Source: Psilocybe cubensis
Taxonomy: Eukaryota
Assembly (NCBI GenBank): GCA_017499595.2
Contig: CM039001.1
Location: forward strand, 620,001-684,000
Direction: 5' to 3'
DNA: 64,000 nt
Shown: positions 1 to 64,000 of the stretch, one piece after another
Layout of the letters: the number at the start of each line of letters is the position of its first letter
Numbering within the stretch: the first letter of the stretch is position 1
The notes under the pieces: model-generated
Seen by the model: the letters and a program-made list of their open reading frames with translations, nothing else
Databases searched by the model: none
Told to the model about the DNA's origin: nothing
Position numbers and translations under genes: made by a program

Positions 1-2554
1 AAATGGCGAGCGCTTTGTGTGAAATAGCAACTGTCAGCTTTCCAAACATCTTGTGCAGCAGAGGAAGGCAACTCACATTAACCTGTTCCCATCTATGCTG
101 CATAATGATAAGTGCTCTTTCGTGAAACATCTGTTGTGATGTCGGTTGTTCTTGCGAGAGAGTAGTAGGCTCTTGGTTTTGCATAGCATCTGAATTGTGG
201 AAGTCGGGGACAACCACCGCTGTTATTTCGCTTTCGGCTTCTGGTGTGGGATCATTCACGCGAGAAGCTCCATTCCATCTATTCCTTAGCGCTTTAAGGT
301 TCAAGATGGGGGTAAGAAATACGACATTTTCATGAATGAATGAGGTCCTACCGTTGTAACCTTCAGGACCAGACACGCTATACTCACGAATTACCGCGCG
401 ACTCGGAGTTCCCCCTACCGGGATAAAGAATGTAGTATAGAGGGATCCAGTTGGATTAGCCATAAGGTGGATCTAGGTTATTAACTAGTAGGAGATGAGA
501 GAGAAGTATGGAGGATGCAAATGTGGCAGGATGCGCGATTTTAAAGCGTTATGCGGTCACGTTGTCGCTGCACTTTAGGGTAAACTTGAGCAAACTTGTC
601 CGACTGTTGTTGATTCGTCAACATACGCGTTGTGCATTGTTTGGCTGCTCCGTCGGCCGGGGGATCCACTCCTCCACTCCCTGGCCGGCCCATCAGAGTC
701 GGGGAGTTACGTGCCAATGTCACGGTGCGCGAGCACGACCCCTTGCTCAGCAGGCAATGTTTCCACATTACCGCTCGCTGGCTGATCGAATGTCGTACTT
801 CGGTGAGCGTACTCCACCTGTGCTTCACAGTGTCGCAGTCTAGCAGACGTGAACCATGTCAGAAGATTCATGCATTACGCAGAGCACTACAGCGTATCTC
901 AACAGGTCAGTGACCTCTGTCTATCCACGAACACTGTTGACAAAGGTTAGTATATAACGGCGATAGTAGATGGTCATCGACATACTGGTGATCCAAGAAT
1001 TTGCACTACAAAGACTATACCGTACCTCAATCATAGATGGCGACATTATGGAGGACAACGGAACGCCTGAAGCCAGCCGCGACCGATGCAAGCGCGACCA
1101 GAGCAATTCGTCTACCCTGTTCCGGGATCCAAGTCGTTGTGTGACCGCTACAAATCACCAATATGAAGTGGTATAGTGGCATAACCTCTATAGTTACCAT
1201 CCCACTGACCTTGTTCAAACATCCAGCAAGCCATGGACAGGATTGTTATCCACAATTTGTTGACACAGAACAGACTGGAACCAGATGGAGCATACATGTG
1301 TGTTGCTTCATACACCCTGCATCATATATCATGTTAGTGTTGTTTTTGAATCAGAATCAGAACTGGAGACACATCTCATGCATTATTTCATAGTTTTTGT
1401 GATGATTTTTCAGAGAAATACGTTAGGAATGATATTCCGAACGATATTTCTGTGATAAATCCCAACAAAAAGCACGAAATGATACAGGAAACGTATGTTC
1501 CGACAAGAAACCAGGTGGACTGAGCGGTCTGAAGTGGACAGGAGCCTTCTTGGTCTCGGGAAAGGACACCCATGGCCCCACAACCATTTAGGCTCATTTC
1601 TTCGTTCTTTCCCATACAAAGGAATTCCTTTGCTTAATGGAAATGCTTCATGGACCGATCCAGATCGAAGGTTCCTGTCACAGACTCTGTAACTTTGATC
1701 CATGTCAAATTGATCCCAGGCTTGTAAAAGCGAGTTCGGGATGACCCGAAGCGAGACGGTTTTGCCACCACATGGCGTGTCCTTGTGTCTCGTTTCCCTA
1801 GGAGGCACCGTTGATTTTCCAGTGCAGCCAAAATATTCGCTCTTCTTTTCGCAGTTTGGTTCATTGTTTTACGATTCAAGCCTCAACAGACGACACTATG
1901 CCCATGGCGAGTCAGTTGCGTGTACACGAATCAGATCGGACAGACCAGAGCCATTTTCTCGCTGAATAGTCCTTCCTTCCAGCCTCAAATATGAAACAGA
2001 TCCTCAATCGGCAGAGAGATGTTGTAAATGAACAATTGGCGCGTTCATGGCAAATATGGCGTTGTGGGGCGAGTTTTGGATGAGGATTCAACTTTTGAAT
2101 GCTTTTTTCCCCCCCAGCACCTTCCTCGATCGAGCCTGGTGACCTTAGGGTAGGCTCAATTTCAAGTACCCACAGCGACGGCTACCTGACAAACTAAACG
2201 CCACGCGCACCCTGATTGTGCCTATATCCGGTTATTCAGAATCAATACTTCCGATTTAGGCCATTTTGATGGAAAGTTCAACTTTCGTTTTGTTTTGTAC
2301 ATAGGTTTACTGTATAAGGAATTTAATTGTTCAATGACATTCCATCCAGCCATAAACTGTTTTAACTAATGTGGACAATAATATCCTAGCTGTTCATGTA
2401 AACGCATCCATGATGTTCTGTAGATAAAGTGAAAAAAGAGAAAAATTGACCGAGGATTACAAAGCTGTCCAAAAGTGGAAAGAATTAAGGATCAAAGGGT
2501 ATACTGAACGAGAAATAAATAAGAACCAAAGAATAAAGCTAAAGCTTCACTGTT

Positions 2555-5500
2555 TCAATAGTAATCTCGCGTATGTGTCTCGTCAGTTTCAGTCCGTCCG
2601 CGCATAAAGGATTCGTCACGATGGCTGCTGGCGACGAAGGGATCAGCGCTGGGCACTGGGTCGAAAACAGCACTCGATGCCACCCAAGAGGACAAGTTGG
2701 GAAGCATGGTTCCTCCCCTGGTTGGCGTAGTTATCGAAAGGGCTGACCTCATCTGGCTGACTTTTCTCGGTGTCGAAGGCTGATTGGGCACTCCTTCCTC
2801 CGCTAGGCGATTCCGTGTTTGCCCAGATGGCAGGGTACTTGTTGAAGATTCCTCATTTACGCCAGTTTCATTGGCACGTGGAGGTGGTGGAGGCGAAGAA
2901 GGCACTGCTGAACCAGAAGTCGTAGCAGAGGCTCGTAAGTTCTGAACGGTACGGCTAAGAACCTGGAACATCGAGGCACGATCAGGCCAGGCTGGTAACC
3001 TGGCAGACGTATTGGGGAAGACAAAAGCCTGGCGTTGCGGTGAAGGCGGCAAATGAGGAGATTTGGGATCGTCTCCATGATTGGTAAAGGTGGAATGTAT
3101 TGAAGAGTCGGACAGGCCACGCCTGCGCAGTGTCCGCTGGAGTAGTGGAGGAAGGTAATCAGGCTCTTCGTCAATGTCCTGCGGTCTTTCCACATCTATC
3201 ACAGCATCAACATTGCGCGAAAGCCTGTTGGCATTCTTTCTTCCATTTGATCTTCCAATGGTTGCAGTGGATAAATCTGAAGAATTCATAAATGACGGAG
3301 CCTTTCGAAGGGTTTGGTTCGGGTTCGATGTTGAAGGTACCACCACCCACGGATCTAATTCAACATTCCGAGGTGCTCCGGCGAAAATGTCCATCAGACC
3401 AGACGATGTTCCTTGTGTCGACATAGAAGTATCCGCCGATGATTCGGTAGCTGGTATTGGCTGAGCAGAAAATGTGCTGGTTACGGCTCGTCCTACACCA
3501 GACCCTGAGAATTCGACGTTGACAGTCGTTGCAGATGCTGCAAGAGCCGGTCCCAGCTTCGGAACAAACCTGGGAGGGCGGACAGTGCTATTCGAGGCTC
3601 CAGAGCTCGTTGAACGCGCCAGCCCATTTCGGTTGGGAGAAGCAAAAGTTTCGCGTCCAGTTGGTGAGAAAAGTTTTGAAATAGGTGCCATCCATGCAGT
3701 GACACCACCTTGCGTTGCCGCATCTCTCTCTTTTTCTCTTTCCCTTCTCTCAGCCTCCACTTTTCCAGGGTTCAGTGCCAGCTCACTAATGCGTGGTGCT
3801 GAAGACGGGTCAAGCACTACATCATTCAAGGTTACACGCATATGACCCATCTCCGTGAATATGTCCTTCACAAGCTTAAACAACACGCGCAGGTCTTTTC
3901 GATTACACGTCGTCACCGTCTTCTCATCCTCCAACAGCATCCGGAATTGAGAGCGAAGGCCAGTGGCATCAGCGACAATGTTTGAGACTGTACTGCGAGA
4001 AAGGTGTCCAACGTCGGCTCCTTTCAGGTGTTGTCGTTTTAGACGATTGGTGAGGGTCAACGCATCGGTCTGACTGAGTCGATTGAACAGATTCGTAACT
4101 CTCTCCAAGATAGCCGACACGTGCGAAGACTGCGATTGAGATTCTGAAAATGAAGATGTTTCTGACTGTTGTTCGTGCGGAGACAGTGATGAAAAATGTA
4201 AAGGAAGAGGAGAAGGAGACAACGCCGAATCCAACAGAGGGTCTGTTTGCGTCGCTCGCGACCGCGTCAGCAGCAACAGCGGTTTACGTGCGTTGGACCT
4301 CTCATGCTCGTCGTAGCCTCCATCATCTTGTATTTCATAGCTGATAGGTGACTTGGAGGGAGAAATGCGTCCAAAGGAGTTCCATTTATCTCCTGGGGCG
4401 AGAGATTCTGTGAATGAGGCCGGAGAGCGAGTAGTTTCGGGTGTTAAGGGTTCTTGAGAGGGAATATAATGCCGACGCACGTCGATATTTTGTGGAGCCG
4501 AACGTCGACGAGAGCGACCTTCAGTGCTGGTATTCCGATGGCCTTTACTAGGTGTTGACTTGGAGCAAAATAAATTTTAGAACAAAAAAGTCATTTCATA
4601 TTTGAGTACTTACAATAAAATCTTTCAGTGAGATTGATGGAACACTTCCAGAATGGAAATGCCTAGAATGTGGGGTATTGGCTAAAAAGAATCAGTTTAC
4701 ATAGAGTATTGACTAGACAAAATTATGATTACCTCCAGAACGTGGCAAAGGCGAGGCGGTAGCTCGCTGTTCATCTAACTCTTCTTGCAGAGCGTGCAAA
4801 TCCTCCCTTGATTCGGTTAATAGATGTTGCAGTTCGGCATTGTCCCGCTTAAGCGTTTCGTTGTCTTGCACTAGAGATTCCAGCACTGTCGTGAGTTGTT
4901 CTTCCTCAACTTTGGCGGTCACACCCAGATGCTGCTAGAACATTTAAAATTCAGGTGGCAGCATCAAAGAAATGATACGCACTGAATTACGGAAAGAGTC
5001 AAGTCGTGATTTTGCTTCCTGCAGAATGGTTTCGGAAAGTTCCAGGCGACTATGTCGTTTCTCTTCCAAGCTCTCCTGAAGGCGTCGAACCTCACTTTGG
5101 AGTTTAGCTACAGAAAGGGTATTATTAGCATCGGCAACCTCATTCCAAAGGGGACAGGCTAAGTAGAGGCTGACCTGTTTTTTCCTTCAAAGCAGCAAAA
5201 CGAGATTCTGCTAGACGGGCCCGATGCGTTTCTCCATCCCTCTCTTGCTGCATGTCGTCCCTTTCCTTCAGCGCTGCTGAAAGACGAGTATCCCACCCCA
5301 CAGACCGTGCATGGTGGGCAGTCAAGCGAGAAATCATTTCTCTGGCTTCTTGAAGTTCTTGCAGAATAGTTTTGTTGGAAACTTCGGTAACTTCATTGTT
5401 AACAAGAGCCTGATTCAGTTTCTATTGATAAAAACCTGTCAATGGAAGGTTTTGAAGAAAAAAACACAAAACACCACCTTCTCTAGTTGCGCTTTCTCTC

Positions 5501-6003
5501 GAGAGAGTTCCTCAAGTTCGTTTTGGAGTTCGTCGTTGGTGACCTGGGAGGTCAGCCGCTCGACTGTTGGCATGTATTGACCATTGCTGCTCTGAAGTCC
5601 ACGCTGGGAAAGCATCGTTAATCGTCGCATATGCATGGGTATTGAGAGGTGAACAGACCTCGCTCTGTCGAACATAAGCAGCGTGTCGTTGTAATAGTGC
5701 TTGTCCAACCTCTGAGCAAGTTGATTGTCAGTCGAGGTTTTAAAGGAAGCGAGCGATAGCCATACCAGCACTCAACACCAACCGACTTCCCAGCCGTGAC
5801 TTCAGCTCAAGCCATGCCTTCAAATTCTCGCAATCATCCTTCCCACAGCAGCAAGAGAGTGAAACTACTGGATCCGGCGAAGGTACACGAGAAAAATTGG
5901 CCAACGCCGCCGTTAGGTCGTCAATTGTGCTCGTCGCATGGTACAGGCTGCTTGTTAAGGGGGTTTCTGGCGTCGTAGGCCGGCTCGAGTCAGGAACATT
6001 CAT
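2555..6003 (-). CDS. Multi-exon coiled-coil protein of unknown function
   Basis: ATG at 6003 (MNVPDSSRP...). The ORF pieces 5740-6003, 5439-5716, 5140-5337, 4713-4922 and 2555-4480 are separated by GT-AG introns. The N-half has heptad-rich segments (LESLVQDNETLKRDNAELQHLL) and the C-half is long and S/P-rich. Confidence 0.8.
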
Positions 6004-6831
6004 GATGGATTAGTCGGATATGCTAACGTATTTCCAGGTTATAGAATTTGTTTAGACCTCATTACAAGTCCGCTGGCAGGGCATAAAGAAAGAGTTTCGG
6101 TCCATTGACTTCATTATCGCGGTTAGAGTGCAGAGCACGTGATCACGTAAGTACCTGATCTTCCTCCTGGCAGAGCTCCGATCTCTTGTCTCCTTAAACC
6201 ATTACCACCTGGAGTCTGGCAGACTCTGTTTTTGTTCATTTTTGGCAGTGATAATCGTATGAACTTGAAGCACAAGAGCACTATCATACAACCTCAAAGC
6301 CAATGCTGGACATGACACTTGGGATACGTCTTCGTCAAAGTTATGGCATGGGACAACGAGAACTTCCGGAACTTGAGAGCCTTTATTTTGACAGCAATTC
6401 GTGAATGTTGGGCAACTTCGCAATAGATGCACACTCTCAGCAACACGCCCGTCGTCACTGTCGTGGAATAGTCACTCCTATTTTTGGTGCTCTATTTCCG
6501 CCAGAAGTCATTTATAATTATTTGATTTGATTGAGCTGAGTAATGTATATGTTGCAGGGTTGACTGCAGGGAATGTGTGAATAACTGGACAAGTAATACA
6601 TGAGAGAAACGAATTGTGTGAAGCCCGGAAAGGAGGTGAAATAAAATGATCGGTCTATGCCATACACGACATTCAATTCTGAGATCAGGGAGCAACGAAG
6701 AGATAGATATAATACAACTTGTAGGAAGATAAAAAATGAATTGAATGTGGCAAGCATGGTGAGTATAGCATGGAGAGTAAGATATAGATCCAAATCCAAT
6801 TGGAAGGGAAACAAAGGTACTACGAAGGGTG

Positions 6832-9800
6832 TTATGATATCATGAGGGTAATCAATCCAGGTATCCAGTTAATCATTTTGGTGCCGTGGCCTTTGTTGAG
6901 TGGAAGAAATTGGAAGTTGTTCGCAAGCCCTTGCATACTAAGGTCTTCAAGAGCATTCAGATGAGAACGCCCTGGTCCAATTAAGCTTTCTTCCAAAACG
7001 CTGAGAGTCGAAGTCGATCCGTGACTCGTGCTATTGCTCGAACGAACAGGATCTTGTGACGCAATTCGGAAAATGTTGGAAACAGAGCGAATGATAGATG
7101 CATTGGACGAATTCCCAAATGACCATTTTATACGGTCTTGTATGGTATCATAGCTGTGGTCAATTCTTTTTTAGCAATTTAGCACCAGCATCAGAACATG
7201 AGCAGCTTACATAATAGCAGCAACGTCTGGATAAACGTTGGCAATATTTGAGAGCAGTTCATACAGCAATTCACATTCTGCATCATCGCCTTGGGCGGAA
7301 ATGAGAAGTGTACCCACAAAAGAAGCCACAAGCAGCGCTGTATTGGAATCCCGAATGCCAAGATTGATATGATCCAAGGATGGAATTGCTGTTTCTTCAG
7401 CATCTCCAATGTGACTTTCAGAACTCCAAGTATCTTCAACGTTGCAATCGACCAAAAGGTTCCGGAATGTACTGATAGTCGTCGAAACTGGTAAAAGGGC
7501 AATAACATAGCCCAGCACATGTGGACTTGGTGCTACCTTGAATCCATTGGGTAAACCTTCGAGATCCATCTGTACCCTTGAAGTCACCCGACAAAGTGTC
7601 CTTAATACCAGTTCCGCTGCTTCTCTTTGGTGCTGATTATGCCTGATACCTTTAAAGATGACAGCAGCCAGTGAAAAAGAGAAACTAGTATCGAATGATA
7701 TCCGCAATATTTCGTCAAGCTGTGACATTACTTCGTCCAAGAGTTCGCGACTTTCCATGAGAACACTGTGTACGGAATTCGACTTGAACATTTCTTGTTT
7801 CTCCATATTCTCCAACGTAACGCGAAGAAGGCAGGTGGCGTCGATATAAAATCCAACATGACTGGCTTCCAGGAGGGCGACCGAGAGCCAAAAGAGGACA
7901 CACAGATACCGGGACGTCTCAACGATAGCCGGAACAATCTTGCACATGCATCGAAGCATGCTGACAATAGCCATGGTATTGCTCTCATTCGCCTTGGTCA
8001 ATGCGCTCTTGAAGGCCACTAGAATTTGATACAAGAAGTCATCGTCCACATCTGTAGTAGCCAATGCAGCTAAAGCGATGAACGACCGGGCCTGAACTGC
8101 GGGCGATTGTTGGAATGCTGTTGCAGTTACCAGACTCATCCATCGCGCCTTCCAAACATTCAACAATCCTGATAAAGATTTAAATCACATCAGAAAAATT
8201 TTAGAATTACCGAATGTTAGAGCAAACCTTGTGTGCCTGCCGATACACTCAGTAATCTGAGCAAGAATTGAACCAGATGCTCCTGATTATCCAATATGTC
8301 CTTATCATTGTTCATTTCATAGTTGACATATTCTCCGGCAGCAGTTTCGCGTCGAAGTCCAAATAGCTTGAGGGTAGACGGAAGGTTGCAATCATTAATC
8401 AATTGCATTAATGCTTGCTCCTCGGGGCCATTTTCATGACGTGCGATGTATAGAGACTGCAAGAGGTTTACGACAATTCCGAAGGTCGATTTGCGGACAA
8501 TAGCAGGTCCTTCCCCAGCAACCAGAGATACAAGGTGAATAATTTCGGGAACGAAAAGATAGTTGACTCCGGCGTCCGTTGATTGAGATCCAACGACTAA
8601 TGATAATCGAATCAATGTTGAGATTTCACTCCAGTTTGAATGTTCCAAAAAACTAGTGGTGAATTTTGGGGGTACTTTACTCAAAGCCTAAGCGCGTGTT
8701 AGTAGAATGGTGATCATGAATGTCCAACCTGCGTACCTTTCGCAATTTTGAGTAAACTCTGCCCCGGATGTTGATTGAAGATAGGGATGCCACAATGTAA
8801 GAAATAGTCTCACACCGCTGCGTACCGATACCGGCATCAGTAGCCGTGCGCACCAATTCGTCCAGTATGATATCCAGGATATTACCCTCCAGTTTGGATA
8901 CTTCGCTCCATATGTATTTTTGAACAGTTGAAGTTATCTGCCAAGAATCTTTGTAAGTACCTAGCTATATGTAAAAGGCATTACCGCACCTCTGGGAATG
9001 CGAGAGATATATCGGCCAAGGTTCGAATGCAATCGCGAAGTCTCGCTCCAGAACGTTCGTACAGTGGATGGATCGCATTGGCGAAATGTGCCAAATTGTG
9101 TATCCAAGGGCTCATGTACTGCAAACAGTTGATGCGGTGCGACGCCGACGTCTTTTCCATACCAGTCATTGCTGCAGAAACTTCGTGGATAAAGTCGAGC
9201 GTAAGTTGAGGTGCAAACTCTGCGAGCTTTTGGCTCAAGTTTGTGACAAATGCAATGGGATCACCGACAATGAAACCCGCTATAGGATTCATTAGACAAG
9301 AAAAAGGCAAATGTAGCAATGTCATACCTTTGGAAGCGATTATAGGGCTCTTATCGTACTTCAAATATTTGCAAACAGCTCCAAGGAGATCATATGCTGC
9401 ACCACGCAGGTCTTCATCATTCAGATCGACACTTTGGAAGCCAATGTGAAGCAAAGTGGCAGGAACATTGGAAAATCTAGAGAACCGCTCTGCCAATGGA
9501 GCTGGTGCTTCCTTCATTTTTCCTTTCCAGGCTCTAATGCACTGAAAATATGTGTAAGAATATAGAGAACAAAACACCAAGGTTTGAATTGTATGTACCT
9601 TGACAATCTGCTCCCTGTTAGGAGAAGAAAAGTAGATTGTGACTCCCTGCCTACGACGTATGATGAATTCGTTCGTATCCTGGCCGGTTGAAACATTGTA
9701 TATATCGCTAACATCTGCAAGAGCTATCAGCTCGGTGGATTTGCACGACAACCCAGGAGAAATGGATAATGATTTAACCTGGAAAACGGTGAAAAGAGGC

Positions 9801-12800
9801 AGATATTTAAACATTGTCGAAAACATACTGAAGTTACTCGGATATGAGTTGTGCCAACACGCATAACCACAGGCACTCTTGATGTTGTCCGCATAGTAAC
9901 ATCTGTAAATGTCTCTGCAACCTCTTGCTCTAGTGATACTGAAAATATAGTATTTAGTAAACACGGAAATAAAAAGAAGCATTCGTAAGGTATACCTGGA
10001 TACGCCAATGGAGCAATGGCGACAGTCCGAACATCTTCCATAAGCTGTAACACGGATGTATATGCCTTGATTTCGCTGCAGAGAGGAGTGCCTACACCAA
10101 CATCAGAGGCAAGACTAAGGTCAAAGCCGACGGCTTACCAGCAGAGATGTTATATAAGCGACGTAGATACTTTTGAGTCAAAGCATTGGGACTCAAAATA
10201 CGGGTGACAGCAAAGCGAGAACGAATGTCGGAGGGAATCAATTCCGCACAGTATTTTAACCATTGAAGAGGAACCTCCGAGATAGAACTGAAACCTGTAC
10301 AATCCAAGATAATGTCAAACTGACGGGCTTTGTACAAATTCGACGACAATGTCTGAACCAAAGGTCAGTTAATATTACAACAATGAAAGGAGAAGGGCAT
10401 ACTTTGAGGATGTAGTACATGAACAACTCGATGTCGAGATTTTCTACATTGATTTTAGATAGCCGAAGAATGAAAACGGCGGTACTTTCCTGCATAGATA
10501 TGTTAGAAAAAAACACGAAGATAGTAATCCAGACGCACAAGGACATCAGTCTCCAAAAACAAGTCCTCTACCGATCTTGTGTCCCTGTTGGCCATTTTGC
10601 TCATGAGATCAAGGAATTCTCTGTGTTGCGTGGAATCCGAAGTAGCCAATCGAGGAACGTCCATCGGTGGTCCCAAATCAACCAAGAGTGCGCACAGGCC
10701 ATCCCACGCTCGCTTTCCATTAAGAGCTGAAGTATCGCCATCCGGCGACGGTTTGGAAAGGCTAAGGAGCTCCTTGCCAATTTTGTCAGCATGCTTATGG
10801 AAAAAGCGATGGAGCACCACAACGTCAGTATCATCTGAAGTTGTTCCTAGCCAGTGATCGTTAGTTTCATCACCCGAAGCAGAATATTTCTTCCAAAAAG
10901 TTAGCAACATTCCACAATGGTCAGAAAAGTAAAGACGTACGTTCAATTCTGAAAGGAAGCGCGTCACATTAGAAATGTTTCCCTCCAGAAATTTGTTCAA
11001 AGTGGTCATATGGGGCTCTTTTCCAAAAAAGATGTTGTTTGCCAGATTCTGGATTATCTTGGCAATCACCATGAGACCTCGACGCAAGATTATAGAGTTT
11101 TCTCCTTTGGGTACTTCTATGTCGATTGTTTCCGGTGTCACGACGGCCGGAGATATGAATCTAGACGCCCATTAAAAATTTGCAGATGAAGACACCAAAT
11201 AACATGCCTACCTCAAAAATATGAAAGCGCCCATCGCTGCATATTTTGCCTCTGGCCAGATTTCAGCTCTAGAATTATAATGAGCAAAGTTTCAGGCAGC
11301 AAACGCTACACATACACAGTTTTGCCGATGTGTGCACAGATTTCCCGGAACATTCTGAAGAACATAAGTTTGATATCAAATTAACAGAAAAGTAAAACTC
11401 TAACCCAGGTAAAGCAGGCAAAGAAGAGGACATCAATTGAATGAATGTGAACGCTACATATTCAACATTTCGCTGGTTTTGGACGACGTCTTGGCCCACG
11501 GCTTTGGTTGGATCAATTTCGTATCCAGACCCAGGAGGCATCTGAACCATTGTATCAAGCAGTGGTTGAACAAGGCTTCTGAGATATTGATATCCATGAA
11601 GTTTAGCGAAGGCAGATAAGAATCTCGTGCATGTAGAATTGCTTCGGAATAAATTTGCTTCATTGTCTGGAAACATTCAATCAAAAATCAGCACCAGGTT
11701 ACTTAAATTTTACTCACCTGTGTTCATCACTTCGCGTTCTATCATGAGTTTGATGAGATTCATCAAGGCAGGTCGAGAATCAAAAACATTTAAGAGTACT
11801 GAAATAATCATCTCAGCTTCGGCAGGCGGGCATATATCGCATATTGTGATCGCAAGAGTCATCTAAAATGCGTTAATACACTCAAAAATAACAGATTCGT
11901 TAGAAACTTACGTCAGGACTTCTGACGAGCTGAAAAGAATGTATATGTTATTGAAAGAAAAATGAACCAACAATCCGGAAACGTACTTCGCACAAGGACA
12001 TATGACGAACTTTAGTCACTGTTTTATCTTCAGGATCGAACACAGTGCCTTGTCCTATTACTCTGGCGAAAACATGTGCGAAAATAGAACGTTTGCGATT
12101 GTCTTGATCGTAAGCCAATGGAAGGCACTGTTTGAAGCCACTTTCGCTATTTGAGCTAACTAAATGAGTGAGTCCAGTGATCACAAGTTCTCGCAGCTCA
12201 GCCTCTTTCTGTGACGTGCGCATTTTCTGCATTTAATTGTAAGTAAAGGCGTTGATATACTTAACCAGATATCATTCGTACCTGTTGAATGGAACCAATC
12301 TCAGACACTGCATCAGAGGTCTATCCATTCGATGCAGCGATCTTTAGCTTTCAATGAGTCTGATGAGTAAGGACACGAAAACTGACCATGCTCTCTGATT
12401 GACAATTTTCAAGGCTATCAAGAAGAGCGGTGGAATATTTATTGAAGAGGCGCGAGACCACATGCACCGTATCATCCGCGGTATTAGAAGTGTCCGTTGT
12501 TTTCAATTGTAACCGATCCAACAGCTTCACTGCGGCGCGAAGACAAGCCATATTGAGTTCATTGGCAGAGGCTGGATTAGGATGGTCCACCATCACCTTA
12601 TTGTGAAAATTAAGTATTCGGCAACAGGGTAACCTAGTAAAAAGAAAGTGCGACATACCTTGGCAGAAACCATCCATACTCCAAGAACCTGATCGAGAAT
12701 GTCGTGGCGTAGGGAGCTATCTTTGCGGATTGTCAAATTATCAGTCCTACTACACAAGCTTTCGCATAATCCGCAGAACTTGAGTCTTAAGCGGTGTGTA

Positions 12801-15800
12801 GAGGGTCCTACAGTTCGGCAAGTGAAATTGAGAAGAAGTTGCATTGTGGGATGGATTTCAACGTTCATGACATCTTCAAGAGTCACATCCTGGTTTTCTG
12901 ACACTAGTTTAAGAATTGCCATGACCTAGATTGCAATTCAAAAGCTTATCCTCCTATAAAAAGAATAAGATTCAAACCTGATCAAGCAGTTGAACAAGGT
13001 TATTGTTTTCGCGGTCAGATGACTCCGTCTTTTCAGCAAGAGTTCGGAGCGTCCTACATCTCCATCAGATATTATTCTGAGAAAAGGGATGCAAAACTTA
13101 CTCCTCAATGTTCCGGATCATCCTGCTATATAGACGAGGACATAACTCGGATCCCAGTGCCTCTAGGACATACTTTTGAATCTGAGTATCTTCAGACACC
13201 AACAAATTGATCAAGTCGCCAATGAAAGCCTCGACAAGAGATATCGGATTTTGAACAACACGCATCTTATCAGGAAGATACTTGTTGGATATCACTTTAG
13301 ACAGCGATGTAAGGTCTTGTCCTTCTAGCAGACATTCGCCCCCTAAAGCTGCTAAGAATAGTGTCAGATTGTGCCATTGAGAGCGTATTTCCTATAATTT
13401 AAATTTTAATATTTTTGATTGTTTTAAATGGCGAAAACTCACAGTTTGCGAAAATGTCATAGAGGTCAGCGGAGTCATGGGGCCTTTTTTCGTAGAATCC
13501 GCGTCCAACGCGGCGGCTGCCTCGTACATGGCATTGTTAATTGACTCAGTCAACGCCCGCCAGCGCCAATAACATTCTTCCCACAACACGACATGTATTC
13601 CGGCCGAAAATGTTAGCATACGAACGAGCTTCCGAATGCGCTTCTGATGGCCCACACGACCTAAAATTCACAAAAAATTTGAAATCAGATCCTTGGTGAA
13701 AAAAGTAGGTATACACACCAGCAACAACTGTGATTCTGGGATCACCCAACTGCTCATAAATAAGATTTCTCTTTGACCGATCTTCCTCGGTCATAGAGGT
13801 GTTCACAGGGGCTCCAGGTTGCCGCTCAGCGTGCGAGAGTAAACGAAGACCTTTCGCAGCAAGCTGCGAGATGTCATTATCAGCAGAGGTCAATGAGACC
13901 AAGAAAGCCATCTCTGCAAGGGCAAATGCAGGTATACGCTTGGGGTCATTTTGAACGTCTCGCATGTGCGGGAACTAAAAGCACAAAAAATTACATTTTA
14001 AAATTATCCACATAACACACAGGGAGAACTCACATCAGTCTTTTTGACGAAAGCCTCGATGATCTGATGCGCCACAGATATCCATAACCTTTGAGCATCC
14101 AGGTCGGACCTAGTCGCTAGCAAGTTGGCAGAAACGCTTAGCAGTGTGATAGGTCTAAAAATAAAGCTGAGTGAAGTTCTTTTTTTAGGTCAAAGGATAA
14201 GCTTACAAAGAAGTCTTGACAATTTCCATCATCAAGGCATGGTTAGGGTCCTCAGAAGAAGACAAGAACGTCTGCTGAGATATCCGCCGCATACAGCTTG
14301 CAACAGACACTTTTACAGAAATGTCGATAGGCGCTTCCCACAACTTTACAGCCATATTCGTCCAAGCGTCCATATCTGAGGCGTCTGTTATTCCTTTGAC
14401 GAAGAACAGAGGTGTAGCTCGCCATAATGACAAAATTGCCAGAATGAGAATCTCCCTGTCGGAAAGAGGTTCAGGGAAAAGTCTCTTTGCTCTTGGGCGT
14501 GTAGAAATCCGCTTCATAACCCCATTATGTTCCACCTCCTGTCGTCGTGTGCCGGAATACTAACAAAAAATATTCAAGATATAAGCTTAACAGGTATGGC
14601 AATGCGGATAGTACAACGCACCTTCAAGATATCTCTGCATCTCGCCGCAATAGCATCCTCAAGTTCATCCAGTGATCTCTGCCAGGGGAAGCGCGGCCTG
14701 TCTTGAACCAACGTCAGACACGCACGAACAGCGCATGTCTTTACTGGCTCAGATCTCTCTGGCTCCACACACGCCTGGAAAAGTGGCGTCGAATCCTCCG
14801 GAGGCAAGAACCTGAACAGAGCAACAAGGGCATCCGCATACAGCGCGACATCAATGTCTTCATATGATTCCCAGAATGGTCTTCGTGTGGAACCACAGTT
14901 GTACAAGGCAACCTAAGAGGTTGTTTTACAATGTCCAAAATATATAGTTTGACGAGGTTAAATTACGTACCTTAATTTCATGGGCGACATCTGGAGCGAT
15001 CAGACGCAATGGTACATCTCCCTCTGGATCGATATATGCCGCCGCACGACACATATCCACCAAACAGGTCAATGAGATCTCTGAGGTCTTGGAATTATTG
15101 GAGACGCTCTTTACGACCAAGTCGAGGAACTTGAGTTCCTGGTAATGAAATAAATCATCAATATGCCGTGATCAAAGGGAGAAAATGACATGACGGAAAA
15201 AAACAAACCTTTTTGCTCTTATGATTCGACGTTCCAAACTGATAATCAGGAGTTATCCTATCAGACATGATGCAATGCAAAATGGTCAACGTCGGCCAAT
15301 TGATCTTCTCCTCCTGGCCAAGGGGAGTATTCGAATACAGAACATCAAACACTCGCTCGGGAGTTCCTTCGGTGCGCCCTCTCGTGCGGATCGTATCGTT
15401 GAACTCTGCCGGAAATAAATCTATCCAGTTCCAGATCGCTGAACGAAGATGGATCGTCACAGCGTGCTTTGTTATGTCCTTCAAGCCCACCAACAAGGAG
15501 GAAAGCTCTACAATAGAGAAACAATGCGTGTAAAAAATGACATTAAGCACCAGCCCCAATACAAATATTGAAAAACGAGAAAAAAGAAAAACTCACGTGT
15601 AAGAACGAGAACTAGACGCTGTCTATCCATCACACAATGCGACAACAGCTGCAGGTCGATAATGTCCGGCGGCTGCTCGGGATGCCCCGCCAAATTGACG
15701 ATCTTCGACGACAGGCGGTCAAAGACCACGTTCCAATTCGACGCCGAGATATGGAAGATCACCCGGCCGACATACTTCGCGATCTGGCTGTTCAGCGACA

Positions 15801-16983
15801 CCGCGTTGCGCGCGAGCGACATGTGCGTCGACTCGTACGCCGTGCTCGTCGCCGCGATATAGGCCATCGAGTGTGCTGTGCTCGCTGTGTATGACTTCAT
15901 GGATGTTGCAGACGGCTGGCTGCGAAGCGGGATTGTCCCTGCTTGCGCAGCTTTACCAGTGTTGTTAGCACTCTGGATCTCAGTCTCGACATGGTTCATG
16001 GTATACATATTGATATCCTCAAAGTCCCTGAACGAGATATCCGACGAACGGTTCTGGTGGACGAGCGGGGCGTCCGCGGGGGTAGTCTGGCGCATGAAGA
16101 GCACCATGACACTGAGGATGTACTTGACACACGCGTCGTCGAGGGGCGGAGGTTCCTGCCACGACGCCGGCTGGCCGTTTGAGTACTCAGACGGCGCCTG
16201 CCTGCGGCTGCTGCGCGACGATCCTGCACCTGGAGGCACTGGCGAGTCTGGCGACGAGAGCGGGCGATCGTCCCGCGTGTACGGCGGGTGCACCCACCGC
16301 GAGGCCATCGCCATTGACAGCACTTTGAGGATAAAAAGCTGCGACTGCAGAACACTGATGTGCATGGTTTCGGTGTGCTTGTCTGTCTGCTGCAAGATAG
16401 ATGCGTGGGCGGGCGAGAGCGCAGGGAAAGGAGGTGAGATGGATGCTGATATCAATGATGGACAATTTTGCTCACCTTGGCCAGACGGTCGAGCAGCTCG
16501 CAGAGAGCCCATGCGATCATATCCAAAGAATCCTTCGAAAGGTCCATCAACGTCTCAATAGCCTGCTGCGTTGGCTGGTCTTGCTCGACGCGATCCAACG
16601 ATAGACCAGAATTACATGGCAGCTATTCACCAAAGAAAAAAGCAACGCGCATCATCAGCATCAGCACAAACGCATCCCATCCGCACCAAGGTCCAAAGGA
16701 AAATTTTTCCACACAAAGCCCATACAAGCCAAAAAAGACGCACCTTATCCTTCAACCTCTTCACCAGGACCTGCACAATCTTCTGCTGGGGCGTTGCAGA
16801 GCCCATCATCAGGAGCTGTGGCGCGTGATTCATGGTAGAGTGCATCGACGGTGCGGAAACCGCGGGTATAACATGGTGGGACTCGGTCGTGCGGTGTATG
16901 AGCACCGCCGCACTAGCATTGGGCGTGCTGGTGTACGAGGACGACGAGGAGGGTCCGACAGATGCCGACGGACGTCGGGGCAT
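6832..16983 (-). CDS. Neurofibromin / Ira1-Ira2-like Ras GTPase-activating protein (many introns)
   Basis: RasGAP motifs LFRSNS (arginine finger) and GAFIFL|RFISPAVVTPE, KIIQNLAN. These are followed by a Sec14-like region (FDIILDCTGFS), a PH-like region and NF1-type C-terminal helical sequence (FAPQLTLDFI, LQYMSPWIHNL). ATG at 16983; ends ...WIPGLITLMIS* at 6832. Confidence 0.93.
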
Positions 16984-19575
16984 CCCGCCAAACCGATTTT
17001 TGCTCAGTGTGTCTGCTGGATGCTGGCGCCGCTGCTGCTTGCCGCAACTCTGACGCCCGGACTAGGGAGAGGTTTTGGGTACCGCAGAATCGGTATAGTG
17101 TGGTATGAAAATGGTATGATATGGTATTGCAGAGCCAGCAGGGCCTCGAGATGGGCGAAGCGAAGTTCTTTCTTCGATTCGTTCTTCGACGTTCCTTTGT
17201 TTCTCCTAAGAACGACGGTTATCTTGGGATTTTCCTGGATCGTGCACGGTATCAAGGTGAAATCTCAAGAAAACGAGGTCGAAGGAAACGGGCGAAGCGA
17301 AGCGGCTACACGCCTTTCTTGATTTCTGAACCCCTAGTCGATGCTGACAAAGCAAGGAAGCGGATAAACATTTCCAAAAAGTTCAGTGGGTTGTTAGCTT
17401 TATGTAAAAGCTTGTGTAAAACCAAGAAACTCCTATGTTCTGTTGATTCATGAACTCTCGTTAGGGATTTTTTGACGACTGGACCAACTGTGATTTATGG
17501 AGAAAGGAGAATGAAGTATGTATATTACATGCTTTAATTAGTGGCTGTATTCAGCATTCAGCGTGTCCAGCACGTGTGCGACTCATTGATGCGAATACTC
17601 GAACAAACTTTGGCAAAAGGACGATGACTAGAAGTCTAAAAGAAATGTTACGCAGCTGCTTGTGTCTTCCATGAGAAGGCCATTGTTTACAGAGTTTTCC
17701 CATATCACGTTTTCTATAGCATGCCAGTTCCTAAGGAGCAAATAGCCAAATCCGGTTAGGTAGCAACATATGAAAAGTTCAACATGCCATTTGAACTATG
17801 TAAGGTTGTCGAGCAGCATTATGACCCATTAGACAAGATGGAGAACTTTCAGCCCGGGCCACAGCAATAGACAGAGCAGATGATAATCCTAACGTAGCGC
17901 ACGGAGATGGTAGAAGAATGGTGAACAGAATAAAAAAGCAGTTCATTGCAATCAGGCTCGTGGTGCATTATGCCTCAATGAGGCAAGGTGCCCCAAACGT
18001 TCTGGCAACTCAACAGCAAGAAAAGCATTCAGCTTATTTATATGGGTCCTGAGTAGCTTGCGTCAGATGCGGGACTTACTCTATCAGACACGTCCATTGA
18101 TAGACGCGATATGATATAAGCATGCAGAGAACAATGGGTAAATTCAGAAAGTCCGCTTCGCAAGACAATGGGGGTGGTCTGCGTGGGCGCACTGAACAGC
18201 CTTTTGGGTATTGGGAGATAGTGGTATTGTACTCACATGCAAGGGGATTTTTATCGGGAATTCTGCATGAAAACCCCGTTCTGTCCACTCCACAGACAGA
18301 CAATAGGCAGCAATTGAGAATCGGAACCCAATCTCTGGTCTCCATCCAGTTATGCGTTAATTGCGTAGTGTTCATTTGTGGGTTCATAAGCATATCGGAG
18401 ACAGGTGGCACGATGGCGCCGTTAGAGGTGAGTCATACCTGACCACAGATGGCTTGATTGACTGCAACGAATGAACGACACTGCAGAATGTAGATGCAAT
18501 CGTTGATTGTATGGTAGTTGTGGGTCGGAGAGAGAATCGGAGTACACGGTCGGATGACATGGTTGATTGAGAAACCGTGACCGTGGAACCTGCGGCAAAA
18601 ATGGCAAGGTGGTGGCGGTTGACTTTACCATTGTTCGATATTCTGAGTTAAGTGTGGGATGGATGGAGTTGGAGGACCGCAAACTGGTGCCAAGAGAGGA
18701 GAGGAATAAACCAATGCCTGGATATGTAGGAAGTTGTTATGCAGAGTTGCAATGCTAGCCAGTGTGATGGGGATGAAGAGAAAGGTCCTCGACGGACCAC
18801 GCACGAAACATATTGGCCTAGGACCATCACAGGACAAGAACCGGGCGGTGGCTTCTGACGGATGACAGAACAATGTGGGGATCGCGTGGCCGGCGATGTG
18901 TTGCGCGCTAGACCCAGGACACATAGAGCATCTACACGCTACGGACCAGCAAGCCTTAGGACGACAACTAAGAGACTTTTATAGCAGAGCTCGTCGGGGA
19001 AGCAAACAGAGACAAGCGAGATGGGGCGGAGGGTGCACAGCCACATGGACCTACAAGCTAATCCGGCGGATGTTTGACGTGTCAATGCGTGCCAGAGTAT
19101 GAGGCCGGATCGCCAGGACGACATTGACCGGGATCAGGCCATTGTTCGCCTTGCTGGGGACATACTGCGCGCTGGGGCGAACAATGGGATCTGAGGAGAT
19201 CTCGGGTATATAAAGAGTGGAAGAATATAAGAGTCGTCTTGTCTTTCGTCAGGGGGCGCGGGAAAATTGGACTCCGCAAATTTGAAACCGCTGCCGGGTT
19301 TATAACAAGTGCCTGAGGGAGAGGCCTTCCTGGCACCTGCACTGCACCATCGTTCTTTTTCGCTATTATCCTCCTGTCGATTCGCTCTCGCACTCACAGT
19401 TTATTTCTTTCTTTTCGGTTGCTCTCTAGTTCATATCATCGTTGCACGTCGTTTCTCGCTGTTCCTTCCCCATCTTGCTATCAGTCCTCTTGCTTCACTT
19501 ATCTTCGTTTTCAGCTTTTTTTGCTGTCTCCTATATCCAAAATCTGATCAGAGAGATTTACACAGAGAACATATC

Positions 19576-22389
19576 ATGTCCAGAGCAGACCAGCACGACT
19601 CGGATCCCCTTTCTCTCTATCGCCACTCCCAGGATAGAGACTATGGCCAGCATACCACCTTTGTCCAGCAGGATCGCAGGCCATCGGTCTATGCAGGCGC
19701 CATGGCACGATCGCTCGCTCTCCAGGAGCATCGTGACTTCAATTATGGCCTCCCAGCCGAAACAAACACACACAATCCCACCTCAACTCTCCCCCATCTT
19801 TCCTCTTTTCCTGTCTTCAACCATCATAATCACCGCCCCTCCCCCCCGCAAAACTCCGCCAGCGCTATATTTCCCTCTACCAGTCCTACCGACCGCGACT
19901 CTCCTTTCTATCGCCAGTCCCAGGCCTCCAGTGCCGCCGTTGCTGCAGCTACCTCTATTGCATCTCGCTCAACCCTTTGGTGGAGCGAGCTAGAGCCTTG
20001 GATGGATGAAGAGTATGTCAAACAAGTCTGTGGTCTCATGAATTGGGACCCGGCGAGCATCAAGGTTCCCCATCCCGCCCCAGATCCTACTACCGGCCAG
20101 CAGGCAAACAATCCGGGTTACTGTTTTTTGACTTTCCCGTCCCCCGCCCACGCCGCCTCCGTTCTCGCCCAGATCAACAAGGGCGGGCCCCTCACGATGC
20201 CTAATTCGTCCAAGCCATTTGTCATGAATTGGGCGTCCTCCACCGCTACTGCATCGCCTTTGACTACTTCTTTCCCGTCCACAGCGATTCCTCAGACTCC
20301 CGCCGCTACACAACAGTATCCCAAGGAATATAGCATTTTTGTCGGCGATTTAGCGCCAGAGACTTCCAATTCCGATTTGGTGGCCGTATTCCGTAATCCA
20401 GTCCTTGGACTACGCAATGACAGAGAGCCAAAGTTTATCAGACCGTTCCTGAGCTGCAAGAGCGCCAAAATTATGCTCGATCCGTCAACCGGTGTCTCTA
20501 GGGGCTATGGATTTGTCCGGTAAGTCTCCCCTAGACGCATATATCCACTCCATTTTTATCGTTTTTGGCAGATTCACAGACGAGGCAGATCAGCAGCGCG
20601 CCTTGATTGAAATGCATGGACTTTACTGTCTATCGCGTCCTAGTGAGTACACAGCCTAGGGTTAGCGCATTTATTCATCTCTAACTATCCGACTAGTGCG
20701 TATCTCACCTGCGACGGCGAAATTCAAGGCACCTCAGGCTATCCCTGGCTTTGACCTCCAGCAGGCTCCATTTGGCGCCGCCAGTAACAGTGAAATCACG
20801 GACCCTTCCAGTCAAGCAGTGACCATCGCTCTGCCTCTGCCAAATTCTACGCAGACAAAGAGTGTCTCAGCGCCTATCGCTGCAGCTGGTTCCTCGCTAT
20901 CACTCAACAGCAATGCTACCACTGGATCGTCAATTGGCGGGTCTCACTCCATCAACTCTATGAGCACTGGCACCTCCTCCAGCGCCAGTTTGTCCACGTC
21001 GGCGTATGCATCTACCGATGACATGATCAGCATCCCACCAGCAACACATATGGGACACCACCAATTCAATAGTTTCGATACCAGTCCCATCAAAATGGCG
21101 AGTGTTAATCCCTTCATTCAGGAGGCTCAACTGCGACAAGTTCTTGCTCAGCAGGCGGAGGACCCCTCCCCGCGATATGTCATTTCGGCCGAGTCCTGGA
21201 AACACCACGCGCAAGCTCGTGCCATCCTCGGAAACTTGATTGGGCCCAACGGCGAGCAGCTCACGTCGACGGACCCATACAACACCACTGTTTTCGTGGG
21301 TGGATTGTCGCCTCTCATTTCTGAGGATACTTTGAGGACCTTTTTCGCACCCTTTGGAGATATCCATTACGTACGTTTTAGACGCCCTATACAGCACCTT
21401 TTAGACGCTGACCTTTTTTTTCGACGTTCAGGTCAAAGTTCCCGTGGGCAAGCACTGCGGATTTGTGCAATTCGTTCGCAAAGCAGATGCAGAGAAGGCT
21501 ATCGAGAAGATGCAGGGTTTCCCTATAGGAGGGAGTAGGATTCGGTTAAGTTGGGGCAGAAGTCAATGTGCGTTAATAAATCTTTTCCACGTCGAAGTGT
21601 TGTTCTAATCTTTGTACAGATAAAGCCGCGCAGGCCGCCGCACAAGCTGCACAAACAGCGGCTCTACAGAGTCATTTCAACTCCATCGCTCTCCCTGCAC
21701 CTCTTCCTCACGCTGTGAACACACTCACCCAGGACCAGGCCCTTGAGATTTTGCAAAAGTTCTCTGCACAGGGATACTACAATGGTGGGGGTCCCTCCAG
21801 CTCGTATGAAGTCAGTGAAATTGAGAATGCTCTCCTCACATTTGGAGCTCGCGAGGAGAAGAAAGAAGAAGCACCAGCACCGTCCGCATCGACGTCGAAC
21901 TTCACTTCTGCTTCGCGTCCCGAAGTGACTCGCGCTCAGTCGAGCTTCTCGCCATTCTCCCCTGATCCGAACAATTTGTACATGACCTCGGGAACTACTA
22001 GGAGAGAATCTCCTTACTCGAGGGTGGAGACTTTGCCTCATCCTTCGAAAGCGTATGCTCCCGGATTTTTGTCCCTGCAACCTCCCGAACTCAAGGTCAA
22101 TGTTGCCAATAATGGTTCTAGTTCGGAGAAGGTCTCGCCGACCTCTGCCCGCCCTTCGAGCGGCGCTCGTTACACTGGCAGTTTCTCAGGAGATTCTGAA
22201 CCTCATACCTCATTGAATCGCGCGCCGGGACGTACCGAGGCTCCTATCTCTCGCCCGTCGTCGGGACAAATGTCGGTTCCCGCTGCGGATGCGGATCCCA
22301 TTCAAGATTTGAACGGGACCCTTGCCAGCCTCGACCTCGACCGTTCGTGGAAGTCTCCTGAGATCTCCCAGGGCAGGGCTAGTGGTTAG
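19576..22389 (+). CDS. Nam8/Ngr1/Csx1-family triple-RRM RNA-binding protein
   Basis: RRM1 (TLWWSELEPWMDE...GYCFLTF), RRM2 (YSIFVGDLAPE...SRGYGFVRF), RRM3 (DPYNTTVFVGGLS...CGFVQF...IRLSWGRS). Introns at about 20520-20571, 20643-20696, 21371-21431 and 21568-21619. Confidence 0.92.
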
Positions 22390-22469
22390 ACTGCTGTCCT
22401 CTGTTTGTGGCCCTCGTCAACGAATGAAGGGGCGTCCACCGATGCTCTCTTCCCTCCCTTCTCTGTCTG

Positions 22470-22503
22470 TCTCTGTCTCTGTCTCTGTCTCTGTCTCTGT
22501 CTC
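22470..22503 (+). repeat. (TCTCTG)n microsatellite, ~5.7 units, downstream of the RRM gene stop
   Basis: Read directly from sequence. Confidence 0.9.
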
Positions 22504-25500
22504 GTTTCATCTCCATACACACACCTTCATTTCGTTCCTTTCCATGTTTTACCCTAAATATTACGCCTCGCGTCGCGCTAAATTTCAGCATATTATTGTT
22601 TGACAATTTAGCACTGGTATACTTTCCTTTTTTTCTATTCTATTGCCATACTTTAAGTATAGTACTCTACCATTTCATACTTCGCATTGTTGACTCGTCG
22701 CCTTTCGCTTCTCCACATGTCCATGTTCAACGACCGCATTCTATGAACTACTTTTTCACGATATTTTTCTTTTTTTTCTCCAATTTTTCTTTTGCTCAGT
22801 CTACAGTCCCTGCATTTCTTGTTTTGTTCAACCCCAATATCCATTGTCCCACACATACAACCCCTGTTTGTCTCGTATACTATTTTTTCTCCCTATTTCT
22901 GTCCCTCTTGTGTTTCTATCCAATGTTGGTTTCTGTCATCGTCATATCTTTTCTCTCTCTTTTTGGTTAACCCCACAAACCAAATGCAATCCCCAAACCC
23001 TTGAACCATGTACGAACCACGAGTTACCAACGAGCCACGTTTTTCTTCATTTTTTGGTTTCTATGTAGTTACCAGTATCGATATATCAATTCCCGAAAAA
23101 TTTCAAATTTTATTTTTTTTTCGATCCCCCACTCTGATCGTTCTAGTCTTCTTCCCAATTCTTTCCTGTTGTTTTTTTCCGACTTTTTTTTTGGGATCAT
23201 TTTTCTTGCATTGTTGTTATTGTTTTAGTTTTGTTCTGGATTTTTCTCTATCGTTCTCTGGCACTGATGTGATGTGATTTGTATGTTATACATATTCCAT
23301 TTCATACCACTCATACCCCCTTAGCCCATACCCGTATCGCTTGACCCTGCGCGTCGTCCGAGGACCACATCATCATTCCATCATCATTTTACCAAACTTA
23401 TCAAATGACTCGTGTCTTTTTTCTTCCTCATCTTTTTTTTGCTTCCTTGTTTTTTTGTTCCCCTTCGCTTCGCATCTTCGCATTGGCTTCGGTTAGAATT
23501 CGCCTCGAGTCCCCGTCTCTGCCCCTTTCGAGAAACGCTGCTTGCGATTCTCGGCTCACTTGTTTGTTTGGTTACTTGGGATCATCGATTTGTAACTTCT
23601 TTTTTCCAGCTTGCTCTACCCTCTTGTTTTGTACCTCTCGTTTTGTTTGATGATTATACAGATACCCCCCCTCCTCCTCTCTCTAGAGCTTGAAACTGAA
23701 TGAATGAATGTATTCGAACGGCGTTGAAATATATCAGAATGTTTATTTTATCTTACCAAGTGTTCCTTGGGTTTGTTCCGCGTAAACGCGACGCGCATTG
23801 TGTTAGTCTCATGATCAATGATCTGTGGATCACATCACATCAAAATGAAATGGCCACGTTCGCGTCAAGGACTTTTAGGAAGCGTCAAGTCATGACGCTG
23901 ACGTTCTGAGTCCAGGCTTGTGATACTATACTACTTACAGCGGTCCGAGGTCTGGGCACTTGCTTCAAAGAACCCAAAAAAAAAACCTAGGTGGGCGGTT
24001 GGCTGTGGTTGACTTGTACACATGTAACCCGTCTCTGTAGATTTCTTGTTCGATGTGCGCTTGGACAACGGATGAATGGCTTGTCGGGATTGGCAAGCAG
24101 ACTTGGATGGAACTTGGATCAACACTACTGTGTTGCAGAGATGCCAGGGTAGGCGTGCGCTTGGCGTTTGATGGCGAGTTCTATATTTGGGAATATGTCT
24201 GATTGGGGCGACCCGTCACGCGAGGTCACGCGAGTTTCAATTCGTGTTCTGAGCTGTTCGGGGTTTTGTTCGAGTTGAAATTCAACTTTGTTGCTCGGTG
24301 TCGTTAGACGTTCTTTTCCTGCCTGCCAATTTTCGCCAATCATGCTTCGCCGTGGCTGGGAATGGGCTTTTTTTGTTTCTGCTGATATTCGACGAGATAA
24401 GAAGGATCGTCCAACGTTCCTCTCCGCTTGAATTTGCGATACTTTCCCTTGCGAATTACAACGGAAAAGGAATCTTGAATAGTTGGAGGAAATTAACATG
24501 GAAGGAAGGCCCTCTTCGACGATGCGGACTTTGCGTGGTCTATCCTGACTTGGGTATTCCCTCAGATTCCAGCGTCAAGTCTGAACTTGTTTCACCTTTC
24601 ATCCAGTCGCGACATCGGCTACAAGGTTGGTTTGCAACCTTCTCCATCTCAACTGGGTTGTTGAACGTCGATGAGTCCATAACTGGATACATTGGGCCAT
24701 TAGGACTGAGCTACTTCTACTTACGACGAACATATGACTCGAGTCTTTAGTAAGACGGTGGTGGCTGGAGGCACGCGAGAAAAACATGAACGACAACCAC
24801 TTGCTTACTGGGGCAAGGTCGGCAAGGGTTGGGTGGGTCTAACAATGCGACCTCAAATCTTTCATCTTCGGTGTTTCACGGTATGAGCTTTTAAAGATCA
24901 CAATTCCCTGTTTGTGCAGGAGGTTTTCTAGAATATCTCTGGTGTGACGCTGATGCCACGGTCCCTGCCGCCGCCACATTGGCAGCTGAAAGGGAACAAA
25001 CCTTGCTTACTGCCATGTACCGGCCGGAATCGATCGTTAACGAAACACTTCGAGTCAGACCGGCCCACCTTCGCGACTTCGAATTCGTGGAGATGACGTC
25101 TAGTTTCCCTTTGAGTGTAACTGTCGACCAGCAGAGACCAGCAGACTACTCTGGGTGCAATTACTCTCTGATGCTCGGATTTCTTTCAGGGACTATAGCT
25201 TGCGACTCATGGATCGATAGCTTGTCTGATTTTGCCCTTCTTCCCAAGGGCCTAGCAATTTGCAATGTGGTCATGTCGATGAACCTAAATGGCCTACTAA
25301 CGGAAATCGTAGGAACGTATCTTTGAGGAGTCACATCACCAATTCTTTCAAGAACTGGATACAACGCACTCGAAAGAATTCAAATAATTGCCATGAAAAC
25401 ATGAATTAATGCCCAATTGGTATCACTGTCGTTGGAGCTCGGGATTCGATGTGAACGAATTCCGGTTCCGCAATGTACTCGATGGTATCACATTACAACC

Positions 25501-25967
25501 TCCTGGAGTAGGCTTGGGAACCAGTCTTAACCAAACACAACAATACTCCTTCAGTATTACGTACTGTGTAGTCTCAGGCTATTCTCCGTCTATTCTTTTG
25601 GCGGGTGCAGTGTCAACATATAAACGTCATGCCTGTATTCCAGGCTTTTCAATCCGTGAGTACTTCTTGGAGACAACTCAAATTTTGCAGAATATTTTTA
25701 ACCCTGCCGTTGGCATATGAAAGGCCTCAGCAGACCTTCATATACGAATGTCGCTTATTTCACCAAATCGGACTTCACAGGGTAGGCGTCCTGCTTCTTG
25801 ATACACAGCGAACTCAATACTACGATGGCAGACTCTTTACAGCTCAATATAGCTACGCCCATGTGTATTTAAATGCATACATATTTTTACCTCTTCATGC
25901 TATTTCCCTTTCTCCCGATATCCCTTGATTACCTAGGCCAAGTCTGGTGGACATCAAACCATTGAAC

Positions 25968-27658
25968 ATGCAAGCTCCTACGTTTGTTCCTCTAATTTCA
26001 TTAAAGCCAGAAGACAAAAGTCAATGAAAACCGCATCTCATTCTGCAGACCGCTCCTCAGTTTAGCTGAGATTATTGAGTTCGCTGAGCAGCTTATGACC
26101 ACACGGTATGTAAATTGAGTTTATTTCTGAAGGTTGTTTGTTTGAACAGAGTGCCTGGCATAACTTTCAAAGGTATGTCGCCGTCGCTGGGGTTATCATT
26201 TTGATCTACGATTGGATGATTACATTCGATGAGGAAGTGCGTCATAGTTCATTTCGACTTACACAATATGTGATTTGACTTTACGTTCACAGGTCAGCAG
26301 TATATGGCCGGCCAAAATATCCTCAACGAAAGTTATATTCTTGCTTAATCGCTATGTTAACATCGGCTCGCAATTGAGCATGATAGTGTACCTCATTGGA
26401 CTGGTTCAGGCGAAGTCCCAAACGGTAAGCAACCCGTTGAATCTCATTTATTTGCAAGGTGATCTGAGATGAACGTTCAAAGACATGCGTGTTCTATATC
26501 ATCGCGTATGGGGGCACTGTCTTCCTGGCATTGGCTTCCGTGCACGGTAAGCATGTCTGGCCATATGTATATTTTCTTTAAAATTAATGGCGGAAGTTAG
26601 TCCTCGTAATCCTTCGCGCTTGGGTTGTTTGGAATCGTCAACCGTCGATCGCGTTGGCATTGGCTTCTGCTTACACCATTTACGCTGTAGCATGCATTGC
26701 TTTGATATCGTATGCAGCTATTACTCATGCCAGTGAGTTTTTCTGTTCTTCATTGAAAATAAATCTATCAACGATGTATGAAATAGAGTCTTTCATTTTT
26801 GACATTGAAGGGACGTGTGTGTTGTTTGTTGCTCGTAAGTCAATTACATTGGCTACATTTCTTCGTCAATAACCTGAGCATTCACTCATTCATTTTCTAG
26901 CACATCTAGTAAGTAAAGAGTTATGCAGGGTGGGAATATAAGGTAATAATGATATATATACAGTGGCTTGTCTGGCTGGCAAGGCAAGCTTTTCTTATTA
27001 TATGTTGTTATATGATAAGCGCCCGTGCTCACCTCCAGTTGCTGGACCGTTCTCAGTTTGGCACTCGAATACGTTTCATTTCTGTTTACAATGGCGAGCA
27101 TTTCACGACATTATAAAAACAGTAACCCGGGACTCGATGGTCTTCAACCTATTGTTAGAAGAGTGTATCTGTCAGGTACTTACACAATACTTCTGAGCCA
27201 TCGTGTCGCTAACAGCCTTATCCTAGCATTCGTATACATTATAGTGAGATTCTGCTGACAATATCAGTAATAGTAAGACCTTACTTTTGCTTTCGAACAG
27301 TTTTCGACGACCTGCCATGTTTCCAACATGATACTATGGTAAGTGAATAGTTTATTTGCTTGTGCGACTGCCATGCTCAAAATCGACAATAAGGGCCGTG
27401 TTCTGGAGAACGCCTTACAACATGATTGCCGTTACGTTAGTAAAGATTCTTTATAATTATATCTCTACACCTCCACTAAACTCTAAATGCAACAGTTTTA
27501 ACTGCTGCTTGATGAATGTTGCTGGTCAACGCTTTGTTCTGGACCTGCGTCGTGCTCACGAGGAACGGATGATGCCTTCTAGACTGGCTTTATCAGATAT
27601 TGATACGCGACTTATTATATTCGAACTATTAACTCGCAATGATAGGGAATTACACTGA
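25968..27658 (+). CDS. DUF6533-type multi-pass membrane protein
   Basis: Spliced N-terminus MQAPT|PLLSLAEIIEFAEQLMTTR|YVAVAGVIILIYDWMITFDEE|VSSIWPAKISSTKVIFLLNRY matches the YD..TF.EEV..IW...K..F..NRY signature. The C-terminus has RFVLDLRR. Confidence 0.75.
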
Positions 27659-28741
27659 TTATGGATGAAAAGTGTGACAAGGGCAGAGCGACCTCGGAAA
27701 ACAAATAAAAGACGCTGTCATGATAAAATTCATGACTCGAGCACCCGAGGTGGTTAGTAGGAAAAATTCTGTAGTTTGACAAGCGCAAGGATTTGCAGCA
27801 CCAGCCTCCTTTGTCGGGAGCATCTAACTGAAGGTTCTGGCCAAGAAACTGAACTTATTTTTGGCTGAGAGCAGAAGGCTTGGGATGGAGAGGCCTGTAT
27901 CGCTGAAAGGATGCTTGTTGTTGATCCGGAAAATTGTAGGAGGCATTGCTGCGATAGTCCTAAATATTACTAAATATGTACATTGCAATTCTTACTTGCG
28001 ACCATAGCATATACACTTGTGCTAGTGTGACAGGACCTCGGCCCGAGTCTGCGGATACTTTCTATGCTCACCACGAAATCGGCGCCAATTTTCCTAACTT
28101 CCTTTGCTTGGCATCAGAGGTGAAAAAAACATGTTTCCTTGCGGAGGCAAGAAAAGCTTAATCAAGCAAAGTTCAAACGATGTCCAGGTATCTGAATTAT
28201 ACGCTGTGGTCTGATTCAAATGGCCACAATGCTTGAATGTGTTGGTTAGTAGTTATAGATAAGCATTGATTTTTTCTGGGAGCATGGGAGGCAGAGCAGG
28301 AAGCCAAACGGTAAATGTAAGTCGCTGTATTTCGGTGCCTGGAATCCATTGTCCATTATACGCGTCTACTGCAGCGGAAATGAATGACTTGATTGAAGAT
28401 ACGCCACTAAAAGTGTCAGATATTCAGATCCCTATAACACAGCCTAGAACAGTTGAATCCGGCACCGTGTAGGCGATACCATGATCTTGGTGATTGCATC
28501 CCTGCAGTCTCTTTCTCGCCTCCACCGCCGAAACGTTGGTTAATTGGTCTCAACAAACTTATGATACCTTATTTTGATAATTTGCGGGCCCCTTCCAGTT
28601 CATCCATCCTCATGACCGATGTAGATCCGTTGAGTCGCAAACACAGGCAAATATATTTGGGATAGTATAAAATGGCCCCCGTATTTCACTCGATAAAACA
28701 GCAACTTGTTCAAACTCGACCACAAGCTCGCATTCGCAAAG

Positions 28742-28958
28742 ATGATCGCTGTGAGCTCCTTTCTTATCGCCTTGCTTTTCGGTCGCTAAATATCATTATG
28801 TGTCCATAGATCACCAACGTCCCCGTGAACCACAACGGCTGCGGAAGCAACTCCTGCGGCTGCAACACAAGGTAAGAAATACTGTCTAATCATGATTCCA
28901 AACATTTACTCACTCGTTTGATAGCTGCGCCTGCAAGCCCGGTGATTGCAAATGCTAA
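28742..28958 (+). CDS. Metallothionein (34 aa, 3 exons)
   Basis: Exons 28742-28750, 28810-28871 and 28925-28958 with canonical GT-AG introns give MIAITNVPVNHNGCGSNSCGCNTSCACKPGDCKC* (7 Cys, three CxC). TATAAAA at ~28667. Confidence 0.93.
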
Positions 28959-30028
28959 ACGCTGCCAGTACTACCGACTTGACATCAACGGCGTTCCAAC
29001 AATCCAAATTCAAATCTAACCAGCTCGTTAAAGAAAGAAATGAATAAATCCATTGTTTTGAGCGTGTCCTATCCGTTGAAAATTAAGCTAGAGCACAGTT
29101 TACTTGATATCCAACGAATTTCACGGAAAGCAATTTTATGATCAGAGGTTCCTATCAATATGGACAATAGTATACCTCCACCACCCACTGGAGATGCTCA
29201 GCTACGGTGCTGCTTCAAAGAAGAGGTAAATCGAGGGGTTAGCACGTAGATGTGGAGATTGGTGTCCAGAGAAAGAGGCGTCGAAATATACTACTCCATC
29301 GGCATTGGCCAGGGCTAAACACCACAGTAGATAAACATTTGGATAGGGAGCGTAGAGAGTCTGGTCCACTCATACCCGATCACGGTGAAAACTGTTCCCG
29401 AGTCGCGCTTAGCAAGATACCGAAGAAAGGTTGTAAGGATAGCGCACCACGACACTCGATTTCCTGAGCTTTGAAGCCACAAGCCTAAAAAATATTGTAG
29501 CAATCAGCTGTTCTAGTGGCCACCATCATGTGCAGTATCAAAAGGAAAAGAAGCGAAGAGATACAACCCCAGAATGTCGCAGGATGAAAGATGAGCAGGA
29601 TTGTTGGGTGCTGCAGTAGATGCTTATATTTACAGATGTTTCCAGAAATGTGTTTTTTCAGGTTTTTTCGGAAGATTGTAAAAGATGAATGGGATCTCCT
29701 GATAGAAATTTCGTCGCAAGGTTGCTGCCCGGCTCAGCCTAGAATAAAAGAAATAAAGCGATGTTGAGTCATATAGTCGTCACTGAGGTAAGATAAGTCG
29801 CTTGAAAATAGCCTTTAGTGTAATCCCAATTTTCAGAGGGGTGTAAGAAAGGTGTTGATTTGAACGAGTATGTCACTGCCACGGTGGCAGTGGCAATTGC
29901 TATCGACCGGATTCTTCGGTCCGCTTTGCTTGTCAATTGCCTGGAATACAAACAACCATCGAAAATCTTCGGTTGTGCGACACTGTACTGTCCTCTATAG
30001 ACAAGGTTAGCTTGTCACTCATTTTAGA

Positions 30029-31025
30029 ATGGCAATTCCTTCGAATATCAGTGGATTCAGTGTAATTCCTGTACTCTATAACTCCTCTACAACACATTAC
30101 CTATATGCCCGGTCCCATACATCAAAAGGACTTTCGAACAAAGTATTACCTGAAGGACGAACTCTTTTCCTAGTCAACCTTCCACCGGACGCGACAGAGC
30201 GAGAATTGGTATTATTCTTCAAGCATAGCGGGACAGTGGAGAAGGTCGTCTTTGATTTTGATGTGAAGGAGCTCCAAAACGAGGCCAGTGATAGTGAATC
30301 GGATGACGATGAAGAGATGGAGGGCATAGACGCCGCTGGATCAGACGAACAACCCAAAAAAAAGAAGAAATCCCAGAAAGACAAAGCGGAGGTACCAACG
30401 GTAATACCGCTACCAACAAGACCTTTACGCAAGTTTCGAAAAACTGGTTCTTCTGCCTATGTCATTTTCCTGGATACATCTTCTTTGGACCGCGCTCTTG
30501 CTTCTACCAGTAAACCCAGGACATGGCCCACATCCGACGATGAACCTTCAGGTCTTGGGCACTACCGTGCGATGTATGAAGCAGCACGCCCCCCACTAGA
30601 TGCCGTTCGTGCATACGCCGACACTTTCGTCGAGGTCTACGAATACGAGTTAGCCAAGAGCCGACAAAAATCAAAATACCGGAAGGGTGAAGCAATTGTT
30701 GACGAAGATGGGTTCACTCTGGTTACAAGAGGTGGAGCATACGGCAAGACGCTTGGAGGCGGAGTGGGTGTAGCAAGCAAAGCATTCCAACGTTCTGGAG
30801 AATCGGCCAGAAATAGACATCACAAGAAGGAAAAGAAGGAGAAGGAAGGTTTCTATGCTTTCCAGAAGGCTGAAAAGCAGCGCTCAGGTTTGGGATATTT
30901 ATCCTCTCGTCACCAACCCTCTAATCCGCTGGCATACAGGCTTGATAGAACTGAAGAGGAAATGGGAAGAAGACAAAGCGAAGGTGGAAAAACTGAAGGC
31001 GTCCAGACGGTTCAAACCCTACTGA
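30029..31025 (+). CDS. RRP7: Ribosomal RNA-processing protein 7
   Basis: N-terminal RTLFLVNLPPDAT and DEDGFTLVTR. Removing intron 30888-30939 gives FYAFQKAEKQRSGLIELKRKWEEDKAKVEKLKASRRFKPY*. Confidence 0.92.
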
Positions 31026-31374
31026 TTTGTATTTTCAATATTCGACTGTCTCTCAATCTACTATTTCCCCCTGCAGTCGCTCATTTTTAAAAGCTGGTGG
31101 ATATTATATTCTACCGCTATTGATTTAGCAATCAGATCTATGTTAGCAAGGGTACGGGTGATAGATTTTGCTTTGTTCTGACATATACACCGAAAACTTC
31201 TAGTCTGTGATCCGTATCAATTCCTTGCGTTTGGTGATGCAAGTTAAACACACACCCATCGGTATTCAATTCCTCATTTTTGCAACGTTAAAAGTTCAAC
31301 TGAAAAAATTTCAAGGGTACTAGTGCTTTTAGGTATCTATTCGTGTCGTTATTCTCCTTCACATTGAAGTCTCG

Positions 31375-33392
31375 TCAACCCAAGTAGGCAACATGCTCCT
31401 GTGAGCGCGGTTTAATATGGCAGCGGAATGGCTTCAAGTGTCTACATGATGCCATGAGTAATAATGATACCTAACCCAATCAACAACCTGACCTTATAAC
31501 ACCAGTGGACCAAGCTATGACAGGCTCTTCTGGCAATCCGTTACTGTCAAGAGGTTTCGAAATATCGAAAACGGCTAAGATGCTGGATATACTGAAAAAT
31601 AGTGACATCTCTGCGAAGTGGGCACCTAGCGGTATGTTTGAGCTCAATTCTATCTTAGCAACCCGGGCATGGCGACGGACCTGGACAAACTCTTCTTCCA
31701 AAACCAAATGCGAACTTCGTAGGGTCTTGTTGGGGTGAATTGCCTAAATGGCGGGAAGGATCGAATCGGGAAGGATCAGGATACATTTCTTTGTCGTGTG
31801 CCATAGCCCTGGGGACCCATTGACAAGTTGAAGTGCCAGGATTTTTCAAGATACACCTACCACACATTCGCGATGATTTTACTGCCTTTTGGAATGAAAT
31901 ACTCTTCATAGATGTCATCTTCCATTACCCGGTGGAATAGACCTGGGAACCTTTCAGCGTCAATATGTAATGACACTTTTGCAGGACACACCTAATGGAA
32001 CAACGGGCGCCCAACGCAAGACCTCTTTGATAATCGCTCGGATGTATGGAAGCGCGTCATAGTCATCAAATGTTGGGAGTCGATTAGGAGCAATTTTATC
32101 GATATCAGCCTGAGCTTTCTTCTGTACTTCTGGATGCATCATCATGGCAAGGAAAAAGCTCGTCAAAGCAGAAACGGTCTATCGTTGTGTAAGTGGTGCA
32201 TTTTTCCCATTTTCGATGCGTTGATAACTCACTGTATCTGCTCCACCAACATAGAGAGATGCCGCCGCCCATTTAACATTGTCGTAGGCCTGACCTTCAT
32301 CATTTCCCACATCCGAAAGGAGGTGGCGTGAGGTAAAAGACTCTACAAAGTCGCCTGTAGCCTGAATATGACTTTAACTGACGTCTCCTTAGAAATTAGA
32401 TGGATTACTCACTATTTGTTTTCTGGACCACTCGAACGGGGCCTGGTTGACTTGTGCCCAACTTTTTCCAGTCTCGTGCGCAACCTTTTTGAATCCTGCA
32501 CCAGGCATCCAGGCCGGCACAAATCTCACTGTCATAAACGCGGTCATGATTTGGACTCCTAAGGAAACGATGCGACTTGCAAAAAGGGAAGAATTCGACC
32601 CAGTATTTTCCCGGGGCATTCAATTCCGCGTTCCTTTTCAGGCCTTGATCAACTGCTCCAACAAATTCATCACCGTTCGATTCAACCTGGTATCCATACG
32701 CGACTTTCAGGATTACAGCTACTGCATTCCTAAATGCGAAGGTAGTTGAATAGGCTCTTTTTAACAAAATGGGTCAAACAATACCTTCTTATATGAGTGA
32801 AAAATGCCTCAGGGTAATCCATCAGACCTTGAAGAAGCACCTGCACCTCCCGCATCTGAATAGGTCGATAAGTCCTAGAAGCCCGTGCATTGAGACCGTC
32901 CTGTAGAAGTCGTCTCAAAGACTTGAAGGAGGGATTCGAGAATCGGGTCATGAAAATCATCGATTTCTGACCAGCCAGTTCACCAGCCATCCACATGATT
33001 GGCCTATCTGAGTAGATGGATGAGCGGGAGTCTAGGAGATCCGCTGCTGCTTTGAGTGAGTTAAGAATGATTGTTTTACTGTGGAACACTCGGAAATAAG
33101 TGACTGGGCCTGTGTATAGACACGCTCAGTCACTACATTGTCCAATGGGATATTTTAGTTTACCATAGGTTTTCGCCCAAGAAGTGAACTCAAGCCAATG
33201 ATCGGACTTCGGTAGCTGCTGTAAATTTCCCGTTATTAACCTTGGATTTGGTCCTGGTGGCAGCCTCACACCCTTGACAGCAAGGGTTGATTGACGTCCT
33301 AGCCAAAGCGTTGTGTACAGGATAAAGCCAACAAAAATTACGATGCTAGTCGTCCAGAGAAATGTTTCCACCGCAATTGTAGTATCGATCAT
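31375..33392 (-). CDS. Cytochrome P450 (CYP64-clan/CYP5144-like), copy 1
   Basis: N-terminal TM + PPGP, I-helix LYVGGADT|TVS, KEVLRW (ExxR), heme motif FGFGRRVCPG; multi-exon. Confidence 0.92.
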
Positions 33393-33459
33393 TTTCAAGC
33401 AGATGAAAAGAATTTGGAGGGGACGATGCAGTTGGTGAGAAGGTAGGTATATCAGGACC

Positions 33460-33471
33460 GCAGCTTATAAA
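33460..33471 (-). promoter_or_regulatory. TATA element (TTTATAAGCTGC) of P450 copy 1
   Basis: 68 bp upstream of the ATG; the same TATAAGCTGC occurs upstream of copy 2. Confidence 0.55.
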
Positions 33472-33664
33472 CTATCTCGAAACCTCCCTTCCTGATTTCT
33501 ACCACCTCATCCACTAATTCTCCTAATACTTCGCCGTTGTAATAAGCCGATCTCAGGATTTATGTATTTTTTTAGTCGATTCAAATTGCAAAAATAGCCC
33601 CGGCTTAGAGGTGGACTTCAAAATGCTGACCGTCGCGGATGTTGCACTTTGTAATTCCTGTCAT

Positions 33665-33748
33665 GGCTACCTAGCGCAATGGTAGCGCGTTTGGCTTCGA
33701 TTGCTGAATGGCACCAAAAGGTTGCAGGTTCGAGTCCTGCGGTGGTCA
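33665..33748 (+). tRNA. tRNA-Arg(UCG) with 12-nt intron
   Basis: Acceptor GGCTACC/GGTGGTC, D-arm GCGC-AATGGTA-GCGC, anticodon stem TTTGG/CCAAA with loop CT-TCG-A, intron TTGCTGAATGGC, T-arm GCAGG-TTCGAGT-CCTGC, followed by a T6 terminator. Confidence 0.95.
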
Positions 33749-33878
33749 TTTTTTCGATCCTGATACTTCCAATTCTTCGGTTGTCTACCCTTGACAACAT
33801 TCTGTCACTTATCTGAAGCGCTCCACAATGTCCGCCGTCGTATATTTTGGGATATCACGAATAATGACATGCCTGTAC

Positions 33879-35987
33879 TCATATTTCAAGGAGAACATTT
33901 TTAGGACGAGGTATGATTTGGCAATCAAAGGGCTTGAGATGGCTATATGTTTACCAGTGGATCAGGAGAGGTCGTCAATTATGAAGTAATTAATGTTATC
34001 TGACCTTGTGATACCTGTAGTCCAGGCAATGGAAGGCTCGATAGTTACTCCATTCTTGTCCAAAGGTTTTGAAATGTCGAATGCAGCTAATATGTTTGAT
34101 ATGTTCAGGAATAGCGACATCTCTGCCAGATGTGCCCCTGAGAGTATATGCAAGTCAGACCAACGCAGCGAGGATCTACCGTAATAGGGGTTTATGTGAC
34201 GCTCAAAAATATCTCACCTGGGCAAAATCTCCTCCCAAACCCGAAGACAAACTTAAAAGGATCAGCCTGGGGCGAGTCCCCCAAGTGGCGTGTAGGATCA
34301 AAGATATGGGGATTAGGATATAAATCTTCGTCGTGTGTAATTGCCCTGGCGGTGGATCAAGCTATGACAATGAAGTATTTTCTTCTAAATCTTACCATAT
34401 ATTGCCTATTACTCTAGTACCTTTGGGTACGAAATAGTTTTCGTAGATGTCATCCACCATTGCTTTATGCGGAATACCTATGTCACGTTGGTCATCCAGC
34501 TCAAAGAAATCGACATATACACGATATACATACCGAGTGGGGCCACAGGTGCCCACCGTAGAATCTCCTTGATCATCGCTCTGATATACGGAAGGGACTC
34601 GAAGTCATCGAGAGTTGGAAGTCTATCAGGTGCCACCTCGTCGACATCCTTCTGCGCTCGCTTCTGAACATCGGGATAGAGTGACATAATTAAGAAGAAT
34701 GTTGTCAGTGCAGAGACGGTCTGCATCGAGCCAGAGATTGTTGAGTTTGAGTAATAATTATACTTGACGATAACGAAGAAGTCAAAGGACTAACCGTGTC
34801 TCCACCGCCGATGTACAATGCAGCAGAACACCATTTAATTTCCTCTAATAGAGCTCGGTCTGTTGGGAGTTGTCCATCTTCTATGTGGAGATGCTTCGAG
34901 GTGAACGATTCGATGAAGTCGCCCTTCGCCTATTGATTATGTCGAGAATCAGAATAATCGAAACAGTAATCGATAGTAATGTGGCCAAACCATGTTTTCC
35001 AACGTCCATTGGAAAGGAATGCTTTCTACGCGGCTGGAAGTTTTTCCGAGCTCACGCGCCAACCTTTTGAAACCAGCACCGGGGAACCACTCTGGGAGGA
35101 ATCTTACTACAGAAACACGACGTCTTTAGTCCTGATCCAACAGAGAGCCCTAATTAAATAAGGGGCACTTACGTATTGGGAAAAATTCAACCCAGTATTT
35201 ACCAGGCACATTCATGGATGCGCTGATAGTGAATGCATCTTCCAAATACCTAACCATTCTATCGTCGTTAGATTCTACCTGGTATCCGTATGCGACTTTC
35301 ATGATGACCGCTACTGCATTCCTATAGTTCCGCGACAATTATTGAATGAAGTCACAACGTTGAAGACAACTGACCTGCGGATGTGTGCTGCAAATTCTGT
35401 CGGATTGTCTTTCAAGCCGCGAAGAAGCACCAACGTCTCTTCCATTTGAATTGGCCGGTAACTCTTAGCCGCCCTGGAGTTCAGCCCCTGCTGCAGCAGT
35501 TTCCGCATGCTTTTATGACGGGGATCAGAGAACGATGTAGAGAAAACACCATATTTTCTCTTTGCAAGTTCTCCTGACATCCAGCTGGTCGGACGCTCGG
35601 AATATATGGTCGATCGAGACTCTAGCAGGTCTATGGTTGCCTTTGCGGAGTTAAGAATTATAGTTTTATTGTTGAATACGCGGTAATAGACAATGGGACC
35701 TAGATGTCAGATAACGTTTAGCCTTCGATTCTCGAAATGACGTAGCAGGGATCAAGAAGCTCACCGTAGATTTTTGACCAGGATGTGTAAGTCAGCCATG
35801 GTTCTACCTTTGGTATCTGTGTAAGGTTACCCGCAATAAAGCTGCCGGTCGGCCCAGGAGGGAGGCGAATGCCTCTCAACCTCAGTCGATACTTCAGAAA
35901 AAGCCAGAGACAGCCATAATAAACAGCAAGCCCTAGCAGCAGAGCGCTAGGAGATATTCCCAGAGAGTTAATCCACCCGTCTTGCAT
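33879..35987 (-). CDS. Cytochrome P450 (CYP64-clan/CYP5144-like), copy 2, tandem paralog
   Basis: PPGP, LYIGGGDT|TVS, KEILRW, FGFGRRFCPG. Intron positions correspond to copy 1; ends HLKPFDCQIIPRPKNVLLEI*. Confidence 0.92.
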
Positions 35988-36059
35988 TGGCGGTGTCAGT
36001 CACTGTGGGGGATCCAAAAAGCAAGAGCGTCGTGGGCTGCTCGGGACTATGAGAATAAT

Positions 36060-36071
36060 GCAGCTTATATA
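36060..36071 (-). promoter_or_regulatory. TATA element (TATATAAGCTGC) of P450 copy 2
   Basis: 73 bp upstream of the ATG; conserved with copy 1. Confidence 0.55.
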
Positions 36072-36468
36072 TAATCCACTGGCTCATGGGGAGTTTGAGT
36101 GACAAACTTCTCTGTGTGTAACTATTACCAACACTGGTCAGACTGGAGAAGCAGCTGATAGATCAAAAATAGCAAGTCTAGCAAACTTTCATGGAAGAGG
36201 GCTATCACAGCATGACACCACAACGGAGGTGTAAACGTATGACAGGGGGTTTCGTTGAATCCGTTGACAATAGTGGGAAGAAGGCCAGCGCAATACAGTA
36301 GGTGTGTGCAGCGAGATCCACCCAATGTAAGAGGGGTTTTAAAGATGTTCCACAATGTAGTTGTACTGGGAGCTCTCGCGTTGAAAACCATCGTCACAAT
36401 ATAGCAAAACAACAAGACCAAACATTGATGATCAGAGACTCGGCAGGGGACACCATAAACATCAAAAA

Positions 36469-36552
36469 TGACCACCGCAGGACTCGAACCTGCAACCTTT
36501 TGGTGCCATTCAGCAATCGAAGCCAAACGCGCTACCATTGCGCTAGGTAGCC
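36469..36552 (-). tRNA. tRNA-Arg(UCG) with 12-nt intron, identical to 33665-33748
   Basis: Exact reverse complement of the first copy, including the intron; followed by T5. Confidence 0.95.
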
Positions 36553-36799
36553 ACATTGATGTATTCTCGTATGTTGCAATCAGAGCCAAGCATATCCTCG
36601 GGCCAGTAACCAGATCCGATCGCCTGACATGATCAATTAACCCAAATAGGAAGTCGATGATGCCGAATGCTGTGGCCACGATGATTGATGATCTTCAACT
36701 CAGACGCCTGGGGTCGTCATGATATGATCTTGTCCTCTCACTCAAACCACCACCACCATAATCACAGCTTAACAACACACACCATATAGCGTCTTCAAC

Positions 36800-37591
36800 A
36801 TGGCACTCAATTGGGCAATGCTTTCTTCTCACCGCGCACCGGTACCACTACCCAACGAAATGACGATTACGACTGTGGATTCGGGGGTCGACGTGTCGCT
36901 CACTATCCTAGATACTCCACCGGTAGGACCATCGTCGACTGCGGGAAGAAGTGGTGGCGCGAAGAAAATGAAGGCAACCGGGAGGTTGTGGCTGACCGAT
37001 CAACGGGTGAGTGTCTTAGTCCCAGGCGCAGTAGCCAGCGAATGCTTTGCATGCGCCGGAACTAGCGTACTCTCGCTATGTGCCAACGACGGCTTAACTG
37101 ACTGACAAACCCTCTTTTGCTTACCCTCTCCTTGATTTTTCTTGTCGATACAGTTCATATTTGTCACTGATGCCAATTCCTCGTTTGAGTCGTTATCTGT
37201 CCCGCTACACGCAATCCTGTCAACGCGGTTCGAGCAACCCACCTTTGGTGCAAACTACCTTACATTTCAAGTAAAGCCCTCTGCAGAAGGCGGGCTGACA
37301 GAAGGGACGACTGTAGAAGTGCGATTCAAAGATCGTGCAATGTTTGAGTTTGTTAGTTTGTTGGAGAAGTCAAGGGAGCGGGCGATATATATGAAGAGGC
37401 AGATCCAGGAAGACGAGGAAGGGCTACGTGAGTATTTCTTCTTTCCATTTCCTCATAGATAGTACTCAGCTATGCGACTTTGGTGCTGACGATAACAAAT
37501 CTCAATAGCTACGTACACAATGCCCGCGGAATCAAGTACAGTATCAATGGTTGGAGGAATTCCTGTCGAGAATCCTCCAAGCTACGCTTAA
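36800..37591 (+). CDS. WBP2-like GRAM/PH-fold protein with C-terminal PY motifs
   Basis: MALNWAML..., GRLWLTDQR|FIFV..., FESLSVPL...FEQPTFGANYL. The C-terminal LPTY and PPSY motifs appear after splicing two introns. Confidence 0.82.
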
Positions 37592-38246
37592 TTTGACCAC
37601 GTAGGATTCACTTTTAACGCACGAACAATTTATTACCCTACCATAGTTCAATAGTGGATTGTTTGGGATGTATCGATACTAACTAATGTATGGTTTGGAC
37701 AGACGAAGCTGGAAACAATGTTTTTGACACTGTTCTAAGTTCTGACCTCCTATCATCTCAGTCGAAGAAACTCGTGGAGCGCCAGCAGATTAATGTGCAT
37801 TTTCCATGATCATCGCAGTATATTATGCAGTTTCGGGTTCCGATGTGTCCGTGTCATGTACTTGTCATAGAGAATTAAAAATAGTGTTGATACCACCAAA
37901 ACGCACACGTTGATGATCATAGTATCATTAGAAATTTATGTATTGATCATCGTGGATGAGATATGACCTGAGTAGGTGACTATTAAGCCATTCTTTTGAT
38001 CGCAAGTGGCAAATGATGACATGGACAACCCGTGAGCGTGAGAACGAATTAATTGGGGCAAAGTGGCGGTTGAGTTTGGCTCAACAAGTTTGACTACTAC
38101 CATGGAGGACTCTCAGATCTCATGCTTAAGAACTACCTTTTCCTGAAGAAAACATCCGCCACGGTACTACTGTTAAAATAATAATCCATCTCCTGTTCAA
38201 CCAACTCCTTTGGTTTTTTTAATCTGCTACTCAAGAAGACCACGAG

Positions 38247-40918
38247 ATGGGGGCCTCACTCTCCGACGAGGCGTACGACGCCCTTGGGGCAGAAACTAGG
38301 GGTCATTATCTTGTTGGGATGGATCCCTGTGGTTTTATGGAAACTTTCCTACCTTGGAACTCGAATACACCCCTTTTCTACACGGAACGATGCCCAGAAC
38401 CAACCAGAATGCAATCTCTGACATCTGTGCCACCAACACAGGCGCAACAAAAGGAAAGCCACATGTATGGTAAATTTGTAAATATTTTCATACTTGTCTT
38501 TATTATGCGTCAGCTAACTGAAATCGCTGTTTTGTTGATGTAGGTTAGTGCCCTTGACAGTTGGGTTACAGATACAGACACCAAACAGAAACTCAGATTT
38601 GGACACAATGAACGTAGATGTCTCTACATATTGGGAAGATGATTTTACAGTTACCAGTTCATGCACATTCTCTCTTCAGCAAACCCATGAAGTGTTCAAG
38701 AGCGATATATCTCATGACGCTTTTGCCCACCATCTCGACGAAGGCCCCGAAATCGTTGAGATTATCGACAAAGAGAAACTTAGTCCTGTTGCTTCCTCAC
38801 CTGCCACCGGTGACTGTAATTCGGATTTGGTTGGCAATGTGGGGACATCACCGCTTTCCACTGATTCTAATGCGTCTGCTAAGCTCGACGTTGAAACACG
38901 CCAACAGTCCGCGAAACGGAGGCAACCATTTCAGAAAGCCTTCTAAAACCGGTCGAAACACAAACTCAAATCGGAAATCATATTCGCGGTCAGATCGCTG
39001 CATACGCCGGCGTTGCCTTGTCTATGGCATTTAGGACCCACTTTTTCTCGATGCTAATTCTAGGCCAGTATGCACGGTTTATACGCTGGGATCGACGTGG
39101 GGCCATTGTTACGAGGAGGTTTGATTACACTGTCAACCCTCACATCGTGTTCGAATTCTATCTCCGCTTTGGCCAACTCACCCCCCGACAGAGGGGATTT
39201 GACACTAATGTAGAACCTCTGAAGGCGGGTCTTCCTCAACGCGTCGCAAATGCCTTCAATGCATATTATCACTTGTCATGGTACCAGGGTGCCAAATACA
39301 GTCATAAATTAGATCCCTCAAATTGCATTTCTGCCTCGGATATGCTTTTCTTCCGTATTCGGATTGAGGATCGCACTCAGGGTCGCGTCGATAGCTTTAT
39401 TATCCCAGCCCCTGCCTACAAACACTCGTACGTCATTCCGTTTGCTCGTGCTTCCAGGCGATGCTTGGCGTATTTTGATGACCCCAACGCGCCAAAAATG
39501 TGTTTTCTCAAAGATTCCTGGCAAGAAGTCTCTCTACGTTCTGCTCCGGAGGCAGATATTTATCGGCGTCTTCAATCCAAAAATGTCCCAAATATAGCTT
39601 CCATGCGTCTCGGAGATGATGTTGTTGATCTCGAGACAGAGACACAGAAATGGTTCTATCTTTTATCTCACAGTGGTCGATACAAACATCTCGGGGCCAT
39701 GGTTTGCCATCGTCTTGTGATGGACACCGTTGCTCGTGATCTATCAACGTTTACTTGGTGCAAAGTCCTCCTCAAGTGTCTTGCTGATGCAATCGATGGT
39801 GTGTGCGTTGTTAATTACCATTATAACTCCTATTAGTGACCATTCATCAGCTTCCCAGGCAGCGTATAAAGCTAAAGTGCTGCATCGGGATATCAGCGCC
39901 GGCAATATCATGATAACTGTGGATGAGAAGACTCACGAATTACGCGGCATTCTTATCGACTGGGACATGTGCCTTCTGTTGAAACAACGAAACGTTGGCG
40001 TTAATCGCACTGCAAGAACTGTAAGCGTCTCTTTGACTATTTTTCTGTATTTCCTGAAAATGAGAAATAGGGCACGTGGGCATTCATTTCCGCCCGGCTT
40101 TTGAAGAGTGCAAAGTCGTCAATACCTGTCATTCACTCACTTTCGGACGACATGGAGTCTGTTTTCTGGGTCTTAGTCTATCAGATCTTTTGATATACCC
40201 GTCATGACACAAAAGATGCCGAACTTTATCGACTCTTAAACAGTCTCTTTAACGACGCTGCCACATCTGACAATACGTGGTAGGAGGAAAGGCCAAGTCG
40301 TGGATATTAAGCAGTTGTCGGAATGACATGGTCAGTAGCGATCTCACCAAATTTGCGAAACCCGAACTGCCAGAAGTCCTGCACATACTCGGTTCTGTCT
40401 TCTACGCCCCTTACGCTCTTTTAGCCAAGCAAGCTAAGAAACAAGAGCGCTAACTCTCCAAGTCAACAAAAAATGCCACCCCTACCTACCACGACGAAGA
40501 ATCCAATTCGAGCAGTGATGAAATCGACGAAATTCCTGTCAAGGCTATGAAGAATTTGGATGACCCTGACGAGAAATGGCTGTCTAAATATCTTCGTAGA
40601 GCTGCAAGAACTATGGAGCCATTAGGTGTCACACCGACTGGTTTACTTTCGCCCGACCTAAATTCTCATCCTCCAAAAAACCCTGATGAATGGAGACCGG
40701 CACTCCCTGAACACTCTGGCGTGGATTTTTACCACATGTGGTTTGTAAAAAATCAGAATGACACCGAATTGGCGCAATCAAGACATGTCTCTAAAATCAC
40801 ATCTTCCATGTTCAATCGCATGAATGGTCTACCTTGCCGCTCCGGAAGCGCCAAGCGCCCTTTCGAAGACACGGAGGAGGATAATAAGGCGTTAAAAAAA
40901 CATCGCCCAGTTTCTTGA
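38247..40918 (+). pseudogene. Fungal-type protein kinase (FunK1/Pkinase_fungal) pseudogene
   Basis: Motifs RGQIAAY, RFIRWDR, FLKDSW, HRDISAGNI, IDWD and DDMESVFWV are present. Relative to the adjacent paralog it has a ~29-nt deletion near 38608, a frameshift near 38900-38950, an in-frame TGA at 40191, a 1-nt deletion near 40275 and a TAA near 40451. Confidence 0.85.
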
Positions 40919-41352
40919 CAATGTTACGTATCGAGGAGTCATTTTATCTTGCATATGTTAGCTTCTTATATTTCATCTTTAAATTCATCTTGCAATTGGG
41001 ATTTTGATTTGCTTCTGACCGTGCGGAGCGCTGGGGTCACGGTCGGGGATATTGAAGTAGACACTTTATAAATGAATTGTAAACGCTCTTAATTTGATTG
41101 CATTTATCATCGCATATGTACATTGTGTCCGGCAAAAAATTTGGAATGTAAAATGACAAGCAGATAGACCCGATGCAAAGTGACAAATGACATCTTCGGA
41201 AGTTGATCATGAAGAGGTGACTCCTGAGCGTGGGAACGAATAAATTTGGTATGCCTTCACGCACGCGGGACTATTAAAGTTGAACACAAACTATTGTCAT
41301 CATATATCATAGACCTCTGGTATTCCGACACTTTTACCAATTAGTGCATTCT

Positions 41353-44048
41353 ATGGGCCACCAAGTTGACGATGGAACGTATGATGCTCTTGGGCAGCTT
41401 TTGAAAGGCAAATATCTTGTTGGGATGATGCCAGAACGCTTTTTGGAGGAGTTCCTATCATGGAACGCAGATACACCACTGAACTACAAGGAGCAACAAC
41501 CAAGTGCAAACAGAGTACAATGCATCATATCAGAGTCATCAACGCACCAGCAGAATACAGAGGGCCGTACGTTTAGTAAACATGTAAGCATTTCCAGTGC
41601 AGATCTTATGTGTAGAGCTAACTGGTTTGGGTTGATAAATAGGTCTGCGCCCTTGATGGTTGGGTCACAGGTACCGATACAAAACAACAACTTAGATTTG
41701 GACATTTTACGCGTCCTGACGATGCCTGCGGTTCCATGAACGTTGAGATATCCACATACTGGGAAGAAGACTTTCCGAGCATCGCTTCCGGCTCCTGTAA
41801 CTTTGCTCTGCACCAGACTCATGGAGTGTTCAAGTCCGATATCTCACACGATGCATTCGCCCACCCATTTGATGAAGGCACTATGGCCGCTGAAGATTCT
41901 GAGTTTGTGGTCAGAAAAATCGAGATTTTCAGCTCTGGCGAAAGTAACGAAACACACGATGCAAGTATATATGGCAATGTGGTTTCTGCGAAGGAAAAGA
42001 AAGATGAGCAAATATCACAGGAAGATGCAGTACTCGATGGGTCACCGGTAGTCAAGCTCAAAAACGACCTTTCGAATTCTATCTCCAATATTGAAATAGA
42101 TACCGAGCCTGCAATTCGTACACGGGGACAGATTGCTGCATACGCTGGTGCTACCATGTCGATGGCCTTCAGGACCCACTTTTTCTCCATGATGATCCTT
42201 GGCCATTATGCACGATTCATACACTGGGATCGATCTGGTGCTGTTGTAACGAGCAGGTTTGATTACACCAAAAATCCTTACATCATCTTCGAATTTTACC
42301 TACGCTATGGCCAACTCACGCCTCGGCAGAGGGGGTTCGATACCAATGTGCAACCCATCAAAGATGGTTTACCCCCGCACGTCGCCAACGCATTCAATAA
42401 ATATCATCGCAAATCATGGTACGAAGGTGCAAAATTTGAACATAAAACCCACCCTTCCAATCACATTCCCATCTCGCAGACGCAATTTTTTCGCATCAAA
42501 ATTGAGGACCGGACCCAAGGCCGTGTTGAAACCTTCATTATTCCACCTCCCATCTATAAAAAGTCGTCGCTCATGCCATTTGGGCGAGCCTCCAGACGTT
42601 CTCTGGCATATCTCGATGACGCTGTCGCACCGAAGATGTGCTTCTTCAAGGATTCGTGGCATGATATCTCCGAGCGTAGTGCCCCAGAGGCAGATATCTA
42701 CCGACTTCTCCAGTCCAAAAACGTGCCAAATATCGCATCCATGCGTCTGGGGGACGACGTAGAAGGTTCGGAAACTAAAACGCAGAGATGGGTTTCCGCC
42801 TTCGCTCGTAGTGGTCAGCATAAACGTATCGGAACTATGGTTTGCCATCGCCTTATTATGGACACTGTTGCTCGAGACTTATCAACCTTCACCTGGTGCA
42901 AAGTTCTCCTTAAATGTCTCGCTGATGCAGTCGATGGTAAGTGTGCATTAGCTTTCTGCGATAAAAACACTACTTTAAACATTTGCCAGCTGCCCAGGAA
43001 GCATATAAAGTCGGTGTGTTACACCGGGATATAAGCGCAGGCAATATCATGATTACCATGGACGATAAGACACACGAATTGCGCGGCATCCTCATTGACT
43101 GGGATATGTGTCTTCTTCATAATCAACGAAACTCCAATATCAATCGTAAAGCAAGAACAGTAAGAATTTGGATGTTTCTTATATATATATATATTGTCTA
43201 ATAGATATTACTTGTAGGGAACTTGGGCATTCATGTCCGCCCGACTTCTGTCTAGCACAAACGCCTCGAAGCCTGTTATTCATTCCCTATCTGACGACAT
43301 GGAGAGCTTTTTCTGGGTCCTCTTTTATCAAGTCCTGCTATACACGCGTCACAGCAAATCAGGCGAAGAACTTGAACAGCTCCTGCAAAGTCTCTTCGAT
43401 GATGCAGCGAAAGGCGATAATGGGATGGTCGGGGGCCAAGTGAAGATGTGGGCTTTGCAAATTGCCTGTAACCCTAGCTCGATCAGGCGCTTCACAAAGT
43501 TTGATAGAGTTGAGCTGGAAAAGGTTCTCCACGAGCTCGGATATCTGTTTAACTCCCCTTACGTACTTTCTGAGCAAGAAGACGAAGAACGAAAAGCCCA
43601 AAACTCCAAGGTTAAGGTTGTCGAAACCGAGGTCAGCAAACCTGCGTTCTCGGATGATGAGGATGACCCCGACGACGACGATGATGATGATGCCGAAGAT
43701 GATGAAGATTCCAATAAAGACGACGAAGACGACAACGACAACGAAAGTGAGGAAGAATCAGACGATCCTGATGAAGAAAATCTTTCTCTACAAGGGCATG
43801 TCGGAAATCCCAGCCCTATACGGAAGGATCTAAATGATCCAAACGAAAAGTTGTTGTCCGATTATCTGCGCCAAATTGCTCACTCGATGGAGCCTTGGGG
43901 TGTCACTCCAGCTGGTCTACTTTCGCCCAAGCAAAATTCTCGCCCTCCGAAAAATCCTGCCAGATGGAGGCGTGCACTCCCAAAACACCATGAAGCGGAC
44001 TTCTACCCCATGCGTCTTGCGACGGATGCAAATGTAAAGAGTGGGTAG
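41353..44048 (+). CDS. Fungal-type protein kinase (FunK1/Pkinase_fungal)
   Basis: RGQIAAY, ARFIHWDRSG, FFKDSW, HRDISAGNI, IDWD, RT|GTWAFMSARLL, DDMESFFWV; three introns; acidic C-terminal tract. Confidence 0.9.
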
Positions 44049-45581
44049 ACTAGACAGGGCCCTAAAATGTTAATTATTACAGTCAATCGCACGGATGGTC
44101 TATCTATCAACTTGAGGCGAGCCAAACGTGCCCTTGAAGATGACGGGACGAAACATCATCCAAGTATAAATTTTTCAGATATCAAGTGAAAAAGTAGTTG
44201 CACCCATTAACCTGAACGTTTTGTAACGTCATTTCTGTTTTTAAAAAAATATCAATATCGAATCGTCCCTGCATCACACTGCACATGCCCCAAGCAACCT
44301 CATTCAACACCACGCGTGTAACTAACATTGGTGGGCGCATTACGCGGCCCAACAGTGACCCAGTGAATACCACTGGCTCACACATACCAGACCCGCGTGT
44401 CCATGCATCCTCCATGTGCAAGTTACTCCTGGGTGTGTTTGATGCCAAAGAGCCACAGCTGGTCAGCATGAGAAAAGACCAAGATGGCTGGACAGAGAAA
44501 TCACATATAAGAGCGATATGATATATAGGCTAGTGGGGAGCTATTTCCCCATAGATGAGTGCCAACCTAAACAACACCGCTGTGATGTGTTTCCCAGAAT
44601 ATTTTAGACCGGCGGCCGCCGGGTTCCACCTTGACAGCTCTGTAAAAAGAATAAAAAGTAAAAAATCAAGAGTACGGATTTTGTCCAGGTGCATTAGCCA
44701 GTGGAAATCGCACAGAAACTGCGCGTATAGTATCAAAACTTGTATAGAGGAGCGCTGGCGTGAGGAACCCAAGAGTTTTGACTTTTCCTATCAGAAAGGG
44801 GCATCAGATTATACTCGCAGTTGCAGGGTTTGCCACAGGTACTTGATGGAAGGTTGGACAAGAGGAAAGGAGAGAGGAAAGTATGGGACTACGATTTGAA
44901 GAAAAGGTTGTTTTGGCGTAGGTGTATGTGGCACAAGTTGTACCATCAGCAGGACGGACAGCACTTATATATCACGACAGATAATCAGCGAAAATGAATT
45001 CGGAGCCTTCGAGTGGTTCAATCCCGAAATATCTGCGTGCTAGCTTTCAAAATAGAGAAGTTGCATACGGTCCTACGTGGATTCGAAAGATTTTCTGCAA
45101 TACTTGGAGAAACTTTTTTCAGTATTTGTTAATTCCGGATTCCCTTGACGAAGTTCCAGAAGTGATTTCCACATCTTGAACATCAGAGATAGCTGAACGC
45201 AGCACCAGGCCAAAAAGAGGAAAGTGGTGTAGTTTGAGCCAGTGACAGTAATATCAGTTACGTAGAGAAGATCCTAGAGTTGACTGCTCGTGCGTCGCTG
45301 CAGCAGCAGGGTTACACGAAGCGAATGAGGGAAAGGAAAACGGACAGCGCACGATGGAAGAAAACAAGAGACATCGATCCGCGGATCGGAGATAGTCATT
45401 ATGTGGTGCTTGTACATGCTTGGCAAAGGCATCCGACGTCCGTGAATTTCCTAAACAAGAAGTGCGCCGAACGCTCACCCTCTCGTTCAACGCCTGCACC
45501 GGTGTCTATTCTCCCAATCCTTGTCGAAAGCCTATTGCACACTCGCCAAGACAGAGCGCATAGCTCACGAGGATATCTCCA

Positions 45582-47643
45582 ATGCCGATAAGCAAGAAGA
45601 TGGTGTTCTCGGAGGACGAGGAGTCGGGGTCTGACAGTGGTGAGTGATGTGCTATTCCTGACACTGCCAACGCCCGTGGACGAGTGGGTGGCACTACCCA
45701 ATTTATATGCGCATGGGAATTTCTTCTTTTTGATGATGTGCTAACGTTAACTTTTTAATACTCGCCTCTTCCACCCTTTGGACCTGTTTGTCTTTGGTTC
45801 CATTCGATTCTTCGTGACCGCTCTTCCGTGCTTCCCTTCCTCCCTGCACTGACACCGCAATGCCTCCTCGTACTCGTCGCTCTGCCGCCGTCGCTGCTGC
45901 TGCCTTGGTCGCAGACATGCAGATGGAGTCTGAACCAGAAGAAGAAGAAGAAGAAGAAGACGAAGAAGAGGAGGAGGAGCAAGTCGACATCGAGAATGAC
46001 GACGAGGACGGAGAAGGCGAAGAAGGAGATGAAGACGAAGATGCCGAGAGTGAAGAGCAGGACTCTGTATGTTTCGTCTTTGTGGGCTCCCTGGATGGTG
46101 CCTTCTTGATGATTGACTGTCATGGTTGTTCTTACACAGGATGCTGAAGAGGAGGAAGAGGAAGAAGAAGAAGAGCCAGTAGTACCCCAGCCTCGGCTAA
46201 AGATCACACTTAAGCTCCCCGCGAACAACACCTCCTCCAACAGTGGTGGGACCGCCACACCTGACGACCAGGAAAATGACTATGTATTCACGCGTACCCC
46301 CAGGCGGCGCGCTAAAAGTACGCATATAACCATGTATTCCTATTACACGCACGAAGCTGACTGGAAATCGTGGATGCAGCTAAAGTCATACAAGATATCG
46401 ACGTCGAATCCGAGGACCCAACGTCCAACTCCGACTCGGAAGAGAAAGAACAGTCTGCGCCTTCGCGCTCCACGGGCACCCCCTCAGGCACTGCTGGCCC
46501 CAGTACAAAGCCGATGACGACGCGCCAGGCTGTCTTGGCGAGCGTAGTTGACCCCTCCCATGTTTCTTTGAGTAAGTGTGGCCGGATGGACTCATTCGAT
46601 CGTGTCCGAACCTCTAATCATTTGTGTACTCTACAGATGAAGGTACCAGGAGCAAGAAACAGCCACTCAACGAGACAGAACTCGCTCTGCGAAGGGAGGA
46701 GACTGCCAGAAAGCGGAAGAATCTCAGCGAGAAGAAGTTGCAGGATGAAAAGGTTCGCGTTTATTTCTTGCATTCCTCTGTCATTCCATCCATACGTGTC
46801 TACACGCGCATCAATATCTCCTCTGTGAAAGAATACGACTAACCCATCTACATCCTACAGGCAGAAACTATCAACCGTCTGCTCAAAAAGCAATCGCGGC
46901 CCAAAAATAAACGCAACAACACGGGCGACGATCGCTCACCAATGCCCGGCTCTGGCGCGCGCACGCCCAAAGTCAAAACAGCCGCCGCCGCCGCATCAAA
47001 GAATGGAAACGGAGAGGATGGAGAGGATGCCGAGGGTGATGAAGATGAGGAGGATGCGATGGAAATCGTGCCGGAGCCTGTGGAAGAGGTCAAGCCCGTC
47101 ATGTATCGCTGGGTATCGACGATCCGCGCGTTGCCCCCGGTGGAGCCTATTACCGCTGCACCTGCAAACGGTGGAGTCACCGCGGATGGTGAAGGTGGGA
47201 TGAAACATGAGGATGTAGATATGCAGGTGGATAAAGAAGCAGATGGGAAGCAGATGGTTGTGAAGAAGGAGGTGCAAGTGCCTATCATGCGAATCACGTT
47301 CTCCATCCCTGAGCTCGCCCTCGCTCGTCATCCACCGCCACCCACTCAACCCAATACCGTGCTTCCAACCTCTGAAACTATCAACCCTTCAAACTCTACC
47401 GCAATGCAAGTCGACGACGACAACAGCGTCAGCAAACCCTCTGAAGAAGAGCTGCAACGGCAAGCACGCGAAAAAGAGCGGGCGGAGAAAGAAGCAAGGG
47501 CGCGTGGGCCGGGTGTGTGCGCTGTGGACGGGTGTGGACTGCCGCGCAAGTACCGGCACCCGGGGGACTGGACGGTCGGCGCTTGTGGAATGGGGCATTT
47601 GAAAGAAGTTGGGAGGCTGGTGGAGAGGAGGGCGGTTGTTTGA
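45582..47643 (+). CDS. IES2: INO80 complex subunit Ies2/INO80B (PAPA-1 domain)
   Basis: MTTRQ motif, ALRREETARKRKNLSEKKLQDEK|AETINRLLKKQ, YRWVS and a C-terminal Cys/His motif. The start is uncertain: 45582 (spliced) or 45860. Confidence 0.82.
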
Positions 47644-48333
47644 GCTTTGTGCTGTGGTGTTGAGGTTGAGATTGGGTGTGGGTATAGCTGCTATTTTGTA
47701 TATAATGCTCAATTGTAAGTGCTTTGTTTCTTTTGATGGGTTTATGTAGAAAACTGATGGTTTCTAATAGGTATTTGTTGTATGTACTGGATTTTTGGTT
47801 AATTGATATTGGGTATGCCTTCTCCGTGGCTTTATTTTCGAGTCTTCAAGTACCATTTCTATTTGGTTTTTTGCTCAAGGGTTTGAGTCTTTACTTTACT
47901 TTGACAAAGAACATTGTAAGCAATCACTTTACAGTCACTAAGTTTGAGTTTTGCAAACTGAAATTCATCATCCTAGCTTATTACGTAGGGATTGCACAAT
48001 TTCGATTATATTCATGCTAAACCCGCTCCTACCGGTGGTTGAGTCTTAGATTTATGTTTGTCCCAACTCATTTCGTTGCGACGGCAGGTAAACAGGACTA
48101 GGATGATTTTAACCTGGACATTTGGCCAAGTAAACTACAAGTGTCGTTGGCTCACGTGTACTTCTAGCACATTCTCTCACGTTGAACTTCGTGTCTTCCG
48201 AGCGAGTCAGATTCATAAAGCGACTACGCTTCCGTTTCTGTTCCCCATTTCCTCACTACGACCACCCTCTTGCCACGCACCTGGCCCTATATCATCACGG
48301 TGGAAAAGAGAGCATTGTTGGTGAAAGGGCAGC

Positions 48334-49721
48334 ATGGACTGCACCATATGCCTTGACACTATCGAGAACGGGAAAGCGCGCTGTTTGCCTTGTGGTACGT
48401 CTACCTCACTTGCGCATATACCTACGTTTCTCTGCCCTGCGAAAGGAGTTTTTTTATATACGCTTATTTTTTACCTTTTTTGAACTTCTATAGGTCATAT
48501 TAACTGCGAAGATTGTGTTCTGTCGCTTTGGAAAAAGAACAAGACGTTTTGGGGCTTTCGATGTCCAGAGTGTCGAGAGGAGGTTCGGGGACCACGTACG
48601 TTTTTTGCCTTTGTATTATGTATTTATTGTGTATTCATTGACTACATTGGATAATATGACCTCTAGAATTGTCCGCGGAGAGTATACGTAAAGTGTACTT
48701 ACACCCTAAAATGGACCCGTCAGCCCCTTCCTCCTCGTCAAGGACCACCCACGACAGTAACAATTCTATAACAGAGTCTCAAATTAATCTCAAACTCGCC
48801 ACCGCCCATAAAGAACGCGATGCCGCGCTAGAGCAGCTTGCCTTCCTGCGTGACCAGCAGGCGTACCTTGATAATGCGCTGAAGCAGGCACTCGACAATC
48901 TCGATGCGCAGATGCACTACTACCAGGCGGAGCTCGCGTGTCTGCGACAGGTGGAGGCGAGGAGACGCGTTGAGGAGGAGGGGAGGCGGCGGGAGGTTGA
49001 GGAGGTGCTGGGAGATTTGAGGTGTGTGGTTAGGGTTCTGCAAGATGAGAATGCGGTGCTCAAGAATGATATTGGGGTGCTTCTTCGGGAGCAGGAGAAG
49101 CAGGAGAAAGAGCAGATTGGGAATAGGGACGCGAAGAGTGTGAAAGGAGAGGTGCCTTTTTCGAATAAGAAAGCTGAAGATGATGGTATACCTGAGGGTG
49201 CTAGTGCTTGTCACTCTGGAGGATCCTGCTGTATCGAACGTGATTTTGTGGACGGGGCCCCAGATACATCGACAACTGTCGTAGCTGTTTGTCAGAGTCC
49301 AAACACCACCAACACTGTCACAAGCGACTCTGACACACAACTCCTGGTAACCAACTCTGCGTTGGATTCCGACTCAGGATTATCTGCTATTATTATCGGT
49401 ACTTTTTCTGATGCAGATGCAACCGCTACCAATCTAAATGTCGACGTCACTCTCACTAATGACAACATCACCATCGCTTCCGCTCCAAGGATCAATACCA
49501 CCACCTCCTCCTCCTCTACTGCACAGAGAGCATTAAGGAGGGGTACCGATATCCGCTTCACAGGGTTCTCGTACCCCAAGAAGCACGTAGTCCCAGACTG
49601 CGTTCCTGAACGCAACGGGGTCCACCGATTCCTTGGGACGGGGAGTAATACCCACTACACGCGCTTCAGCTGCAGTTACTGCGGCTTTATTTGCAAAGAG
49701 CGCAAGCCGCAATACAGTTAA
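48334..49721 (+). CDS. RING-HC + coiled-coil protein with C-terminal Cys/His module (paralog 1)
   Basis: Spliced MDCTICLDTIENGKARCLPC|GHINCEDC...RCPECR, then the 48669-49721 ORF. Confidence 0.88.
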
Positions 49722-50326
49722 TTTAAAGAGAGAAAGGTGTGTGTGTTTGCTTGTTGTTCTCGTGAGCGTAATTCTGACATTTGTTTTGTTGCTGGAAGAA
49801 CAAGAACATTGTTTGCGTTGTCCTGCTTTTAAATTTTATGTATTTGTTTGTGAAGTGTTTAATGTACGAGTATGTTGCCTGCCCTGGAGGCGATTGACTA
49901 GCAGAAGATATATTGTGAGTTATTTTTCCCATTTTTTTCTTCATTTCTCGAGAATTTGCGATTGATGGCCTTTGCAGAAAGGAATAATGATGTATTGATT
50001 TTTTTTATTCAAGGGAATTTTCAAGTTGTTGCAGAAGCCTATGGCATCGTCCGATTCTAAGCTCGGTATATCGAATAATTGTGTTCCCTAGTACGTAGTA
50101 GTGCGTCGTCTCAGGCCTCATGCGTATCAAAATAACCCTGCGACTCTATCTATCTGAAATGGAAGTCCTATCACCTCTTGACGTAAGAATAGTCATGGGG
50201 TGGATTATACATATATAAGTAAGAATATGCAAGAAATGCACGTGTAGGGATCTCAGCGCTTCTTCTGCACTGCCCTTCACTATCTCTCAAGCATCATTTC
50301 GATTGCAGTGCTGCGTTGAACACAGT

Positions 50327-51267
50327 ATGGACTGTAGCGTGTGTCTCGATGCCATTGAAGATGGAGATGGTCGTTGCCTGCCCTGTGGTATGCTCACGAC
50401 TGTGCGTTTCGGCTCAGCTGATCATAGACCTACATGATACGTATCGTTCAGGCCATATCTTTTGTAAATGCTGCCTGCAATCACATCGAAATCATAATGC
50501 AACACTGTCTGGTGGGTTCCTGTGTCCGCAATGTCGCTCTGAAATTGTTCCAAAAGGTACGTCCTTGATTTCACCCATGCGCTCTCGGTTCTACAGTTCC
50601 AACTATGTTGAATATTATCATACACATAGGAGATTCTGATGATACCATCAGAAAGGTTTTCTTGAGCCTTGAGTCAAACTCCGAGCAGTCCATAGACATA
50701 ACGGAGATCGAGCAATTGAAGGCACTTCTGAAAAAAACACAGCAGGAAAGGGATGATGCTCGATTAAACCTTAACACTGTTGGAAATCAGCACTCCATAG
50801 ACACAACGGAGATCGAGCATTTGAAGGCACTTCTGGAAAAAACACAGCAGGAAAGGGATGATGCTCGATTAAACCTCAACACTGTTCGCAATCAGCACTC
50901 CGGTCCATGCCATGAAGAAATTGATCGCCTTCAGACGCTTTTGAACAGAATTAGGAATAAAAGGGACGTACTTCATGCACAATTAAAAAAAGCGCTCGTG
51001 GACAACCAGACTATGACACATGGCCATGAAAAACTACAAGCATTAGGTAGGACGCAGGTAAAAGAGCGCGACGATCAAATAACTGCCTTGAAACGAGCGG
51101 AGAAAGCGTCCCGGGCTATGATCCACGTGCTGGAAGAAGAGAACAGAGTACAGCAGAAGGAGATCGTCTCCTTATCTAAGTATGCAAATAGGACGATAAA
51201 TACTTTAGAGAAACAAAACATGCGGCTGCAGGAGCTCCTCGCCAGGGCGAAGCGAGTTAAAGCCTAG
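50327..51267 (+). CDS. RING-HC + coiled-coil protein (paralog 2)
   Basis: MDCSVCLDAIEDGDGRCLPC|GHIFCKCC...LCPQCR|GDSDDTIRKVFL, then coiled coil. Confidence 0.85.
50689..50898 (+). repeat. 105-bp tandem duplication inside the coiled coil of RING paralog 2
   Basis: SIDITEIEQLKALLKKTQQERDDARLNLNTVGNQH / SIDTTEIEHLKALLEKTQQERDDARLNLNTVRNQH. Confidence 0.95.
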
Positions 51268-51759
51268 TGCTATGGGGAGAAAAGCAATCAGTACTAGTCT
51301 GGGTACCCATGAAGGATCAAACAATCATTCTCTGTCAAAGCATAAGCCACAAAGCTCGAAGTCGAATGCCAGCGCTACTGTCCTCCCTTCCGTATGAATA
51401 CAGTATTCAATGGATACCAAGGTCCCTCATTGATGCTAAATGGCTATGATCATCAGTGACGGTCCAGCTAGTATTATAGGCGGCCACCGGCCTCTCAGTA
51501 AATCCGAGGGCTGAAATATATATACAAATATTAGTCCTAGCTGTAGAGTATCATTATTTCTCTGAATATCGTTTCTTCATTCGGTTCTCGAAGGATCGAG
51601 CAAAAGCCCTTAAAAGCTCAATTTCGTCCGTGTTCATGGCACGTGTATTTTTAGTACCATTCCCACGAACCGAAGTAACAAAAGGCCATCGTCTCGCTCC
51701 CATCTCTCACTACGCCGTCTGGTGGGAGGTAAGTACATTGCCTCAGCTCCGCGTGCGCG

Positions 51760-53104
51760 ATGGACTGCACAATATGTCTTGACATCATGGACCAAACTGG
51801 CTATTGTCTGCCTTGCGGTATGCCCGCTTTCAATTTGCCTCGCTTTCCTGGGAGAGAGCTGTAGTTAACAATCGGCTATTGTCATTACAGGCCATATATT
51901 CTGCCAACGCTGTCTAGAGGAACATTGGGAACTCAATTCTACAGTCAACCGAACTCTGTTATGTCCTACCTGTCGTAGTGAAGTCCATAGCCCCAGTACG
52001 TCGCGATAATCTAAGATATATACTGCGTCCTCTTCCATGTCGTATTAAATAATCGACCTTTCTGCATTTCATTTGTTTAACGGAAAACTCTTTCTAAACC
52101 TATCAGACATCAAGTACTGATTGAATTTAACGCCAGGGGCGTCTGTGGATTGTATTAGGAAAGTATTCATTAGTTCAACCCAATCGCCTTCGTCGGGAGA
52201 AGAAATGCGCCAACTTCGTGAGACGTTGGCCAAGACATGCGACGAGAAGGATGCAATCTTTCGGGACCTGCTCTCCACACGCGATTCCCAAGCCCAAGTA
52301 GAACAACTGCTCAGGGATGCCTTGGACGACGCGGAACTCAAGGAAAGGCAAATGCAAGATCTTAAACATCAATTACAACAAGCTCAAGAGGCGCTCAACC
52401 GTGCTTCCTTAGATTCAAAGACAAGCGACGCTCTCTCACAGCTAGAGATCAAGAATCTGCAAGAGGAAAATGAACTACAGAAGGCCGACATCGAACTACT
52501 TGAAGATGAAAATGAAGGCCTCAAGAGCGTGATTGAAGACTATGAGAAAGAGATTAAAGTCCAGCAGAATCAGATCGGTATCCTTTACATGAAAGCAACT
52601 GCATCAGAGAGGGATATCGAGGCGCTGCAAGCAACGATCCAAATCAAGAAAGAGTTCGACACCAGAGCAGTTCAAGATAGTTTCAGTGATGGACGAGATA
52701 GCTATGATACCCGTTCGGGGCAACATCCAATCATCAACCCTCCTGGCACATCTGCTTCGCCTACTCCCACAACTACTTCAAGAAGCTCCTCAGCGACAGC
52801 TAAATCTGAAGATAGCACAAGCGCTCACGGTTCAGTTTCAAATTCCCAGGATGGACTCTCACCTCCCGCTGAGTCATCTTCTGGTACGAGAACGTTGAGA
52901 AGAGGAGATGCGATTCAGTACGAAGGGTTTTCCTATCCCAAAGAACATGCGGTCCCTGATTGCGTCCCGGCGCGCAAGGGACGTCACCAATTTTCTGGTA
53001 CTGGAAGTAACGCCTATTATACACACTTCAGCTGCAAACATTGCCACTTCAAATGCAAGGAACCCAAACCAAAGTCCAAGAAAGGTGTTGAACTACTTCG
53101 CTGA
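51760..53104 (+). CDS. RING-HC + coiled-coil protein with C-terminal Cys/His module (paralog 3)
   Basis: MDCTICLDIMDQTGYCLPC|GHIFCQRC...LCPTCR, then SVDCIRKVFI, coiled coil, S/T linker and the Cys/His tail. Confidence 0.88.
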
Positions 53105-53579
53105 ACCATTACGCTTGCTAACGCCTAAATATTTTAACATTAGAAACCGGTATTGCCCCATCAGCAATGTAGCTGTTTAACTGCGGATGTGACGTAGGCA
53201 CGGATCTTCCTCGAGGAGTGAACAGCCCTGTGCATCGAGGTATATGTATCTATCCTTATATACTATAGTGTCAAGCCAAAACACTTTTTTAAAAGTCCTC
53301 GATTTCCCCTTTCATATGATTACATATCATTTTTACCCATTGTTCTGCTTTTCGAACAACCATGAGGTTGACTTGAGGCCGTGTTGGCATCATTATAGTC
53401 ATGATGTTACCCACAACTTCGTTGCTCGATCTGACGGGGTGTGCCGGTACAGTGGGAAAGCTCATTGACTCGATTCCTTTATCTGGGCCCTTGAAATACG
53501 AAGTATGAGTTGCCACTCATTCAAATTGCCACCATCGTTGTCTGGATATTCCAACTGCTCTTTGTCCTTCGTATCTATC

Positions 53580-54702
53580 ATGCAATGTACTATATGTCTA
53601 GAGACCATACAAGACGCGGGTCTCTGCTTACCCTGCGGTACGTGTTTGAAAGTTGATCGATTCCTCTATTGACCACCCCTTTACCGATAGGCCATATCTT
53701 TTGTGAATCCTGTGTTAAGAGTCACACAGATAATAATCAAAATTATGAAGGAAAAATCCTATGCCCGACTTGCCGCAGTCAAACCTTTCCAAGTATGTAA
53801 ATGGTTGCGTTTAAGGTGGTTCCACTTTAATATTGAATTTTTTTAGTATTGTCCGCAGAAAGCATTAGACAAGTGTACCTCAACTCATCAACCCAATCTG
53901 CTTCCTACTCAGAAAATATTGAGAGCCTTAAAAAACTCCTGGAGGTAACCATCGGGGAGAAGGATACTGCACTAGTCGAGCTGGCCACCTTCCGGGAGCG
54001 CGAAGCAACGTGGAGTAGACTCCTCAAGGAAGCAATCAATCGCAACGAAAGGAAGAACAACGCTACTTTAGATCTCAAATTACAAATCGATGTTCTACAG
54101 CGTAAATGTGAGGAATATGCTTCTCGGGATGCGGTTGCACAGCGTGTTGTTAAAAACCTGCAAGCGGTGAATGCATCGCAAGCTAAAAAAATCGAGCAGC
54201 TCAATCAGGAGTCGGATACCTTGAAAAATCTGATGAAGGACATTCAAGACGAGAATGAGAAGCGGAAGGAAGAACTGGAGGATCTTGTCACCGCTCAGTC
54301 AAGGGTAATTGAGAGGATGAAAAGGGACGTTGAGAAATCACAGACAAGTCCACAAAGTATGAAGCCAAACTCGGGTTCCAGAACTGGTCACAAAGTTCAG
54401 ATATCCAGAAATATTGGACAAGTACCTCGTGGACCACGTATATCCGGTGATATTTTTCCTGCAGGAAGCTCTGGCAACTCAGGAGCAGGTAAGCATATGG
54501 TTTAATACCTATGGGAGATATCCAGCCTAACCAAACACTAGACTTGCAAACGATACCGGAATTCAAGAAACGTGATGGGTGGCTGATGATTCCAGACGAA
54601 GTGGAAGCACAAGGCCGTTCTTGGCTGTTAGAGCACTGGTTGACAACACAAGACGACGCTTTGCCCGAGAAAGGAGAACCCATACAAGTGGAACAGGTCT
54701 GA
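53580..54702 (+). CDS. RING-HC + coiled-coil protein (paralog 4)
   Basis: MQCTICLETIQDAGLCLPC|GHIFCESC...LCPTCR, then SAESIRQVYL and coiled coil. A phase-compatible third intron (~54489-54541) adds DLQTIPEFKKRDGW...EQV*; unspliced, the ORF stops at 54505. Confidence 0.82.
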
Positions 54703-55326
54703 GATGAAGGGTGTCAAAGTTATTCAGCCATATCTGCCATATCATAGTCATTTAGTTTGCATGTATATACATAAACAACAAAAGCGTTTGCACACTTTGT
54801 AGAAATGGGGTCAATTTGAGAGATTAAGTGCTCCTAGAACGTACAGGCGAAACAATTGTTGCAGAGTTTACCGGATGTCTAGATCTGTGAGTTAGAGTGA
54901 CCTTGCACAGAAGTATCCATTTAAAGCAACAGATCCCTGACAGTGATTGCGTGGTGGGGTTAGAGAGCGGAGGTTGGAAAAGAGTTCAAAGGCGTTTCAG
55001 CCTCTTAGCCCAGTGGAACGGTTAGATTTGAAGGAAAGAATCCAAAGGGATGCGCACGGGCCATAATGCTGTAAGAATGAAAAGATGTTGATATCATGTG
55101 ATCACTCTCAAAGGTCGTCGGAAAAAAATAACTATACCTGCCCTGCTTTGTTCTTTGCTTCGAAAATCTTAGGGTGCTCAAAAATGAGTCCAAATGGTGA
55201 TAAAAACGATATAAAGGCGCTTCATTTATTCAAACTTCGATATTTGCATTTCAGTACATAAAGCAAACTCTCGATTGGTGACCATTGGTGACAATCAATT
55301 CTCGCCTATATCCAACTTCGACGCTT

Positions 55327-55729
55327 CTACGATTGGCCGTAACAATAGGCCTGGTTGTTCTGAAGTTGAATCTGTCCAGGATGGAAAAAGTCTTCCTTGC
55401 AACAACCAGAGGACTGTACACCAGGAGGGCAAACTTGATTGGGTTGAGATGCCAAAGGGACACCTGTTAAAGGGGGAAGGGCAAGTAAGCATATATTTGT
55501 GAACAGTGGAACATGAGTAAAAAGTTAGAATGCTACACTTACACCCTAACCCCGTTCCAGGTACTACCTGGGGCCATGACTGCCATGTCATATAGGTGCA
55601 GCACGATGGAATGAAATTGAGATTGCATGTAATGCGCTTCTCAAGCTCCGGCAACGGGTTGGCACTCGCAAACGACGCGAGGAGGCCAAGAGCGACGAAG
55701 ATAGTAGACTTTGCTATGCTGGTGCGCAT
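55327..55729 (-). CDS. Small secreted 8-Cys hydrophobin-like protein
   Basis: Removing intron 55464-55542 gives MRTSIAKSTIFVALGLLASFASANPLPELEKRITCNLNFIPSCCTYMTWQSWPQVVPGTGLGCVPLASQPNQVCPPGVQSSGCCKEDFFHPGQIQLQNNQAYCYGQS*. It has a signal peptide and a C-CC-C-C-CC-C pattern. Confidence 0.85.
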
Positions 55730-56789
55730 GTCGATCGGATGCTTGTTATCTGTTCCTATCTTGGTTGGGAGCTGACGGATAGATACCATTACAACCCAGT
55801 TTAAATATCTTTTTTGCAAGTTACGTAGTTACTTTTCCGCCTTGAACTAGATGGGGATCCCCGGTCAATGACACAGGGACCTCATACAGATTTCACATCG
55901 CTTGTCTGTTGACATTGTTTTCGTTGATATTTCATTTAGACGCCGAGATTGTGTATCAGTATTTGCATTTTATTTTTAGAACAACCAGGCACCTGCTGCT
56001 AGATACTTTATTCTTTGACCACGGAATTGAAAAGGAATGAATCCTGTGCAAATTGTGCGCTAGCAACATCATGCAACATTGTAATATGGATTTGGCTATG
56101 TCCACCTTTTCCGGTGAGAAAATTTGCATAATCATTAACATTAAAAATGTCAAATTCCGCAAAATTTCCGAAAGAATGAATTGTTGGGCGTCTACTATAT
56201 CCTTCTCCGAAACGGTTCCACAACTTCAACCAAGCGGGATGTCCTAAACTGTGTTATATATTTTCTGTCGCTAACGGAGGCCATTGAATGCGACATCAGA
56301 GCGGGAAACGGGGTATTTTAAACTAGTTGCAGGCGGACAGAACTCCGTAGAGTGATTTTGTGTGGACATTAGCAAATTCGAAGCGGTAAAAGGTAAAACA
56401 TGATAGTAAGACGGGAAGGAAATTATCTCCGATGTCATTGTTTCATCAAAACCCACGGTGATGTATATCAACCAAAGACAAGAAAGGGCAAAGGTCAAGG
56501 AGATCAGATAGACTACAAAGCTCTCGTTAAGAGTGTTCACTCAGAATTATAAGCTGGGGACCAAAGGTGCAGGTATACTGTATGAGTCATGAGAATTCAG
56601 TGTGTGATGCGCTGAACCCGTCGCATCCACTCGTCAATTATGTAAGGCACTGGCAAATTGCGTGGGAAGGGAATGTGTTTACAATACAAACTAGACAAAG
56701 AACGAAATGCGCTGATGCTCGCACTAATTTCCTCTGTCTTCTGACAGAATGCTAGCATTTCTGGTAGATGATTTTTAGGTGCCGTCTTC

Positions 56790-59277
56790 CTACTGCGTTT
56801 GTACCATTTCCATGACGAGAGGCAATTTTGCCTTGTCACTAGATCCATGGATGGTGGGTGCGGCTATTCCTGTCATTTTCCAGATGATCTCCTTTTCCGA
56901 AGGGGTGAATTTGAATGAAGTTATTAAAGATGATAGCACAGATTCTGTGTAGCCAGGCCGATGGATTAACAGTAGTGTGAAACATTGACCGAAAATGCTT
57001 ACTCATTTCCAGCTGCGAGAACTTGAATCCACTGTCAATGAGTAATTCTTTCTTTAGTGATTAATTTGAATCGAGAAGAGTATATGCTCACATGCATGAC
57101 CTCCCTCCACCAATAAATGTCATTCTGATAGAGCAGCATGTCAGTCAGAGCGCCACAAAGGCTGTAGACGAGAAATAAAAAGGCCTACAGGTTTGAGTAT
57201 ATTCCGGGTAGATGAGCTTGAGTGACTGTTTCTGGGAGCGGATTCAGCCAACGCTCTGGTTTCCATTCATTTGCGTCCGGGCCCCACAGGTCTGGGTTGC
57301 GGTTACAAGCCATAATCCCGATTATTATATCAGTGTTTTCCGGGACTAGGAGCTCTGTTAACTCTTCTCCAGTCGTTGCCTTAATTGGCTTGGACAGCGA
57401 GAGCACAACGTCTTTCCGAGTGGTTCTTTGGAGGCGCGTTACAGGGGGGAAACTAATTCTCCAATTAATAATTTGAATTATGTTAAAATGATGCTGACGT
57501 ACAGCCTGAGCGTCTCGCGGCATATGGCGTCTAGGTAAGGCAACGCGACGAGCACGTCGTAAGACAAATCATTCCCATGGGCCATTTTTGCCTCGGCTAA
57601 TTCAAGACGAAGTCTTTCTTGTACGTCCTGATTTATAGAAAGCAGATGCAAGATTCTAGCCAACCCTGCTGAAGTGGTATCGGTACCAGCAAAAATCAAA
57701 GTTCTGAAATGGCAAATCTTGTAGACCAAAGTAAAGTGAAGGACGGCATCACTCACGCTATCTGCCCTATAATCTCGTCTTCTGGTAGCTTATCCTCGTT
57801 TGATGCATTAAGATTAGCTCTCACTAAAATTTAATTAGTGTCAATAGCAACCAATTAGGAGAGGTCCTCACTGAGTATGCTAAGAATGTCCTTCCCTTGG
57901 CCTATCTGTTTTGTAACAAGTTCGTCCCCTGCATAAAGGGCTTTCTTCTTGGATTCATATACTTCGAGGGATGTGCTGTAGGTCAAGTCCACAATGTCCC
58001 GAAAACGGTGTAAATCCTTCAGTGGGAGGATGTCAAGTATGAATCGGCGAAATCTGGGAGTTCCAATCCGGACAATGGTTGGCAGGAGATACGTGCGAGA
58101 AAACCGAAACTTTATCAAAGCAGGGCTACAAACGTAGATTACGTTAAAATCTTTTAGTATAATACTCGTAATGCAAAAATACCTACCCAAGATCCTTTAT
58201 GGCTTGTGTGAATGGATGCGGTATACCGTCTGCCGTTAAAGGGTCGAAAGAATAAGCTAAGCCACTCTGACCCAGTAGCTCCATTGCTGTTCGAGTCAAC
58301 CAATGCATGATATCAACCTTCAAAATATTGTAAGACTAGAAATAGCAAAATGTCTGTTTTATATACCTCTTGCGGACCACTCTGTACTTTACTTTTCAAA
58401 GTATTGCAAAGCCTATTAACCACAAGAGAAAAGATTGGAACTTTGATTTTTTGATCAGTGACTTCCTTGCTGTGCAACAGATTATGACAAAAATACAAAC
58501 CCATATCTCGCATGTGAGCTATCGAAAACACAGGGTTCAACATTTTTCTTTGCTTCCGGTGGTGTTCGCCTGCCTCAAAGATGCGTGAGAAGGGGATGAA
58601 TCTTTAAGAATTATTAGGCAAAACACGTACCGTTCGTACTCAGGAGCCCATTTCCGAACATTAACTTTCTCCCTCTGGGAATATATCAGCGGCTGCAAAG
58701 TGAATTGCGCTCAGATACTAAATTCCATACTCACTCGATGACTCCTGTGCCTTCTTCAAAAATGTGTTGATCCTATAAGACAAAATAGAGTTAGCTTGTG
58801 TTAGAAAGTCAGTAAATTCAACGACCTTGGTGAGAATTTGAGTAAGGGCCTTGGGGTCGAATATGAAAAGCTGATTTTCCTAAGATACTGGTGTCAGATC
58901 TGACGGGTCGTTCAAGAAGAGCGCCCGAACGTACGCCAAGCAATGCCTTAACCTTGACTACAGTCCCATCTTTTCAAAGACGTTAGACAAAGTCTCGACT
59001 GACGCACAAATGAAGAACGCACATTGTTCCATTTCTGAATAAAACTCCCATGCATTGGGATTGAAGGCTTCCCTGAAAGTACCTATCAAACACCTCGTCA
59101 GACAGTAGTAAATGAAATGGATTGTTTGTTACAATTACCTTTGAAGAACGATTTCGACGGGGGTCCCGGAACAACGTTGAGCCCTGCATTTGCCACAATC
59201 CGACGGAGCTGTTTCAAGCAAAAACGTATAAATAGCACGATACAGACGGTTTGTGCAGCAAGTAATAGCTTGAACAT
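56790..59277 (-). CDS. Cytochrome P450 (CYP5150-like)
   Basis: VPGPPSKSF, LIFAGTDTTS, CRETLRL, WKPERWL, MTFIGGGRSC|IGFKFSQLEM; many short exons. Confidence 0.92.
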
Positions 59278-60649
59278 CCTTGGCGGTACTATAAGAATCA
59301 ATTCAGCTCAGCCAAAGCCTCGTAGAAGTTGGTATTATGCCTACGTTTACTCTAACCTTTATATACCATTTCATGGAGTAGTGGCACGGGGGGATAAGCA
59401 GTGATTCTCTACGGAAACGGGCCCGTTAATCGTTCGGAAGGCGTCCGTACATGCTTTTTTCCCAGTGCTTTTAGAAGCGGAATCTGATGACAACTCCAAA
59501 ATAAGCACATACGTATCCCAATGGCACGACACGACGATCCTTAAATTAGATGGCTTACCAAAAATTGACTACGCGTTTTACGTCCCATTTTTTGTCGCAA
59601 TCCCTCAACTTGTCTTCGGTGATATTACACCTTGCATGAGGCAAAGCCATGTTGTAGCGACTCAGCTTAATGTGGAGGCAAGTGTAGGGTGCCACACTGT
59701 TCCAATATATCCCAATCGGACGGTAGTTATCATCAAAAGGTTAGAGCCTTTGAGTGTCTTACCAAGGCTATTGAAGTTGCAATCAGTAGTTAAAACACAA
59801 AATTTTCAGTCACATTGACATAGGTAAGTAAAATGTGCAAATCATACTGATATCTTGTTGTTCTTGCTGAGTGGTTGACTAGTCAGTGGTAACAGACAGA
59901 GGCAGGGAACGACAGCCAGCCCCTTTACGCATGTGACCGATAACTCGGTAGTCGGGCTAGTTAAAACCGGTGGTGCAACTCGTCCAACATAACTTTAAGC
60001 CAACTTCAAGCTTCCGAATACTTTCACCGCACAGAGTTTGGACAAAGACTGTAATTTCCTCTTGATCAGAACTTTTCAAGGTCTACTCACATGAAAATGC
60101 GACATAATTCGGATTAATCTCAGGAAATGCGCTGGACTTGAGACCAGATTCAACAATCTGTGTCAAATATATGCTGCCTAAAGAAAGTGGATACTTCTTT
60201 CTGAATTATCATACATTTAAACTAAACAAATTCTGTGAATTCTCCACACTTTCGTAGTTTATCAATTAAAATTATCCCTCTGTTTGTAAAGCCAAATGCT
60301 AGAGCTATCGTTGGATGTGTCATGCTGCTGCTTGCTTGTGACTCCGTCAAGTTATAAGTTTGCACATCTGCGATCTATCATTGGCAGTAATTCTTCAAAA
60401 CATTTAATCGATCTGCCTTTCTTATCTTGTAGTAGCCCTGGCTGTAACATACGGTTTGTGAAATCACATTTACCCCCTGACCGTCGTCGGGCCACTCGAG
60501 CGGTAATTCAAGGCAAATAATCTAATATTAATATGACCCTGAGTGATTACCCTGTTCTAACAACGAACTCGAGATGTAAGAACTTGGAATCTCATGGTGT
60601 TTGGGGGTCGTAGGCCATTCTAACCTAAATCCCAATTATTCGAGTACGA

Positions 60650-62100
60650 TTTCATCAGAATAAACAAGAAACTCATGATTCCATTCCTTTCATCGGAAAT
60701 CGCAAGGTCGGTGAAGATAACAGTGATTGAGTTTTTGGATCGAGCGCTTGATATCTTGGACCGTCGTTCTCACGACGGCCTGATGCGAACATTGCGAAGC
60801 GCCTGTACCACTTGTTGAAAATAATCATCAAAGGTGTGTTCCACGTGTTTCGAAAGTCTGCTTCTTATTTTTCCTTATTGCTATATGAACTTTAACCTTT
60901 AGCGACAATCAAAAGGATCGAAATCCTGAGATGAGTCATTTTGACACAAACTCAATAGGTCGGTGCTTTTTTGTTCACTGAATGGCCCCGTTTTAATGGA
61001 GTCAGCGGTATTACTTAGATGGAAAATGTCTTGCCAACTCGTCTTGCCAACTACAGTCCATTCGGCGGGGACTCTATTCGTCAGTGAGATAGAAACATTA
61101 ATATTTTTTGTGGTTATCTCGTGTGTATTTACCTGGCCTGCATAAAAGTCTAGCGCAGCACCCGGTACCATTTAGTGGTCAGCTTGTAATCGAAAACTAT
61201 CACAATGCGTACATGTTTATACTTTACATATACGTCCTTCAAGGCTTCGATCACCATCACACGGGTGCTATATAGGGAAAGTAGCGATACATACCCTAAC
61301 ATATCTACATAATGGATAGGAATGATGCGAAACTGGGTCACAAGATAAAACCTTGAGTCATGTACCAAGTACGACGCCGGCCGCTATCGATACGACGATG
61401 CCTAGATGTTTTGTTTACAATCAATATTATTGCAGCATGCTCACTCTAACGACTGTGAGAGTATTTCTAGCTTGGCCCTGGGTCCTTAATTGCATCTTAG
61501 AGGTTTAAAGTCTCGCTCGCTTGCATGGTCCAAAGTCCTGTAATTTTTAGTGGTTGCAGAATATGCTGAGATTCAAGGAGTTGTCTCTTCAATTAACCTT
61601 GCACTTGCGATCTCCAAGCCAACATTCACACGCCAAGGTGTGTCTAATATAAATCCACGAAACGGTCTTATGAGCCCACCACAAATGTAAACAGAGCATG
61701 TAAAGCTGTATTTGCACGGGCTCATGATACTTTTGGTGGCGTTGTACAGATTGACTTTGACACGGCAAGCTAAAGAATAGATTCCGTGCTTCAAAGTGCG
61801 CTTATTTCGGGAAAGCTCCATAAAGATGGCAGATACCGCCATCGAATGTGCACAAACATCGACGTGAAGATTGCATGGCAATCAGACATATTATTCATTA
61901 CAGCATATTATCAAGCTAAAACAACTCGAAGGTTTTGATGAAGTCGCAATCGTCTGTGGGTTAGCACAAGAACAGGTCGGCCGAGATTTTTTTAACTATC
62001 TCTCATTATTGACGGAGGTCGTGGTTGCCAGTAAGTGTAGCTGGCATTGTGTGTTGAAAAATAAAAATCAACTCGTAGAGTTTTAATTATTATCAAATAA
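60650..62100 (-). pseudogene. Possible degenerate multi-exon gene remnant
   Basis: Several intron-like GT...CTAAC/CTGAC...AG segments with hydrophobic fragments, but I could not assemble a stop-free model. Confidence 0.2.
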
Positions 62101-63082
62101 GTACAGTAACAGACCGTGGATGCATGTGCCATCATTGCATATGCTCTCATGTTGCTCCCAAAGTCCAGAAAGATCGACTACTCGGGGCCCTGATCACGAT
62201 CAATGAAAGATGTACCATCCATCTGGAGCAGAGTCACAGGAAATAATTGAAGCGGAGTCTCAATATTAGCCACGTGTCTGTAGGTTATCTCGTGACTTGG
62301 TATTCCGAACTTCTCCCACCCGCAGGGATCCTCCCGCGATCCACCATTTTGAAGGCGAAAGGGTACACTTCTCAATTTCTGCTGATGCCGTTATATTTTA
62401 TTAACTCTGAACCGAGGACTTAGAATTCTTTTTTTGGTCCCAGACTCACAAATCGCCCCTCTGTCAAAAAGATACTCCTGGAACGAGGCCACCAGTTCAA
62501 CCGTCTTGGATGTCGCTTGACTTACACGCCACAATACGTTTCACTGATCCTCCCTTCGTGGCGTTGCGCCCGCCCCTAAGTACTGTTCAGGAACTCCGAG
62601 AGGGTATTGGAAGGTCTCCGTACCACGGCGCCATACTGAATCTTACTGGTTGTTGGCAATTGCAATATTGTTCTGAAGTTCTGATTGAAGTCATGGTCGC
62701 TTTGTACTCGCTGATCATGCGTTGACCCTTATAATCAGTGTGTTTTCCTGGAGCTATACTCTATTGAAATGAACGAACGCTGAATACTGAAAATCTTCGC
62801 CATTGAGTCCCGTCTTTCCGGAGTTTTTGTTGGTCACCGTGCGAGTGGATACGATCAAGCTTTGCTCATATAATCTGGGTCCGACCCCGGATACCCTTCC
62901 ATTGCATCTGGAAAGGAACAGTTCGACTCAGAAGGTCGGCAACCCGTCAGGGTATATGCTTCTTTTCTCCATCGCATCCTTGTGTCGTAACTAAAGATAA
63001 AGAGGCACCAGGTCATTCCCGGACCCTCTTGTGCTCAACTCCTCTTACCCTCAGCATCACGCTCCTTTGAACTGGAAGCATA

Positions 63083-64000
63083 ATGGTCGACGTCAGGCTA
63101 TCGTAAGTTCGCAAGCTATTCCTTCATCGTTGCCGATGGGTTGAAAGTATTTGTCTCGCATTATCTCACAGGTTCGGGCCTATGCTCATAGGCACCTTCT
63201 TCAATATGATTCTCTATGGGGTAGCTCCACAATTTCTTCTGTGATATGTGAGATACACACTTAGCACACTTTCTAGATTTTGATTGCTCAGGTCCGTTTC
63301 GTCTAAATGTTTCTTGAAGCAAGCTCACTTCTCGAAAGACTTACCACTACTACCTGACGTTCAAAAGGTAAATCACCGTTTCTCTATGCCTTCTTGAAGT
63401 CGACTAACAATCGTAAAGAGATGCACCATGGATCAGATATTTAGTTATGTATCTGTTTATTGTCGAAACGCTTAATACGGGCTTCAACATGGCTATGATG
63501 TACCAACCACTCATAGAGAAATTCGGTACGTAATTTTTTAACAACGGACGGGTCATCGCAAAGCTAAACGCCAATCTTGCAGGCCAAGAAGAAGCTACTA
63601 AATTTTTTCCAACATGTGAGGCATTGCTTGCTCTCTTTTCATACAAATATTCATTACATTAACCAGTATTTGCGGCTGGTACGAGGACCCAATGCTCCAT
63701 GATTCATATTCCGCTGATTGACTGTCCTCGATTCAGAGCCCATCATTATTGTGAGTATTTACGTATGCCGATGCTTTCAATTAATCTAATCGCTTCGCAG
63801 GTCGCGATATCCACGCCCATCCAAGTGTTTTTTGCATGGAGAATTAGACTCCTCACCAAACAAACAATATTACCTCTTATAATCGTTATCCTTGCTCTAG
63901 TTTCGACTGGTAAGAAGATCTTTTTTTGACAGTGAGTTTGAATGAATGTTCAAGCTGGTCGTAGGTGGCGGCACGTATACGACGGTTTTGATTGTCAAGA
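63083..64000 (+). CDS. DUF6534-type multi-pass membrane protein, 5' part (runs off the window)
   Basis: Spliced MVDVRLS|FGPMLIGTFFNMILYG|ILIAQ|TYHYYLTFK|RDAPWIRYLVMYLFIVETLNT... and IQVFFAWRIRLL; includes a 15-nt micro-exon. Confidence 0.8.

Follow-up and report, generated by a model that had tools for sequence, protein, structure and literature searches.

The window, a 64,000-nucleotide stretch of intron-rich DNA from the mushroom Psilocybe cubensis, carries four tandem RING-coiled-coil genes at 48334-54800 (Table 1). Upstream of the cluster are one or more genes for fungal-type protein kinases (PF17667), apparently in tandem, at 39730-44048. At 45860-47643 two unspliced ORFs with no Pfam match specify an acidic protein ending in a Cys/His motif, which we take to resemble the INO80 subunit Ies2. 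A small secreted Cys-rich ORF (55295-55819, minus strand), unspliced, with no Pfam match and hydrophobin-like by eye, and a cytochrome P450 gene (PF00067; 57185-58190, minus strand) lie downstream.

Table 1. Coordinates of the RING gene cluster, numbered from the first base of the window
Feature	Position	Strand	Details
Paralog 1 gene	48334..49721	+	Exons 48334-48394, 48494-48595, 48667-49721; 405 aa; open spliced frame; N to C: RING-HC, coiled coil, S/T-rich linker, module
Paralog 1 module, 61-aa core	49527..49709	+	
Proposed zinc ligands, paralog 1 module	49599, 49623, 49671, 49680		Cys25, His33, Cys49 and Cys52, respectively
G-S-N loop, paralog 1 module	49641-49649		
Fifth Cys (Cys56), paralog 1 module	49692		Probably structural
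Introns in paralog 1 3' UTR	49737-49798, 49915-49977	+	Joints in X1 and X2; sequence
Paralog 2	50327..51267	+	RING-HC and coiled coil; 267 aa; no module; predicted exons 50327-50387, 50452-50556, 50630-51267, no joint for these introns among contigs
Paralog 3 gene	51760..53172	+	Exons 51760-51817, 51891-51995, 52137-53084, 53144-53172; 379 aa
Paralog 3 module	52889..53071	+	Translation, genome search
Paralog 4	53580..54488	+	RING-HC and coiled coil; no module; exons 53580-53637, 53691-53792, 53847-54488, further 3' exon(s) from 54542; joints, translation

The C3HC4 RING is complete in paralogs 1-4, with all eight ligands, hydrophobic residues flanking the first Cys pair, and the Pro and Arg of C-P-x-C-R. 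Such hydrophobics and an Arg after the last Cys are features of E2-binding RINGs. Three relatives (P0010, P0011 and P0014) score above the cut-off of PF00097. The coiled coil follows directly on the RING, and Pfam scans for the B-box of TRIM/RBCC proteins were negative.

Contigs of runs X1 and X2 skip the GT-AG introns that are retained in X3 and X4; none of the runs is recorded as RNA, and X1 and X2 are guessed to be RNA from their joints, which fit splicing. Both introns of paralog 1 are skipped in X1 and X2 contigs that continue through the C-terminal module, the RING exons and module lying on one contig once in each run. For paralog 3, three intron joints occur in X1 and X2 contigs, and RING exons and module are found together on one X1 contig. 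The first 3' UTR intron of paralog 1 occupies a position equivalent to that of the paralog 3 coding intron after the module; the second, about 190 bases past the stop, could expose the message to nonsense-mediated decay. Paralog 2 has an extra A in an A-run at 50984 in X1 and X2, not in X3 and X4, that would shift the frame and is possibly a broken allele in another strain; within its coiled coil, about 35 codons are also duplicated in tandem (50742-50876), and assemblies break there. In X1, the 3' part of paralog 4 has 34 extra bases (54571-54572) and its RING exons several substitutions, so that variation between strains is greater in this paralog than in paralogs 1 and 3.

A conserved C-terminal module

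The initial annotation described a putative zinc-binding module of about 60 residues at the end of paralogs 1 and 3. For paralog 1, bases 49527-49721 of the plus strand do specify the 64 residues it quoted and a stop. Its peptide for paralog 3 (52889-53104) is likewise as quoted, but the last 20 bases of that range are intronic, since a 59-nt GT-AG intron (53085-53143) is skipped in X1 and X2 contigs; the annotation had read through it, and the protein actually ends at 53172. Alignment reproduces the reported count of 40 identical residues in 61 (118 of 183 bases at the DNA level), and a tblastn-type genome search begun from the module recovers paralog 3 at E 4.2e-24. The remark that the preceding regions barely align is borne out as well: the best gapless 61-residue window upstream in the same two ORFs has 18 identities, and BLASTP finds 22.6% identity over 265 columns there.

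Synonymous sites of the two modules are saturated (pS 0.94, against a pN of 0.20), as they are in 8 of 10 pairs among five genome copies. These values exclude the gene conversion, with low synonymous divergence, that the annotation had raised as a possible cause of the likeness, and they point to strong purifying selection on what was rightly called a discrete and selected unit, separate and C-terminal, next to diverged upstream sequence. An artefact, be it recent conversion, a non-coding repeat or the remains of a transposon, is so improbable that it can be set aside, given the synonymous saturation, the reading of the module in frame with the RING on spliced contigs, and its presence in 11 named species. 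What emerges is a C-terminal domain that is transcribed, under selection and linked to a complete RING-HC.

Two genome searches find the same seven module copies, each with RING exons upstream, and neither finds a module in paralogs 2 and 4. A phmmer search of 1.84 billion representatives returned 23 matches, 19 with the module and four (P0008, P0019, P0020, P0025) that were repeat-driven and were dropped as spurious; profile searches returned 30, 32 and 1. Pooled with one cluster member, the family amounts to 40 proteins; the motif is complete in 36 and breaks off partway in four. The exhaustive search used a single-sequence query and may thus have missed remote relatives; the profile searches scored about 8000 word-sharing candidates, or 52. 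Seventeen members with a named organism represent 11 species, in Psilocybe, Galerina, Gymnopilus, Flammula, Pholiota, Phlegmacium, Coprinopsis and Sphagnurus. Agaricales placement was checked for two of the named organisms, and the remaining genera we take to be Agaricales too. Database proteins under the name Psilocybe cubensis correspond to two further loci of this genome, P0039 to L006 and P0005 to L004. Matches to prokaryote and viral contigs (five, short) all lack the motif and have HMM E-values of 0.009 or worse; phage records gave no module match. The family searches returned no protein of the dinoflagellate retroelements, whose C-H..G-N..CxxC fingers we presume to be similar. A title-level literature search brought up no title on the module, and five locus tags gave no papers. 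In these searches the module is restricted to the Agaricales, as an unnamed, putative CHCC zinc-ribbon variant. Sharing of the module by paralogs 1 and 3 is real but not peculiar to these two, for a family found in at least eight mushroom genera has it as its ancestral end.

In 35 of 36 proteins no more than 35 residues follow the module. Of 37 proteins, 18 show either part of a RING or the post-RING motif, many of the others being single-exon metagenome calls; for the short models P0012, P0021, P0042 and P0045 architecture is not judgeable. Among three metagenome loci fetched, one (L019) combines the module with RING exons whose introns lie at matching positions, one has (L021) a RING end and a frameshifted module, and one (L020) has a RING on a sequence that ends before the module. 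The other architectures that the annotation proposed to list were looked for in the family searches, and no other intact one was found. Candidates were P0040 and two proteins, P0039 and P0041, in which a longer downstream region is joined to the module; all three are read as gene-model errors because their motif breaks off partway, whereas a genomic locus (L006) has it whole. A fourth, P0043, is frame-broken.

Trees of the RING and of the module, from short alignments, unrooted and with weak inner branches, split the same two groups (support 97 and 100), one with C-x7-H, in Psilocybe, and one with C-x6-H, in all genera. In the unrooted RING tree, paralogs 2 and 4 branch within the x7 group, which bears the module, and on this placement they most likely lost it. 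Of 66 pairs compared, 49 show higher conservation in the module than in the RING (53% vs 43%). Elsewhere in the genome, the C1 copy (L017; G000:C1:2704218-2705520, minus strand) is a recent duplicate of the C4 copy, with 1175 of 1253 bases identical (94%); it has a 72-base internal duplication and lacks four bases relative to its C4 sister, so that the frame is lost before the module. Locus L015 (G000:C12:1142600-1149500) is a tandem pair of the C-x6-H subgroup, whose second gene (C12b) has a RING without the last Cys pair; a further RING exon lies at L015:9066, and the public models P0039 and P0041 fuse the second gene to a downstream gene, cutting the module. Four more related RING exons, with no module match, lie on C7 (G000:C7:688851-789208). 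The family history is one of birth-and-death turnover around a conserved two-ended design.

A probable variant zinc ribbon

Pro17, Val22, Cys25, His33, Gly39, Asn41, Cys49, Cys52 and Glu58 never vary in two alignments, one of 23 members and one of 34. One member, P0042, lacks Cys25. The five-ligand C-H-C-C-C motif first proposed is not supported, for Cys56 is Val in 5 of 36 proteins (two of the five forming one 90% cluster), which leaves the four ligands C-x6/7-H-x15-C-x2-C as the likely zinc site. The first pair is C-x6-H or C-x7-H, and the spacing of the second is 2 in 34 of 36 and 4 in the other two. Within the GTGSN signature only G-[ST]-N is fixed; its first two letters vary, as do positions 36-38. 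The module is basic, as the annotation had it, with net charges of +1 to +8 (mean +4.0, 36 proteins). Basic or aromatic residues are conserved at positions 1, 4, 11, 14, 43, 46 and 47 (31-40 of 40 members, in a count where the search pattern forces the ligand columns), and strand 44-49 has one conserved Lys/Arg (34 of 40).

The annotation could not assign the module to a named family, and no confident match was found in Pfam, NCBIfam, PHROGs, PDB sequences or the ESM Atlas. Single module sequences hit no Pfam family, and 23 members searched at E up to 10 hit four, with at most three members each and a best E of 0.0077; NCBIfam gave none, PHROGs two weak families, and PDB sequences best E-values of 0.58 and 0.62. 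Two zinc-finger families were compared with it. One, zf-GRF (PF06839), shares with the module an Asn eight residues ahead of the third ligand, but its C-x-[CH] first knuckle and G-R-x-F motif are absent here, Pfam gave no match among the 23 members, and when profiles were compared, three of this genome's GRF fingers matched it with a probability of 0.1%. The other, zf-CHCC (PF10276), has a C-H-C-C ligand order with spacing like the module's; it too has no Pfam match in the 23 members, and a genome search with it misses the module. Only P0014 carries a listing for PF27241; as four other full-length RING-plus-module proteins (P0010, P0011, P0013 and P0022) lack it, it probably does not represent the module.

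Two models predict a confidently folded module, a three-stranded beta meander with a C-terminal hairpin (strands 33-35, 44-49 and 55-59 in model 1, with equivalents in model 2). The invariant Cys49 and Cys52 form a CxxC knuckle in the hairpin turn, and the N-terminal CxxC-type knuckle of the type-2 zinc ribbon is replaced by C-x6-H or C-x7-H, which would make the module a variant rather than a canonical type-2 ribbon. The earlier description as Zn-ribbon-like is supported to the extent that weak structural matches can support it. Of the three findings that the annotation named as refuting its reading, none turned up. Foldseek found nothing at E 0.001 in PDB or BFVD, the top BFVD matches being small uncharacterised phage proteins with about 30 residues matched; in the ESM Atlas the best feature score was 0.76, with no named cluster, and structure matches had TM 0.33-0.41. 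The weak structural matches listed include type-2 zinc ribbons and SH3/KOW chains; GRF, CHCC (including the NDUFS6 zinc finger fold), NZF, PBZ and BIR structures are absent from them. The nearest ribbons are the NrdR N-terminal domain (PDB 7P37, 9FZF), the TFIIS C-terminal ribbon (7UI9_S), Rpb9 (1QYP), A12.2 of RNA polymerase I (7OBA_I, 4C2M) and ZPR1 (2QKD). The module differs from all of these in its first ligand pair, its extra conserved N-terminal arm and its RING-coiled-coil host, and matches none in sequence. TFIIS and A12.2 carry an acidic Asp-Glu at the hairpin tip; here the tip is a short G-[ST]-N. NrdR has two CxxC pairs to the module's one, and an RRRR DNA-binding motif that the module lacks (PMC9110341).

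A possible targeting end for mushroom ligases

The best explanation of this gene structure, conservation, selection, distribution and position, one for which we infer zinc, ligase activity, dimerisation and ligand, is that a one-zinc variant type-2 ribbon of about 60 residues forms the C-terminal targeting end of gilled-mushroom RING-HC E3 ubiquitin ligases made of a single chain, a reading that we consider probable. The module would bind one zinc via Cys25, His33, Cys49 and Cys52 and would fold as predicted, preceded by an N-terminal arm some 24 residues long. By established RING biology the N-terminal RING would recruit an E2 and transfer ubiquitin; by its layout the coiled coil would dimerise the ligase; and the poorly conserved S/T/P-rich linkers would give reach. 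The dimer would hold out two modules, each on a flexible linker, an arrangement suited to a ligand that repeats or offers two sites, and the module would dock the ligase on its target. TRIM proteins, TRAIP and RFWD3 are RING-coiled-coil-recognition-domain ligases with the same order of parts; the present hosts have no B-box, SPRY or WD40, and the likeness is an analogy of layout, homology having been compared for the RING only. The hosts share the full C3HC4 RING of the RING-HC ligases (PF00097) and, in their tandem and dispersed duplicates, resemble the expanded RING families of mushrooms as set out in the available part of 10.1101/349894, which makes no mention of the module, itself not among Pfam families.

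What such an end would bind may be read from its conserved surface: Arg1, Lys/Arg4, aromatics at 11, 14 and 43, the G-[ST]-N loop and Lys/Arg46. Since this best fits a phosphate-bearing polyanion, nucleic acid is placed first; granted a targeting role, nucleic acid or a nucleic-acid-bound complex is given somewhat less than an even chance, and a protein motif a slightly smaller one. The surface chemistry thus suggests, with a ribbon precedent, that nucleic acid or another phosphate ligand is narrowly ahead: NrdR binds the DNA backbone through arginines of paired ribbons (PMC9110341). As a whole, the reading in which the same ligase and fold serve to bind a protein (a substrate degron, an adaptor or a phosphorylated motif, for example a product of the expanded fungal kinases) is unlikely though well worth weighing. 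Mushroom F-box, RING and BTB expansions are taken as E3 target-specificity factors (10.1101/349894), the face with which SH3 domains bind peptides has its counterpart in the sheet face of type-2 ribbons (PMC5906684), SH3/KOW chains are among the structural look-alikes, and a Gly-rich loop with Arg would equally fit a phosphopeptide. Nothing direct weighs against it, but strong conservation across species and paralogs implies one ligand that stays the same, and for this a polyanion backbone is no worse an explanation.

The same demand for a highly conserved ligand, and the analogy with RING ligases, whose zinc fingers often bind ubiquitin, would suit an NZF- or UBZ-like finger that brings the ligase to sites carrying ubiquitin or helps to extend chains. 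We hold this very unlikely: 23 members at E up to 10 have no Pfam NZF or UBZ match, the Thr-Phe signature of NZF is absent, and the module's surface is basic and aromatic. Prediction of a complex with the genome's ubiquitin and zinc, run without an alignment, left the module's own fold uncertain and gives no verdict either way. It is also improbable, if less so, that the module has a fold of its own, with another Cys/His geometry using three to five of these residues, or is a self-association or auto-inhibition element packing on the RING or a second copy. The CxxC turn between two strands and the third antiparallel strand are the ribbon pattern, small domains seldom reach high Z, and five members that are intact in other respects have Val in place of Cys56.

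A more specific proposal, which we regard as a long shot, would make these proteins a family of nucleic-acid-sensing ligases peculiar to gilled mushrooms, laid out like animal TRIM sensors (RING, coiled coil, sensor) but with a hitherto undescribed zinc ribbon as the sensor. They would read foreign or damaged RNA or DNA (mycovirus, transposon), duplication, frameshift and the loss of domains would drive their turnover, and module-less paralogs would modulate them through shared coiled coils. Development is no less plausible a context than defence. In mushrooms the genes for RING, F-box and BTB proteins are expanded, with frequent tandem duplication of F-box genes (10.1101/349894), and are developmentally regulated (10.1101/349894; PMC10282164).

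The novelty of the targeting end is probably modest, that of an atypical C-H-C-C ribbon, and it would be a new kind of system only if the sensing role were true. Mushroom RING ligases are thought to shape fruiting-body development, and the module is a candidate recognition domain for one family of them. At 60 residues it is easily expressed, it is more conserved than the RING it accompanies, and one of the genera that carry it, Coprinopsis, includes a laboratory model. A new family model is warranted, and the module offers a direct handle on the targets of this ligase family.

Follow-up and report, generated by a model that had tools for sequence, protein, structure and literature searches.

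Tandem predicted RING ubiquitin ligase genes in Psilocybe cubensis and their conserved terminal zinc-ribbon-like domain

The expansion of RING genes in mushrooms has been published previously. In the accessible text of two studies (10.1101/349894; PMC10282164) the genes are presumed to encode specificity factors of ubiquitin ligation, with developmental expression described in the former, and they are treated as a class, no subfamily or terminal zinc-ribbon domain being named in those portions. The family described here likewise shows growth in the mushroom lineage; its new element is a terminal zinc-ribbon domain. No paper dealing with this subfamily, or linking RING ligases to allorecognition in basidiomycetes, appeared in the literature covered, which consisted of listings and abstract openings with few subscription papers. 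A second group for comparison are the TRIM (RBCC) proteins, in which the coiled coil forms an antiparallel dimer. According to the available parts of PMC3503706 and PMC10445537, these similarly possess an N-terminal C3HC4 RING, a coiled coil and a putative target-binding C-terminal part, and are encoded by clustered genes; the fungal TRIMs covered in the former are MATH-containing, TRIM37-like proteins. COP1, RNF135 (RIPLET) and HEI10 share with the present family a RING that is followed by a long helix without an intervening B-box. COP1 ends in a WD40 domain and HEI10 in a disordered tail. RNF135, as far as described in the accessible text of PMC10445537, ends in a PRY-SPRY domain.

We analyzed a stretch of 64,000 nucleotides of P. 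cubensis (assembly GCA_017499595.2, contig CM039001.1, positions 620,001 to 684,000), hereafter the window, in which four tandem genes on the forward strand were all confirmed as real (Table 1). An initial annotation had proposed four head-to-tail genes starting with M-x-C-x2-C, and the four starts are in fact the only matches of this pattern on the forward strand of the window, while the spliced models have open frames and exclusively GT..AG introns. Similarly, the two introns stated to lie at matching positions recur in all four paralogs, both in phase 1, the first cutting the Gly codon of C-G-H and the second following directly after the RING, and the post-RING motifs (SAESIRKVYL, SDDTIRKVFL, SVDCIRKVFI and SAESIRQVYL) read as given. 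The combination of RING and introns, present in four genes of the real window, was found in none of 1113 Markov-resampled windows. The short exon 4 of paralog 3 had been overlooked, and paralog 1 additionally has two introns within its 3'-UTR. In the public gene models P0001, P0004 and P0041 the RING is missing, and P0040 merges paralogs 1 and 2.

Table 1. Features of the RING gene cluster (positions within the window)
Feature	Position	Strand	Basis and details
Paralog 1 CDS	48334..49721; exons 48334-48394, 48494-48595, 48667-49721	+	Spliced model, 405 aa
Paralog 1 zinc-ribbon-like module	49524..49718	+	Putative ligands C366, H374, C390, C393; alignments; profile match in window, E 9e-29
Paralog 1 3'-UTR introns (two)	49737..49977 (49737-49798, 49915-49977)	+	GT..AG joints seen in both X1 and X2, but in neither X3 nor X5
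Paralog 2	50327..51267; exons 50327-50387, 50452-50556, 50630-51267	+	Spliced model, 267 aa
Paralog 2 coiled coil, in-frame tandem duplication	50684..50901	+	105 bp (35 aa), 2.1 copies, 93% matches
Paralog 3	51760..53172; exons 51760-51817, 51891-51995, 52137-53084, 53144-53172	+	Spliced model, 379 aa
Paralog 3 zinc-ribbon-like module	52880..53080	+	Putative ligands C330, H338, C354, C357; AlphaFold2 mean pLDDT 87.3
Paralog 4	53580..54702; exons 53580-53637, 53691-53792, 53847-54488, 54542-54702	+	Spliced model, 320 aa
Paralog 4 last exon	54542..54702	+	53-codon Trp-containing frame, allele-specific; spliced in X1

Splicing was assessed in contigs from two RNA-like runs of one study (X1 and X2, labeled 'RNA?') and two DNA-like runs (X3 and X5). 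Six of the eight predicted introns 1 and 2, i.e., those of paralogs 1, 3 and 4, are skipped in the X1/X2 contigs, and none of these joints is present in X3 or X5. All three introns of paralog 3 are skipped in both RNA-like runs; in paralog 4 this applies to introns 1 and 2, intron 3 being skipped in X1 only. For intron 1 of paralog 1 the reported joint spans 48395-48496 and includes one intervening letter, consistent with an intron at 48395-48493 plus a synonymous strain difference. The RING exons of paralog 2 lie outside the contig cover, which has no bearing on the expression of this gene. Within 50847-51194 of paralog 2, X1 and X2, but neither X3 nor X5, carry one extra letter, possibly a frameshift allele, and in the X1 contig of paralog 4 position 54571 is followed by 34 additional letters, which lead to a stop two codons later. 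Among the strain differences on an incomplete list, all five that fall in paralog 4 (RING exon and early coil) alter an amino acid, compared to two of six in paralogs 1 and 3; the excess in paralog 4 could reflect relaxed or diversifying selection.

All eight Cys/His ligands of a C3HC4 RING (RING-HC) are present in each of the four spliced models in the spacing C-x2-C...C-x-H-x2-C-x2-C...C-x2-C, and exon 2 of paralogs 3 and 4 by itself reaches 21.7 and 24.3 bits against a PF00097 cut-off of 21. Full-length relatives exceed the Pfam RING cut-offs, e.g., P0017 with 31.1 bits for zf-RING_2 (cut-off 27.3), and the top three Atlas hits of P0017 are Basidiomycota RING clusters (0.90-0.92). The second RING cysteine of paralogs 1-4 is flanked by Ile/Val and Leu, which we take to be hydrophobic E2-contact residues. 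In all four paralogs an arginine follows the last CxxC (CPxCR), the 'linchpin' of RING ligases as described in the available part of PMC8586995. Together, the ligands and this arginine support the earlier designation as RING-type, E3-like genes, and, judged by sequence, the four genes likely encode RING-type ubiquitin ligases.

In the structural model of the relative P0017, the RING is followed by a strand (residues 59-61), a helix of 89 residues (71-159) that starts 25 residues past the RING, a disordered region (165-245) and, at the C-terminus, a folded domain (pLDDT about 95). The paralogs display the same order to a varying extent: after RING, strand and coiled coil, paralog 1 continues with a Ser/Thr-rich linker and the zinc-ribbon module and paralog 3 with a linker and the module, while paralog 2 has no tail and paralog 4 only a short linker without module. 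Heptad-like windows occur in all four according to a crude score, and the coiled coils, at 25-35% identity, are as strongly diverged as initially noted. Profile matches over positions 3-159 point to COP1 (E 9e-8) and RNF135 (E 4e-5), and in the structure comparison COP1 and HEI10 tie at Z about 6; however, the terminal parts of COP1, RNF135 and HEI10 are unlike the Cys-His-Cys-Cys (CHCC) domain found here, and the likeness seen is one of layout. The TRIM-like architecture suggested at the outset did not extend to TRIM membership, and the combination of RING and coil also occurs in non-immune ligases. No more than two Cys/His occur in the 30 residues past the last RING cysteine of each paralog, and none of eight full-length relatives matches a B-box family at E<=0.01; because the B-box is absent, the paralogs are not TRIMs. 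In addition, neither the window exons nor the full-length relatives have a Pfam match to PRY-SPRY, MATH, NHL or any other catalogued terminal domain, and domain exchange is not evident in this family.

Paralogs 1 and 3 share their Cys/His module, a single conserved domain of 57 residues (C-x7-H...G[ST]N...CxxC). Across 32 aligned modules the residues H, G, N, two C and E never vary, and at least 90% retain the first C; the module is mildly basic and aromatic (K+R 5-9, D+E 4-5 and 6-8 aromatics per 56-57 residues). Among 41 stored proteins with a strong match to a module profile that was built from many of the same proteins, the module lies within 41 residues of the C-terminus in 37; nine have a full RING, three half a RING and 29 no RING, the latter being read as the putative result of short exons overlooked in gene models. 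Named carriers belong to Psilocybe, Galerina, Flammula, Phlegmacium, Gymnopilus, Pholiota, Coprinopsis, Tephrocybe, Sphagnurus and Lyophyllum, and the module closes RING-coiled-coil proteins across the Agaricales. Of 38 matches, P0006, P0031 and P0032 were discarded as repeat artefacts, and the resemblance of P0030 and P0039 is confined to the short G[ST]N...CxxC core; P0030 as query had no match in the P. cubensis genome. The predicted structure of the module is of high confidence, yet it lacks a significant Pfam, PDB-sequence or fold match: no Pfam family was obtained for the window copy and none is matched by more than three of 32 members (best E 0.0026), the six matches to PDB sequences have E values of 0.55 at best, Foldseek returned nothing at E<=0.001 in the PDB and viral sets, and the best Atlas match (0.83) is below the recognition bar and indicates no family. 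With VIA-align, 11 of 48,161 chains reached Z>=2 and none Z>=5, weak matching not being equivalent to a new fold. About 28-30 module residues superpose on small phage ribbons (rmsd 1.0-1.2, probability 0.97-0.98), at a non-significant E of 0.11-0.15, and NrdR matches weakly (Z 2.1, rmsd 2.1, 37 aligned); the N-terminal half of the module is unmatched in both ribbon types. For the zf-GRF finger (PF06839), considered as a candidate, no support emerged, with an hhalign probability of 0.05 against only two GRF sequences and no Pfam match to this family among the 32 members; small domains score low in fold searches.

The C-termini do differ as initially described in that paralogs 1 and 3 possess the module and paralog 2 does not, but the Trp-rich tail of paralog 4 matches the genome only once and its long frame is allele-specific. 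This tail has no Pfam family at E<=1; its GC content of 52%, compared with 35-45% in UTR stretches nearby, makes it more coding-like than expected of read-through UTR. Neither protein nor DNA profiles detected a remnant of the module downstream of paralogs 2 and 4. The notion of exchangeable C-termini is unsupported: one conserved C-terminal domain was found, the module tree is congruent with the N-terminal tree, and the single-copy tail of paralog 4 carries the early stop in X1. As the module was the main route by which relatives were collected, other tails are possible on more distant members. Paralogs 1-4 fall within a clade (support 97/95) whose outside relatives bear the module, and with module-less RINGs as outgroup a position of paralogs 2 and 4 outside the module-bearing group was not rejected (p-AU 0.29; 0.22). 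Most likely, paralogs 2 and 4 lost the module rather than swapped it, which is favored but not statistically proven; the locus would therefore represent an old gene family of gilled mushrooms instead of a TRIM immune array of the animal type.

The same first intron occurs in 13 genes in the window and nine 10-kb loci, supporting the view that the family is lineage-expanded and does not consist of one-to-one orthologs of a housekeeping ligase. A single clade of the four genes was rejected (p-AU 5e-5), synonymous sites among the paralogs are saturated or nearly so, and the array is old. The proposed fast evolution has to be qualified accordingly; wherever dN/dS could be measured among the paralogs it stayed below 1, with values of 0.07-0.26 in the RING, 0.08-0.49 in the module and 0.24-0.57 in the coil. 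Tandem clusters are present in this window, on C12 and probably in Galerina, the C1 copy has a frame break, and paralog 2 is located on a long branch. On balance, we consider it probable that the locus is an old tandem cluster of genes for single-chain RING ubiquitin ligases, belonging to a family of the Agaricales that evolves by birth and death. In the ancestral layout, a short strand would pack on the RING, followed by the long helix, the disordered linker and the terminal zinc ribbon. The RING would bind E2~ubiquitin, the helix might dimerize as a coiled coil and thereby join two RINGs, and the ribbon on its flexible tether may pick the target, somewhat more probably a protein than nucleic acid or chromatin. 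Paralogs 2 and 4, being tail-less, may pair with paralogs 1 and 3 through the coiled coil and so modulate them, or they may be copies on which selection has relaxed. The family would most likely act in regulatory proteolysis, a function suggested in mushroom development for RING, F-box and BTB proteins, whose families are expanded.

An unlikely alternative is a HEI10/RNF212- or TRAIP-like ligase in fruiting-body meiosis or repair, the coil oligomerizing on chromosomes and the basic ribbon binding DNA or RNA. It might draw on the charge and aromatic content of the module, on Pholiota members with His as fifth ligand (RING-H2), on TRAIP-like clusters at 0.88 and 0.86 by language-model features, which are leads only, and on the full-model match to HEI10 (9ges_A; Z 5.9, rmsd 11.3, 144 aligned); the latter, however, ties with many RING proteins, among them COP1 and TRIM RINGs, such matches reflect the generic combination of a RING with a long helix, and the module showed no similarity to GRF fingers in the comparison with two sequences. 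High copy turnover is, moreover, unusual for core meiotic genes. Copy-number turnover and tandem clustering could speak for a TRIM-like surveillance family in which C-terminal recognition domains would be exchanged between RING-coil scaffolds for defense against viruses, bacteria or non-self, a reading to which the apparently disrupted alleles or copies (paralogs 2 and 4 in X1/X2, and C1) and the amino-acid-changing differences in paralog 4 could also be related; RNF135, in the accessible part of PMC10445537, provides the precedent of an antiviral RING-coil ligase without B-box. Nevertheless, we regard it as rather improbable given a single module under purifying selection with congruent trees, an alternative tail that is single-copy and not fixed, and no dN/dS above 1 among the paralogs; the analysis yielded no evidence of a role in defense. 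It might further be speculated, although this is very unlikely, that the CHCC domain represents a sensor with a fold not yet described, perhaps for nucleic acid or foreign protein, the family a convergent fungal counterpart of RIPLET- or TRIM-type ligases and the tail-less paralogs and segregating broken alleles coiled-coil decoys, in which case basidiomycetes would possess a ubiquitin-based immune layer with its activity set by such decoys. That the proteins are mainly structural adaptors or decaying duplicates devoid of a ligase role, with neutral debris as tails, is equally hard to credit, as the possible frameshift and early-stop alleles, the C1 frame break and the long branch of paralog 2 are countered by the retention of eight ligands and arginine in all four paralogs despite saturated synonymous sites, by splicing of paralogs 1, 3 and 4 and by paralog 1- and 3-like genes (P0005 and P0002) on equally long contigs in another sample.

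The RING/zinc-ribbon subfamily does not overturn a known principle. As public models omit two short RING exons or fuse neighboring genes, RING counts for mushrooms are probably too low. Among the many RING proteins encoded in mushroom genomes, one subfamily is now defined by a small conserved terminal domain that would be foldable and expressible alone and could be used as bait, and the search for its targets may thus become direct.

Joining the exons of paralogs 1-4 at GT..AG boundaries gives open frames that begin with M-x-C-x2-C, contain all eight C3HC4 ligands and close the RING with CPxCR, and in all four genes two phase-1 introns are present, one inside the Gly of C-G-H and one directly after the RING. 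The spliced models thereby confirm the starts, the matching intron sites and the post-RING motif proposed in the initial annotation. This RING-plus-intron pattern occurs in four genes of the real window and in none of 1113 resampled windows. Four of five listed sequencing runs were compared, X1 and X2, labelled 'RNA?' and from one study, and the DNA-like X3 and X5. Six of the eight RING-flanking introns are skipped in X1 and X2, whereas X3 and X5 read through all; the third intron is also skipped, that of paralog 3 in X1 and X2 and that of paralog 4 in X1. The same holds for two 3'-UTR introns of paralog 1, retained in X3 and X5, which could affect transcript stability. The splicing of paralog 2 is a prediction, since RNA-like contigs leave its two RING introns uncovered. 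In public gene models the RING is missing or paralogs 1 and 2 are merged into one gene, and a public protein labelled Psilocybe cubensis (P0040) contains the long exons of both. A UniRef protein with that species label (P0003) is matched, along coil and tail, by a paralogous frame on C4; these two matches are the basis for assigning the DNA to this mushroom. The array is flanked by a PAPA-1/Ies2-like gene on one side and, on the other, by a small Cys-rich frame, possibly a secreted protein gene with introns, followed by a P450 gene.

Features of the array and its surroundings (window positions)
Feature	Position	Strand	Remark
RRM protein	19306-21538	+	
Rrp7	30011-31090	+	
Diverged direct repeats near the tRNA pair	32575-32732, 35167-35324		spacing 2592 nt
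tRNA-Ser(CGA), two genes	33664-33753, 36464-36553	+, -	90-nt inverted repeat, 100% complementary, 2710 nt between
Two adjoining fungal protein kinase (PF17667) genes	38895-44048	+	
PAPA-1/Ies2-like gene	46843-47643	+	E 4e-4, under the cut-off; 3' UTR spliced, joint 47714-47771
Paralog 1	start 48334	+	405 aa
3'-UTR introns of paralog 1	within 49737-49977	+	first begins 15 bases past stop
Paralog 2	start 50327	+	267 aa
Paralog 3	start 51760	+	379 aa
Paralog 4	start 53580	+	320 aa
Small frame	55295-55729	-	signal-peptide-like start, several Cys; no Pfam match
Cytochrome P450	57-59 kb	-	

Paralogs 1 and 3 end in a Cys/His module, for which a seven-sequence profile, run against 1.84 billion proteins, retrieved 38 at E<=0.001; three were discarded as repeat artefacts and two have only a short core in common with the module. 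A second search gave 26 proteins. In an alignment of 32 sequences P, V, H, G, N, C, C and E are invariant and the first C nearly so, the consensus being C-x7/8-H-x5-G-[ST]-N-x7-C-x2-C. Named carriers are Psilocybe (three species), Galerina, Flammula, Phlegmacium, Gymnopilus, Pholiota, Coprinopsis, Tephrocybe, Sphagnurus and Lyophyllum, all of them gilled mushrooms (Agaricales). The module matches strongly in 41 of 49 collected proteins, lying at most 41 aa from the C-terminus in 37 of them; a full RING is present in 9 of the 41, half a RING in 3 and none in 29, which are probably gene calls that overlooked short exons, as at this array. P0033 and P0042 (Pholiota conissans) carry His as fifth ligand (RING-H2) and keep strand, coil and module.

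An AlphaFold2 model of the module (mean pLDDT 87.3) shows a small, mainly beta domain, for which neither Pfam, PDB sequences, Foldseek nor VIA-align (best VIA-align Z 2.4) gave a significant match; only some 30 core residues are similar to small phage proteins, among them one with a zinc-ribbon annotation. The model of P0017, a full-length Galerina relative, comprises a RING, a strand, an 89-residue helix, a disordered linker and a folded terminal domain. Repeated C-x-H...G[ST]N...CxxC units also occur in P0030 (Phlyctochytrium planicorne; five by pattern) and P0039, with an hhalign probability of 76%, which suggests a broader family of zinc-ribbon repeats, not yet catalogued, that includes the core of the module.

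The initial annotation regarded the C-termini as exchangeable, which was not borne out, as the module tree follows the N-terminal trees: both keep paralogs 1 and 3, the dispersed copies, P0002, P0005 and P0007 as one Psilocybe group, distinct from a C12/Galerina group. Paralog 2 stops after the coil, and a search for a module remnant behind it found none; X1 and X2 have one extra letter in its coding region, absent from X3 and X5, which implies a frameshift allele. The tail of paralog 4 (52% GC, above nearby UTRs) matches only itself in the genome and no Pfam family. A splice donor lies 25-42 bases past the last Cys of the module in paralogs 1 and 3, where joints show it, and in three dispersed copies, where a GT predicts it. 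Since the third intron is phase 1 in both paralog 4 and paralog 3, the last exon of paralog 4 may be the ordinary terminal exon of the family, remaining after loss of linker and module. With Galerina-type proteins that carry the module as root, the tree places paralogs 1-4 in a 97/95 clade and module-bearing C12 outside it, which implies module loss in paralogs 2 and 4; as AU tests keep the alternatives (p 0.29 and 0.22), loss is favoured but unproven. One finding argues against this: all five strain differences listed in the first exon and early coil of paralog 4 are non-synonymous, though conservative, compared with two of six listed in paralogs 1 and 3, in a list that covers part of the differences and with small numbers. 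In X1, 34 extra letters after 54571 in the last exon of paralog 4 lead to a stop two codons on (one contig, depth 13); X3 and X5 agree with the window there. The three strain differences listed farther along this tail would each alter a residue.

In the whole genome (46.6 Mb, 21 contigs; the window is C4:620001-684000), the module matches seven places, namely paralogs 1 and 3, C1, C4:3529k, C7:2510k and two on C12, and RING exon 2 matches at least 12 and at least 13 places with two queries. Nine further genes, drawn from as many 10-kb loci, have their first intron where paralogs 1-4 have theirs. A single clade of the four tandem genes was rejected (p-AU 5e-5), and paralog 3 groups with the three dispersed copies (support 100/98); these copies therefore go back to the lineage of paralog 3. 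Between the four paralogs, identity is 48-58% in the RING and 25-35% in the coil, and synonymous differences (share 0.66-1.02 and 0.73-0.87, respectively) are saturated or nearly so. Where dS could be estimated, dN/dS is 0.07-0.26 for the RING, 0.24-0.57 for the coil and 0.08-0.49 for the module, values with dS above 1 being rough. P0002 and P0005 best match paralogs 3 and 1, respectively, and both lie on 8186-base contigs, suggesting that a second sample or species has the 1/3 tandem pair as well. Rather than a recent burst, the array is an old one.

Elsewhere in the genome, the two closest dispersed copies (C4:3523-3533k and C1:2700-2710k) belong to a duplication that extends over several kb at about 86-88% identity and takes in a long frame next to them, present at both sites; in the assembly sequence, the reading frame of the C1 copy is broken between its coil and its module. 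C12:1142-1155k holds a second RING-coil cluster; the RING of one copy that bears the module is degenerate, and public models P0021 and P0048 fuse this copy with the next gene. At C7:684-797k there are RING-coil genes that lack the module but have the same first intron, amid retroelement frames and an F-box-like frame.

We consider it probable that the paralogs act as single-chain ligases whose RING would recruit E2~ubiquitin, as the ligands and the linchpin Arg, described in part of PMC8586995, indicate. The long helix would dimerise, and the zinc ribbon on its long flexible linker, judging by position and conservation, would select the target; tail-less paralogs may be regulators via heterodimerisation or copies being lost. 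The module is only mildly basic, so a protein target ranks somewhat ahead of nucleic acid. That the genes encode HEI10/TRAIP-like ligases targeted to chromosomes appears unlikely, and a TRIM-like defence family with swapped domains is more doubtful still. COP1, HEI10 and TRIM RINGs are equal structural matches (Z about 6), and by profile COP1 and RNF135 match the RING-coil layout. Since all of these fit, the layout carries no specific information on immunity. The defining parts of a TRIM are a RING, a B-box and a coiled coil (PMC3503706 and PMC10445537), and a Pfam-type search, Cys/His positions and the P0017 model revealed no B-box in the paralogs or relatives. The initial annotation had itself seen none, and its TRIM-like architecture does not amount to TRIM membership; the paralogs are therefore not TRIMs, and might function like RNF135/RIPLET, a RING-coil ligase without B-box. 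Least likely are non-ligase or decaying copies, against which stand the full ligand sets and for which the possible frameshift allele.

RING, F-box and BTB genes are described as expanded and developmentally expressed in mushroom-forming fungi (10.1101/349894 and PMC10282164, each in part), and the literature listings surveyed yielded no paper on this RING-coil-module subfamily. The cluster consists of real, mostly expressed, old RING-coil genes of a known general kind, and its new element is a single uncatalogued terminal domain.
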